Assembly (NCBI GenBank): GCA_032718475.1
Contig: JAUCBJ010006915.1
Coordinates: 112,088 to 176,087 of the forward strand
Source of the DNA: Nemertoderma westbladi
Lineage: Eukaryota; Animalia; Xenacoelomorpha
Direction: 5' to 3'
Length of the DNA stretch: 64,000 nucleotides
The notes under the pieces are model-generated. The model searched no databases. It saw only the letters and a program-made list of their open reading frames with translations, and was not told the DNA's origin. Shown here piece by piece: positions 1 to 64,000 of this stretch. Position 1 is the first letter of the stretch. The number at the start of each line of letters is the position of its first letter. A program made the position numbers and the translations under genes.

Positions 1-667
1 ACATATATATTAACCTAATATATAAACGTGAATCCATAAAAACTATGACAATTAAAGTAATCACACCGTTAATAAAGATTAAGTAGTAGATACTTGAGGG
101 AGCTGAAAAGAGACAGTAGACAGTTAGATGGCTATGGTGGAAACGTAAGTACCGGTACTAATATTGTAGTTCACAAATCCTTGATGTAGGTGATATAGCA
201 GATATGTGGTATAACAGATGAGAAATAATTCAGATCCGTATTTCGATAATATACAAAAATTGAATGATTACGGAAATCAAATAAAAACAAAATATTACAT
301 AAATGCAATAGTACCATGATCAATATGGCGGGGTAGGGACTGATAGGCGTCCTAAACACTGTGTTTACGAGGTCTTGGGGTGCAGACTGCTATATAAATA
401 GTGATCAGATCATAAGCCAAACGAAAGTAACGATCATTAAGTCTGTCTCAAAAATAAAACTACTGTAAATCATAAATAAAATCGACAACACCTTTGACCT
501 GTGACATTAAAAATTTATAATATACCGCTATACGGTGTGTGCAACACTATTATATAGTAATTATTCATAACCTATACACTTAAAATACATAAAATTTATC
601 AACATCAATGGGAACTGGCTTATTAAATAATTGAGCAGAATTGATGCGTCCCACATATATTACTGAA

Positions 668-2203
668 TTAACAATTTTCGGTTTTCATAACCAAGTTACT
701 ATTCGGTGTGTTTATTACAATATTGTTATGGTGGTTAATAGAAACCGTTGGTAGAGCGGATTGTACCGGCGGACATTCGGTGATTGGTAGAGGTGTCTGC
801 AAGGGTTGGAACCCAGATGGGAAGGGGCGAGAAACTGTGGTCGCATCGGCCTGCACAACCAACGGAAACGTCGGCATTATACCGGGTGGTTTATTGCTAA
901 TGGAAACAGCGTGAGAGAAACCGGGAATAGCCGTAGAGGGAACCGAAACGCTGGCGGCGAGGAACGCGGGTGGAACGCTGGTGGAGGGGAGGGAAACGCC
1001 GCCGGGGAGGAAATTGGGAATACTAGTGGTGTTTGTACCGGGACCGACGGCGAAGGATTGGCTGGTAGTCGTCAAGGGAGACACCATGGTAGGGAAGCTG
1101 GAGGTGGCGACGGCGGCCTGGAGCCGGCGGGCGTGTTGCTTGGTTATGTGCTCCTGCAGCTTCGTCTCATTGTAGTACTGCAGCGGACACATGTGACACT
1201 TTAACATCGCAGGGTTGGTGTGGCGGCGTTCGTGGCGTTGGAGATGCCACTTTGAGGCGAACGCATTGCCACAGATGGTACAAGTAAAGGGTTTAATTCC
1301 GTCGTGGGTGACACGTTGATGACGTACCAACTTATCCTTCCTCGTAAACCCCTTCTCGCAAATTGTACAGAAGAAATGCTTCTCTCCCTGTTCGGTTTTC
1401 ATGTGGCGATCGAGATGGGCTTTCCTGGTGTAAGATTTGGGGCAATTGTGACACGGATGCTGTTTATTCTCCATGTCTTTATGCGTCGCCATGTGAAGGT
1501 CAAACGCGTCTTGATCGTCGAAGTATTTACTGCAGTCCAGACACTGGAGATGCGGAGCGTGGCGTTTCTTGCTGTGGGAAACCAGCTGTCTGCGCAGACG
1601 GAAGGTCTCGGAACATACGCCGCAGACGTGTTTGTTCTTGGAGGCATCAACCGGTTTTAGGAGTCGATCCTTAGCAGGGGGCACAGATACCGACTGGGTT
1701 TCCAGGGCAGGAGCCGGAAAGTTACCACTGGGAAGCACAGGAATATAAGGAGCTACCGGTACTCCTACCGCAGGCTGGGTGGCTAGAGGAGCCGTCATGG
1801 CGAAGGAATGGGAGGGAGAGAGGAGAGCAGCGGTAGGTTTAGGTTGTGGAATAATCATAGCATTGTAAAACTGCGCCAAATTGGGAGCGAATGATGGACG
1901 GTCGTATTGGGGCTGTACTTGAACGTAGGCATCGCCGGAAGTAACTGCAGAGGTTGACGCCATCATCTGGTTGCTATTGTTGCAGTTGGGGATGGAGGGA
2001 TGAGTTTGCGGTCTGTGCTCTGGTAACTTTTCTACTCCTCCCAGTTTTGTGTGCTGCTCCAACATACAGGATGAACGCAACAAGCCGATATGGGAAGCAA
2101 TGAACGTTGTCGTCGCGGTACTAGAAGGAACTCCTGACACAGAACTACGGTCCAGGGATGTCGTGAAGGTTTGCTGATTCATTTGGGACTGCGATCTATC
2201 CAT
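668..2203 (-). CDS. Intronless C2H2 zinc-finger protein (six tandem fingers, Pro/Ser/Thr-rich flanks), probable transcription factor
   Basis: 511-aa ATG-initiated ORF with six C-x2-C-x12-H arrays (CGVC, CLDC, CHNC, CTIC, CTIC, CHMC) and Kruppel-like linkers (QGEKHF, DGIKPF); finger 3 has E in place of the last His. Confidence 0.88.
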   Translation of the reverse strand: MDRSQSQMNQQTFTTSLDRSSVSGVPSSTATTTFIASHIGLLRSSCMLEQHTKLGGVEKLPEHRPQTHPSIPNCNNSNQMMASTSAVTSGDAYVQVQPQYDRPSFAPNLAQFYNAMIIPQPKPTAALLSPSHSFAMTAPLATQPAVGVPVAPYIPVLPSGNFPAPALETQSVSVPPAKDRLLKPVDASKNKHVCGVCSETFRLRRQLVSHSKKRHAPHLQCLDCSKYFDDQDAFDLHMATHKDMENKQHPCHNCPKSYTRKAHLDRHMKTEQGEKHFFCTICEKGFTRKDKLVRHQRVTHDGIKPFTCTICGNAFASKWHLQRHERRHTNPAMLKCHMCPLQYYNETKLQEHITKQHARRLQAAVATSSFPTMVSPLTTTSQSFAVGPGTNTTSIPNFLPGGVSLPSTSVPPAFLAASVSVPSTAIPGFSHAVSISNKPPGIMPTFPLVVQADATTVSRPFPSGFQPLQTPLPITECPPVQSALPTVSINHHNNIVINTPNSNLVMKTENC

Positions 2204-3054
2204 TTCTTTAATACAGTAATAATAGACTAGGCAAGCCTACTCCCTGACTCCTGTCTGGTTGTTATGGTATATATCCGCCTATTCAACTATCAGACTAGGC
2301 CTATTGCCGTTGATACCGTTGTATTAGGCCTACTACTGTCTGACTGTCAGACTGTACTAATCTGCTAATAGGCCTAAACTAGGAGCGCAGTTCACCTCAC
2401 ACCTGCACACACCGTCGTCCTCCCTCAGGCGTTATCGATCGCCCACTCGAGAGGTTCGGGCAGACCGTGATGTGATAATTGTACAGTATGTCGATTTATC
2501 GGTGAATAAAGGCATTCCAATAACAGAATAATCGCGATTTCGGTCAACACTGACGGGTGACAGACCGAACGTAATCAGGATCGAATGTAACATAGTTTTT
2601 ACTAATCGAATGTAACCTCAATTATGTTACATTGGATCCTATAACTATGTTACATTCGATCTACAAATACATGAGAGTAAAAACCCAAGCGATCATTTTG
2701 TGAACATCCAATGATATTGCCTGTTTTATAAATGCTTTAAGTTGTTATGGGATGTTCTGTTTGATTGGTTGTTATGTGATTTACTTGCTAATCTTGGCCA
2801 GTATTAAATACACTAAATCAACAAGCACTGATCAATGTGTACAGATATACAGTAGGAGTCAATATGTTTCACAGGAGGCATGATGGAGGGGGGGGGGGGG
2901 GGGGGATTTTCGAAAACCTATCTTGGCAGCTTGGTGAATTAAAAGCACATCCCGGCGAATTAGCAATGATAATTATTAAGTGAGGGAAAGGAACAGGTTG
3001 CTGTGGCAGGACAATGGATAGAATAATAATAATTTTTATTACGTACTATATTTA

Positions 3055-3237
3055 TTATTTATTTTGGAATAAAGATGTAAGGTAAAAAGAGCACGACATT
3101 GACATTTTCGTCGACATTGACTGATTGACGTCGTCGGGATGTGCAGTTATCCGATGTCGGATTATATTACTTTTCTCTGTAAATCTTTTCTCACAATGGG
3201 TACCGGTACACGTATAATAATCTTTTTCACAATTCAT
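3055..3237 (-). pseudogene. Single C2H2 zinc-finger gene fragment inside a TIR element
   Basis: 60-aa ORF containing YTCTGTHCEKRFTEKSNIIRHRITAH (C-x4-C-x12-H-x4-H). Confidence 0.55.
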
Positions 3238-3694
3238 TATTAGGGCCTACTGTATTACGTATTATTTACCTACTTTAAATGTCCAGTTACTGCTGTATTG
3301 TACGATATGACAGTATTTTACAAAGATTAAAGCTGTAAAGAGGTCTGGCCTCTATCCTAGAACCTAGCACCTAGACCTAGAGCAAGAGTCCATCAATTGT
3401 ATTATATTCTTAAGTACATTCCTGCATTCTGTCATTATTACGTCAGTCACTGCAAACAATCACTCATAGCGTCATAGGTAAGTGTGTTAGAGTCTGAGAG
3501 TACATGTAGAGCTACCAGCATACTGCTAATATTTAAATGTAAACTACTAAGTTACATTGATCGCTTGTTGATTTAGTGCATTTAATACTGGCCAAGATTA
3601 GCAAGTAAATCTCACAACAACCAATCAAACAGAACATCCCATAACAACTTAAAGCATTTATAAAACAGGCAATATCATTGGATGTTCACAAAAT

Positions 3695-4285
3695 CCAGGT
3701 TGGAATTCATGCATGAGCGCGCAGGTACGCTTTGTTGTTTTGAAATCACCGCGCACCTGAAATTGGCTCGTCGCGCACCTCATCATACTGTCATAATCCA
3801 AACAAAATCGCGCAGCTCATGTCATGCATATCTCAAAAAATCGCACAGTTCATAAGAACAATTTACATTCATAGCCTATTTTACAAGTTTGAGCGTTTTA
3901 TGCTTATCTTTACGTCTGTCTGTCTGTACGTTGAATCTAGGCTTACATAATAAATGTAATTTTTGCAACATCAAAATTGTTAATGTTAACAAATATTTTT
4001 TTAATCCACTACTATGGTGGCCCATCGGGCTCACTGCTTTTATAACAGAAAATATTATGAAACTAAAGCGAGCGAAGCGAGCGAAATTTTTTTGTGTATT
4101 TTCGTGATTTCAATTAATTTGTGGTGCACATCAGAGGCAGAGCTGCGTGCTGAGGCGCAATGCGCACCTGTCTCACCCGAACGCGCACCTGTCTGCCTGT
4201 CTCACCCAAACGCGCAACGCGCATCTGGTTTGCGGTCATTCGCGCAGGTACGCGTCCGAGTTTTGCAGCATGAATTCCAACCTGG
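3695..4285. mobile_element. hAT-type MITE
   Basis: TIR CCAGGTTGGAATTCATGC / GCATGAATTCCAACCTGG; 8-bp TSD CACAAAAT (3687-3694, 4286-4293). Confidence 0.85.
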
Positions 4286-5500
4286 CACAAAATGATCGCT
4301 TGGGTTTTTACTCTCATGTTCTACAAATTACTAAGCTAGAATGTAACATACATTTATTTCAGTTGTGTTTTGATTTCAGGAGTTAACCGATGAAATGCTT
4401 CGTATAATTACACGAAGAAACAGTTTGGCAGTTTGGTGTTGGTTACTGGTGAGTACAAAACAAAGACCCAAGACCCAATTAAGTAACCTGCATGATCTTA
4501 GTAACATGTGTTAACTTTTGTTTATTGTTTTGGTTCCCCCAACGCCTCTGTAACCTGCTTCTTTCAGCCTTTAAATAAAAGTAACCTGCATAATCTTGTA
4601 ACATGTCTTAACTTTCGTTTATTGTTTTGGTTCCCCCTACACGCCTCTGTAACCTGCTCCTTTAAATCTGTAAATGGCAATGTTACATTCGAGCTTAGTA
4701 ATTTGTAGATCGAATGTAACATAGTTATAGGATCCAATGTAACATAATTGCGGTTACGTTCGATACGTAATAACTATGTTACATTCGATCCTGATTACGT
4801 TCGGTCATGTATCGAACACTGACATATCCAGTTTACAAGCGCCTATGCTGCATCGCTACATCTCCCACATCCATCCCTACATCGTTACAAGTAATTAACC
4901 AGAACGCTGATAAGTTGACATAATGTGACAATAACAAAGCTGCAAAGTCTATTACCAATACAGTATTATAAGTTCTATCCTGATTAGGGTTCAACAGAAG
5001 GCACTTTATGGGGCCGAACCGAACCGAACCGAAGCAGGGCCAACTTCGGGCCGAACCGAACCGAATCCGAACCGAAGTTCAGAAAGTTATGGTCATAAAT
5101 TCGTATTTACGTCACTATACTGGCTGACTGGCAGTGGCAGACTGGTACCTATTTGGTCTGCGGGCTTATCAAGAAAGCTATGATTAATTAAAAAAATAAG
5201 TACTACAAAATAAAATGACAATATTTACATTACTATACATTACTAAGCTAAACTACTGTATACTTACTGTATGCACCACATTTTCACCCGTAGTAAGTAG
5301 TGACATCAAATTTAGAAAACCTCACTAAAGTACAGGTAGTCTTTGTAATACTATTTATATGAGGTAGTAGGTATATTTGGTATTATGTATCAAAGTTATG
5401 ATTAATTAAAAAATATGTAGGATGGCTAAAACGTCTGTCCTTATCTGATCTGATCTGATCTGATCTGACGGTATCTGACACTTGTTCCACCTTGGTTCAG

Positions 5501-5790
5501 AGCGCACCTTGGTGTAGTGGTTATATTGAATTCACATCTCTCGGAGGTTGTGGGTTCAACCCCGGCATGGGGCCAAGGTAGTGTTCGTTTCGGCACGAAT
5601 GTTTTGAAGGGTTTAGCGAGGCATCTCTGCCTTGCATCCTTAAATGGTAGCTAAATGAGTACTGGACTTTCTGCCTATGTCAGCATGTGAAGTTTCCCCG
5701 GTATTCCCCTTAAACCCGGAGGGTGTCAATATAATACTTCCCGCTCTGAAACTAACGATACTAACTAAAATACTAACTGAAACTAACTAA
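5501..5790 (+). mobile_element. tRNA-derived SINE
   Basis: A box TGGTGTAGTGG and B box GGTTCAACCC, unrelated body, ACTAACT-like tail; no complete cloverleaf; head shared with the copy at 8086-8285. Confidence 0.6.
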
Positions 5791-7866
5791 AAGGAATTCA
5801 AATAAAATAAGCTAGAAATTTTAAATTTGTTTTTAGCGGCTGGTGCCAAATTTTGGTGTCGGTCCATGTGAAGAATACCGCCCATGTGAAGCATACCAGG
5901 ATTTCACTTTTCGGTTGACTTTTATTGGAATTTTATATTTGAAGGTTTTAATTCTTTTTTAATTTATCTTTATTGAGTGTATTATAGAGCTTATTTATGT
6001 CTTATAACCTGCACATATACTAATTCGTTTATTGTTTTGGTTATATTCAGTGTAACCTGTGTTTTTGGTGAAAACCTGGTATTCTTCACATAGGGGTAAC
6101 TGCAAAGTAAAATAAAACGGCAGAAAGTCTGGTATTCTTCGCCCATGTGAAGAATACAAGGATTTCATTTTTCGGTCGATATTTTTTATTAAATTTGTCT
6201 TTATTAAGTGTTTTATGCGCGTGCGCGATGTCCTTTATTTTTTGAGGGGGATGATCTATTGATCAGTCAGTAGGACGGTTAGTAAGAAGGTGACCGGTGT
6301 AACTGTGTAAACAAGCCGCCGCGGTAACATATTCTACTTTCCCTCAATTGGTAGGTAACAAAATCGTTTATTGTTTTGGTTAGAAAACCCTGTCTCGGTA
6401 ACCTGCTCCTTTCCCAATTTGTAGGTAACAACGTCGTTTATTGTTTTGGTTAGAAATTACAGCCGCTGTAACCTGCTCTTTTCCTTCAATTGGAAGGTAA
6501 TAAGTGTTTATAAATTCCCACATTCCCATCCACCTTCCCCTATTCTTTAATAAATAGTAAAATTAATAAATTTCTTAAATTTCATACATATTTTAAATGT
6601 AATATATTAATAAGAATCATTACCGTACTTAATTAATAATATTAATTATAATTAATATAATTAACTTTAACTATTAATAATGATAACTATTAACAAGAAA
6701 GATTTACGAGAAAAATATTGCAGCAAATGCTGTATTGTTTTTAATAAAAGTTTAATATTTCAACACCAACTAACAGACTAAATCTACGAAAGTTGTTTAC
6801 ATCTGAAATTATCCATCTTGTTGGGACAATCACACAACTTTCATACCCACCATCCTTCATCCTACTGTATATCGCATTTTTAATATATAATAACATGCCT
6901 TTGTGCATTTAGATGCATACCGATATGCCTGTACTGCTACTTCATATGATGATACTGATACGTAACAGGCAACCTGAAACGTGATCCCCTATTCAGCTAT
7001 TGGCTATTTACCTAACAGACCCCTGCAAACCACCAACGTTAATCTAACGTTGGGTTTATGTTAGACATTCGTTAAAAAATGACAGTTAGAATTTAACCAT
7101 AAACCTACGTTAATATACGTTAGAATTCTGTCAATTTTTAACGTTAATTTTTTACAGTAATTATACGTCAAAAATTTACAAATATCGGACAATACCAGAT
7201 TTTTTAACGTTGATTTATCGTTAATTTTTAACGTTAATTTTTTACAGTAATTTACAGTAACGTTTCGGTTAACTTTATGAAACTGGATGTACGTTTCGGA
7301 TAACTTTATGAAAGTGGATGTACGTTTCGGTTAACTTTATGAAACTGGATGTACGTTTCGGTTAACTCTATGAAACTGCATGAGTCCGGTAGCAACCTAC
7401 GGGTCTCTGAACTATAGATCTAAGCCTCCCATTGATAAATAAAAATTCCACAAATCATTTCTAAAGCCTACTTTATAGTGTTTTAGAAATTAAATTCAGA
7501 ATCTATTCAAGAAAAAATCATACATAATTATTGATTTTTTCATTGATCAATTACACGAGATTATGAATTTAAGCTTATGGTTTTAACACTTGAATTTGTT
7601 CAAAATTACATTTCACTGTATGTAACTGGCAATTTGAAAATCTATCGTAATGTGATAATAACGTGTATTATTAATATTATATCTAATACATAATTAAAAT
7701 ATATACATAATTATTATATGTAATATTGATTAATCATACGTAATGTGTTAATTGTGAGATAATACAGTACAATATAATTTTGTCAATATTAAGTGGCAAA
7801 GTTGTCTTCGGCCGTTAGGCCAGGGAAAACATTACGCACAAAGTCTGACGACTTGTTTCCAGATAA

Positions 7867-8082
7867 GGGGGCGTTCATAAAGTATGTCACGCACTAGGGG
7901 GGGGGGGGGGTAGAGCTTTCGTGACATTTTGTGACAGGTGGGAGGGGGGGTGTCGACCTTTGTGACGGTCACGGCGATGCAAATAAAAAAATTTACGAAA
8001 ATAGGTTTTTGGTGACAGAAGGGGGGGGGGGGGGGGGTCAAAAAAATGGAAAATTTGCGTGACATACTTTATGAACGCCACC
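7867..8082. mobile_element. PIF/Harbinger-type MITE
   Basis: TIR GGGGGCGTTCATAAAGTATGTCACGC / GCGTGACATACTTTATGAACGCCACC, flanked by TAA on both sides. Confidence 0.85.
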
Positions 8083-8085
8083 TAA

Positions 8086-8285
8086 TTCCACCATATTTTT
8101 ATTCACCAGAGGATACTCCAGTACCCATTAAAGGACGCCCTTGAGAAATGCGCCCTAGCTCGTCCCTTTAAAGCGTTCGTCCTGAAACGAAAACTCTCCC
8201 GACCCCTTTGCGGGGATCGAACCCATGACCTCTGGAGAGATGTTAATTAAAGGCAACGGATTAACACTACACAAACTACAAGGGC
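8086..8285 (-). mobile_element. tRNA-derived SINE fragment (same family as 5501-5790)
   Basis: Minus strand reads TGTGTAGTGTT...ACATCTCTCCAGAGGTCATGGGTTCGATCCCC (B box), matching ACATCTCTCGGAGGTTGTGGGTTCAACCCC of the first copy. Confidence 0.55.
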
Positions 8286-8959
8286 GGGAAGAACATAAAA
8301 AATGTTAGATTTTTGCTTGATCAAATGTGGCGTCGAATGCTGGACATTGACATTGACATATAGATTATCTATCATTACTAATATCAATATTAATCATAAC
8401 AACACATTTTGATGCTAACAAATACAATAGTATTTGTAATTTCTCTGAATGCTATTTTTAATGCAACCACGGCGACAATAAACCGAGAGGATCATAGATT
8501 CGAGCTGAGTTTCAGCAGAGTAAGTGCAATACAAAAGACCGCAACTACTTAAATTTATGCAAAAAAACCGTAAGTCAACAAGACTTGCGGTTTTTTGTCA
8601 TTAGAATTTAATGAGGATTTCACATCTGGAAATGGCTTGGCGAGATCTGTTGTATGCATTTTCAATAATTACCAGAAGTAGCTCCGATGAGAGAAAGCTT
8701 TTAATTTAACTGATGTTATTAATTCCATTAGTCATCTGAGGTCAACCCACCCTACCCTAACTGTTTAATATGAGAATGCCTTCTTAGGTTGTTTCGAGTT
8801 ATCACTGTCTACCGGTCTGACCGTCAAGATGTAAATTTAGACAGAGCCAGATAAGATAATAGCAATTGTCTGGAATATGTGATTATTTGACGTTAATTAA
8901 CGTTAAGTTAATTAAGCGTTAATTATTATAATTATGTTTTTATCACTGTCAGTTGTTTG

Positions 8960-9245
8960 TCATTTTTTGACGTTAAATACAATATATTTTGACGATCCAA
9001 ACTGATTGTCAGTAATATGTCATTTTTTAACGTTAAACATACAATATATTTTGACGATCCAAACTGATTGTCAGTAATATGTCATTTTTTAACGTTAAAC
9101 ATACAATATATTTTGACGATCCAAACTGATTGTCAGTAATATGTCATTTTTTAACGTTAAACATACAATATATTTTGACGATCCAAACTGATTGTCAGTA
9201 ATATGTCATTTTTTAACGTTAAACATACAATATATTTTGACGATC
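8960..9245. repeat. 62-bp tandem repeat, about 4.5 copies
   Basis: Unit AACGTTAAACATACAATATATTTTGACGATCCAAACTGATTGTCAGTAATATGTCATTTTTT repeated nearly perfectly. Confidence 0.9.
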
Positions 9246-10835
9246 AAAATACCTACCGTTTAAAATTAACGTTAATTTGCGTTAATTTTTAACGTTAAAA
9301 GGGCGGCCAAACTAACGTTATTTATATGTATTATTAACGTTAATAATTAACGTTGGCATTGTCAGAAAATAACGTATATTAATGCATTATTAACGTTAAA
9401 TTGTTTGCAGGGTGTATGTATAAACTAATAGTATAAACCACAACACTAAGGTGGAACAAGAGTCAGATACCGTCAGATCAGATCAGATCAGATAAGGACA
9501 GACGTTTTATTCTACCTCAAAAATATGTACTACAAAGTAAAATGGCAATATTTAGCCTAACCTAAACTACTGTATAATTAAACTAATTTTGAAACTACCC
9601 AAGTAAACTGAAAACAATTAAAAAAATAATGCCATTTAAATGGAAGTTCAGTCCAAAATTAAGGGTGTAAACGTTAAGCAGACAATGGTGCAGACACCTG
9701 GTGCGGACAGTGGTGCAGACACCTGGTGCGGACATTGGTGCAGACACTGGTGCAGCGTGCAGACAGTGGTGCAGACACTGGTGCAGACAGTGGTGCAGAC
9801 ACAGGTGCAGACAGTGGTGCAGACAGTGATGCAGACAGTGGCAGAGTGGTGCAGCGTGCAGACAGTGGTTCAGACACTGGTGCAGACACTTGTGCAGACA
9901 GTGGTGCAGACACTGGTGCAGACAGTGGTGCAGACAGTGGTGCAGACAGTGGTGCAGGCAGTGATGCAGACACTGGTGCAGACAGTGGTGCAGAAAGTGG
10001 TGCAGACACTGGTGCAGACAGTGGTGCAAACACTGGTGCACATAGTGGTGCAGACACTTAGCCCGTAAAACAATAACGTTTATTGTTTTGGTTCCCCCAA
10101 TACTCCTCTGAAACCTGCTCCTTTACTAAACTGCTCCTTTACTAACCTGCTCGCCTCTTTACTAACCTGCTCGCCTCTTTACTAATCTGCTCGCCCCTTT
10201 ACTGTCTGCCTGCACCAGTGTCTGCACCACTCTCTGCACCACTGTCTGCACCACTGTCTGCACCATAGTGTCTGCACCATTGTCTGCACCACTGTCTGCA
10301 CCAGTGTCTGCACCACTGTCTACACCAGTGTCTGCACCACTCTGCACCACTGTCTGCACCAGTGTCTGCACGACTGCACCACTGTCTGCACCAGCACCAG
10401 TGTCTGCTTAACGTTTACACCCATTCTGCTAAGTAGGGCATGTACGCCGAACGCGTTCGGCGCACAATTTTTTCCAGAATTTGGAGCAGGCGCAGAAAAT
10501 TGAGAGCGCAGCGCAGCGCCGCGCAGCGCCGCGCAGCGCGCAGGCGCAGAAAATGTAGAGCGCGGCGCGACAGGCGCAGAAAATTTATAGCACGGCTCAG
10601 ACTTGCACTACAGCACTAAGTCAGTACCGGTAAGTAGACCTACCCCTGGCAGTCTGCCGACTACCGGTAACAGCTAACAGGCAGACATACCTACACGTTG
10701 ATACCTACATGTAGCCTCTATGTAGGCTATACCTCTACGCAAAAACTTTATAGTACAGCCTGACAGTACCGGTACACAACCAACTGTATACTGCAGTACT
10801 GTTATTCTGATATTGGTTTACCGAGACTCAAGAGA

Positions 10836-11813
10836 ATGGCTCGACGTCAATCTCTACGTCCAGTTGATATGTCGAAGTTATTTAACTGCGACTCCTGCGC
10901 GGCCTTATTTGTGGAGAAGAAAGCATTGGATGAACATCTACTTTCTTGTGGGACTGATCCATCTAGTAGCCCGTGCCCACACTGTAATAAGAAGGTTTCA
11001 AACTCGAACTGTTTGGCCTGCGACATATGCGGTTTATGGGTACATGGTAGCTGTCTGAAGTTATCTGCTTCCGAAATACAAGTGCTCGCAAAGTGCAAAA
11101 ACTGCAGAATAGTTTGCAATAAATGTGATTTGAAAGGACCCATTTCCGCCGGCTCGCCACGCAACTCCCTATCTGATGAGTCACTAACCCGACTGGAAGC
11201 ATCCATTACGTCTAACATAGCCGACCTCAGTTCCAAGATTAACGTACTGTGTGCGGACGCCGACGCTGATGGCTCTCGTGGAACTGACACTGGCTACACA
11301 TCCGACGTTTGGAGAAAGGTTACTTCGAAATCACGATCATCTGTAACGAAACCTCTCCTGACACTGGATGATGTCAGCAAGGAAGCTGCAGAGCAAAATA
11401 AAAGATCAGCCAACATTGTTATAAAGGGACTGGATCTGCCGGCCAGCTCGTCTGATGACGCTAGATCGGTCGAAGACTTTATGTCCAAGGAATTTAATGT
11501 AGATAATTCCGTGGACACGGTACTTTTCCGACGCGCAGGAAACGCGACGAACAGACAGCCTTCAATGATTATTGTTAAGTTAACCTCGGCTGAAAGAAAA
11601 TCCGCTATATTAAAGGCTAAAAACAAACTGCGGCATTCTGATTCACATTCAAATGTTTACGTATCACCTGATTTGACCCGACTTCAGTCTGAACAGGCAT
11701 TCCTTCGACGTAAATCAAATCGCGATTCGAACAATGTTGGGCGAAGTTCAGGAGGCGAAACATCAAACCCGATTGCCACCCCCACTGAAAGTTCGGACTC
11801 GGAAAACCACTAA
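10836..11813 (+). CDS. LINE (CR1 group) ORF1: N-terminal zinc finger, PHD finger, coiled coil and RRM-like/CTD region
   Basis: CPHC..CDIC..WVHGSC..CNKC PHD pattern; RSANIVIKGL...IIVKL...ILKAKNKL...VYVSPDLT motif typical of CR1/L2 ORF1; directly precedes an APE-RT ORF. Confidence 0.9.
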   Translation: MARRQSLRPVDMSKLFNCDSCAALFVEKKALDEHLLSCGTDPSSSPCPHCNKKVSNSNCLACDICGLWVHGSCLKLSASEIQVLAKCKNCRIVCNKCDLKGPISAGSPRNSLSDESLTRLEASITSNIADLSSKINVLCADADADGSRGTDTGYTSDVWRKVTSKSRSSVTKPLLTLDDVSKEAAEQNKRSANIVIKGLDLPASSSDDARSVEDFMSKEFNVDNSVDTVLFRRAGNATNRQPSMIIVKLTSAERKSAILKAKNKLRHSDSHSNVYVSPDLTRLQSEQAFLRRKSNRDSNNVGRSSGGETSNPIATPTESSDSENH

Positions 11814-11821
11814 AGGGAGAA

Positions 11822-14632
11822 AATTCCCGTAATTCAAACCCGCTTGTACAGTGTTGTACTTTTAATGCTCAGTCATTGGGTAACAAACTATTGGATCTTG
11901 AACTGTTTTTATCCGATTCAAGATGTGACTTAATCGGTATTACCGAATCGTGGTTAACTGATGATATTACCGACGAGATGTTAAGTGGCGATGGGAAATT
12001 TAATGTGTATAGAAATGACCGTACTACTAGAGGTGGCGGTGTGGTCTTACTTGTTAAAAAAGAAATAATTGCTATAAAGGTTCCCCTAAATAACATGAAG
12101 TATGGTAGCGATATTGAAGTTGTTGCAGTAGATTTACTAAGTAACACTCCATCTCGTGTAATATGTGCATATAGATCGCCATCTTCTAGTATAGATACTG
12201 ATACCCGTTTTTGTAAATATTTATCAGATTTATGTGAGGTACAGTACCCAGTCGCACTCTGTGGTGATTTTAATCTCAGACTATTTGACTGGCAAACAAA
12301 TTCACACCCAGACAGTCCATTGTATAATCTATTTGCAAACTTTATCCTGGATAATGGTTTAACTCAATTACAGTACAACCCCACACGATTGAGTAGTGTT
12401 CTTGATTTGGTGTTTACGTCAGATGAGTTATTTATTTCTAATGTTCATGTTTCTGCTGGTTTAGGTACGAGTGATCACGATGGATCAGTATTTTTTAGCA
12501 TTTTCACCCCGCAACCGGAAACTTATGATGACCGCGATTTTTATTATGATTTTAAAAATGCAGATTATGTAAACTTTTCTAGATTTGTTGATAATAATAA
12601 TTGGGTATCCGAGTATGAATCATGTATATCTGTTAATGACTACTGGACAACATTTAGTAATATTTTAAAATCTGGTATAGAACGTTTTGTTCCTCGAATT
12701 TTACTGCGAAAGTCAAATAAGAGATCATATCCGGCTTACGTACGAACTCTTCAAAAAAGAAAAAAAATAGCGTGGCGGCGAAGACACACTGTAGATGGCC
12801 AGGCCGAATACAAAAGGTGTGCCAAAGCAGCTTCAAAGGCGGTTTACCGTGCCGCATGTATTCGTGAAAATAAGATACTAAGTTCTGGTAAGTCGGATGC
12901 AATTTTCTCTTACGTAAATTCAAAGCGTAACAATCGAGCTGGTATTTCCGCTTTTAAGTACAATGGTAGTATTATTGTTGACGATTGCGCGAGAGCTAAT
13001 ATACTTGCAAGTGTGTTTACAGAAAATTTCACCACTGATGATAATGTTTTGCCAAATTTTACCAATAAAGTATCTTCTAGTGTGCATATATCGAATATAG
13101 ACTTTTCACCTGTTAATGTTTTTTCAGTTCTTCGTAAATTAGAGCCTAAATTAAGCAGAACTCCTGATGGTTTACCATGTTACATATTTTCTAAACTGGC
13201 GCGTTGTCTGGCGGCTCCTTTATCTGTAATTTTTAAGGTATCATTTGAATCACACACTTTACCCGACATATGGCGTACAGCCGATATTATACCCTTATTT
13301 AAAAAGGGAGATCCAACTGATCCTTACAATTATCGTCCCATATCACTTACTTGTATTGGTTGTAAAATAATGGAATTATGTATAAAAACAGAATTGCTTG
13401 ATTATCTACTGACAAACCATATAATAACAAAGTCTCAACATGGTTTCATGAAGAGACGGTCTACATGTACACAACTTTTGGAATCTACAAACCATTGGTA
13501 CAAACAGCTTGATAATCGCAATTCCGTTGATATAATTTATGTAGATCTAGCTAAGGCCTTTGACTCTGTGGTACATAACAAGTTGGTGCATAAGTTGTCT
13601 TGCTATGGTATATCAGGTAATTTATTATTATGGATTAGGGCTTTTCTTTCCAATCGCACGCAACGCGTGGTTGTTGGAAATCAGCATTCGATAACTTGTG
13701 ACGTCATTTCCGGCACCCCCCAGGGTAGTGTATTGGGTCCCCTTCTCTTCCTGTTGTTTGTAAACGACCTGCCAGACATAATTAGTCCAGTTACCTGTCA
13801 GCTGTTTGCCGACGATTTGAAAATGTATGCGAAGAGTGATGATAGTCATCTTTTAATTTCAGCTATTCAGAGGTTGGAATTGTGGACCAAAAACTGGCAG
13901 CTTAAAATAGCAGTTGATAAATGTAGAGTTATCCATGTGGGTGCAAAGAAAGTGAATGGTGCAGTCGATTTTTATTTGAATGACATTTTAATTAATTCTG
14001 ATTGTAAGTTCAAAGACCTAGGTGTCCTTATTGCTGATAATTTAAAGTTTGAACTACATTGTAAGGAGAAGGTTTCTAAGGCTCTCAAAATCGTTAATTT
14101 AATATTTCGTTGTTTTTATACAGATAATATGAGTGCATTGTTGAAAGCGTATACAAGTTATGTCAGACCTATACTTGAATATTGCACCCCTATTTGGTCA
14201 CCGTTTCAATTGGGTAGTATAGATCTAGTTGAACGCGTGCAGCGTTATTTTACACGCAGGTTATACGCCCGTTGTGGCCTGAGTCGTAATAATTATATTA
14301 AACGTTTAGAGTTTTTAAATTTGCAGCCTCTGGAGGTCCGTAGAATTATATTTGATTTAAAAATGACTTACAATATTATTAATAACGGTGTTGATTTAGA
14401 TTTTAATTCATTTTTTACTGCATCGTGTCATTCTACGCGTAGCAATGGTTATAAATTATTTATAAATCGTTATAGACTCCAGATTACTAAGTACAGTTTT
14501 GCAAACCGAGTAGTGCCAATTTGGAATAGTTTGCCGCCAGACGTTGTAAACGCGCACAGTTTAAATATTTTTTCAAGAAAATTGCGTAACGTAGAACTAA
14601 TGCAACACTGTCTTTTTGACAGACATTTGTAA
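11822..14632 (+). CDS. LINE (CR1 group) ORF2: AP endonuclease plus reverse transcriptase, uninterrupted
   Basis: APE motifs FNAQS (in frame upstream of the listed TTG), ITESW, GDFN, LDLV, SDH; RT motifs NYRPISL, QHGF, DLAKAFD, GTPQGSVLGP, LFADD, KDLGV; C-terminal SFANRVVPIWNSLP. No ATG at the frame start, so the start coordinate is approximate. Confidence 0.95.
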   Translation, partial: NSRNSNPLVQCCTFNAQSLGNKLLDLELFLSDSRCDLIGITESWLTDDITDEMLSGDGKFNVYRNDRTTRGGGVVLLVKKEIIAIKVPLNNMKYGSDIEVVAVDLLSNTPSRVICAYRSPSSSIDTDTRFCKYLSDLCEVQYPVALCGDFNLRLFDWQTNSHPDSPLYNLFANFILDNGLTQLQYNPTRLSSVLDLVFTSDELFISNVHVSAGLGTSDHDGSVFFSIFTPQPETYDDRDFYYDFKNADYVNFSRFVDNNNWVSEYESCISVNDYWTTFSNILKSGIERFVPRILLRKSNKRSYPAYVRTLQKRKKIAWRRRHTVDGQAEYKRCAKAASKAVYRAACIRENKILSSGKSDAIFSYVNSKRNNRAGISAFKYNGSIIVDDCARANILASVFTENFTTDDNVLPNFTNKVSSSVHISNIDFSPVNVFSVLRKLEPKLSRTPDGLPCYIFSKLARCLAAPLSVIFKVSFESHTLPDIWRTADIIPLFKKGDPTDPYNYRPISLTCIGCKIMELCIKTELLDYLLTNHIITKSQHGFMKRRSTCTQLLESTNHWYKQLDNRNSVDIIYVDLAKAFDSVVHNKLVHKLSCYGISGNLLLWIRAFLSNRTQRVVVGNQHSITCDVISGTPQGSVLGPLLFLLFVNDLPDIISPVTCQLFADDLKMYAKSDDSHLLISAIQRLELWTKNWQLKIAVDKCRVIHVGAKKVNGAVDFYLNDILINSDCKFKDLGVLIADNLKFELHCKEKVSKALKIVNLIFRCFYTDNMSALLKAYTSYVRPILEYCTPIWSPFQLGSIDLVERVQRYFTRRLYARCGLSRNNYIKRLEFLNLQPLEVRRIIFDLKMTYNIINNGVDLDFNSFFTASCHSTRSNGYKLFINRYRLQITKYSFANRVVPIWNSLPPDVVNAHSLNIFSRKLRNVELMQHCLFDRHL

Positions 14633-15474
14633 ATATTTTTATTTTGTATATACTACTCTCATGTGCATTTTTTTAAATTCTCATATATTTGTGCCCATTT
14701 TTTAAAATCTGCTTATCACACACTGTTGTTCATGGTTACATATTTGTTATTTTATGCTACTATGTACGCTTATTTGTTGTAATTACATAACGTTTTTATC
14801 AGTTTATTGCATCATAAATTACAATAATTTTAAATTACTTACTGTAGGGTAATGACAATACTAATACAGATAAGACTGTAAGAAATACTGAAATAATAAG
14901 CCTCCTACTTGCTACTTGGCTGCTTGGTGTGCTGCTTTAGGCCAGTACAGCAGTAGGCAGGCAGGTACGTGGTAGGAGATTTCACACAGTATTTCTGCTG
15001 TGAGCGCCAATCTCGCGCAGAATTTCTGCTGCGCGCGCCAATCTCGCGCAGTTTTTCTGCTGCGCACGCGGATTTTGCACTGTTTTCGACTGCGCAGGCG
15101 CACATTTTTTTCTGCGCCGCGTCGCGTTCGGCGCACAAAAAAATCACTTAGCATACGGGGTTTACACCCCAAAATTAATTAGTACAACGATGGACAGATT
15201 GATTAGTCTTACTGTCTTCTGGTCTTAGCTCAATCAGTAAATGTAATACTTGGAATATTTAGCAAAGTTTGCTCCGGGCTTCTGCAGTATCAATTGCAGA
15301 AGCCGAACCGAACCGAAATTGCCAAACTTCGGCCCGAACCGAACCGAAGCTTCTGTTGAGCCCTAATCCTGATATTTGAATTGAACCATCTTTTTCTTTA
15401 CATTCTGACATTAGCCTGATATTGCACTAGGGTGCTCGTGGTAGGGCCAGGTTGGAATTTATGTAGAGGTTGCT

Positions 15475-17290
15475 CAGGGATGGTTAAAACCTAATTTAAA
15501 AAAAAACAAAATTAGGTTTTTTCTTTAATTGAATAAAACCTTATAAAACCTAATAAAACCTAATAAAACCTAAAAAAACCTAATAAAACCTAAATTTTCA
15601 TACAAAAATTAAGAAATTTTTCGAGAACCAATGACTTAATTGCTGTTTTGAAGGTTGTAACTAGGGCTCGATCGGAGTTGGGATTTGGCCGGAGCCGGAG
15701 CAGGAGCCGGAGTTGGACAATTTTGCCGGAGCCGGAGCAGGAGCCGGAGTTTTTCAAAAATTTTAAAAATTTAATTATTTATTTAAAAAAAATAAAGTAT
15801 GGTTATCGTTCGCCAATCGCTCATAATCAATGATACTGTAGGTCTAATTAATTTCATAATTTATAGATTTACGAATTTTCAATTTAAAATTTAAGTAATT
15901 AATTTATCATGGACAGACGGCCTGACGCTGACGGCGACGGCCTGATGCTGACGGCGACGGCCTGACGCTGACGGCTAAAAATTACCTACAGTACCTACCT
16001 CGCTAACTGTCTAACTGTCTGACTGTGGTAGAGGTGTGTACTGTAGGTAGCCTACCGTACGTGTACCAGTACTGCAGTACGTGTACCAGTACTGCAGTAC
16101 AGTACATGCAGTATGCTGGCATGACAGCAGTAAACTGGTAAATGGCTGAATGGCTGCAGTGGTACAGTCTGACAGTGTTACAATCATAGCATTTACAATT
16201 TTTTAAAGTAGGGCCTATCTGTAATAGTCTGCTAGTCAGCCAGCTGGCCAGTACCAGTACTGCAGTACAGTCAGTCAGTCATTGACTTTAAGTGAATACT
16301 GCAGTATTATCAGATTATACTTGATATTGAAGCTGTACTACAGTACTTATAGTGTTAAATAATTGTTCAGATTAGAATATGCACGAAATATAATACTTTA
16401 TTAAAAAATTAACTCCGGCAATATTTTTACCGGAGCCGGAGCAGGAGCCGGAGGTGCCAAAATGGCCGGAGCCGGAGCCGGAGGCCGGAGCTCCGATCGA
16501 GCCCTAGTTGTAACACCCAGTAAATCGACCATTGCGGTTTCATTGCGCCTATTCTCAAGTCTGTGAAGCAATTGCAAGTATGACTTATTAACTTATAATA
16601 ATCTCACCAAACTATGGCAAAACTATCATACACGTACCTGCGTACAGTACTGCGTACTGCAGTTAGCCCCAAGACGTTACAGAAGGGTGTTTTTATTCTT
16701 TTTATGGGTGTAACTCGAAAAATCAACCCTCATCACCGATGGAATAAAAACTTTCACCGCCGGGCAGCCGGGATTACATTTTTTAAAAACATTTTAAGTG
16801 ATTACATTTGCAAATTAGCTGAAATACTACAGGAATTTATTAGACTGTTAGATGTATTAAATTACCGCTACTGCGCTATAGGCCTATGTCATAATTATTA
16901 TACAATGGAATACCAGTAATGGATTCCAATTCCATATTTATCAGTATTTCCAAACCAACTCCAAAAGTTGAATTTTAAAGAAAAGTTGAATTTTAAACCC
17001 TTCTCCAAAAGTTGAATTTTAAAAAATTTCAACTCAGTTGTAAATAGAACTCCCCGACTGGATATTCTGCTAATGTCTAATCGAACCGTCTTTGAAGGTC
17101 TAGCACTCTAGCACACAACGAAATGTGAGGTTTTTCCCCCATACCCAATAATTAGGCCAACGGATTGCACTGCGGTGGCAGACTGGAATAAAACCCAATA
17201 AAACCTAATAAAACCTAATAATTTTTACACTAGGTTTTTTATTAAAACCGAATAATAAAACCTAATATTAAAACCTAATTGCCATCCCTG
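15475..17290. mobile_element. hAT-type MITE
   Basis: TIR CAGGGATGG / CCATCCCTG, subterminal AAAACCTAAT repeats, 8-bp TSD AGGTTGCT (15467-15474, 17291-17298). Confidence 0.82.
15662..16506. mobile_element. hAT-type MITE, copy 1
   Basis: TIR TAGGGCTCGATCGGAG / CTCCGATCGAGCCCTA, (CCGGAG)n subterminal repeats, 8-bp TSD GTTGTAAC. Confidence 0.92.
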
Positions 17291-17769
17291 AGGTTGCTCA
17301 ACATGTGTGGCGCGGATTAAGGATTCGGGCGCGTAGTGACCAGGTGACAGGGGCGTGTGGCGCGCATTGAGGATCCTGGCAGCCTGGCGGTCCTGGCGCG
17401 AATATGGATGTAGGGTTAGGGTAGGATGTAGCGTAGCGGTGCACAGGCAACACATCCCACTATACAGCTAAACAGTCGGGCACTTTGTCAATATTGACAT
17501 GTTGTCAATATTGACATGTTCCATGTCAAAATTGACATGATGTCAATATTGACATGTTTTGATAATACATTTTTTAAATATTGTGACTTGAAAAGTAAAA
17601 AATGTTTTTTTGTAAAGAGAATATCTATTTTAATTAAAATAATGTTAAATCCAACCAATGCATGTTGTTGTTTGTAATAATTTTAATGATATGTTGTATT
17701 GCATGTCAATATTGACATGAACGCTGGATTATTATGTTCATTTCACCCCCACCAAACAGCCAAATATAT

Positions 17770-19680
17770 TTAGAGGCCTTCGCGCAGCATCACAAATACT
17801 GAAACGAGCTGTCAAAACGCTTTAGTTAGAGGCATTCTTGCTGCATTATAAATACTGAAAAGAGCTTTTGAAACTATTTAATAGGGCTCGATCGGAGTTG
17901 GGATTTGGCCGGAGCCGGAGCCGGAGTTGGACAATTTGGCCGGAGCCGGAGTTTTTCAAAAATTTTAAAAATTTAATTATTTATTTAAAAAAAATAAAGT
18001 ATGGTTATCGTTCGCCAATCGCTCATAACAGCATAATCAATCATACTGTATGCTGTAGGTCTAATTAATTTCATAATTTATAGATTTACGAATTTTCAAT
18101 TTAAAATTTAAGTAATTAATTTATCACGGACAGACGGCCTGACGCTGATGGCTAAAAATTACCTACAGTTACAGTACCTAACTCACTAACTGTGGTAGAG
18201 GTGTGTACTGTAGGTAGCCTACCGTACGTGTACCAGTACTGCAGTACAGTATGCTGGCATGGCATCGGCATGACAGCAGTAAATGGCTGCAGTGGTACAG
18301 CTACAGTGTACATTCATAGCATTTACAATTTTTTACAGTAGGGCCTATCTGTAATACATAATAGTCTGCTAGTCAGCCAGCTGGCCAGTACCAGTCAGCC
18401 AGTACTGCAGTACAGTCTGACAGTCAGTCAGTCATTGACTTTAAGTAAATACTGCAGTACTGCAGTACCGGTATTATTCTTGATATTGAAGCTGTACTAC
18501 AGTACTTACTTCAGTACTTATAGTGTAAATGATTGTTCAGATTAGAATATGCACGAAATATAATACTTTATTAAAAAATTAACTCCGGCAATATTTTTAC
18601 CGGAGCCGGAGCAGGAGCCGGAGGTGCCAAAATGGCCGGAGCCGGAGCCGGAGCCGGAGGCCAGAGCTCCGATCGAGCCCTACTATTTAAGCCTTCGTGC
18701 AGCATGTTAAATATTGAAAAAGGGCTGCTAAAACTGTTCAGAGTCCTTTGTCAGTTTGTGCAGCATGATAAATGCCGAAAAGTGCAGTTGAAATTGTTCA
18801 GAGGGTTTCATGCATCATGAGAAAAACTGATAAAACTGCCCAGAGGCCTTCGCACAGTTTGAAAAATACATAAAAGATCTCTCAAAGCTGCTCAGAGACC
18901 TTTGTGCAGCATGATAAACACTGAAAATAGATGTTGAAACTATTCAGAGTCCTTCATGCAGCATGATAAATGTTGAAAATAACATTTGAAGTTGTTAATA
19001 GGGCTTCGTGCAATATTAGAATGTCGAAAATAGCTGTTGAAACCAGTTCAGAGGCCTTCCTGCTGCATGATAAATGCTGAAAAGGGCTGTTGAAACTGCT
19101 AAAAGGCCTTCATGCAGCATGATAAATACCGAAAAGAGCTGATAAAACTGTTCAGAGTCCTTCATGCTGCATGATAAATGCTGAAAATAACATTTGAAGT
19201 TGTTAATAGGGCTTCGTGCAATATTAGAATGTCGAAAATAGCTGTTGAAACCAGTTCAGAGGCCTTCCTGCTGCATGATAAATGCTGAAAAGGGCTGTTG
19301 AAACTGCTAAAAGGCCTTCATGCAGCATGATAAATACTGAAAAGAGCTAATAAAACTGTTCAGAGTCCTCAAGGCAGCATGACAAATGCTGAGAATAACA
19401 TTTGAAGTTGTTAATAGGGCTTCGTGCAATATGAGAATGTCGAAAATAGCTGTCGAATCTGTTCAGAGGCCTTCGTGCAGCATGACAAATGCTGAAAAGA
19501 GCTGTTGAAACTGTTAAAAGGCCTTCATGCAGCATGAGAAATACTGAAAAGAGCTAAAATAACTGTTCAGAGTCCTCAAGGCAGCATGATAAATGCTGAA
19601 AATTGAAGTTGTTCAGAGGACTTCGTGCAATATGAGAATGCCGAAAATAGCTGTCGAATCTGTTCAGAGGCCTTCGTGCG
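17770..19680. repeat. About 52-bp satellite with about 209-bp higher-order period
   Basis: Diverged units like GCCTTCGTGCAGCATGATAAATGCTGAAAAGAGCTGTTGAAACTGTTCAGAG; 4-unit block duplicated (about 19052 and 19261); interrupted by the MITE at 17882. Confidence 0.8.
17882..18682. mobile_element. hAT-type MITE, copy 2 (same family as 15662-16506)
   Basis: Same TIR and body; different 8-bp TSD CTATTTAA, so an independent insertion. Confidence 0.92.
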
Positions 19681-22600
19681 AGGTAGAATTATATGTCAGA
19701 TGCCGTCCGATCCGATCCGATCCGATCCGATCCGATCCGATCCGATCCGATCCGATCCGATGCAATTCAGCAATTATTCTAGCTACAACTGTCAGACTGC
19801 AGACTGTACAAGCCTAGCTGCTTAGGTCTACTTCTGTTTTGCCTATCACAGTTTCTCTAACTCAATATCCCTTTAATTGAATATCAGAATATCTATCTTT
19901 GCCGTGTTTTATTTAATTAATATAGGGCATAATAAATTAGTAGAGGAGCTAGATCTGAAAACTGATTATACCGCGGTTATACGGCGCCTACACTTTTCTT
20001 TACTGCAATGAAAGCCGGTGTATAGCTGTATAGTACCCGGCTGCGTGGGATTCCAGGACGAAGGTCAGAAAAAAAGCACTACTGTATGGCCACTTTTCGA
20101 CCGTCGACACAAAGCCGCTGCGAAGTTATTATGGGACAGGATGGTGATGCTCGGTAGACAGTGGCGGTTCTAGGGGGGGGGGGCAGGGGGGCATCTGCCC
20201 CTCCCCAGGTATCTTGGGGGGGGGGGCTTGCCCCCTCCCTAGCGAAAGGTAATGTGGTAAATCCGAACCAGTGGGTACCGACTTGCTCGAAAACAGACCT
20301 CTCTGGGAAAAGACTTCTATTTTTTTTTCAAAATTTAGTTACTACCCGGAGATATCCATTATAAAACACTCTGATATTTTTGTAAAATTCTGGAACTTTG
20401 GGAATTCGGGAAAAAATCGGGAAATTTTTTTCAAAGTATAATAATTTCTTTTAATGTTTCCTTTTGTTTATTTTTTTTTTATTGGGGGCTGCGACGAACT
20501 GTAGCTTGATTCCGAAACGTGCAGTGGCGTGCAGAAGGGCGGGGGGGGGGGGACGGCCCCGGGCGCCACCTTCCAAGGGGCGCCAAAATTTGAGCAGTAG
20601 TGGCATCATAGCCAGCTGATAGTATAATGGTGGTTCCAAGTTTAGCTTATTGATGCTAGACATTTAGCCCATCCAACATACAAACATAGTAGTTTGGTTC
20701 TGTATTGGTTGCATAGCCTTTCAGCACTGCCCACATTGCACATGTGAAGGTGTCACAGGTGAGAAGGTAGATGTCTCCTGCGATTGGTCCATGGTATGGT
20801 CACTGGAAATATCTCCATTGGTAAGTTCAGTGGCTTGGTTTTTTAAGGCATGTGCAAGTAAATTTAAGCAGTAAATTTCTTAATATAATATAATTTTGCA
20901 ATTAAAAAGGGGTCCTACTAATTACCCCAACCTACCACAAACTACCACAATCTACCCCAATAATTCGATACAGGCATCTAATTACCACAATATTATTTTA
21001 CAATGGCATCTAATTACCACAATGTACAGAACTCAAGTGTCTATTTACCACAAGACTAACTGCGCATCTAATTACCACAATATACAGAACGCAAGTGTCT
21101 AATTACCACAATACTATACAGCGTCTAATTACCACAATATACAGAACGCGAGTGTCTAATTACCACAACACTATACTGCGTCTAATTACCACAATATACA
21201 GAATGCAAATATCTATTTACCACAACACTACACTGCATCTAATTACCACAATATACAGAACTCAAGTGTCTATTTACCACACGACTATACTGCGTCTAAT
21301 TACCACAAGACTATACTGCGTCTAATTACCACAATCTATTTACGAACAAGACTACACTGCACACTGCATCTAATTACCACAATATTATTTTACAATGGCA
21401 TCTAATTACCACAATATACAGAACGCAAGTGTCTATTTACCACAAGACTATACTGCGTCTAATTGCCACAACACTATACTGCGTCTAATTGCCACAACAC
21501 TATACTGCGTCTAATTACCACAACACTACCTTATACTGCGTCTAATTACCACAATCTATTTACCACAAGACTACACTGCATCTAATTACCACAATATTAT
21601 TTTACAATGGCATCTAATTACCACAATATACAGAATGCAAGTGTCTAATTACCACAACACTATACTGCGTCTAATTACCACAGGACTATACTGTGTCTAA
21701 TTACCACAATCTATTTACGAACAAGACTACACTGCACACTGCATCTAATGACCACAATATTATTTTACAATGGCATCTAATTACCACAATATACAGAACG
21801 CAAGTGTCTATTTACCACAAGACTATACTGCGTCTAATTACCACAACACTATACTGCGTCTAATTACCACAACACTATATTGCGTCTAATTACCACAATC
21901 TATTTACGAACAAGACTACACTGCACACTGCATCTAATTACCACAATATTATTTTACAATGGCATCTAATTACCACAATATACAGAACGCAAGTGTCTAT
22001 TTACCACAAGACTATACTGCGTCTAATTGCCACAACACTATACTGCGTCTAATTGCCACAACACTATACTGCGTCTAATTACCACAACACTACCTTATAC
22101 TGCGTCTAATTACCACAATCTATTTACCACAAGACTACACTGCATCTAATTACCACAATATTATTTTACAATGGCATCTAATTACCACAATATACAGAAC
22201 TCAAGTGTCTATTTACCACATGACTATACTGCGTCTAATTACCACAAGACTATACTGCGTCTAATTACCACAATCTATTTACGAACAAGACTACACTGCA
22301 CACTGCATCTAATTACCACAATATTATTTTACAATGGCATCTAATTACCACAATATACAGAACGCAAGTGTCTATTTACCACAAGACTATACTGCGTCTA
22401 ATTGCCACAACACTATACTGCGTCTAATTGCCACAACACTATACTGCGTCTAATTACCACAACACTACCTTATACTGCGTCTAATTACCACAATCTATTT
22501 ACCACAAGACTACACTGCATCTAATTACCACAATATTATTTTACAATGGCATCTAATTACCACAATATACAGAACTCAAGTGTCTATTTACCACACGACT

Positions 22601-23059
22601 ATACTGCGTCTAATTACCACAAGACTATACTGCGTCTAATTACCACAATCTATTTACGAACAAGACTACACTGCACACTGCATCTAATGACCACAATATT
22701 ATTTTACAATGGCATCTAATTACCACAATATACAGAACGCAAGTGTCTATTTACCACAAGACTATACTGCGTCTAATTACCACAACACTATACTGCGTCT
22801 AATTACCACAACACTATACTGCGTCTAATTACCACAATCTATTTACGAACAAGACTACACTGCACACTGCATCTAATTACCTGTACCATATAGGGCTCGC
22901 CTAAGGTCACTCATTTGTAAATCGCTTACTGAGTGTAACAATAGTTATTATCGATAGTGACCTTTAGTATATTGTTGATGGACTCGCAGTTATTGTTAAT
23001 TACTGTATAATATAATATTGCTTAATTAACCTTTTTGTTACAATTTTTTTTGGTACACA

Positions 23060-23580
23060 CTGACAGACCCACCGACAGTCTGACCAACCGACCGACCAAC
23101 AGACTGACCGACAGAATGACCAATCGACGGACAGACTGAGCGATTGACTGACCAACCGACTGACCCACTGACAGACTGACCAACAGACTGACCGAAATAC
23201 TGACCAACCGACCGAGAGACTGACCGACAGACTGACCAGCCAACCGACCGACCGAATGACTGACAGACTAACCAACTGACGTACCGATCCATCAACTGAC
23301 CGACCGACCACCAGACTCCCGCACCTACAGACTGAATGATAAATTTTCCAACCGACCGACGGACTCACACACAAACTGACCAACCAACCAACCAACAAAC
23401 TGACCGACAGATTGAATGACAGACTGACCAACCGACTGACAGACAGACTAACCAACTGACCTACCGACCAATCAACCAACCGACAGACTGAACGACTGAC
23501 TGACCAACTAACCCACCGACAGACTGACCGACCGACTGACCGACAGACTAACCAACTGACCTACCGACAGACTCACCTAC
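23060..23580. repeat. Degenerate tetranucleotide microsatellite (GACC/GACT/AACC)
   Basis: Visible (GACY)n and (AACC)n tract. Confidence 0.85.
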
Positions 23581-24419
23581 CTATATACTGTAGAACTTAT
23601 TACTAAATGAAATAAACTGATTTCGTTATGGATATAATATACTGAAATTGTGCCCCATTAATTGATTTATATAAACTAAGATTATTTTTATTAGGAATTA
23701 AATGATGTTTAAACACAATTCATTTATTGGTTAATTTTATAACTTGCGATAAAGTATTTAAACTTACAAATTATGTATTTCCTGTGTCTCGTCCGTTTCT
23801 GGTACAATATCCGTAATTCTTCCTTCACCGTTTTCCAGTATTTCATAGATGGGTGGGCCGATTTTATGATTAAGAGTAAAATTTTGCAGAGTAATTAATC
23901 ACGTCCATTCGGTTGAAATTTGTACTGTACGAGGTTGACATAATTTTGACTCTTCTCGCTGAAACTCTTCCACGAATAATAACGATTGATTGAAATACAT
24001 AATTCTTCCACATATTTGCTACTGTAAATGTCGCTTATGTTATAAATATCATTCTCCACCACCAATTGTGATAACTGTGTGTCCTACAGTAAATTGTGCC
24101 CACATATTCCAGAGCACAACAGAACCCATGCCCTTGGAATTTATTTACAAAAGCCCTGCCCTGATAAATGCCCGTTCAGAAAATACACTGTACTTTATTT
24201 TTTTTTATTATAATTTTAGCTTTTGCCAACAATTCCCTCGTCGACTGTAAATCCTATAGACTTATTTCATTTGATTTATTAATGTTTGTGTGTAATTAAA
24301 TTTCATCAATTATAAAGTTGAAACGAGATATCAATTCTCCAATTGCTTCCAGCCCCCCCCCCCCCCCCCCCCCCCCCCGTACAAATAAAGTGCTAACTTT
24401 ATACATAATGATGTCCATT

Positions 24420-26890
24420 CCCTGCAAACAATGTATTGTTAAAAAGCTGTTACTAAAATGTTATTTAATGACATAGATAACATTATTTCAAATTGTTAGA
24501 TTAATGATAAAAAAACTGTAAATTGGCCAAGAAATATGACGTTATATACTAACGTTATTATTTCGTTTTTAATAACATTAAAATAACAAAGCCAGGATGG
24601 TTACATATATCATTACTTTTATGTTATTCCTTATCATTATTATTGTATTTTTAATGACATTAAAATAACAACGGCATAATGTTATTTAGATCGTTACTGT
24701 TATGTTATTTCTTAACATAAAAATATTGTTTGCTAAAAACGTAACATTAAATTTACGTGCAATTAAGCCCTTCTCTCATGTTTTATGGTTCGCTTGCTCT
24801 CAAACTAATAATCCCCCTCCATTGCCGTTCTTTATTATCGTTCTTTGTAATTGCCAAACCCTTTATTGAATAATTAATTAATAATTTCCCTACGCATGTT
24901 GATATGGTAGTGGCAGGCTACAATCTCTAACACAGTTTGATTGAATACAATTTTGTTGTAGGCAATTGTATGCAAATTAATAACAATTAAAACGTATAAC
25001 ATGAATTGAATATTTTGTATAATGACCAGTCAGAAACAAATAATGAAATAAGCAGCAAAATCAAAGTAAAATATCACAGAATAAGTAAACAACAAATATA
25101 TGGCTGTATGGCCCAATTACGTAAATGGTTTTGATATTTCGGTTAAAGTTAATCACAGACTTAAAAAGAATATGTTTATGACGTAATAATAAGTGATAAC
25201 AACATAATGAATTGCATCAATTAAAATACTTTGAGTTAATATTATTCACTAGATTTATAGATCTGATTTGTAGTCTATATAAAATAATGTAGATAGATAG
25301 ATATGTTTATTGACAATTTACATATGCGATACAAATAATATCAAATATAATACTGCACAAAACCTTTACGATAATTAGTTATTGACACAGTTATATAAAT
25401 TGTCCAGTAGATTTTTGAAACTGTCTATTTTGTCTTGAGAACTTTAGCGAATACTAAAATTATTTGAACGTAATTTAACACAAAAATAACAAACAAACCG
25501 ACATAATAAACCTGAATATCTAGTGAATGGTAATAACCTACGCTTAACATTACTGACTCTATATACCTACACATTTGTTCAATATTATCCATATTACCAT
25601 TGAAAAAGATACATATACATGTACATATAGTGGGTTTAATAAATAATACCTCACAACAATGTTAAATTTATTAAAAGGAGCAGGTTACAGTTGGCTACAG
25701 AGGCACATATACAGATTTATTTCTGGGAGAGTAATCAGTACTTATTTGAATCGATATCTCCCTGGAGAGGGATGATTTTGATTGCATCGCAAATCCTCCC
25801 TATCTGAACAAATCATATTTAAAAAATTAAATGTTAATTATAATTATAATTATAGCTGAGTGAGCTTCATTTATTAAACTGTAAAAATAAATCAATAGGC
25901 CTAGGCCCTACAAAAGTACAATCTAAAAACTGAAACAATAAATAGTTTGTAATAACAGTTAATGTGAAGTTTTCAAATCGAAATCGAATCGAAAGTTTTG
26001 TAGTAATGCTGTCCCTGTGCCCTGCCCCTTCAACTGAAAACTGGGACCTCCCAATAATAAGAATTCCAATCTGTAGTCCTCGGCTGTTGAAATCCACCAT
26101 CAGTACAGACAAATAAGTCAATCCTCCACCTGTCAGTGCTGGTTTAAGGGGACTTCCTGGTCCTGGCAGCCTTGAATTCTGTAATTGGTAGGTCTAATGA
26201 AGTAATGTGTGAATCCAGAGGGTAAAGGCGAACTCGCATTCAGGTAGATATGTTTTATTTATGAGTTTAGGTTAAATAAATCACAAAACCAAAACTATAA
26301 AACCAAAAATATGAGCTACTGTACACTGTACAGTGCAGTAGGCCTACAGTAACTACAATACAGCACTACAGTAATATAAAGATAGGCCTTGCAGTACAGC
26401 AGTATAACAATACATATACGCAATAAACATTGAATACAGGCATGCCAGAATGAGTATTGTACAACATACCATACTGTGTACTATTTTACATGTGGAAAAT
26501 TCCTCCATTACCGCCAATTTTAAAATTAGCCAATCATCAATCTCAGATTAGATAATAGAAGTGACAGCAGCGTCTATCGCATAATGTTTATTTTATGTGA
26601 CAAAATAACATTGTTCTGATATGTAACAAACCATGTTCTTAAAATGTTAGAACTAAACACTTATAAAACATTTTTGACTAATGTTTATGTTCTCACATTA
26701 AAATTACGTTTTTCTAACATCAACAGTTATCATTTATTTAATGTCTGACAAAGACATTATAGAGTAATGTTAAAATAACATATATTGAACATCTAAATAT
26801 TCTATCAAACAAGGGAATGACATTTATCAACATTTATAACAAATTAATGATGTTTTTCTGACATTCCTCGAAAGTAAATTGTTTGCAGGG
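24420..26890. mobile_element. CACTA/EnSpm-like non-autonomous element
   Basis: Termini CCCTGCAAACAAT / ATTGTTTGCAGGG flanked by TT; an empty-site paralogue (ATAATGATGTCCATTTGTATATCATATACG) is present at about 27368-27398. Confidence 0.8.
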
Positions 26891-29803
26891 TTGTATATCA
26901 TATACGTGTAAAATAGCGTGGTTGATAGATGAGCCTCTGCATTTATACGGGCTTGGCACCGTTTTTTGTGTTCTTCATGAATGTAAAACACAAAAAGCTG
27001 CATTACTGTAATTATTATTTCATATAATCGTATAATTGTTTCCCCGTTTAACATATGTTGTGGCGATTGTGTCCCCCTTTGTGGCAACTATAACCTCCGT
27101 AGTGGCGATTGTGTCCCCCTTTGTGGCAACTATAACCTCCGTAGTGGCGATTGTTTCTTCCGTTGGGGCAACTATAACATCTGTTGTGGCGATTGTTTCC
27201 AGAGGGCGGCAACTTTAACTACAACACCCAACAATAAATACTTTTTATTTCAATAACTAAGTATACAGTACTTTAAATAGGGGGGTCTTTCGATACAAAC
27301 GATATTTACAGAAATAACAACTGATTACTTCCAAAACTAATACCTTAACAATGTACTACAAATGGACATAATGATGTCCATTTGTATATCATATACGTGT
27401 AAAATAGCGTGGTTGATAGATGAGCCTCTGCATTTATACGGGCTTGGCACCGTTTTTTGTGTTCTTCATGAATGTAAAACACAAAAAGCTGCATTACTGT
27501 AATTATTTTTCGTATAATCGTATAATTGTTTCCCCGTTGTGGCAACTATAACATCTGTTGATATAACTCCGTATTCCACCGTTTGGGTTCGTTTGGGTAC
27601 CGTTTGGGTTTTTAGTCCTACCCGTGATTAGACACTTGAGTTCTGTATATTGTGGTAATTAGACGTTAGTGAAGTTTTGCGGTAATTAGACACTGAATAT
27701 TAATAACTACCGTACTGTATATTGTGGTAATTAGACACTCTTGCATTCTGTATATTGTGGTAATTAGATGCAGTGTGGTCTTGTGGTAAATAGACACTGC
27801 GTTCTGTATATTGTGGTAATTAGACGCAGTATAGTGTTGTGGTAATTAGAGACTTGCGTTCTGTATATTGTGGTAATTAGATGCCATTGTAAAATAATAT
27901 TGTGGTAATTAGATGCAGTGTAGTCTTGTGGTAATTAGACGCAGTATAGTCTTGTGGTAATTAGACACTTGCGTTCCGTATATTGTGGTAATTAGATGCC
28001 ATTGTAAAATAATATTGTGGTAATTAGATGCAGTGTAGTCTTGTGGTAATTAGACGCAGTCTAGTCTTGTGGTAATTAGACACTTGCGTTCTGTATATTG
28101 TGGTAATTAGATGCCATTGTAAAATAATATTGTGGTAATTAGATGCAGTGTGCAGTGTAGTCTTGTTCGTAAATAGATTGTGGTAATTAGACGCAGTATA
28201 GTCTTGTGGTAATTAGACGCAGTATAGTCTTGTGGTAATTAGACACTTGCGTTCCGTATATTGTGGTAATTAGATGCCATTGTAAAATAATATTGTGGTA
28301 ATTAGATGCAGTGTAGTCTTGTGGTAATTAGACGCAGTATAGTCTTGTGGTAATTAGACACTTGCGTTCTGTATATTGTGGTAATTAGATGCCATTGTAA
28401 AATAATATTGTGGTAATTAGATGCAGTGTGCAGTGTAGTCTTGTTCGTAAATAGATTGTGGTAATTAGACGCAGTATACCGTATAGTCTTGTGGTAATTA
28501 GACACTTGCGTTCTGTATATTGTGGTAATTAGATGCCATTGTAAAATAATATTGTGGTAATTAGATGCAGTGTGCAGTGTAGTCTTGTTCGTAAATAGAT
28601 TGTGGTAATTAGACGCAGTATACCTGTATAGTCTTGTGGTAATTAGACACTTGCGTTCTGTATATTGTGGTAATTAGATGCCATTGTAAAATAATATTGT
28701 GGTAATTAGATGCAGTGTGCAGTGTAGTCTTGTTCGTAAATAGATTGTGGTAATTAGACGCAGTATACCTGTATAGTCTTGTGGTAATTAGACACTTGCG
28801 TTCTGTATATTGTGGTAATTAGATGCCATTGTAAAATAATATTGTGGTAATTAGATGCAGTGTGCAGTGTAGTCTTGTGGTAAATAGACACTTGAGTTCT
28901 GTACATTGTGGTAATTAGACACTTGAGTTCTGTATATTGTGGTAATTAGATGCCATTGTAAAATAACATTGTGGTAATTAGATGCCTGTATCGAATTGTT
29001 GGGGTAGATTGTGGTAGATTGTGGTAGTTTGTGGTAGGTTGGGGTAATTAGTAGGACCGATTAAAAAGTCATTTAATTACTTCAATATTTTCTACTACCA
29101 CACATGTTATGAAAGTTTGTGCGGCTAAAATACTAAAGTATATTTATTGCCTCTTAAATAATTAAATATAAGATAATTATTTTATTGCGCAGAACACCAT
29201 CTCCATACCGAAACCTAACTAACCAAAACAATAAACGATATCATTACAAATTAATGGAAAGGAGTGCCACACACGTCGCGTCTCTCCTCCACATCTTTGG
29301 AACGATACGGGTTACCACCAGCTGACGGCTGCGACCCTTCCATTAACTAAATAATTAGATAAGTAGACATAGACGGGTTTAGACAAAGTTGTTGTTAGGA
29401 ATGTTTTTTTTGAACGATTTAAAGCTGGCATTTATAAACGTGTCCAGATTGGGCTCTACTGCTTGCGTGGAGCCATTTACAAGTCCGAAAAATTGGCCTC
29501 AGCAAATTAAATATTTTGCCCCCCCCCCCCCCCCCCCCCCCAAGCATAATCCTACAACCGCCCCTGTCGGTAGAGGACAATCTAGGACATGAGACACATA
29601 GTAAAGTTAATTGTTAAAGATGTCCCAACATTATTTTAGCTTTGTATTGTATCTATTTGTGTGCAATTAAAAGGTCATGGTACAATCAAATCAATCCCAT
29701 CAAATCAAATCCATTCGTATTTTGAGTTTTTTCGAATTTGTTTAACAAATACAGGTTTAAATTTCAACTTTAAATTGCAAAAAACATATTAATAGCGGTA
29801 CCC

Positions 29804-30799
29804 TATGGGGCGCCGTTTGGGCCAAAAATAAAAAAAACATATTATATTAAAAAGTTATAATGGTATGTTTTTTTATCTTGCCGTTTGGGCCAAAAGTTGT
29901 AATGGTATGTTTTTTTATCTTGCCGTTTGGGCCAAAAGTTGTAATGGTATGTTTTTTTATCTTGCCGTTTGGGCCAAAAATAGCTGAGAGGGAAATTTGA
30001 ATTATCACTTTCTATATACTGTATTTATAGCAATTGCAATTATCATCATACCTGTGAGCCTGTCTGCCTATACATGATTGTGGATTGTATTTACACACGG
30101 CAGCACGGTACCGTATCGCTGGAGGAGTGGACTTTAGGCTTACCTCCCGCTGTATGGGCCTTGGCCTACCGGTACTCATATACTGTCACTGCGTAATGCT
30201 GTAATGTAGCGTTAGGCTGTTAGGTACAAATGACATTCTGACATTAATGCCTCAGTATTGCAGTATTGTGGACCACAAGATGTAGGCCTATCACAAGCAC
30301 AATGTGTAATGCTACAGGGCCTAAAGTATACTGATTTGTACCTAACAGCCTAACGCATTACAGCATTACCCAGTGACAGTATATGAGTACTGGTAGGCCA
30401 AGGCCCATACAGCCATACAGCGGGAGGTAAGCCTAAAGTCCACTCCTACAGCGATACGGTACACCGTGTGTAAATACAATCCACAATCATGTATAGGCAG
30501 ACAGGCTCACAGGTATGATGATAATTGCAATTGCTAAATACAGTATATAGAAAGTGATAATTCAAATTTCCCTCTCAGCTATTTTTGGCCCAAACGGCAA
30601 GATAAAAAAACATACCATTACAACTTTTGGCCCAAACGGCAAGATAAAAAAACATACCATTACAACTTTTGGCCCAAACGGCAAGATAAAAAAACATACC
30701 ATTACAACTTTTGGCCCAAACGGCAAGATAAAAAACATACCATTATAACTTTTTAATATAATATGTTTTTTTTATTTTTGGCCCAAACGGCGCCCCATA
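29804..30799. mobile_element. About 1-kb near-perfect palindromic (foldback) MITE
   Basis: Arms of about 430 bp (TATGGGGCGCCGTTTGGGCC... / ...GGCCCAAACGGCGCCCCATA) with internal tandem repeats of about 41 bp; flanked by GTACCC on both sides. Confidence 0.88.
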
Positions 30800-31413
30800 G
30801 TACCCTGCTAACCAGACACGCTACACGCTATTATACCAAACGTTTGTTTATATGCTTGAATCATGTTGACATGTTTTTTTTCTAAACTTGTTTTAATCAA
30901 CATGTTATTTTAACATCTAAATAACATAATATCCAATCATGTTATAATCAAACATTTGTTGATCACGTTTTAATAATACCTAAATGTAACATGTTTTATC
31001 ATGTAATTATTTAACATTTGTTTTACATGTTATTGTGTAACATAAATCATACATGTTTATTCCAGCTGTTTGTTAAATGCTACTTTGTCGTGTTGAACAA
31101 ACGTCCTGCACATCATTGCCAATATGTCTTAAGGCTGTTTGAATAAACCGCCTAAAATTTACCGCCAAATTCGTTTATAGGCCTATAAATCATGCAGCAG
31201 TGCATGCAGTACTGCAGTACATCAGTCAGTCAGTAGACACTCCACTGCCTGCCCACAAGTCCCTAAAAGGTGCCACCCTGCTCCATAGCGCGGGAAATTC
31301 AAATGATTGAAAGACATGTAATTTGTACTGGAAAGGGTGGCAGATCATATCTGCTACCTATATTTTGGCGGTAAATTCAAATCTGTTTTAACGTTGAATA
31401 CATGAATAGAGTA

Positions 31414-32638
31414 GGCAGTGATTTTTTATGTCCTTTTATTTGACTTTTTTTGTCCTTTTTTTTACGAATTATGCATAATGACTTTTGTTGTCCTTTTAAT
31501 GACTTTTTATGTATGTATTTCTTCAAACTGTCAGACTGCTGATTTCTGGACTGTCAGACAGTTAGATTTCACTATGCCTGTGCCAAAACATTCCATGATT
31601 TATAGACTATGAGATAGATTTCCATATGCGCCTGTGGTAAAAAGACTCTATATTTAATAGTTTGTGGTTGTTGTCGATAATCGATTACCACATGACGTAT
31701 CAAAACACTAATTTTATAGCCAAAAACAATTACCAATTGATGGAAAGGAGCAGGTTAAGGCCGAGTTTTCTAACCAAAACAATAAACAGTCACTTTACCA
31801 AATCAGGGAAAGGAGCAGGTTACAGAGACGAGATTTTCTAACTAAAACAATAAACGATCACTTAACTAATTGAGGGAAAGGAGCAGGTTACAGAGGCGGG
31901 ATTTTCTAACCAAAACAATAAACGATCACTTAACTTATTGAGGGAAAGGAGCAGGTTACAGAGGCGGGATTTTCTAACCAAGACAATAAACGATCATTTA
32001 ACTAATTGAGGGAAAGGGGCAGGTTACAGAGGCGGGCCTTTCTAACCAAAACTATAAACGGTCACTTTACCAATTCAGGGAAAGGAGCAGGTTACAGAGG
32101 CGGGATTTTCTAACCAAAACAATAAACGATCATTTAACTAATTGAGGGAAAGGGGCAGGTTACAGAAGCGGGATTTTCTAACCAAAACAATAAACGATCA
32201 TTTAACTAATTGAGGGAAAGGAGCAGGTTACAGAGACGATAAAACTAATACAGTAATAGCAGGCCTAAATTATGTGAAAGGTATATCCACATTTTCCACA
32301 ATCCTACAATCCAGTTTGGCCTATCAATTATTTAAAATTTATTAGCACAACCGGTAGGCCTACCATTACCATATTTAAATGGTAGGCTACACAGTAGGCC
32401 TATAGCAGTACCGGTGCCGGTACCGGTACTAAAATACAGAAATACCTGCTTTATACCTACATCTGTACATACAATAGAGCAAAATAGTGCTATATATACT
32501 AATACCGGTACTGATAGCCTGAGAGAACAGCAGTAGAGAAACCGGTAGCATGGAACCTAACATTAGACTTTTGGAGGACATAAAAAATCAAAAAAAAGGA
32601 CAAAAAAAGGATTTAAACGGACAATAAAAATTATTGCG
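31414..32638. mobile_element. MULE-like MITE containing a 68-bp tandem array
   Basis: Imperfect TIR GGCAGTGATTTTTTATGTCC / GGACAATAAAAATTATTGCG; 9-bp TSD AATAGAGTA. Confidence 0.65.
31740..32240. repeat. 68-bp tandem repeat, about 7.5 copies
   Basis: Unit GGGAAAGGAGCAGGTTACAGAGGCGGGATTTTCTAACCAAAACAATAAACGATCACTTAACTAATTGA. Confidence 0.92.
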
Positions 32639-34922
32639 AATAGAGTAAGTTGTAAGAAATGTAATTCATTGAATCAGAATAAATTATTTCTTATCGGTAA
32701 CTCACTCATCCGTTATTGTTGTTGTTTTATCTATTCTGGGACTTCGAGCAGCACGTGAACAACTAAATCAACACGTTAACTAGTCTGGGGCTTCGAGCAG
32801 CACGTGAACAACTAAGCTGACTTGTTCACTAGTCTGGGACTTCGAGCAAAATTGCAAATTGAGGAGGGGGGGGGGGATCGGGGGATTTGGCTTAACTTCT
32901 ATCAGTAAAATGTAAAGAACATTTATTATTTGCTTGTATCAGTTATAATTACATCAGAACATTATAATTATAACAATATAGCAGGGAACTATAGTAAAAT
33001 ATATCGCAGGTAAGCCTACTGTAATAACAATAGGTGTATAACAGTATAATGCTTCTGCCTATACTGCTATATCTGTCCCAGACATGTACGGTACCAGACT
33101 AGTTAAACAGTCAGCGTAGTTGTTTACGTGCTGCTCGAAGTCCCAGACTTGTTAACCAGCCAGTTTAGTTGTTCACGTGCTGCTCGAAGCCCCAGACTAG
33201 TTAACGTGCTGGTTTAGTTGTTCACGTGCTGCTCGAAGTCCCACAATAGATAAATCAACAACATTACCGGATGAGTGAGTTAAACCGATAATAAATAATT
33301 TATTCTGATTCAATGAATTACATTGGCAGATTGGTCTTGCTCTATTAATGTATTCAATGTTAAAACAGATTTTAATTTACCGCCAATATATAGGTGGCAG
33401 ATCTGATCTGCCACCCTTTCCAGTACAAATAACATGTCTTTCAATCATTTGAATTTCCCGCGCTATGGAGCAGGGTGGCACCTTTTAGGGACTTGTCTGC
33501 CTGCCCCAGCCTACCAGCACCCTCTCCATGCACTCCAGCCACATTCTGAGAGCTTGACAGTAGTGCTGCAGTGTGTAGGCCAGCTGTTTACTGGTTTAAG
33601 TGCTGCAATAGGGTTGACCATACTGCCATATGTTTGTTTACTGCCGTATGCCTATATTAACTGTTTAAGTTATTTTTAATTAAGCTTCATACTGTCTGAC
33701 TGTCATATAAAATGATAAATCTTTTTATATTATACATTATATGTTATATAGGCCTACATAACATATATAATACATAATATATGTCATATACATTATATAT
33801 TATTTATGTACATTATATAGGCCTAGCAGCCTAGCCTAATTGTATTGTAATACCAGAATACAGTAATATGTCTGTATGTAATGCAGTCAGGCAGTGCAGT
33901 GCCAGTAATTCGATGACGACGACAGTTTAGATTGGGCTCTGTCTTCCTGGCGCTGGTTGGTCGAAACAACAGGCAAGCGGCAAGGGCTGCACTGGCAGAC
34001 TGGAAAAATATTATGGCCTCCTCGAAATGCCGGCCTACTGTTACCGGTACGTTGGAAAGAATTTTCGAATCCAGATCTTCTGTCAACTGTCAAGTTGGCC
34101 CACATTTAATGCGAAGGTTCTTCACTTAACAGGTTTGTATTGAACTTGAATAGGCTTCTTACACATCGTTATTTCAGTGATTCAAGTGATTAAAATCCTA
34201 ATCCTGTAATCTATTTGGATCAAATAGAGGGAAAAAGCGCCGGCGGCCGGAAGTAAATTACACATGCGGTCCCAGGCAGCCAGCTAAAGATACGCATCAG
34301 ATTCTGGCGATGAGGTTATTATTTTACTTACTACTAGGCCTTGCTGTTAGGTTTGGCCCACTTGGTACTTTGGGCCGTTTATAAATCGTCAGAGCGTGCA
34401 TATGTATACTGTAATTTAAAATAAAACATGCCTTACTCTGGCTATCTATGGTAGGTAAGTAAATGTTTGCTTTATTTTTTACTCATTTCCTCTTTATAAA
34501 CCAGTCCCCAGTGCAGTGGCAATGTGAAACAGTCTGTGATGGGTTGTGGTGACTTGTGCACGTTGATCTAATTGCTCCAATGCTACATATGTATATATAT
34601 TATTATCATTTTAGGTGGAATATATGAGCGACAATGAATCCAATCATGTTTCCAATACGATACTCACACTGATTACCCAGACAACTAACAATACGTTGAT
34701 CATTGATACTCAGAGGTGAAGCCTCTCCCTCTATCTACAACCTAACCCTATTCTAAGACAACACTAAACTCTAGACTTACCTAACCAAACCCTTTCACTA
34801 AGCTACCACTATATATCCCATGGCGATATTTTCTCGAAATATTTTTCCAGTCTCGATGTTTTATATATCGAGACGCTTTTTTATACTTTTGGAAGCAGAG
34901 ACAGAAGTTGGGCGAGACAGAA

Positions 34923-36045
34923 GTCACAGCCACTCAATGCAATGTCACAACCACTCAATGCTATGTCACAGCCGCTCAATGCTATGTCACAGCCGCTCAA
35001 TGCTATGTCACAGCCACTCAAAGCTATGTCACAGACACTCAACGCTATGTCACAGCCACTCAACGCTATCTCACAGGCGCTCAATGCCATGTCACAGCCA
35101 CTCAACGCTATGTCACAACCACGCAATGCTATGCCACAGCCACCCAACGCTATGTCACAGCCACTCAACGCTATGTCACAGACACTCAACGCTATGTCAC
35201 AGCCACTCAACGTATTGTCACAGCCACCCAACGCTTTGTCACAACAACCACTCAACCGCTATGCCACACTGCCACAGCCACCCAACGCTATGTCACATCA
35301 CAACCACCCAACGCTATGTCACAGCCGCCCAATGCTATGTCACATCCACTCAATGCTTTGTCACAGCCACTCAAAGCTATGTCACAGCCACTCAACGCTA
35401 TGTCACAGCCACTCAACGCTATGTCACAGCCAATCAACGCTAGCCACCCAACGTTATGTCACAGCCAATCAACGCTATGTCACAGCCACTCAATGCTATG
35501 CCACAGTCACCCAACGCTATGTCACAGCCGCCCAATGCTATGTCACAGCCGCTCAACGCTATGCCACAGCCACCCAACGCTATGTCACATCACAACCACC
35601 CAACGCTATGTCACAGCTGCTCAATGCTATGTCACAGCCGCTCAATGCTATGTCACAGCCACTCAAAGCTATGTCACAGCCACTCAACGCTATGTCACAG
35701 CCAATCAACGCTATGTCACAGCCACTCAATGCTATGCCACAGCCACCCAACGCTATGTCACAGCCGCTCAATGCTATGTCACAGCCGATCAATGCGTCAC
35801 AGCCGCTCAATGCTTTGTCACAGCCACTCAAAGCTATGTCACAGCCACTCAACGCTATGTCACAGTTACTCAACGCTATGTCACAGCCACTCAACGCTAT
35901 GCCACAGCCACTCAATTCTATGCCACAGCCACCCAACGCTATGTCACAGTCACCCAACGCTGGCCACCCATCGCTGGCCACCCAACGCTGTGTCACAGTC
36001 ACCCAACGCTGGCCACAGCTATGTCACAGCGACAGCCACTCAACA
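34923..36045. repeat. 21-bp minisatellite, about 50 copies
   Basis: Unit GTCACAGCCACTCAACGCTAT with point variants. Confidence 0.92.
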
Positions 36046-38249
36046 ATTCCCCATTTATTTTTATTTAGGTTTACATCTTGTAGATACCGGTAATGAATGA
36101 CACGAATAGCCAACGAAGATATTAAACTGGACGCAATAAAACTGCATCCCTCTCCAGGGGAAATTCGACGCAAATAACAGATGATTTCTCTCAAAAATAA
36201 AACTGTAACCTAATCTATTGTGTTTAGTTAATTGTTTTGGTTAAAATAATGTGCCACTGTAACCTGCTCCTTTCCCTAAATTGAGAATTTAACATTGAGG
36301 CGGGATATTAATTCGCCAAGATGAGATTTGCGTCCAGTTTCCCCCTTGTCTCCAATTTTGGAACATTGAAGTGAACAGGGAAATTTTTGAAACTATTTAT
36401 TATATTTCAATATTGGATAATAATTTCCTTTGTGCTCTGATGGATAGCCCATAAAATTTTAGGAAAAGTCACAGAATCTCGGTTTTCACAACATATCTGT
36501 TTCAAAGATACAGATTAATTTCAAAAAAATTTAAATGACCCTCACCCACCCCCCCCCCCCCCCCCCCCAGGCCAAATAGCGTTTAACAAGGCTGCGGTTG
36601 GTCTATATTATTACAGTTCAAATGGAATTTTGTTTCATTTTTGTATATACCGTACAATTTTACTTAAAGTTTGTGCAATGCAGTTCATTTTTTTAATGGT
36701 TGTTGTTGTTATTGTGAACAATAACACTAGTTTTAGGTGGTTAAGTTGTGCTGTACTGGCTACTACTACCTTGTGCTTAATAATATTCATGTTTTACACA
36801 TAAATTATCTTCTTAATTCGAACAATTGCATACCATGAGAACAATCCGGTGGTCGAATCAATGGATGACCAAATTAGTTTAGAGAATAACGATTTACAAC
36901 GTTTAAAACAAACGTTTTCTTTGCATTAAAAAAACGTATATTTCCAAGCAATTTCGAAAGAACCGACGCATGATTCACGTTAGTTACACATGCTAGACAC
37001 ACGTTTAATTCAAACGTCATAAAGAACCGGCGATTGAGTAACGTTTGTTTCATGCTATTTACACGTTTACTTCTAAACGTTTATTACATGCCACCCGCTT
37101 GGACAAAATAACATGAAAATAATCTATTTCTGGACGTGTTGCAAACGTTTTTTCAAACGTTTGCCATGTTCAATAAAAATGTGATATAAACGTTAAAATA
37201 ACATGAAATTGTTATCAGGGTATCTATCTAAGGTAACAACCCGCCCATCCTGTTCGGGGGGGGGGGGGGGGGGGGGGGGGGGGTGGTTGGGTTAATTAAC
37301 ATAGTCCTGTGGTCGGTTAGTTATAATAAATATAAAAAAAATTATTTAAATGATAAAGGTCCGCTTTTCAAAAATGTGACCAGACAGCCAGAGGTGCTAA
37401 ATTTATTGATAGGCCTACCAAATTATTAAAAGCTGTTACACAGTGTCAAGTGGATAAGACTGTAAGTGAAGATATATCATAAAAACATTAGGCCTACACG
37501 TAATCCAGTATGAGTAATCTGTCAGTATGTAGCTTTGTCAGGAATAAATTATAGTTATAGTATAGTCTATAGGGTGGCGTGGCCTTAACCACACACTTCT
37601 GTTCTCATCATTACATGTCAATTTTGACATGTATGTCAATTTTAACATGAGAAAAACTTTAAGTATTTATATTAACTAAACGGCACAGTGAAAAAAATTT
37701 CCGCACGGTCAAAAGTTTCTAATTTAGTTATAATTTCGATTTTTATATTTAAAAAACACGTCTGGAAATATTTGAACACGTCAGGTAAAAAAATGTCAAT
37801 ATTGACATGTCCATGTCAATTTTGACATGCCCCATCCTGGAGAAATTAGCTTTACATGTCAATATTGACAAAGTGCCCGACTGCTATACAGCACATCTCT
37901 ATTTGAAATTATTCCATATGTTTAAAAAGATTGAAAATTTTCCGCTCGCTTCGCTCGCGTTTATACTGTAAGCCTACTTTTAGCACTGCCTGGCTGTGGA
38001 GTGTGGACAAACGGACAGATTGAGCATGACCATTATAAACAGTGAACAGCAGTGAACTGGTGAACAGTGTTCACTGCTGTCAGGCCGTACTTTGCTCTAC
38101 TTGCAGACTTGCATACTGTACACAGCTGTAGCAGGTAGCCTAGGCCTACAGCACAACAGCAGTACAGGCTACAGCTTTCTAATTAAGTTAAGGTTGTTAA
38201 GGTGCTCATTTACTAACTACTGAACTCACCCCTACCCTCGATAAAATCG

Positions 38250-41052
38250 CACCACATCGCTGCGTCAGAGTTAAACATTTTTCCGAACCTTGGATGACCG
38301 CCGACATCATAACAATCATCCAGGATTGAAACAAAGCACTCCTAAAATTCCATGAGCACCGAAGCCCAAGTAACTACGACAACTATAAACAATTGAGGAA
38401 CGAGGCAACACACAAACTCAGATCAGCCAAATCCACCTACATCAAAAACGTCCTCGACTCCAACAAAACAAACAGTAAAGTCCTCTGGAAAACCCTAAAG
38501 ACACTCGGAGCGCCCACGAAAAGAGCGAAGTCGTCTACCGTAATATCAGCTATCGAAAATAATGGAGCCCTCCTTACAGACCCCACTGACATTGCCAATG
38601 TTCTGAACTCCTTCTTCACAAATATCTCAAAGACATTGGTAGACAAACTCCCATCTCCCAGCAACATCTACAACGGCCCCGCAGTCGAGCAGTTCTATGC
38701 CCTGAAAGGAATTAAAAAAGACAGTTTCTCCCTCCAAACAGTCGATAGACAGATCGTATTTGACATTCTCACAAACCTAGATACCACCAAGGCCAGTGGA
38801 CCCGACTCGATCAGCCCAAGAATACTTAAGGACGGAAGCCCGATCTTAACTGACCACCTTACCCACATTATAAACTCATCAATTACCTCAGCAATCTTTC
38901 CCACCGATTATAAACTCGCCAAAGTCAATCCAATCTTCAAAAAAGCATCTCCAGCTACGGTGGCGCTCCCTGCAGCCTCTCCGGTTTTGGTGGCGCTCCC
39001 TGCGGCCTCCCCAGATTCGGTGGCGCTCCCTGCGGCCTCTCCAGGTTCGGTGGCACTCCCTGCAGCCTCCCAAGGTATGTTGGCGCTCCCTGCAGACTCC
39101 CAAGTTTCAGTGGCGCTCCCCGCGGACACCCAATGTTTGGTGGCGCTCCCCGCGGACCACCCAGGTTCGGTGGCGCTCCCTGCAGACTCCCAATGTTCGT
39201 TGGCGCTCCCTGCGGGCTCCCAAGGTTCGGTGGCACTCCCCGCAGACTCCCAAGGTTCGGTGGCGCTCCCCATGGACTCCCAAAGTTCGGTGGCACTCCC
39301 CGCGGACCACCCAGGTTCGGTGGCGCTCCCTGCAGACTCCCAAGGTTCGTTGGCGCTCCCCACGGACTCCCAAGGTTCGGTGGCGCTCCCCGCGGACTCC
39401 CAAGGTTCGGTGGCGCTCCCCGCGGACTCCCAAGGTTCGGTGGCGATCCCCGTGGACTACCCAGGTTCGGTGGCACCCGCAACGACCCCTCCGGGTTCCG
39501 TTCCCCTCTCAACGGAGGTCACCCACCACGTCGCCAACACCAACAGCCAAAATCTCACGGTGGCACTGAAATACGTCGACGATACAAATATCCTCAAAAC
39601 TGGACACAACTTAAAGGAAATCGAAACGTCACTCTCGGAAACACTGACCAGGGTAAATGCCTGGGCTGTCGATAACTGCCTTAGCATTCACCCCGACAAG
39701 TTCGAGGTCATGCTTTTTGGTTCACACCAGCGCCTAGCCACATCGGGTAGTTTCTCGGTAACCTTCGGATCCGCACGTCTTGACACCTCAGAAACGGTGA
39801 ATTACTTGGGCTGCTCCCTCGATGCTACTCTTTCGGGCGCCGACTCGGCCCAAACCGTCATACGCAGAGGAAAGGCTTGCCTGAAATTCCTCCACAGAAA
39901 CTCGCAAGTACTCGACAAACCACTACGGCGTACTCTATGTAACGCCCTAATCCAGCCGATCATCGACTCCTCTGCCCCGGTTTGGTATCTGAGCGCCGCC
40001 AGCCGCCTCCGTAACCGCCTCGACGCACTCCAACGGAAGTGTATCCGTGTACCAACATCGACTCTACCCACTTCATCCGAATAAACTGGCTCCCTATCAC
40101 CGAGCGGGTCCATCAAACCATCCTGACCCACATGTTTAAAGTATACAGGAAGACCGCGCCCATCTACCTCCAGTCCCTTGTAACTTTTAGCTACCTCTCC
40201 GATCGTTCACGGTCCTCCATAGCGCACACCACCATTCCTCGGAAAAAAACTAAAACTGCCACGCACGCCTTCTCCTACTTAGGACCCTTCCTGTGGAATA
40301 AACTCCCGAACGAAATAAAACAATTAACCACAGTAGAATCCTTTAAACACAAAGTAAAGACCCACTTACTTAGCCTTTTATCCTCCCGAGAACAATGCAT
40401 CTATTATTTTTAACCATCCCTACAAAAACTCTCATTCTTTTTTTTTAATCGTATCGTAACCGTGTTCTGTATTTTTTTTTTTTTTTTTTTTTTTTCATTT
40501 TTTTATTAAGTTTCAATAATGATTTTATAGCCAGATCGATTCACTGCATAGCCAGGGGACCCCCATGGAAACGAGACTATGTCTCATGAGGTTATCCCCG
40601 ACATCATTATCTTTTGCTCTGTACCGTTAACCGTTATCATTCCGCGCCCGTATGTATGCTCCCTGTGCGCCTTCCTGTGCTTCCTATGCGCCTGTATGTT
40701 CCCCTTTTTTTAATATTTGTAATTATAACCACATCTACATCATCATGATTCTTTTTAGTGTGCACTCCCATAAAAACTTATTTGTTCAAACCAAACCGTT
40801 TCTCATCTATTGTTTTTAGTATACAATACCATAATTTTAAAGTCCTACAGCTACACCTTACCGTAATCTAATATCTCAAACGATAAAACCGAATATTTTA
40901 CAGTGTAGGCCTACTGTAATTAATTATAAATAATGAATAAATTTGTAAATACTTGTTTCAGTTTCGATTTCAGTTTCGTTTAATGTATTGCCTATGTTTT
41001 TAATATTTTTACTGTATTTTGATGTCAATAAACAATTCCAATTCCATTCCAA
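38250..41052 (+). mobile_element. 5'-truncated L2/CR1-group LINE with defective RT
   Basis: ORF 38393-40084 has LWKTLK, ANVLNSFF, KASGPDSI, KLAKVNPIFKK, YVDD, VNYLG; frameshifted tail 40039-40413 (WLPI..R, AFSYLGPFLWNKLP, FKHKVK); 3' end AATAAA followed by TTCCA repeats at 41027-41052. 5' boundary approximate. Confidence 0.85.
38945..39500 (+). repeat. 30-bp in-frame minisatellite (about 18 copies, encodes DSQGSVALPA) within the LINE ORF2
   Basis: Unit GGACTCCCAAGGTTCGGTGGCGCTCCCCGC. Confidence 0.92.
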
Positions 41053-41480
41053 GTGCGACCGGCTGACAGCAGCCGGTACCAGGATACCCGTAGGCCGTAA
41101 AGTGTTTCATTTTAAAAAAAGTTTGAATTTCGCATGTGCTCATGGCTAATCTTGGTCATTGACCCACACTGACTTAAAAATTATATTGAAGCAACTTCTG
41201 AAAGTGAATTTTTCAGATGGAGCATAACCCATAGTGTTTTTCAATTTGACCGCGATACGGAATAATGTTCCGATACGATATAAAGAATGTGATAGAAGAT
41301 TTACATGAGTCTCTAACATCTAATGATGCATAATTGTAGACCTTTTGATTCAAAAATGAGCTTTCTGATAACATGAGTACAAATATGTAATTTGTAATAC
41401 GTTTAAATACGTTTACTATTTAAACAAGTGACTGACAGTCTTACAGTTTGTAAAGATATCAATTTGTATTATTTAGTTGA

Positions 41481-42787
41481 TTAAGCGAATGAAGACTTAG
41501 TAAAGGTTGTGTTTAGTCTTTTATTCTCATCAGCAACAACCAACAATGCCTGTAACATTTCCTCATCTGTAGTTATGCCACTTTTAATAAACTTTGATAC
41601 AGCTCCAACACCTCGTTCAGCTGGATCATTAACTACAGTCACCTTGTCTATAATCATTTTAGCATGTTTATATTCTGAGCTAGATGGCCAGTCAGGTTTA
41701 GTGAAAAATGATGTGTCGATCTTCAACTTCTTAAATAGAAACAAACTCCTCTTCGAAACAAACTCAGGCAGCTTTTTGTCTACTGCTGACCCTGCGATAC
41801 CTGCACTGACTCTCACAGATCTCACTGATGGTTGAGCATCATCTATATCAAGAGCATCCAACATTGCCTTCTTCTCTTCAATAGTTACTTTATCTGAGAA
41901 TAGGGAAAGGCACACTAGTTCACTACTCAAATACCATAAGTGACGATTTAAGGCTTTCATGGCAGTTGTGGCAACTGTTGTATTTACCTTCTCATATTCC
42001 TTCAAATCTCTTAGCATTAACAGATCGTTAATTGGAGCATCAGCAGCTGACATACACTGGAGCCAGTACTTTGCATACACGAATACAACAAACATCACGA
42101 AATTTCTAAGAGAGTCTTCCTCCTTCGCTGTGATTAGCTTGCTCTCTCTTAGCTGGTTTCGAAATAAGTACATTAGCATGCTGTAATTGGCCTTTGCCAT
42201 CCAGCGGGCATCACTCACAGCACCTGGTCTTGTAAATTGTACCTGATTGCTGCTCCTTGGAACCTCAGCACCTAGTACAGTCAAAGCTAATTCCAGAAGT
42301 ACTTTGTAATCATTTCTTGGTTGTTTCACAAGAAGCATTGGTTCTAACAAAGTCACTGCTTCCGAAATAAGTGTTTTATCCACAGTTACATTATCATCAT
42401 GAGTTAGGGTTGAGTAGTCATTCAGAATCAAGTGGTCCCAGTTTGATTGGAATCGTTTAAACAGCAGTATTTCAGGCCCTGAGCTCGCTGGAAATTTACA
42501 GGCATTCTGGAAAACATCTCCAAGAACAACTTCCATGATATGATGACGACATGCCAGGTTAAGAAGTTCTCTATTTAGCTTTTGTTCTAGGATAACACAT
42601 GCTCCTCTACCTGCTCCTGTGTTAGAAGTTGTTGTATCGAAACACATCCCTTCAACCTTATCAGCAATATCTCTAGCATTGAGTGCTATCAGTGTAGCTT
42701 CAGCCTGTGCTAAACCAGTTCCACTGCTAACCTTTGGTGCAGATATCATTTCTGAAAAAGTCTCAGGTACATTATCAGCATTCCAAA
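41481..42787 (-). pseudogene. 5'-truncated hAT-superfamily transposase (hATm-like; subfamily tentative)
   Basis: Motifs SGTG..QA, GMCFDTTTSNTG..GAC, LACRHHIME, PGA...ARWMAK, HLWYL, VVNDPAERGV; first catalytic Asp region absent; the ORF's first about 24 codons come from adjacent inserted DNA. Confidence 0.8.
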
Positions 42788-42838
42788 GTAAAGTACGGGA
42801 CATTCGTACACAATTTTGAACTTTGATTGCCTGTACAA

Positions 42839-45674
42839 TAGGGGTGGTTGATTTCTCCATTTATCATATAAATTTGAACATTGGTGCGACTTTGCCTTCT
42901 AAACATTTCCTCAAAGTTTGACATTGATTTGAGCACAGCTTCCCATTACCCCAATGCCCATTTTTTCCTATAATAATACCAGCATATCTCTAGCCATACC
43001 GGTGTTGGGGTACGGTACTGTTGTATGTACAATGCAGAATATGACACTGCCTGACCCTACTGTAGTACAGCAATATCTGAATATGCATTGCAACTGCAAA
43101 CTGCTACCCACAGTGCAGCAGTTGGCACCTTTTTTTGAATCTTAGTAAGTTCGTTTTAGCTATATAGGCCTACCCTGCTCCGTAGCGTAGGCCTACCGTA
43201 TTTTAATTGCAATGGTGATATAATTATATGGTTGATTGACATTTTATTGGATTTTAACCTTATTTATCATTAGGCCTATGCTGTTAATGTTATCATATGG
43301 CAACACGAAATCAGACTGGACGCCTCTTCGGCTTTGCTGCGAAACTGCCTGGCCACCAACTACCTACAAATGGCGATATTCTACGTTACTGCGAATTAGT
43401 AAAAATGCAACATCGGGCGGAGCCAAATGGTAGCCATGAAGAACTGTCGAATCGAGAAATGCAAAAAATTGTAGCAAGTGAAGTTATTGCAATATACGAT
43501 TTTGCCACAGTTGCAGTGCTTTCAACTGAGCGTTGTCATCAAAAGATCATCGAGGAGTGGCGCAAAGCACAACGATTGAACTGTGATAAAGCCAAAAAGT
43601 GCTTTCCTACAAAACTGGAATCCGCGAAAATTAATTGGGGCAAGCTCTTTGATGTTGTCGATTACAAGAATTTAAACCCTCTAGAGAAAGATTTCGTGGA
43701 TGATCAAGGAAGCGATAGAAAAATGTTCATAGAAAAATTAGATAAACAAGAGTTCCAGAAACGTAAAAGGTATCTCAAACGAAAGCAGCAGGAGCTTCAG
43801 CGTGAAAGAAAGGAGAAAACGAGAAAGCTAGCCCAAAAAGCTGTCTGCGAATTACCTAGCTCAAGTGAAACTGACTCTTCATCTGATTCATCCGATAGTG
43901 ATCCGAATTTCAGGGAGAGTGTCTCAACAAGCAGTGCCTACAATACCATCCCAATCCCTTGTGTTGCAAGGGAAGCTGATCGAAAGATGGTTTCTGACGA
44001 AACAGTTGCTGCTATTGCCACTGCTACTTTGCAGGATGTATTAGGAGAAGACTTCTCCAGAGACATCGTTATTGACCCACTGAAAGTGAGACGTAGCCGG
44101 GTCAAGAGGCGTACTGGATTGAAACCAACCCATCATGACATAAATAATTTGATATCGCTCTATTTTGATGGGAGAAAGGATGAATCATATGTCTTCGATG
44201 ACTACCACCATAGGAGAAAAATAAAAGAAGACCATTACGTATTGATGACACAACCTGGTGACATTTACATTTCTCATGTCACAACACCAAGTGGTCGTTC
44301 AATTGACATTTTAAAATCTATAATTGACGAGAATATCAACATGGATGGAATTCGAGTAATAGGTTGTGACGGGACAGCAGTGAACACTGGGAATCGTAAT
44401 GGAGTAATTGCTAGAATTGAAGATCATATCCAGCATGAAGTTCAGTGGAATATATGTATGCTGCACATTAACGAGTTACCGTTGCGGCATCTATTTGAAT
44501 TATATGGAAAGACATCTGGTCCAGAAACATTCAGTGGTGAAATTGGTGATATTCTTGGGTCAAACCTTACAACCTTGGAGATCGCATTGTTTGATAAAAT
44601 TGAAACTCCCCATTTGCCAACATTGGATAATTCAAAGGACCTAAGCACAGACCAGATGTATCTTTTGGAAATCTGTCATGCGATCAGTTCTGGGGAGTGC
44701 CCTGAAACACTCTTACACCGAGATCCTGGGAAATGTAGTCATTCACGATGGCTCACAGGAGCAAATCGAATGTGCCGCTACTATGTTAGTCAAACACATC
44801 CAACAGAAGCTGTTAAGACATTGACTCGATTCATTGTAACAGTATATGGGCCTGTATGGTTTGCCACTAAGATGGCTACAGATATCAGTGATGCTCCACC
44901 AGTACTTTTCCTTATGATAAAACTCAGTCGTGAACTTCAACCAGCAGAAGTGCAGTCTGTCATCGACAAATCGATAAAGCAAAATTGCTATGCAGCTCAC
45001 CCCGAAAACTTGCTATATGCCATGTTTCACGACAATAGACCTGCAATTCGCGAGCTAGCTGTTAGGCGAATTCTGAAGGCACGAAAGGTTTCATCTACAG
45101 AAATACGAAAATTCCATCGCCCTGCTAATCAACTTAACCTTAATGCTACAGATTATATTCATATGATCGACTGGATGCACATTGACGTTACTGAACCACC
45201 ATTATTAGCATCTAAGAGTGAGGATCAACTTTGGGATGCTATAAAGTCAGTCCCAGTAAAGTCGTCGTACACACCACAGACTCAAGCTGTTGAAAGAATG
45301 ATTCGTGTAGTAGCTGAGGTCAGCCTCAAAACTGTCGGAAAGGAGAAAAGGGACTCTATGATTCATTCTATCTTAGATGCAAGGAAGCAGCGCCCTATGT
45401 TTGAATCAAAGAAAGATTATGTTGTTTAGTTTAACATACAGGTTTGGTTTGAACTCATTAAATTTCAATTGTGTTCAGTTTTCACTGTAGCCTACCGGTT
45501 GAATATAATTTACCGTGCAGTAGAAAATTGTATTTTTCCATAACACCTGGGGTAAGTGGTTAGGGTCACACTATCACATTGAAATTTTGACACTTTATTT
45601 AGTATGGCAAGCCTCAACTAAATACCACTTTATGGAACAATCCCACTATTTTGTGTAAAAATCGACTCTCCCTA
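42839..45674 (+). mobile_element. Full-length, apparently autonomous hAT-superfamily transposon (2836 bp)
   Basis: Imperfect TIR TAGGGGTGGTTGATTTCT / AAAAATCGACTCTCCCTA (13/18 match); exact 8-bp TSD CTGTACAA (42831-42838, 45675-45682); single intact transposase ORF. Confidence 0.85.
43297..45429 (+). CDS. DDE transposase, hAT superfamily (hATx-like; subfamily tentative)
   Basis: 710-aa intact ORF: YFDGRKD, GCDGTAVNTG, ICMLH (CxxH), HSRWLT, TQAVER; enclosed by TIR and 8-bp TSD. Confidence 0.88.
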   Translation: MATRNQTGRLFGFAAKLPGHQLPTNGDILRYCELVKMQHRAEPNGSHEELSNREMQKIVASEVIAIYDFATVAVLSTERCHQKIIEEWRKAQRLNCDKAKKCFPTKLESAKINWGKLFDVVDYKNLNPLEKDFVDDQGSDRKMFIEKLDKQEFQKRKRYLKRKQQELQRERKEKTRKLAQKAVCELPSSSETDSSSDSSDSDPNFRESVSTSSAYNTIPIPCVAREADRKMVSDETVAAIATATLQDVLGEDFSRDIVIDPLKVRRSRVKRRTGLKPTHHDINNLISLYFDGRKDESYVFDDYHHRRKIKEDHYVLMTQPGDIYISHVTTPSGRSIDILKSIIDENINMDGIRVIGCDGTAVNTGNRNGVIARIEDHIQHEVQWNICMLHINELPLRHLFELYGKTSGPETFSGEIGDILGSNLTTLEIALFDKIETPHLPTLDNSKDLSTDQMYLLEICHAISSGECPETLLHRDPGKCSHSRWLTGANRMCRYYVSQTHPTEAVKTLTRFIVTVYGPVWFATKMATDISDAPPVLFLMIKLSRELQPAEVQSVIDKSIKQNCYAAHPENLLYAMFHDNRPAIRELAVRRILKARKVSSTEIRKFHRPANQLNLNATDYIHMIDWMHIDVTEPPLLASKSEDQLWDAIKSVPVKSSYTPQTQAVERMIRVVAEVSLKTVGKEKRDSMIHSILDARKQRPMFESKKDYVV

Positions 45675-45682
45675 CTGTACAA

Positions 45683-47290
45683 TGTTATCCACAGCACATA
45701 TGTGCACAAAATTGTGCTTGGATTAAACTTTCGAATATCAGCTTTGATTTTGCGAAGCTTATGGCGGGACTTAGTCACTTTTGAGAAAACGCCAGCTTGT
45801 CCAATTAAGGTAAAGTACGGATTCGTACGAAATGGTTTTTTTTATTTTATGATTTCAATTCTAAAATTTAGCGAATTGTGCGCAGGTACGGTGTTGAGTT
45901 GATGTTTAGGATAAAGCTGTAATATTAAGCTTAAATAAAAATATAAATATAAGACGAATTGCTGCATTGCTATTTTTTTAACAGTGTGGTTTGTGTGGTA
46001 AAGTATGGGACATTGCTAAGTAAAGTACGGGACCTGTACGAATTTTATGGTCAAAATGGTCTCTTACACTTAATCTAACAGTAATTTCTAGATAATTAGT
46101 GATAATAAAGTGCAACTAAGTATTTCCAACCAAGATATGGATGCAAAATGTGGGGCGACCAACAAATTGACCCGAAGTCTTAGCATATGGGTGCCATTGA
46201 GGAGTTGTATGTCATCTGTCTAATTTTTGATTGCTAATACTGTATAAACTCGGTCATTTTTAGATGAAATTAAATCAAACCTGGTACGTATGAAGTCTGT
46301 CAAAAGTTTGGAAAGAATCTGAAGTTTAAGGAATCAAAGGTCACATATCAGACAGTCTGTCTGTTGGTACCGATAGTTTCAAAATTTTGATAAAAACCGA
46401 AATAAGTCTGCCAATCATTGATGAAATATTACTAAACTTGGTACACATGCAGTCTGTAAAAAGTTTAGAAATTCTTTCCATTTTTCTGAAAATGTACCGG
46501 TATCAATTACTGTACTTACCGATCTTCTTATCTGCTAAAAAAACTAAATTTTTTGAAATTTGTTGTAAAGTATGGGACTTTACATGCATAAACTCAAAGA
46601 TTATTTAACTGAGGAATGATTCTTAGTTCAAATACATACTTATATGCTTCCCACTACTATCACCCTAAAGCATTAATAACACTCCTGCCCTCAAGGTTTC
46701 ATATATTACATTAATACAGTGCACTAATGTAATCGCCATTATAATGGTAAAGTATGTGACAATTTTCAATTGGCCGTTATGATGTTTCTGAGGGAGTAGA
46801 TTATGAAACTACAGGTAATTGTTTCTTAAGATGACGCAACACAAACGTGCTTTGCATTCCACTGGGTGATTGGGCTTAGTTAGACAACTTCTCTGTGTAT
46901 AAATTAAAAATTTCACTATTTTTTGGTAAAGTATGGGACTTTACATGCATAAACCCAAGGATTTCTTGACTGAGGAATGATTCTCAGTTCAAATATAGAC
47001 TCCTATTCTTACGGCCGACTATGACCTTAGAATATTATAACACTCATGGCTTCACATATTACATTAATACAGTGCACTAATATAATCGCCATTTTGATGG
47101 TAAAGTATGGGACAATTTTCAATTGGCCGCCATGATATTTCTGAGGGAGTGAAGATGAAACTAATTGTTTTATACGATGACGCAACACAAACGTGCTTTG
47201 CATTCCACTGGGTGATTAGGCTGAGTTACATCTCTGTGAATAAACTAAAAATTTCACTATTTTAGGTAAAGTATGGGACATCACAAGATT
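45683..47290. repeat. Region of dispersed 14-bp direct repeats GTAAAGTAYGGGAC with an about 355-bp duplication; likely transposon subterminal region
   Basis: Motif or close variant at 45810, 45998, 46020, 46565, 46747, 46926, 47100, 47266 and also 42788 on the other side of the hAT insertion; 46560-46920 resembles 46921-47280. Confidence 0.6.
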
Positions 47291-47766
47291 AACTTTATCG
47301 ATTTCATTACAGAGGAATGAAACACTGGTGAAATTAAATAAAACCAAAAAAATTCGAAAAGGGGTTTGTTTTTGATTTGGTACATGCTCAGAAATGTTAA
47401 TTTATTGGTCATAGGAAGTGCCTACAGGAAACGAAACTTTTGCACACTTTTATTCACATTTTGTGCAGAGCAGGTGCATAATTTGTAATTCGACTATTTT
47501 TGATAAACCACCTGTGTTGATACAATTTTTAGCACTGAATTCATGAAGTAGGATAAATTTTGACCTAAAATAAGTATAAATTCAAAGCTACATCTCAATT
47601 TTAGAAATTAGTGGGGAGGTTGACCTTTTCATGGAATGAGCCTAATATAGTTGCACCAAATACCTTATATATAAACTGATTAGGTTTGAGTACAATTTTA
47701 CCATTCAATTGATTTTTTAATTCTTTCAAATTAAGTCCATAAATAATCTGCTTACAACTTATATTT

Positions 47767-50700
47767 TTATTTACTATTTGATAATTCATCATCAACACCA
47801 TCGTCTTTTGGTTCTTCATAAATTGGTATATTTGATATTTTTATAGGTTTTTTGAGGTTTGTTTTATAGTGCCCCCAAGGAAGCGATTGATTTTTATTAA
47901 GCCAATAAAGTTTATCATCAAAGCTGCTGAGCGCAAATTTATTTTGCTTTAAGGTATAAATACGATGTAATTTAGATTGAAATCTGTGTATGTTTTTTTT
48001 TATTTCTTCATTTGAGTTATATGCTTTTAAATATTCTTCATGTGTAATATTCGTTTCCACAACAGCTCTTGTAATACCTTTTGCTCTACGAATATTTTTA
48101 TTATTCCATTCCAAAATTGAATATAATTTTGGTCTTAAAAATACTGCTTGTTTAATTTCACGTGAGGCTAGTTCGTCTTTACAGTAATAGAGCCTAGATT
48201 TATTTTTATCACTGTAGAGCGGGTGATCCTTGGGGTAATTGGATGTATCTAAAATATTATTTTTAATTAAGGCTTTTAAGAAATTATTCTGTGATGTGTT
48301 ATAGTAACAGCCTATCAAAGAGTCGGTGTCTGACGCAGCAATTTCAATACGACAGTTTAATTCTTTCTTAATAGGTAGCAATTTATCGTAATACAGCTGA
48401 TACATATCCAATTTAGCCAAGTCCAACACAGCGCTACCAATAAATATAGGCTTATCGAGAGTTACAGAGTCTTTCACTAATAAATGTCCCGATAGTGTAT
48501 TATTGTATATTATAAATTGTTCATGATTAATACGATTTACCAATTGATCGCATTTATCGTTGCTATTTGCGATACGAAAGTTACACCGATCTCTTATTTT
48601 TTCTATTGATTTGCCAAACAGTGAATTATTGAGCAATTTCGCAACAGCTGTTTCAATATAACTTTTTGCCAGTCGCCTTTGATTAATATTAAAATCGATG
48701 TAATTTTTAAATACAAATTCTTGTTGAAAAGAATATAATTTATGTAGTTTAGTAACAATTAATCCATGTTTTATATAAAATTTTAACAGTTTCAAATGTA
48801 AATGATAAAACTCTTTATCAAATTGTGTCAGCATGAGTTTTGGTATAGGCATTCTATATTTACGGGAGGTACCTCTTTGTATCGACAAGTTATTAAATTG
48901 TTCCCGCATATAAGGTGAAAGCATTGATTCATTTATACTTAAATGCTCAGGGGCTAACGGTAATTGTAATGTTTGATCGTGAATAGCCTTGGGATAATTT
49001 AAATCACATATTAAAAAATATCCAGTAGATCCCTCAATGTCTAAATCTCCCAAGTACTCGATTAGTTTTTCTGGTATTGCATTCTCTAAATGTTTAATAC
49101 TTACTTCTTTGAATTGTGAGGTGGGTAGTTTTTTACTTAAATTCCCAGAATATAAAGAGTTGAAATCAATATTAAAAATATGGCATTCTTCCTTAGTAGA
49201 ATCATATGTACTTGTACCTGGTATATTTGATTCTATATAATGCTTTCGACAAAATGAAACACCACCCCTAATTGATTTTTCAAAATCTCTATATGTCTGA
49301 TAATCCTTTATTAATTCTATTTTACATTTATTATATTTTAGCGCGCAATCATATGTAAATGATACGATACTACAGTAAAAAACCACTTCTAAATCGTAAT
49401 TTTGTTTACAAACATTCCTAAAATTCTCAAATATATCAGCAAGCAAACAAACATCGAGTTTTAAATAGGCTAAAAGATAATCTTTGAGATTCACGCAGTC
49501 GAATTCAACCCATGATATTCCAGCAAACCTATAATCTTCAATTGTGCATGTTTTTTGACTTAAGTTACTAAAAAAATTATTTATAGACGGCAAACCAGTA
49601 TCATTAAATTTATTAATATCTGTCAAGTACTCGTATGGAAATACTCCTTTCCGTTTAATTGTTGAGTTATTCAAGTTTGGATAAAAATATTTCATTTCTT
49701 GTAGAGTAATAGGTAAAATTGAGCTTATATCATGACTGGCTACATCCTTTGTTGAACACTCAACTAAATTACTTAAAGAAAAGCTTAAAAATTGATATGT
49801 GTCTAAGAAACGTAACTCAATTTTCTTAGACGTGTTTTTAATTGGGATAAAGGCACTCAGTGAAATATATCGTTCTGTATTTCTCGGTATAACCTTTATA
49901 TCCCAATCAGTGTATTTCTTATCTCTAAATCCGCTTTGTAATATACAATGTATATCATAATTGTTGGAATTGTGGCCGCAAAGTACATACAGGTATCGTT
50001 TCACTGATAAACTTCGGTTACAACTATTACAGGCTGCCGCAATATATTTACCTGTAATATGTGAATGATGTCTGTTTTTCCCTACTTTATTATTTAAAGT
50101 AACATTACAATAAAAACAAAATTTTGCTTGTTCAAAATTTACAAAATCAATATTAGTAAATAACATAGTTTTATGAGTGTATATGTCTGACCAACAACAT
50201 AATTCAGTTATATCAGTATATAATGAATCTAAGAAATCTTGAATACAATTATTATTATTTGTCTTTACAAATGTTTTCAAATGACATTTTGGAGGGTTAA
50301 TTAATTCAGTATTGGGAACAATTAAATAACTCACAGCACACGGTATATGCTCCTGTATAATTTGATTATTAACTGACGGTTGTAAGATACATTCTATATC
50401 AAAGTAGGTGACAAACAATGGGGATAAGGTTCTATCTAAATTTGTAAAACTAATGTGTGTTCTTTTTTTAGGTAGTGTCTCTCGCTGACTTCTTCCTTGG
50501 TAGCAAGCGAGACGGTGTTGATGAAGAACTTCCGCACGAAAAAAATGAGCCAAACATCTTTCGCAATATTTCCTATTTTGGATATGAAGAGCTCTCATAT
50601 TCAGCAATCGATTCAAGTTAGTTATGGAAACATAATGATTCTGTTTAGGTACATTGTTATTTTTTACTACAAGTAATATATTTAATAACTGTTTATCTGG

Positions 50701-51822
50701 TGTAATTTTACTAAACGGAGCTTGTCTTAATATAGATACGGGGGTGCGTTTGTTGTCGTTATTCCAACATAGTAAATTAATTATATATTTTGAATTTTGT
50801 TTTTCAAAAAGTTTAATAGCTAGCTTCCACTCTGTTGGATAATCTTTGTTCCCATTGTCAAAAATGAAATGACTCATATAATTTTTGTACTGCGAAGTAC
50901 GATCTTTGTGATCTTTCACTTTGCTACTAAATTTTGCGGATATAATTGCCCATTTAAAACAGTTATTATCAGCTGATTGTATATTTATAACACATCGTTT
51001 AACTGATAAAGCCTTAGGTAATTCCATATATCCATGCCCCTTATATAGTAACGAGCTACACTTAGATTCAGCTAATTTAATTTCAACCCTTAATAAAGAT
51101 TTAATACGCCACCCCGAACCACGTGTGTTAAAGATGGCTATTTTTTGTAATATATTTTCCAAAACATACTCATACCATGCGTCAAAACTTTGCGGTGAAT
51201 CTACAGTATTAATAGCACCACCGGAAGAATTAAAATAAAAGGTTTCCAATTGTTCACCTTGTGAAAAATGTGATCTGTACATTAATACATTTAGACCTAA
51301 CCACAGTCTAAGAACATTCATATCTTTCAATCTGTCTAATATTAACTGAAGAATATTACCTCGAATTTGCGTTAATGCTGTTTCTACATCGGGATAATCT
51401 CTAGAAGTTGGGAGGTCGTGGACATAAATTTCAAGACGATTATCGTGAGCTTCTTGTTCCCACGTAAAAATTGTTGCGCATGTACCAAGAGCCACCCTTA
51501 AGTTTTTTCTGGATATTATATTTTTATGTTGCGGACATTTACGCTTTCTTGTGTAGTAACATTTCAAGTGACAGTCGTGTCGTAGATAATCGTCATATGT
51601 ATACTCTTTATTACAGGTAGAACAAGTCAATTGATAGGCACGGAACTGCATTTCTTTACAACCAGTAGTCGTTTCATGTCGTTTACAAATTTCGCTCCAT
51701 GAAGTCACGACATGACACTTTAAACAAGAATAACTTTCAAAATGTGACCGTAGATGGCGTAAGTAATTATGTCTAGTTACATTCATATGACAGAATGAAC
51801 AACATATTGTTATTTTATCCAT
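47767..51822 (-). CDS. Protein-primed family B DNA polymerase, Polinton/Maverick type, with N-terminal zinc fingers and an EndoVII-like zinc insertion
   Basis: 1351-aa intact intronless ORF; GSGW and CFKWAI N-terminal motifs; Exo I YFDIE, Exo II HNSNNYD, Exo III YLKLD; RKGVFPYEY; IRGG; Pol A DFNSLY, Pol B KLLNNSLFGK, Pol C SDTDS; RPKLYS, AKGI, FDDK; CFYC...RHHSHITGKYIAAACNSCN insertion. Confidence 0.95.
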   Translation of the reverse strand: MDKITICCSFCHMNVTRHNYLRHLRSHFESYSCLKCHVVTSWSEICKRHETTTGCKEMQFRAYQLTCSTCNKEYTYDDYLRHDCHLKCYYTRKRKCPQHKNIISRKNLRVALGTCATIFTWEQEAHDNRLEIYVHDLPTSRDYPDVETALTQIRGNILQLILDRLKDMNVLRLWLGLNVLMYRSHFSQGEQLETFYFNSSGGAINTVDSPQSFDAWYEYVLENILQKIAIFNTRGSGWRIKSLLRVEIKLAESKCSSLLYKGHGYMELPKALSVKRCVINIQSADNNCFKWAIISAKFSSKVKDHKDRTSQYKNYMSHFIFDNGNKDYPTEWKLAIKLFEKQNSKYIINLLCWNNDNKRTPVSILRQAPFSKITPDKQLLNILLVVKNNNVPKQNHYVSITNLNRLLNMRALHIQNRKYCERCLAHFFRAEVLHQHRLACYQGRSQRETLPKKRTHISFTNLDRTLSPLFVTYFDIECILQPSVNNQIIQEHIPCAVSYLIVPNTELINPPKCHLKTFVKTNNNNCIQDFLDSLYTDITELCCWSDIYTHKTMLFTNIDFVNFEQAKFCFYCNVTLNNKVGKNRHHSHITGKYIAAACNSCNRSLSVKRYLYVLCGHNSNNYDIHCILQSGFRDKKYTDWDIKVIPRNTERYISLSAFIPIKNTSKKIELRFLDTYQFLSFSLSNLVECSTKDVASHDISSILPITLQEMKYFYPNLNNSTIKRKGVFPYEYLTDINKFNDTGLPSINNFFSNLSQKTCTIEDYRFAGISWVEFDCVNLKDYLLAYLKLDVCLLADIFENFRNVCKQNYDLEVVFYCSIVSFTYDCALKYNKCKIELIKDYQTYRDFEKSIRGGVSFCRKHYIESNIPGTSTYDSTKEECHIFNIDFNSLYSGNLSKKLPTSQFKEVSIKHLENAIPEKLIEYLGDLDIEGSTGYFLICDLNYPKAIHDQTLQLPLAPEHLSINESMLSPYMREQFNNLSIQRGTSRKYRMPIPKLMLTQFDKEFYHLHLKLLKFYIKHGLIVTKLHKLYSFQQEFVFKNYIDFNINQRRLAKSYIETAVAKLLNNSLFGKSIEKIRDRCNFRIANSNDKCDQLVNRINHEQFIIYNNTLSGHLLVKDSVTLDKPIFIGSAVLDLAKLDMYQLYYDKLLPIKKELNCRIEIAASDTDSLIGCYYNTSQNNFLKALIKNNILDTSNYPKDHPLYSDKNKSRLYYCKDELASREIKQAVFLRPKLYSILEWNNKNIRRAKGITRAVVETNITHEEYLKAYNSNEEIKKNIHRFQSKLHRIYTLKQNKFALSSFDDKLYWLNKNQSLPWGHYKTNLKKPIKISNIPIYEEPKDDGVDDELSNSK

Positions 51823-52011
51823 GTTGAAGTTTGTTTAGATAAATAATAATAATAATAATAATAAAATATCTCCAAAGATTAAAATAAAATGAAATGAAAT
51901 GTTATTGACTACATCTAAACATTTATATGCTAGCGAGGGAAATAATTTTAAACCAATCACCAATCGCTTATGACTATTGGAAACCGCAAAGAGTTTAACT
52001 TATGATTAGGC

Positions 52012-53076
52012 TTACATGTTAGGATAATAATCTGGTTTCCATGGAGAATTAGTAACAGGCTCTACTAGAACTGGGTTACTGACGATTTTCTGTTTCTTTG
52101 CAGGTGATGCGTTGGTAAATTTACTCGATGATCTTGGCTTCCGAGGTAATATTTCAGGAAAGACCTGTTGCGGTTGAGAGCAACTCTCTTCAACATCTGG
52201 ATTAGGTGATGGGATCTCTACGAACGCTTTAGGTTTATCCAAAAGGACAAAGCCGTCAACGTGGGCTTCAGTAAGAGAAACGCCATCCAGCGATTCTTTG
52301 AGAAAACTAATATGAGCTTTATCATTCATGTAATGCAACTCGATAGAATTTCCGCCGGCACCTACTTCAGTAGAATTATCGGTGTTGGTGATAATAATTT
52401 TTTTATTATTGGTTTTAATCATTTTGAGACGGTCTGATAATTGAATGATATTTTTATCAAAAAGATGCTTGTCTGTTTCAGCGACTTGGTTGTCCCACTC
52501 TCGCAGCAAAACAGTTAGTTCCTGTTTTGACAAATTGAAACCTGTATAATAGTTAAAACCAACACTATCAGTGTATCTGAGGCTGATTTTCCATAAGCCA
52601 ACATAGTTGGTTCCTTTAAAAGCTGTTACAAATCCAATAAAGTCTGGATTTGATAATTCAATGTAGAATTGATCGCTAATAATCTCTAGCGGTGGAGAGA
52701 GAAATTGCAATAATTTCCCTCTGTATTGAATTAGAACTTCAGTAAAAGCTTTGTTGAGAACTTTACATTTGCCTTGTTTCTGAACGTAAACATCACCCGA
52801 TGTGGGGTTGATGGAAATATTCAAATTTCCCCGCGCAAAACGAGGAGTTGGATATATCCTACCTGGTATAATTGCTGGTCTGGATTGATGTTGGTTGTTG
52901 TTGGTTGTTTCTAGAATGTCTAACAAATAGCGGGTATCTTGATGGGAAAAACAAATCGATTCGTTGTCATCCTGAGATTCCACAATAAAATACTTGCTGT
53001 GAACGACGGTACAAGTATATTTATTGTAAGTAAATTTCCAGCTATTTGTTGCTCCGGTTTTTTGCGTTAAGGCCAT
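52012..53076 (-). CDS. PC4-like (putative ssDNA-binding) protein co-oriented with pPolB
   Basis: 354-aa ATG ORF; FVTAFKGTNYVGLWK...GFNLSKQELTVL resembles the PC4/Sub1 pattern (V..FKG...IDIR...GISL..EQW..L); C-terminal NLS-like SPAKKQK. The ORF is solid; the domain call is by eye. Confidence 0.6.
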   Translation of the reverse strand: MALTQKTGATNSWKFTYNKYTCTVVHSKYFIVESQDDNESICFSHQDTRYLLDILETTNNNQHQSRPAIIPGRIYPTPRFARGNLNISINPTSGDVYVQKQGKCKVLNKAFTEVLIQYRGKLLQFLSPPLEIISDQFYIELSNPDFIGFVTAFKGTNYVGLWKISLRYTDSVGFNYYTGFNLSKQELTVLLREWDNQVAETDKHLFDKNIIQLSDRLKMIKTNNKKIIITNTDNSTEVGAGGNSIELHYMNDKAHISFLKESLDGVSLTEAHVDGFVLLDKPKAFVEIPSPNPDVEESCSQPQQVFPEILPRKPRSSSKFTNASPAKKQKIVSNPVLVEPVTNSPWKPDYYPNM

Positions 53077-53136
53077 AATAATAATAATAATAAATACGAA
53101 AAATATTACAAGTGATAAATTTTAAACCGTATCGCT

Positions 53137-53638
53137 GTAATAAATTGACACCATAGTTCTCACTCTAAAATTGTGTTTGGATGTAAGGAAGAATTTATAG
53201 TATCGATGAATATATTAATAAAAGACGACACCGCGAAGATTATTTAAGAGCATATTACGATAACGAAGAAATTTCAAAAGAAACGCCTCAATTTCAGAGT
53301 CAATTACACAAAGTGTACACAGTAGCATGATATAAGTTTTGAAATTGAGGCGTTTCTTTTGAAATTTCTTGGTTATCCGTATATGCTCTTAAATAATCTT
53401 TGAGGTGTCGTCGTTTGATTAATATATTCATCGATACTAAAAATTCTCCCGCACATCCAAACGAGATTTCCTTTGAGTTACATAATTACGATTAGAAACC
53501 CAATGCGGGAATCAGTAACATTTATTCGAGTGTATGATTTTTCCGATCAACAAGTAAGATAATGAAGAAATTATTAAGGAAATAACATAATTTTCAGAGT
53601 GAGAACAAAAAAAATTAGATATGGTATCAATATATTAC
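53137..53638. repeat. Long imperfect inverted repeat made of pPolB-like coding fragments
   Basis: Inner arms about 53175-53297 and 53340-53462 with a loop of about 40 nt; outer arms about 53137-53172 and 53588-53638; plus frame 53187-53330 translates to a pPolB C-terminus-like peptide. Confidence 0.88.
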
Positions 53639-54719
53639 CATGAAGATTACTACAAGTGATGAATTTTATTAAAAGCATTCAGTTATATATGTATAAATTT
53701 GCGATGTGGCATAGTCAACGAAGAAGAGATGGTACGTGTCATAATCATCAACGAATAAGAAAAGAGATGAGCTGCAACGTGGATGAATGGTTGGTTGCCT
53801 GAATAGGAAATATGTGAAAGAATATGAATCATAGGGTTGTGTGTAATAATCAATAATTATTATAATAAAAACGCACAGTATATAATGTTAGTGGTGGTGG
53901 TAGCCTTTCAATATGGCACAGATGCTGCGGGATTGGTTAGGTTGAGTAACTATGGAAATATTCGTATACGTGTAGCTAGAACGTGGCGGAATTTCAACAC
54001 GTATCATAATAGCGTTGGGGTAGGCAGGCCGCTCGGTTGGTTGGATTGGCGACAGCCGTCGAGGAGTAGCCGTGGTGAGTTGGCAATCGATTCGATATAA
54101 TAGCGTAGTGGGGGCTAGCCATGCGATGAGAAGTTAGGTTACGCGAAGATGAATATGCGATGGTTGGTTGATGCAACGACGCGAATCAATACTCGCGGGT
54201 GGTAACAGTTGTCGAGTAAGGCAGGCATCGCGAGGTTAGGCTACGTGTAGGTGATAAGCAACGATTGGTTGAAGGCAACAATACTGTTGGTGACAGATGG
54301 TCATTAAACACCACGATTTAGCACCGGAATTTGGCATTTTTAATAGCCCTCTGAGATGCAGCCCGTAGCCCAGGCTAGGGAGGAGTTGCGTGAGAACTAT
54401 GCTTCTCCTACTACTAGCGTATACAATTGTCCAACCTTTCTCTGATGCGAGGGTTATAGCAGACACATTTGGCTCCGGACCAGTCCCCCTTCTCCCTGGC
54501 TTGATGAGAGTTTAGCATATAGCCACGATACTTCGGTACCGCTGGTAGTTGCGAACTCGTGTCTCGCCACAAAGGGATCGATCAGGGACTGCGTTGCGGT
54601 GTGTGGCTGTCTGATTCGGGAGGTGATGTCCGCCTACCCCCGTTGCATTGATATATTCAAACTCGCACCTCGTTATGTTAAAACACCCTCTTCCGATAAA
54701 CGAGGTTCTCGCGGACAGC

Positions 54720-55690
54720 ATTCGGAGATGATGGATACAATGACGGCTGATTTCTCTGGTGAATCTACCGAACTCACTCAGAGTATGTCGCCCCATAAGG
54801 ACGGGAGGAGGAAGAGCGGACAGAGCTTGAACGATTGAACGACGAACGCGAATTAGCTTCTTTGGTCCAACCCGCGGTCCAGACTTTAATAGATGGGTTC
54901 CAAAGTAAAGCACGTATTCACACATGTGGGTCGTAATGCGTTTTCGGTGTCGTTTACAGTCAAACCCAACCGATACCTTTTGACACCGACATCTTCAACC
55001 CCAATTTAGTTGTGGATGCTCCGATGTTGTAAACTCACGTCGCAGAGCCCATATGCGACAATACTGATGAATGGATTATCGCTCCTCCCGGTCGAGCTGA
55101 TTAAATAAAGACTTTAATCTGGGATAATTACCTCGAAAGACGTCCTCCCCATTCCCCGTGCTTTGGGACTTAGAACCACCCGGATTTCGTCTTTATCGGT
55201 CAACATTGTGTAATGAAACCCCAGCATCCCGCCTGCAGCGTGGATTTTCTATCTCTGGTTAATCCCCTCGATGATACCGAAATCGAGCCCGTGCAGAAGC
55301 ATTTCGACTATACAATCAAGTCAAATGAATACCTTTCGACTCGACCCATAGGGACGACGAAACATCCCTTCTGAAATATATCCGATTGTGGGATCACTTC
55401 GCAAATTTACAACGGATTGCGCAATCATGTTATGTAAAGTTATTGTGCCATTCTGTTCCCACATCAATCGTGGTTAGCGAACTTCAACCGGGAACATCTA
55501 CTGGTAGACGACCAACCGTACGAACTGTCGCACCCCCTTCTGACTCTTTGGAACTTCATCCTTCTGCTGCTAAGGGGCTACAAGTGCAAGGTTCTCCGCC
55601 TCCGGTACCTGGTAATGGCTCCCCACCACCGAAACGTCGCAAGCAACCCCCAAAGAGGAAAAGGAGCCGGAAACAAACGTTAAATTATCT
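54720..55690 (+). pseudogene. Decayed ORF of unrecognised family (paralogue of 62810-64000)
   Basis: Long frame with scattered stops (DERELASLVQPAVQTLIDGFQ...CVFGVV...PPHS...), continuing after a frameshift to PSDSLELHPS and a basic tail PPKRRKQPPKRKRSRK. Confidence 0.45.
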
Positions 55691-57127
55691 GGTTACTTTT
55701 TATTATGGCTATTCTACTTTATATGACTTATATTCATACTTTATATAATACGTAAAATAAGTAAGTGGTGTCCCCAATAATTCATTTAGCTTATTTGTTC
55801 ACGAGCTGAGACATTTTATATGTATTATATATACTCTTTAGCACTACAGTTTGCTTATTTAGAAGTGATAGATATTCACTAATCTACTCGATTCAATTTT
55901 GTTCACGAGTTGAGACATTTTGTATATGCTGGTTACGTGTGTTCTATATACTTTGAGTTTGATATTGTTAATTGAACTATTTACTTACTTGACCTTCTCT
56001 TATGTACGATTTGAACTCCTACTTTCGTTTTTACCACCCTGATGGCTAAATGAATGAAAGCGGTGTTGCTGCACCTGCGAACTTAGCCTTTTAGATTACA
56101 TATTTTACTAATTTTAAGCTCAAAACACCATTTTTCATTGATAAAGTTGGTTACGATATAATATCGACTGTTTCAGTTAAGCAATGCTTTACTGCTGAGG
56201 GTTTTAACGCCATCTAGTGCCATTATACGCATATTCTACCTCCCATTATTGGCTGTATCATTCTATTACGGTTAATTTAATATATATGAGCTTGGTTGGT
56301 TGGATGCTGGCTCACTGTATACATGTTACGCTGCAGTGGAATTACCCCTCCCATGCAGGGCTTTAATCAGCTAGTCAGGTTTTAATGACTGGGAAATATT
56401 TCATGTCCTGGTTTAATGTCTAAGTCTAATTGTTAATAATTGAATTATATTTACATATGTTGTATCTTATATTCTGCTGTTAAATTCAATTTGCTGTCAT
56501 TGTTTGCTTAATATAACGCCGATATTACGGAATCAAGAAAGTTTTACACGCGCCACAACAGGTGGGTCACTATAATTAAGTATTAGTGATAATCTGGACA
56601 ATTGCATCAGATTTGTGTGTTGTCATACCTCAGACTTTCTAAATAATTAATATATGGCGATATTTCAGACCATTATTGTAAGCAAAGCTCTTATCATTAA
56701 TTATATCACGATTGAGAGTTGTCACAAATTAAATACTGTAGCGATATCAATATAATTAGACCAAAGACAAGTTACAATACGTTTCCTTTTAAGGGAAACG
56801 CAGTTGCCAGACTTGAGTCCTTACATAATTAATTAGTCAGTCATTTGCTTGTTATACTGTGTTGCCACACCCTCCCGGTATCGTATCTCAGTTAAATACA
56901 ATATATAATCAAATACCGTACCGAACTAAATAAAATATAGAGCAAATCAATACATAAAGGGAAAAAGGGGTAGAATAAACAGATACATTGAGCGGCCCTT
57001 CGTTGAAGGTATGCTAGCGCACTCCGTTCTTTGTATCAGACTAGACGGTTAAAGCTTATCTGCATGTATTTACAGCATAATCTGTACAAGGTCACAATAT
57101 GAAATTGAGATTGAAAGAACATATTCT

Positions 57128-58320
57128 TTGTCAAATGCGCTAACAGGGGTTATACGCGCCATTCACTTTGAGTTAGTTCCTAGTTTACATGTCAGTAGTT
57201 TCATTCAAGCATTTCGACACTTCATTGGTAGACGAGGCATTCCATTAGTAATTTTTAGTGACAATGCCTCAACATTTAAATGTTCATCGTCTGAACTTCG
57301 CATTTACAATAAGTTCCTTAACCACGATTTGGTTAAACGTGAGTTTGGTGACTTAAGTGTCACTTGGCTGTTTAACATTGCCAGATATCCATAAGCTTAT
57401 GGCTTTATTGACAGATGTGTAGGTCTCATCAAATCCAACCTCAGCAAAGTGATGGGTAGAGCCACTCTGCAACACGACGAAATGCAAACACTGTTAATAT
57501 CTTGCGAGGCTGCTGTTAACAGTCGCCCATTGACTTTCGTATCATCTAACAATGATGAAAACTACAATCTACTTACTCCTAGTCACTTTCTCGTGGGCCA
57601 TAGACTATGTGCTATTCCAACATCATCAGCACGTGCAGATAATTTAGAGTTGTCCAGAACAAACCTTATCAATCATTTACGTTACCAAGAGAAAGCAGCC
57701 AACTTATTGTGGGATAATTTGAAAAATGATAGACATCGCCATCAGGAACGTAAATCGTCATCCTTTGTGAGTCCTATCGTAGGGGAAATTTCCTTATTGC
57801 ACGATCAGAAACTACCTAGATGTCTCTGGAAGTTATGTCGCATTAATAAGTTAATTACAAGTAGAGATGGGGAGGTTCGCGCAGTTCAAGTATCTGTTGC
57901 AAATCGTGGACGACAAGCAACAATTCTTACAAGATCCGTTCAACATATTATATCATTAGAGATTCAATCCGATGAGATTGACCCCATTCTCATAAAAGAT
58001 GCTTGCAAACGGGATTCAAAATTAAAAAAAAGGTAAGTTGTAAAAGTGACAAAATAAGTGACATAGTTGACTCTTCCAATGACAAACTTGACACAAAAGT
58101 ATACAACACAGACGTACTAGCCACACCTCCTTCAGTCGCTAGTACTCATACTGTACCACGAGTCTTACAGCACACTGACACATTATCCTATCACAATGAT
58201 GATAGCAACAGCAGTCAAAATAAACCATCTAGATTACCGCGTGCTGCTAAGTCACATATTGTGCATGGTCATTACAAAATGGGAAAATAAATTCCCGTTT
58301 TGTTCGGTTGTGGAGGATTT
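57128..58320 (+). pseudogene. BEL/Pao LTR retrotransposon integrase 3' relic
   Basis: RAIHFELV..SFIQAFRHFIGRRGIP..SDNASTF, AVNSRPLT, LLTPSHFL, PRCLWKL, SRDGEVR..RSVQHI; interrupted by stop/frameshift; purine tract TGGAGGA then TGTTAG at about 58320 may start a 3' LTR. Confidence 0.88.
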
Positions 58321-59500
58321 GTTAGTGTACAAATATTAAATTCATTATTATGAAACTGTAAATCTAATAATTGAAGGATTATGATAATACTTACGATGTT
58401 GTTACACCCAGTCCAACACTGAATCTAACAGAAAGTTGTTATTTTTTATCTGGATTACTGTATTCAAGATGATTTGTCATTATTTGTAATGTTATCCAAC
58501 ATTATTTAGGATCATATTTTTTAAGCCGCACCACTCAAGGGTACATTATTTTTAGAAAGTTTAAATGTGCATTTAATTTTGTTGTAATTTTCTTTGTCTA
58601 TCTGTAGATAGCCAAGAGGGGATTGGAGTGTATTTCGTATTATTATATTATTGACTCTGTAGGATATACATTATTGACTCTAGTTATTGGTATTTCCCTG
58701 ATTTACACACCCCTGGCATTAGTTTGTATAATTGCTTTGGTGTTACACAGCTGTATTGCTTTTCATGTGGCCTATATTGTAGGTGAAGGTTGTTTGTGAT
58801 ATTCTATCCATTATTATACATTGAGATACTTTTAGTTTTTACATATTTTTCTTTATTGCATTTAGAGACCATCATGGGTCCATTACACCATGATATCGAG
58901 CTTCGAAACGATCTATAGCGGACAAATCGTACCCTGCTCAAGATCTTATTGATCTATCTCTCGCGTCGAGTTCGAGGTCTTCTTGAGCATTCGTCAACTC
59001 GCGCGATCTGCGATTGAGATTGAACTGTAACCCGTCCGTCCGTCCGTCCGTCATTTTCTTGACACCCCCCTTGCGATTTCTTTATTTATTTATTTTCTTC
59101 CCAGTGCGGATTTTCCCTATGCACCATAAAGTACACTGGGTTCAATGTTTTACAATATCACCCAATAAATATATTGTAAAAAGCCTTCTATAGTAAAGTA
59201 AATGTTCACCTACACCAATATTTACTACACAACCTCATATACATTATACAAATACCAGTAACATAGTTTATAGCTATTAGTTGTGATAATCCAATTGGCT
59301 CTTGGAATTCAATCTGCAAAACAAACAAGAGAATTGTTAAAAGAAATAATATAATATCATTAAACTTACCATTATTAAGGCATTGTTTACTCAGTTGCTT
59401 AAAAATTAATTGAAATACAATGAAATATAAAAGTTAGATGCCAATGCTACACTATTGAAATTATTAGAAGACCGATAGTACTTCTTACTGTAAAAGTATT

Positions 59501-59730
59501 CTCTATCTATCTATCTATCTATGTATCGGGTGAACTCATCCGAAGCTTTAGCTCGTCCGTCAATGAAAGTTATATCAATCGACGCAGCTCAATCCCAGGA
59601 TGTGGAAAAAAAGTTTCGAAAAAAATTATTAAAGTGTATTTATTTTATTTCAAAAAATAGCCCCATAACACAAAAATTGCCATCAATTCAACGATAGAAA
59701 CACCAGCTGCTGGTGCTCAGGAGGACCTAG
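59501..59730 (+). mobile_element. Short non-autonomous Helitron-like element
   Basis: 5' (TCTA)n; 3' hairpin CACCAG-CTG-CTGGTG, 11 nt, then CTAG followed by T. Confidence 0.45.
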
Positions 59731-60156
59731 TAAGCTACTACTATTGATTGAATGGATAGGCCCAAACTACACAGAAGTATATTACTTGCTAAATTTATTA
59801 CTCTCTCACTCTATCCCAGACAGTAATCAAACATCAACTGTTAGTTTGTATAATGTTTACCCCGCCAGCTGAATAACTCTTCCCAGTGAATCAATTGGGA
59901 TTATCTATAAGGTTACTACTACTCACTGCTATGTTAGACGTGGGAGGCCAGCTGATGAGAATTGATTGATTTTAATCACTGGGCCGTTCAAATGCTTTAC
60001 AGGTTAACAATAATGACATTTAGGGGCTGGGATTACTCTCTATCAGACTGTAACCAAAGCTGTTCAATGGGGAGGGACCCAACTACATTACGTTCATCTT
60101 ATTATAGCCAGCTTGCTGGTTTATCTAGTTTAGTAATTAATACAACTTACAGTTAA

Positions 60157-60816
60157 TCATTCAATCCCAATATACATTTCAATACGATTAGCATGAACTG
60201 CTGGTGGATTGATATGTTTAAAGAGCGGTTCATACCAGAGTATGGACCAAAAATCTCCATTCAAGTTGCTGAGCGGGCAATAGCCGGTCGACTTATACCA
60301 CCACCCTCCTGTAAGGTCCACTGTATAGCAGTTGGTATGGGACTGGGAAACTTCCCGGGTGTCTTTGGTGGAGAATGGCACAAGGTTAAGGTCAGACAAT
60401 GCATCCTGGATAGTGCCATGGTAACCGGATACATGTAGGTGATAATCAGTTTCAGCTGAACCAAGAGAGAACTTGCTGTATTCGACGTATCGGTATTCGT
60501 TGATGAAATATTCCGTTTCCCCCGAGGTTATATTTTTTGCAGCTCCTGAGAACCACATATTTATTCTCAACCTAACCCCCCCAGTACCTTCTATGAGGTT
60601 GTAGAGCGTTTCGAGACCAATCCAGAAATTTGTACGAATATCTCCAAATCCATCAACATATTCGTTCCAGTTTCGGTCGAATGAAATCAATTCATTTCTC
60701 CTCTGTTGAATCTTTATCATCTTTTCCGAAAGTCTCGCTGAGGCCAGAGCAGCTAAGGTCCGCCCCGTTTTAAACGATAGCAACACTCCCTTATAGAGTT
60801 CCAACGCCGCCTTTGC
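60157..60816 (-). CDS. Fibrinogen C-terminal domain (FReD) protein, terminal coding exon
   Basis: IQQRR..SFDRNWNEYVDGFG..FWIGLE, YSKFSLG..YHLHVSGYHG..DAL, FSTKD, GGWWY..C..SNLNG; T-tract plus TACAG acceptor at 60817-60836 on the minus strand. Confidence 0.85.
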   Translation of the reverse strand, partial: AKAALELYKGVLLSFKTGRTLAALASARLSEKMIKIQQRRNELISFDRNWNEYVDGFGDIRTNFWIGLETLYNLIEGTGGVRLRINMWFSGAAKNITSGETEYFINEYRYVEYSKFSLGSAETDYHLHVSGYHGTIQDALSDLNLVPFSTKDTREVSQSHTNCYTVDLTGGWWYKSTGYCPLSNLNGDFWSILWYEPLFKHINPPAVHANRIEMYIGIE

Positions 60817-62809
60817 CTGTATTTGTATAAAAAAAATATTCTTAATTGTTACTTTTTTCACTCGAATACCCCTAATTCGGGAGAAAGTGAAAAAACGTTG
60901 AAAAGACAGTGTAAAATAAAATTTGACAGAGGATCGAAGTAGAAACGATTTGCGTGTAATTTGAGCCAACAGACATACACACACAATCCATCATACAAAC
61001 ACTCCATTCAGAACCAATTCCCCATAACACCCAATTCAATATCTGAGTGTACTGTACATACAGTATGGGATTCCTTTAACCAATAAATTAGCTGGAATAT
61101 CTTTCATAGGGATATATCGAAATGCCCCAGTTTAGGAAACATACCACGAATCGTGTCAACTATATTTTTGATCAAGTTGTCCAAAATATTGGTATTATGT
61201 ATAGTATAACCCATAAAGTACAACCTTTTAATGACAACCGTGTAATTTATGGAACATCAAACGAGGATGTCCAAAAGGGTCTTTATAAATTAAAATTAGC
61301 CCAAATACTGTAAAGAAAATGACCGAACAGTAAATATCACTACAGTAAAACAAGAGCTGTAAAATTTCGTTGGGGGGGGGGGGGGGGGGTCATCCTATCT
61401 ACAAAAAATGGACCTGGTGGTACACACTCCTATAAAAAGGGTTTGGTATGCTCCATATTGATGGCTTCGAAAATAAACATGTCGATATCATCACTAGATT
61501 CGGCTAAACGTCTGGCTATCTGTTCGCGCTTTCAGACCTTTGGCAGTTTAACCCGCCAAATTAGGATGTCTTCTAGATAATAAATCACTTTTAGTCTATG
61601 ACAAGTATTTAATTCACTACACTAGTCGAAACCAATCTGTGCGCGATCATTCACCCGCTGGATATACCCGGGAGATTGGGTTCGACGGCTTAATCTTATT
61701 GCTATGTAAGCTTAATGTATTATTCGACTGACAGTATTATATAATCTCTGACAATATTATTCACCTTCGGGAAATATTAACAGTTCCTTTAGGACGTGGC
61801 GCTCTATCTATATACACAGAGTTATGACTTAAACTACTCACAACGATATGGCTTAGTTATAATTCACATATATGGCGCATTCTTTAGGAGATGCTTCGTT
61901 ATCAGTCTCACTCATACACAATGCTGCACAATACTGCACACTGATCTGCCGATCTTCACTGATTTTAGTTATATATAAAAGGAACACGGACTGACTCATG
62001 TAGGGTCTATCAAATAACATTAGATTCACTTCAAACCACTTTAACATAAGTCACAATCGTTATATGTAACCTTTCTCTCTTACCTTCGGTATATCAAGAA
62101 TATTGGGTTTCGGGGTTATTTATCGTTATTCCAAATATAATAATTCATCAACCATATTATGAAGAACTGACAGTAAATAGCAGTATAACAATAAAAAGTA
62201 TGCACAGGTTGTTTGATTAGGTATGGTATGTTATGATTTGAGTTGAGGTATGATGAGATCAGACATCAGATAACGGATATATGTCCTTATAATTAAGCCT
62301 ACTAGTGTAAGACTAAAACTGAAAACACGGAGGTGCCAAAAGCCGGTTCTTAGGCTCTGGGCAAAAACATAACACTGAATTACTGAGTTTCTGTATACAC
62401 CTCCAACACAGAGACAACAAACGCTCTGATTGGTCAACCTGAACAACGAGAGAACAAAGAAACAAAGAAACGTCGACGTGGCAATATCAGCTGCTAGCCG
62501 TCGTCATGGTAGCGACACTGTTTTCAAAAGTATCCAGCTATTGCGTCACGAGATTGTGGATTATGTCCTCTAAAGTACAAATACAGTACAAATACATAAG
62601 AAATGACTTTTATGTCCTCTAAAACACCAGTACAGCAAGGACACGGCCTTTTTATGCCTGGCAAACCAACTACATAGTACTTTAAGGGAAAATAACCGGC
62701 TAATTACGCAAAAGCTTTTACACCTCTCCCAGAAAATGGGATTTAAGTCTATAAAATATAACAAATCACAGTTTCTAAAATATAAAGATACTCTAAACAG
62801 TTAGTCTTT

Positions 62810-64000
62810 CTTACGCAGACGGCGTTTACGCAGTTTTTTGAGGCTAGCAAGAGTCTTTTCTCTTTGGGGGGAGCCACTTTACTAGGAGGGCCATAACTCC
62901 TGGGTGAAGGGTGCAATATGATTGCATCAGAAGGTGTAGGATTGTGGTCGAGGTATCTGCCGTTTCGATATGCTTCTCCTCGAGCTGATTTTCCTCCGCT
63001 CGTAGCTGGATACGTTCATCCAAAAACTCTCGCAGAGAATAGGATCGTCCAAGTTCGATAACTTCTTACAGATTCTGGATTTCCCAATCGAATTGAGATA
63101 AGGCCAATTCGTTTATCGATTGGACTTACTGTTATAACTTACGTTTATCTGAACAAACGCAGGTTTCCTTTTTGATCTTTATAGAATAGCGTTTAACTCG
63201 TTTCGTACAACGCTCTCCTTCACCTTGATGAGGGGTTGTATCGCGTTAAACGGGACGACCATACGGTTGGATAGTGATATTAGGTGTCCGCGTCACAATC
63301 CGGCTAGGTAAGATGGGCGGCTAGCTAGAAATCACTGTCGGAGTGTTACCGATTAATTGTTAGGGTAGCACTAGATCTTTGAACAGTGAATACAGTCCGC
63401 GAAGATCCGCGACACCACCAGGATCGCAGGTCTGAGGTCCAACTAAGGAATGAGGAGGTTTGACCGAGTATTCCGGGACTCTGATCGTAGGTTTACTCCA
63501 GGATCGTTCGAGCCGAGTGAGCATAGGTGATACGTCAACAAGTTTCGGTTTACGTGGATGTTTATGTCTTTCCGTTTATTAGTTGGGTCTAGGGCATTTA
63601 TCGTAATAATACCAAAGACGCACGTCTGGTAGGGTAAACGCGGGTGATATTTATTTGTTGTTACAATGCTTCTATCAAGAATTCCAAATATACATTGGAG
63701 TTACCGCGTCCATTTGTTTCTTTAGTGTCTTTTCTTTCGAGTCGATTTCGAATAGAATTTTCGCATTCGAATTTCAGTTTATGGTTCCGACTCCGCTGGG
63801 CAGGATATATAGTCGACATAGTCTGTATTGTGTAAATCGATAGGATGACCAGTAGTTAAGAAGCCATCTTCTATCAACTCCGTCATATCTGCTATATATG
63901 AGTTTATCCATATTATAATGAGTTTATATTTAGGCGAGCGGGCGTCGCTGCCTACCCCAATCAACCCCGGACAGTACGAGATCCTCAGCACCGATGTGTC
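62810..64000 (-). pseudogene. Decayed ORF of unrecognised family (paralogue of 54720-55690), runs off the window
   Basis: Minus-strand frames with scattered stops give CVFGII, LVDVSPML, KPPHS, PSDAIILHPS and a basic tail KKLRKRRLRKK in the same order as the 54.7-kb copy. Confidence 0.45.

Follow-up and report, generated by a model that had tools for sequence, protein, structure and literature searches.

In Nemertoderma westbladi, an element that is likely a Maverick/Polinton carries upstream of its genes an imperfect hairpin whose core is a 106-nt piece of the protein-primed family B polymerase (pPolB) gene of a sister family from the same genome. If transcribed, the hairpin would likely give small RNAs silencing that sister family. 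We privilege, tentatively, the hypothesis that the element bears a hairpin RNA directed against sister Mavericks. The structure lies in the window, the whole stretch of 64,000 nucleotides analysed here, to which all positions refer; its features are collected in Table 1.

Table 1. Coordinates of the element, its resident genes and the components of the hairpin locus.
Feature	Position	Strand	Remarks
Maverick/Polinton-like element, left-truncated	47643..54415	-	contig depth step, loose ends, ACTACT
Protein-primed family B polymerase (pPolB), 1351 aa	47767..51822	-	101 homologues
Resident segment homologous to captured block	47935..48040	-	67/105 nt identical
354-aa ORF, first gene inside element end	52012..53076	-	open reading frame
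Outer left arm	53128..53177	.	pairs with 53584-53642; duplex -40.7 kcal/mol
Left-arm block A'	53168..53233	.	inverted partner of 53405-53469; outside donor block
Captured sister-family pPolB piece, 106 nt	53234..53339	+	63 nt of stem and the 43-nt loop
Right arm	53340..53469	.	captured stem in inverted form up to about 53405, followed by block A
Second, more decayed copy of same polymerase segment	53555..53635	+	3' part is the outer-stem right arm
Probable terminal inverted repeat	53939..54415	.	end motif; inner limit a weak hint

The element was delimited with contigs of host runs aligned to 45500-57500; the hairpin and its donor were examined in four runs (X1 to X4) from three studies, X1 and X3 being one sample. 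Contig depth goes up at 47643 and down in the bin 54322-54722, and the region from 47643 to about 54415 belongs to a repeat family that is very deep in the host. Loose contig ends are concordant at 47643, indicating that the window copy is cut there and that other copies are longer. The depth drop coincides with ACTACT at 54410-54415, found at one element end only; (AGT)2//(ACT)2-type motifs are described as marking Maverick ends (PMC8097293). A pPolB with endonuclease-VII-like homologues, the (ACT)2 motif, high depth and an animal genome are features shared with the Mavericks/Polintons described in PMC8097293 and bioRxiv 10.1101/2023.08.22.554363. Genes for integrase, ATPase, protease and capsid are absent among the ORFs of 47643-54415 in this left-truncated copy. 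The inner limit of the terminal repeat is suggested by a single X5 contig that departs from the window sequence at 53939, X5 having a depth of about 5 and being labelled as another organism, and by a depth step near 53939 that is clear in X1 and barely visible in X2.

Residues 1150-1351 of the resident pPolB have 101 homologues, many with precomputed PF03175/PF02945 assignments and the best with 44% identity; a direct Pfam scan of the window gives no pPolB match. The 354-aa ORF had been labelled PC4-like in the initial annotation. This label could not be confirmed: it receives no support from Pfam, Atlas or PDB, where the product has no match, or from its lone, unnamed homologue (27% identity); its structure model has a pLDDT of 30. 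An (ATT)n run is found just upstream of an element ORF of the minus strand at both 51842-51868 and 53075-53093, perhaps a shared promoter or leader signal.

The surrounding window is animal-type, repeat-rich DNA with a LINE and with fibrinogen-domain and zinc-finger ORFs. The LINE at 10836-14632 is apparently intact; its ORF1 is of PHD type and its ORF2 encodes an endonuclease-reverse transcriptase. The same tandem repeat is found in opposite orientation at 21235-22817 and 27899-28767, 95-99% complementary over hundreds of bases. Two open divergent ORFs, 41481-42860 (minus strand, 459 aa) and 43297-45429 (plus strand, 710 aa), have no match in Pfam; their motifs suggest that they may be hAT-related transposases. 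The repeat abutting the truncated end of the element holds a tandem duplication of about 400 nt with 81% identity (46559-47320). Beyond the other end, 54416-55900 is a GC-rich, frame-broken old copy of another repeat, with 110 differences over 830 nt from an X4 contig and a basic NLS-like run near 55640.

The inverted repeat that had been noticed 5' of the element genes stands, with refined arms at 53168-53296 and 53340-53469 around a 43-nt loop; of the 130 aligned columns, 115 match, 14 are mismatched and 1 is a gap. The segment 53090-53670 folds at -223.8 kcal/mol, with a z-score of -21.45 that none of 100 shuffles equals, and the hairpin folds roughly equally on both strands. Three of the 14 arm mismatches are G-U-compatible on a plus transcript, two on a minus transcript and nine on neither. 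No G-U or compensatory bias is found among them on either strand, and nothing indicates that pairing of an RNA from one strand has been selected. The outer arms of the initial annotation also pair (53128-53177 with 53584-53642). The hairpin sits about 950 nt inside the element end, and its 130-bp palindrome is maintained beside two open element ORFs. Rfam gives no match at gathering score in 52900-54500. Block A was considered as an exonuclease-domain fragment and rejected (167 of 1000 shuffles; 477 of 500 with the profile). An exact 12-nt inverted match between 53152-53163 and 54390-54401, just inside the element end, may be due to chance.

The resemblance of the plus frame to the C-terminus of the resident pPolB, also put forward in the initial annotation, is real. 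Its 17 identities are present, and 53234-53339 aligns to the whole resident polymerase with a score of 102, reached by none of 1000 shuffles (best 49). tblastn over the whole window pairs the hairpin plus frame with the resident C-terminus (E 2e-6), and a profile of the 101 homologues built without the resident matches the same block with 15.2 bits (0 of 500 shuffles). The block contains a stop at 53328-53330, beyond which the polymerase match extends to 53339. At the DNA level it is 64% identical to the resident gene (67 of 105 nt), and no uninterrupted match is longer than 11-12 nt.

Much closer relatives exist in the host. The initial annotation held that the donor was a diverged pPolB that had evolved as coding sequence, and contigs from the three studies bear this out, matching the captured block at 81-92% against the 64% of the resident gene at 47767-51822. 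Two 174-nt X4 contigs (records 25 and 26) cover exactly 53234-53339, with 17 and 10 differences; their ends, read by eye, continue in frame to an RAVV..NI-type motif before the block and an ALS.FDDK-type motif behind it, as in the resident polymerase. X1, X2 and X3 also have loose ends of donor type past 53339, as do X1 and X2 ahead of 53234, and further listed donor pieces have 7 differences in 79 positions, 5 in 66, 8 in 83 and 15 in 81. Since contigs matching the block carry on in frame to pPolB motifs at either end, the donor, as read from these contigs, is a sister pPolB family of the same genome. The nearest donor contigs differ from the captured block by 8-10%, and it may be that yet another subfamily was the exact donor. 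Third codon positions account for 6 of the 10 listed variant sites (P 0.077) and, for the nearest X4 contig, for 4 of the 5 differences that are listed (P 0.045), the other 5 of its 10 differences lying near contig ends, where none are listed. This mostly third-position divergence argues for little decay since capture. A protein search with the arm peptide returned one candidate and no match, and the resident C-terminus has no match among viral contigs.

The capture appears smaller in extent than had been thought. The initial annotation included the GRIYSIDEYINK block, with deletion of an AKG motif, in the same event; the donor contigs exit the left arm at 53234, leaving this block uncovered, and its likeness is at chance level against the whole polymerase (303 of 1000 shuffles) and against the profile (151 of 500), while 8 of 2000 shuffles score as high when residues 1215-1250, chosen beforehand, are the target. 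The block may be a relic of greater age, and the AKG deletion finds no support. The claim that the hairpin is mismatched to its own polymerase holds for most of its length. A duplex of the antisense arm with the resident mRNA would have -50 kcal/mol, where perfect pairing would give -176, and stem 21-mers have 3-9 mismatches to the resident gene, except for one 21-mer register per arm with at most 2.

A second copy of the same polymerase segment, at 53555-53635, is 53/78 nt identical to the captured block, a likeness reached by 0 and by 1 of 2000 shuffles in two runs and by none of 41 other pieces of the element. The partial copy proposed earlier near 53558-53603 is thus upheld at the DNA level, whereas the peptide, taken by itself, does not reach significance (123 of 2000 shuffles). 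The HEDYYK and NIT copies proposed with it are marginal, with 77 and 617 of 2000 shuffles for the peptides and 14 and 7 of 1000 for gappy DNA alignments. At the 10 listed variant sites, 53555-53635 has the sister-contig letter at 3, the arm letter at 3 and neither at 4, a mixture unlike a plain copy of the present arm. A 504-nt X4 contig connects this copy to the element end. The outer left arm, which lies within the deep, family-wide part of the locus, has no significant likeness to the polymerase when taken alone (472 of 2000 shuffles). From these alignments, the same segment of a 4-kb gene seems to have been captured twice at this site. A double capture fits selection of a target and also a homology-guided template switch onto the older copy.

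The hairpin is found in deep contigs of two studies, one of which may be the source of the window sequence. Contigs bridging its junctions by at least 31 letters are identical to the window at 53151-53275 (X2, depth 773), 53291-53450 (X2, depth 819) and 53291-53410 (X3, depth 661), and an X1 contig of depth 2238 (53381-53582; 2 differences, 1 gap) links the right arm to the flank. Other listed contigs are as shallow as depth 13 in X1 and 17 in X2. The contrast suggests tens of near-identical hairpin copies, depth not being copy number. The hairpin is apparently not unique to the window copy and seems to belong to a mobile multi-copy subfamily; among the origins put forward in the initial annotation, an element-borne hairpin is favoured over a host-selected locus or a one-off rearrangement by these deep, exact contigs. 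Most of the family has another interior, as the flanks are tens of times deeper than the inside of the hairpin: summed X1 depth is 147,000-228,000 at 53121-53162 and 53604-53666, while most bins specific to the hairpin have 2,600-6,400. No X4 contig covers the hairpin-specific parts; X4 donor contigs have a depth of about 30, at which a minority form could escape, and this lack of cover is given no weight. At the flank positions 54755, 54894, 54926, 54937 and 55043, all the aligned depth of X1, X2 and X4 shows another letter than the window, which suggests, contigs being liable to lose rare alleles, that the hairpin was not amplified together with its right-hand flank. Shorter hairpins made of block A only are seen at the joints 53200 to 53426 (X1, depth 84) and 53211 to 53426 (X2, depth 74). 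Contigs of X1 and X4 also join 52692 to 53559, with sides of 24-30 nt, possibly an internally deleted derivative from which the hairpin is gone, along with the beginning of the 354-aa gene.

Extra fragments of the own polymerase were found in none of 101 related loci, of which 36 have at least 1 kb before pol; the window was detected as a control. A screen against 258 pooled polymerases failed to recover this control and is uninformative, and a pol-like match at a hairpin of locus L028 (E 0.002), absent from that screen, was dropped. Near-perfect hairpins of 112-184 nt lie directly 5' of pPolB in L043 (1556-1672), L047 (431-614), L049 (6384-6529) and L070 (1430-1541), which are 68-82% identical and do not count as independent lineages. 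These hairpins have an (AC)3A-type motif, reported as a Maverick end (PMC8097293), at both ends, and differing interiors without pol origin. They look like palindromic element termini, since the DNA upstream of them is unrelated between loci. Among the 27 other loci with more than 1.5 kb before pol, upstream hairpins occur in L001, L011, L043 and L049, within 2.5 kb, and in L095, further away. L045 and L078 are about 99% identical to L047 except for A-to-G clusters at this Polinton-like end: relative to L047:540-735, such changes make up 9 of 9 differences in L045:1-75 and 16 of 16 in L078:35-138 (632-735), with a 5' G in 2 of 25. A-to-G clusters with few 5' G neighbours are described as an ADAR pattern (PMC5850803). 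They lend indirect support to the view that such elements transcribe the part 5' of pol into dsRNA, although pairing of the two terminal repeats could explain the clusters as well and the library type is not given.

In the hypothesis that we privilege, a template switch or recombination between two families co-replicating in one nucleus would have captured the 106-nt pPolB piece, the older polymerase copy possibly guiding this second capture. Fold-back copying would then have produced the right arm and left donor sequence continuing into the loop, and the hairpin would have spread with an active element lineage to tens of copies. Read-through from the element end would yield a hairpin dsRNA, which the host would cut into small RNAs damping the sister elements and largely sparing the element's own polymerase. 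What favours a hairpin RNA is that the captured sequence matches the rival far better than self, that the palindrome persists and that capture seems repeated; the A-to-G clusters 5' of pol in relatives from unrelated hosts fit dsRNA in vivo. Several observations weaken it. The arm mismatches have no G-U bias, the 63-bp donor stem and the 8-10% difference from the donor leave room for few perfect 21-mers, and each arm has one 21-mer with no more than 2 mismatches to the own gene. Most of this successful family does without the hairpin, the hairpin locus, which lies upstream of the element's genes, would itself be matched by the small RNAs, and none of the 101 related loci has an extra fragment of its own polymerase. 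Homology-guided switching, besides, gives repeat capture without selection. The further proposal of a dedicated hairpin site near the element end, where the polymerase stretch of rivals would be captured repeatedly and refreshed as they diverge so that host RNAi excludes them, is rather doubtful.

The same events of template switch and fold-back, occurring during protein-primed strand-displacement replication at a spot prone to rearrangement, could have left a neutral relic that hitchhiked with amplification of the element, an origin that we regard as somewhat unlikely. It accounts for the variation of the site among copies, with hairpins of block A only, the joint of 52692 to 53559 and many indels, and for a loop contiguous with the donor, as fold-back predicts. 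The unbiased arm mismatches and the minority status of the hairpin agree with it as well, and the older copy could have steered the second switch by homology. Neutrality sits less well with a long palindrome retained in near-identical deep contigs of two studies. The mostly silent divergence from the donor fits constraint on one arm, as does the left arm being nearer, where the inner stem is mismatched, to the resident sequence as outgroup, a weak sign from 3 events. If the stem-loop itself were selected in cis, as a transcription stop or insulator for terminal-repeat read-through or as a signal for replication or packaging, it would be incidental where its sequence came from. A stem is indeed present at the site in three forms (the outer stem, block A only, and A with B), and L043, L047, L049 and L070 have near-perfect hairpins 5' of pol with unrelated, non-pol interiors. 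Such a role is nevertheless unlikely: the hairpins of these relatives appear terminal while that of the window lies well inside the end, upstream hairpins are present in just 5 of the 27 other loci with more than 1.5 kb before pol, and the double use of polymerase sequence is left unexplained.

Two other silencing scenarios differ from the privileged hypothesis in their target or beneficiary. By analogy with miR-BART2 of EBV, which acts on the polymerase mRNA BALF5 (PMC6989438), microRNA-like guides might restrain pPolB family-wide, the element's own included. The one 21-mer register per arm close to the resident gene would allow it; the remaining stem, with 3-9 mismatches per 21-mer to the resident, and a captured sequence that is the sister's make self-damping quite improbable. 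Still harder to sustain is a silencing locus of the Mu killer type, a single rearranged insertion retained by the host, for which the left truncation of the window copy and the origin of Mu killer by inverted duplication of a transposase gene (PMC3440606) could be invoked. The exact hairpin is found in deep contigs, yet the five flank positions show another letter, a suggestive result that speaks against a single locus, and we judge a host-selected locus very improbable.

Known systems share parts of this design. Mu killer of maize is likewise an inverted duplication of a piece of a key gene of a mobile element, for which fold-back RNA and siRNAs were proposed; it is a single defective locus with arms of about 1.3 kb that silences its own family (PMC3440606), while the window hairpin has a 63-bp donor stem, a source in a sister family and apparently mobile copies with open genes. 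The Drosophila hpRNA loci Nmy and Tmy are hairpins of recent origin by which a family of selfish genes is silenced in an animal; they are host loci with a shown siRNA function (PMC10292708), whereas the window hairpin is borne by a selfish element and is known from sequence. It appears to have the long inverted repeat and the identifiable target homology of an hpRNA, and we do not file it as one. Closest in logic are the virus-borne mini-CRISPR arrays (PMC6858448), in which short pieces of a close relative are carried and host machinery would be borrowed for its exclusion. Those arrays consist of archaeal spacers with repeats and a leader, while the window hairpin has no repeats, leader or Cas and would take an RNAi route. 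In EBV, miR-BART2 is a small RNA of a DNA virus against a family B polymerase mRNA, as proposed here; it targets self, whereas the window hairpin is ectopic and closer to a relative than to self (PMC6989438). Among the literature accessible to our search, judged mostly from titles as listed, no report of a polymerase-derived hairpin in Mavericks was found, and the word 'hairpin' is absent from the main text of PMC8097293, PMC8502044, PMC11131425, PMC9683012 and bioRxiv 10.1101/2023.08.22.554363.

Hairpins known to silence mobile DNA are either loci of the host or defective element copies shutting down their own family. Even if neutral, the hairpin is a record of sequence exchange between Maverick families about 35% diverged at pPolB, which implies that both were copied in the same nuclei. 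Its arm-specific and junction alleles would make any small RNAs attributable. If the hypothesis of a hairpin RNA aimed at sister Mavericks is true, integrated DNA viruses of animals would compete through the small-RNA machinery of their host, and this competition could help to explain the diversification and replacement of Maverick families.
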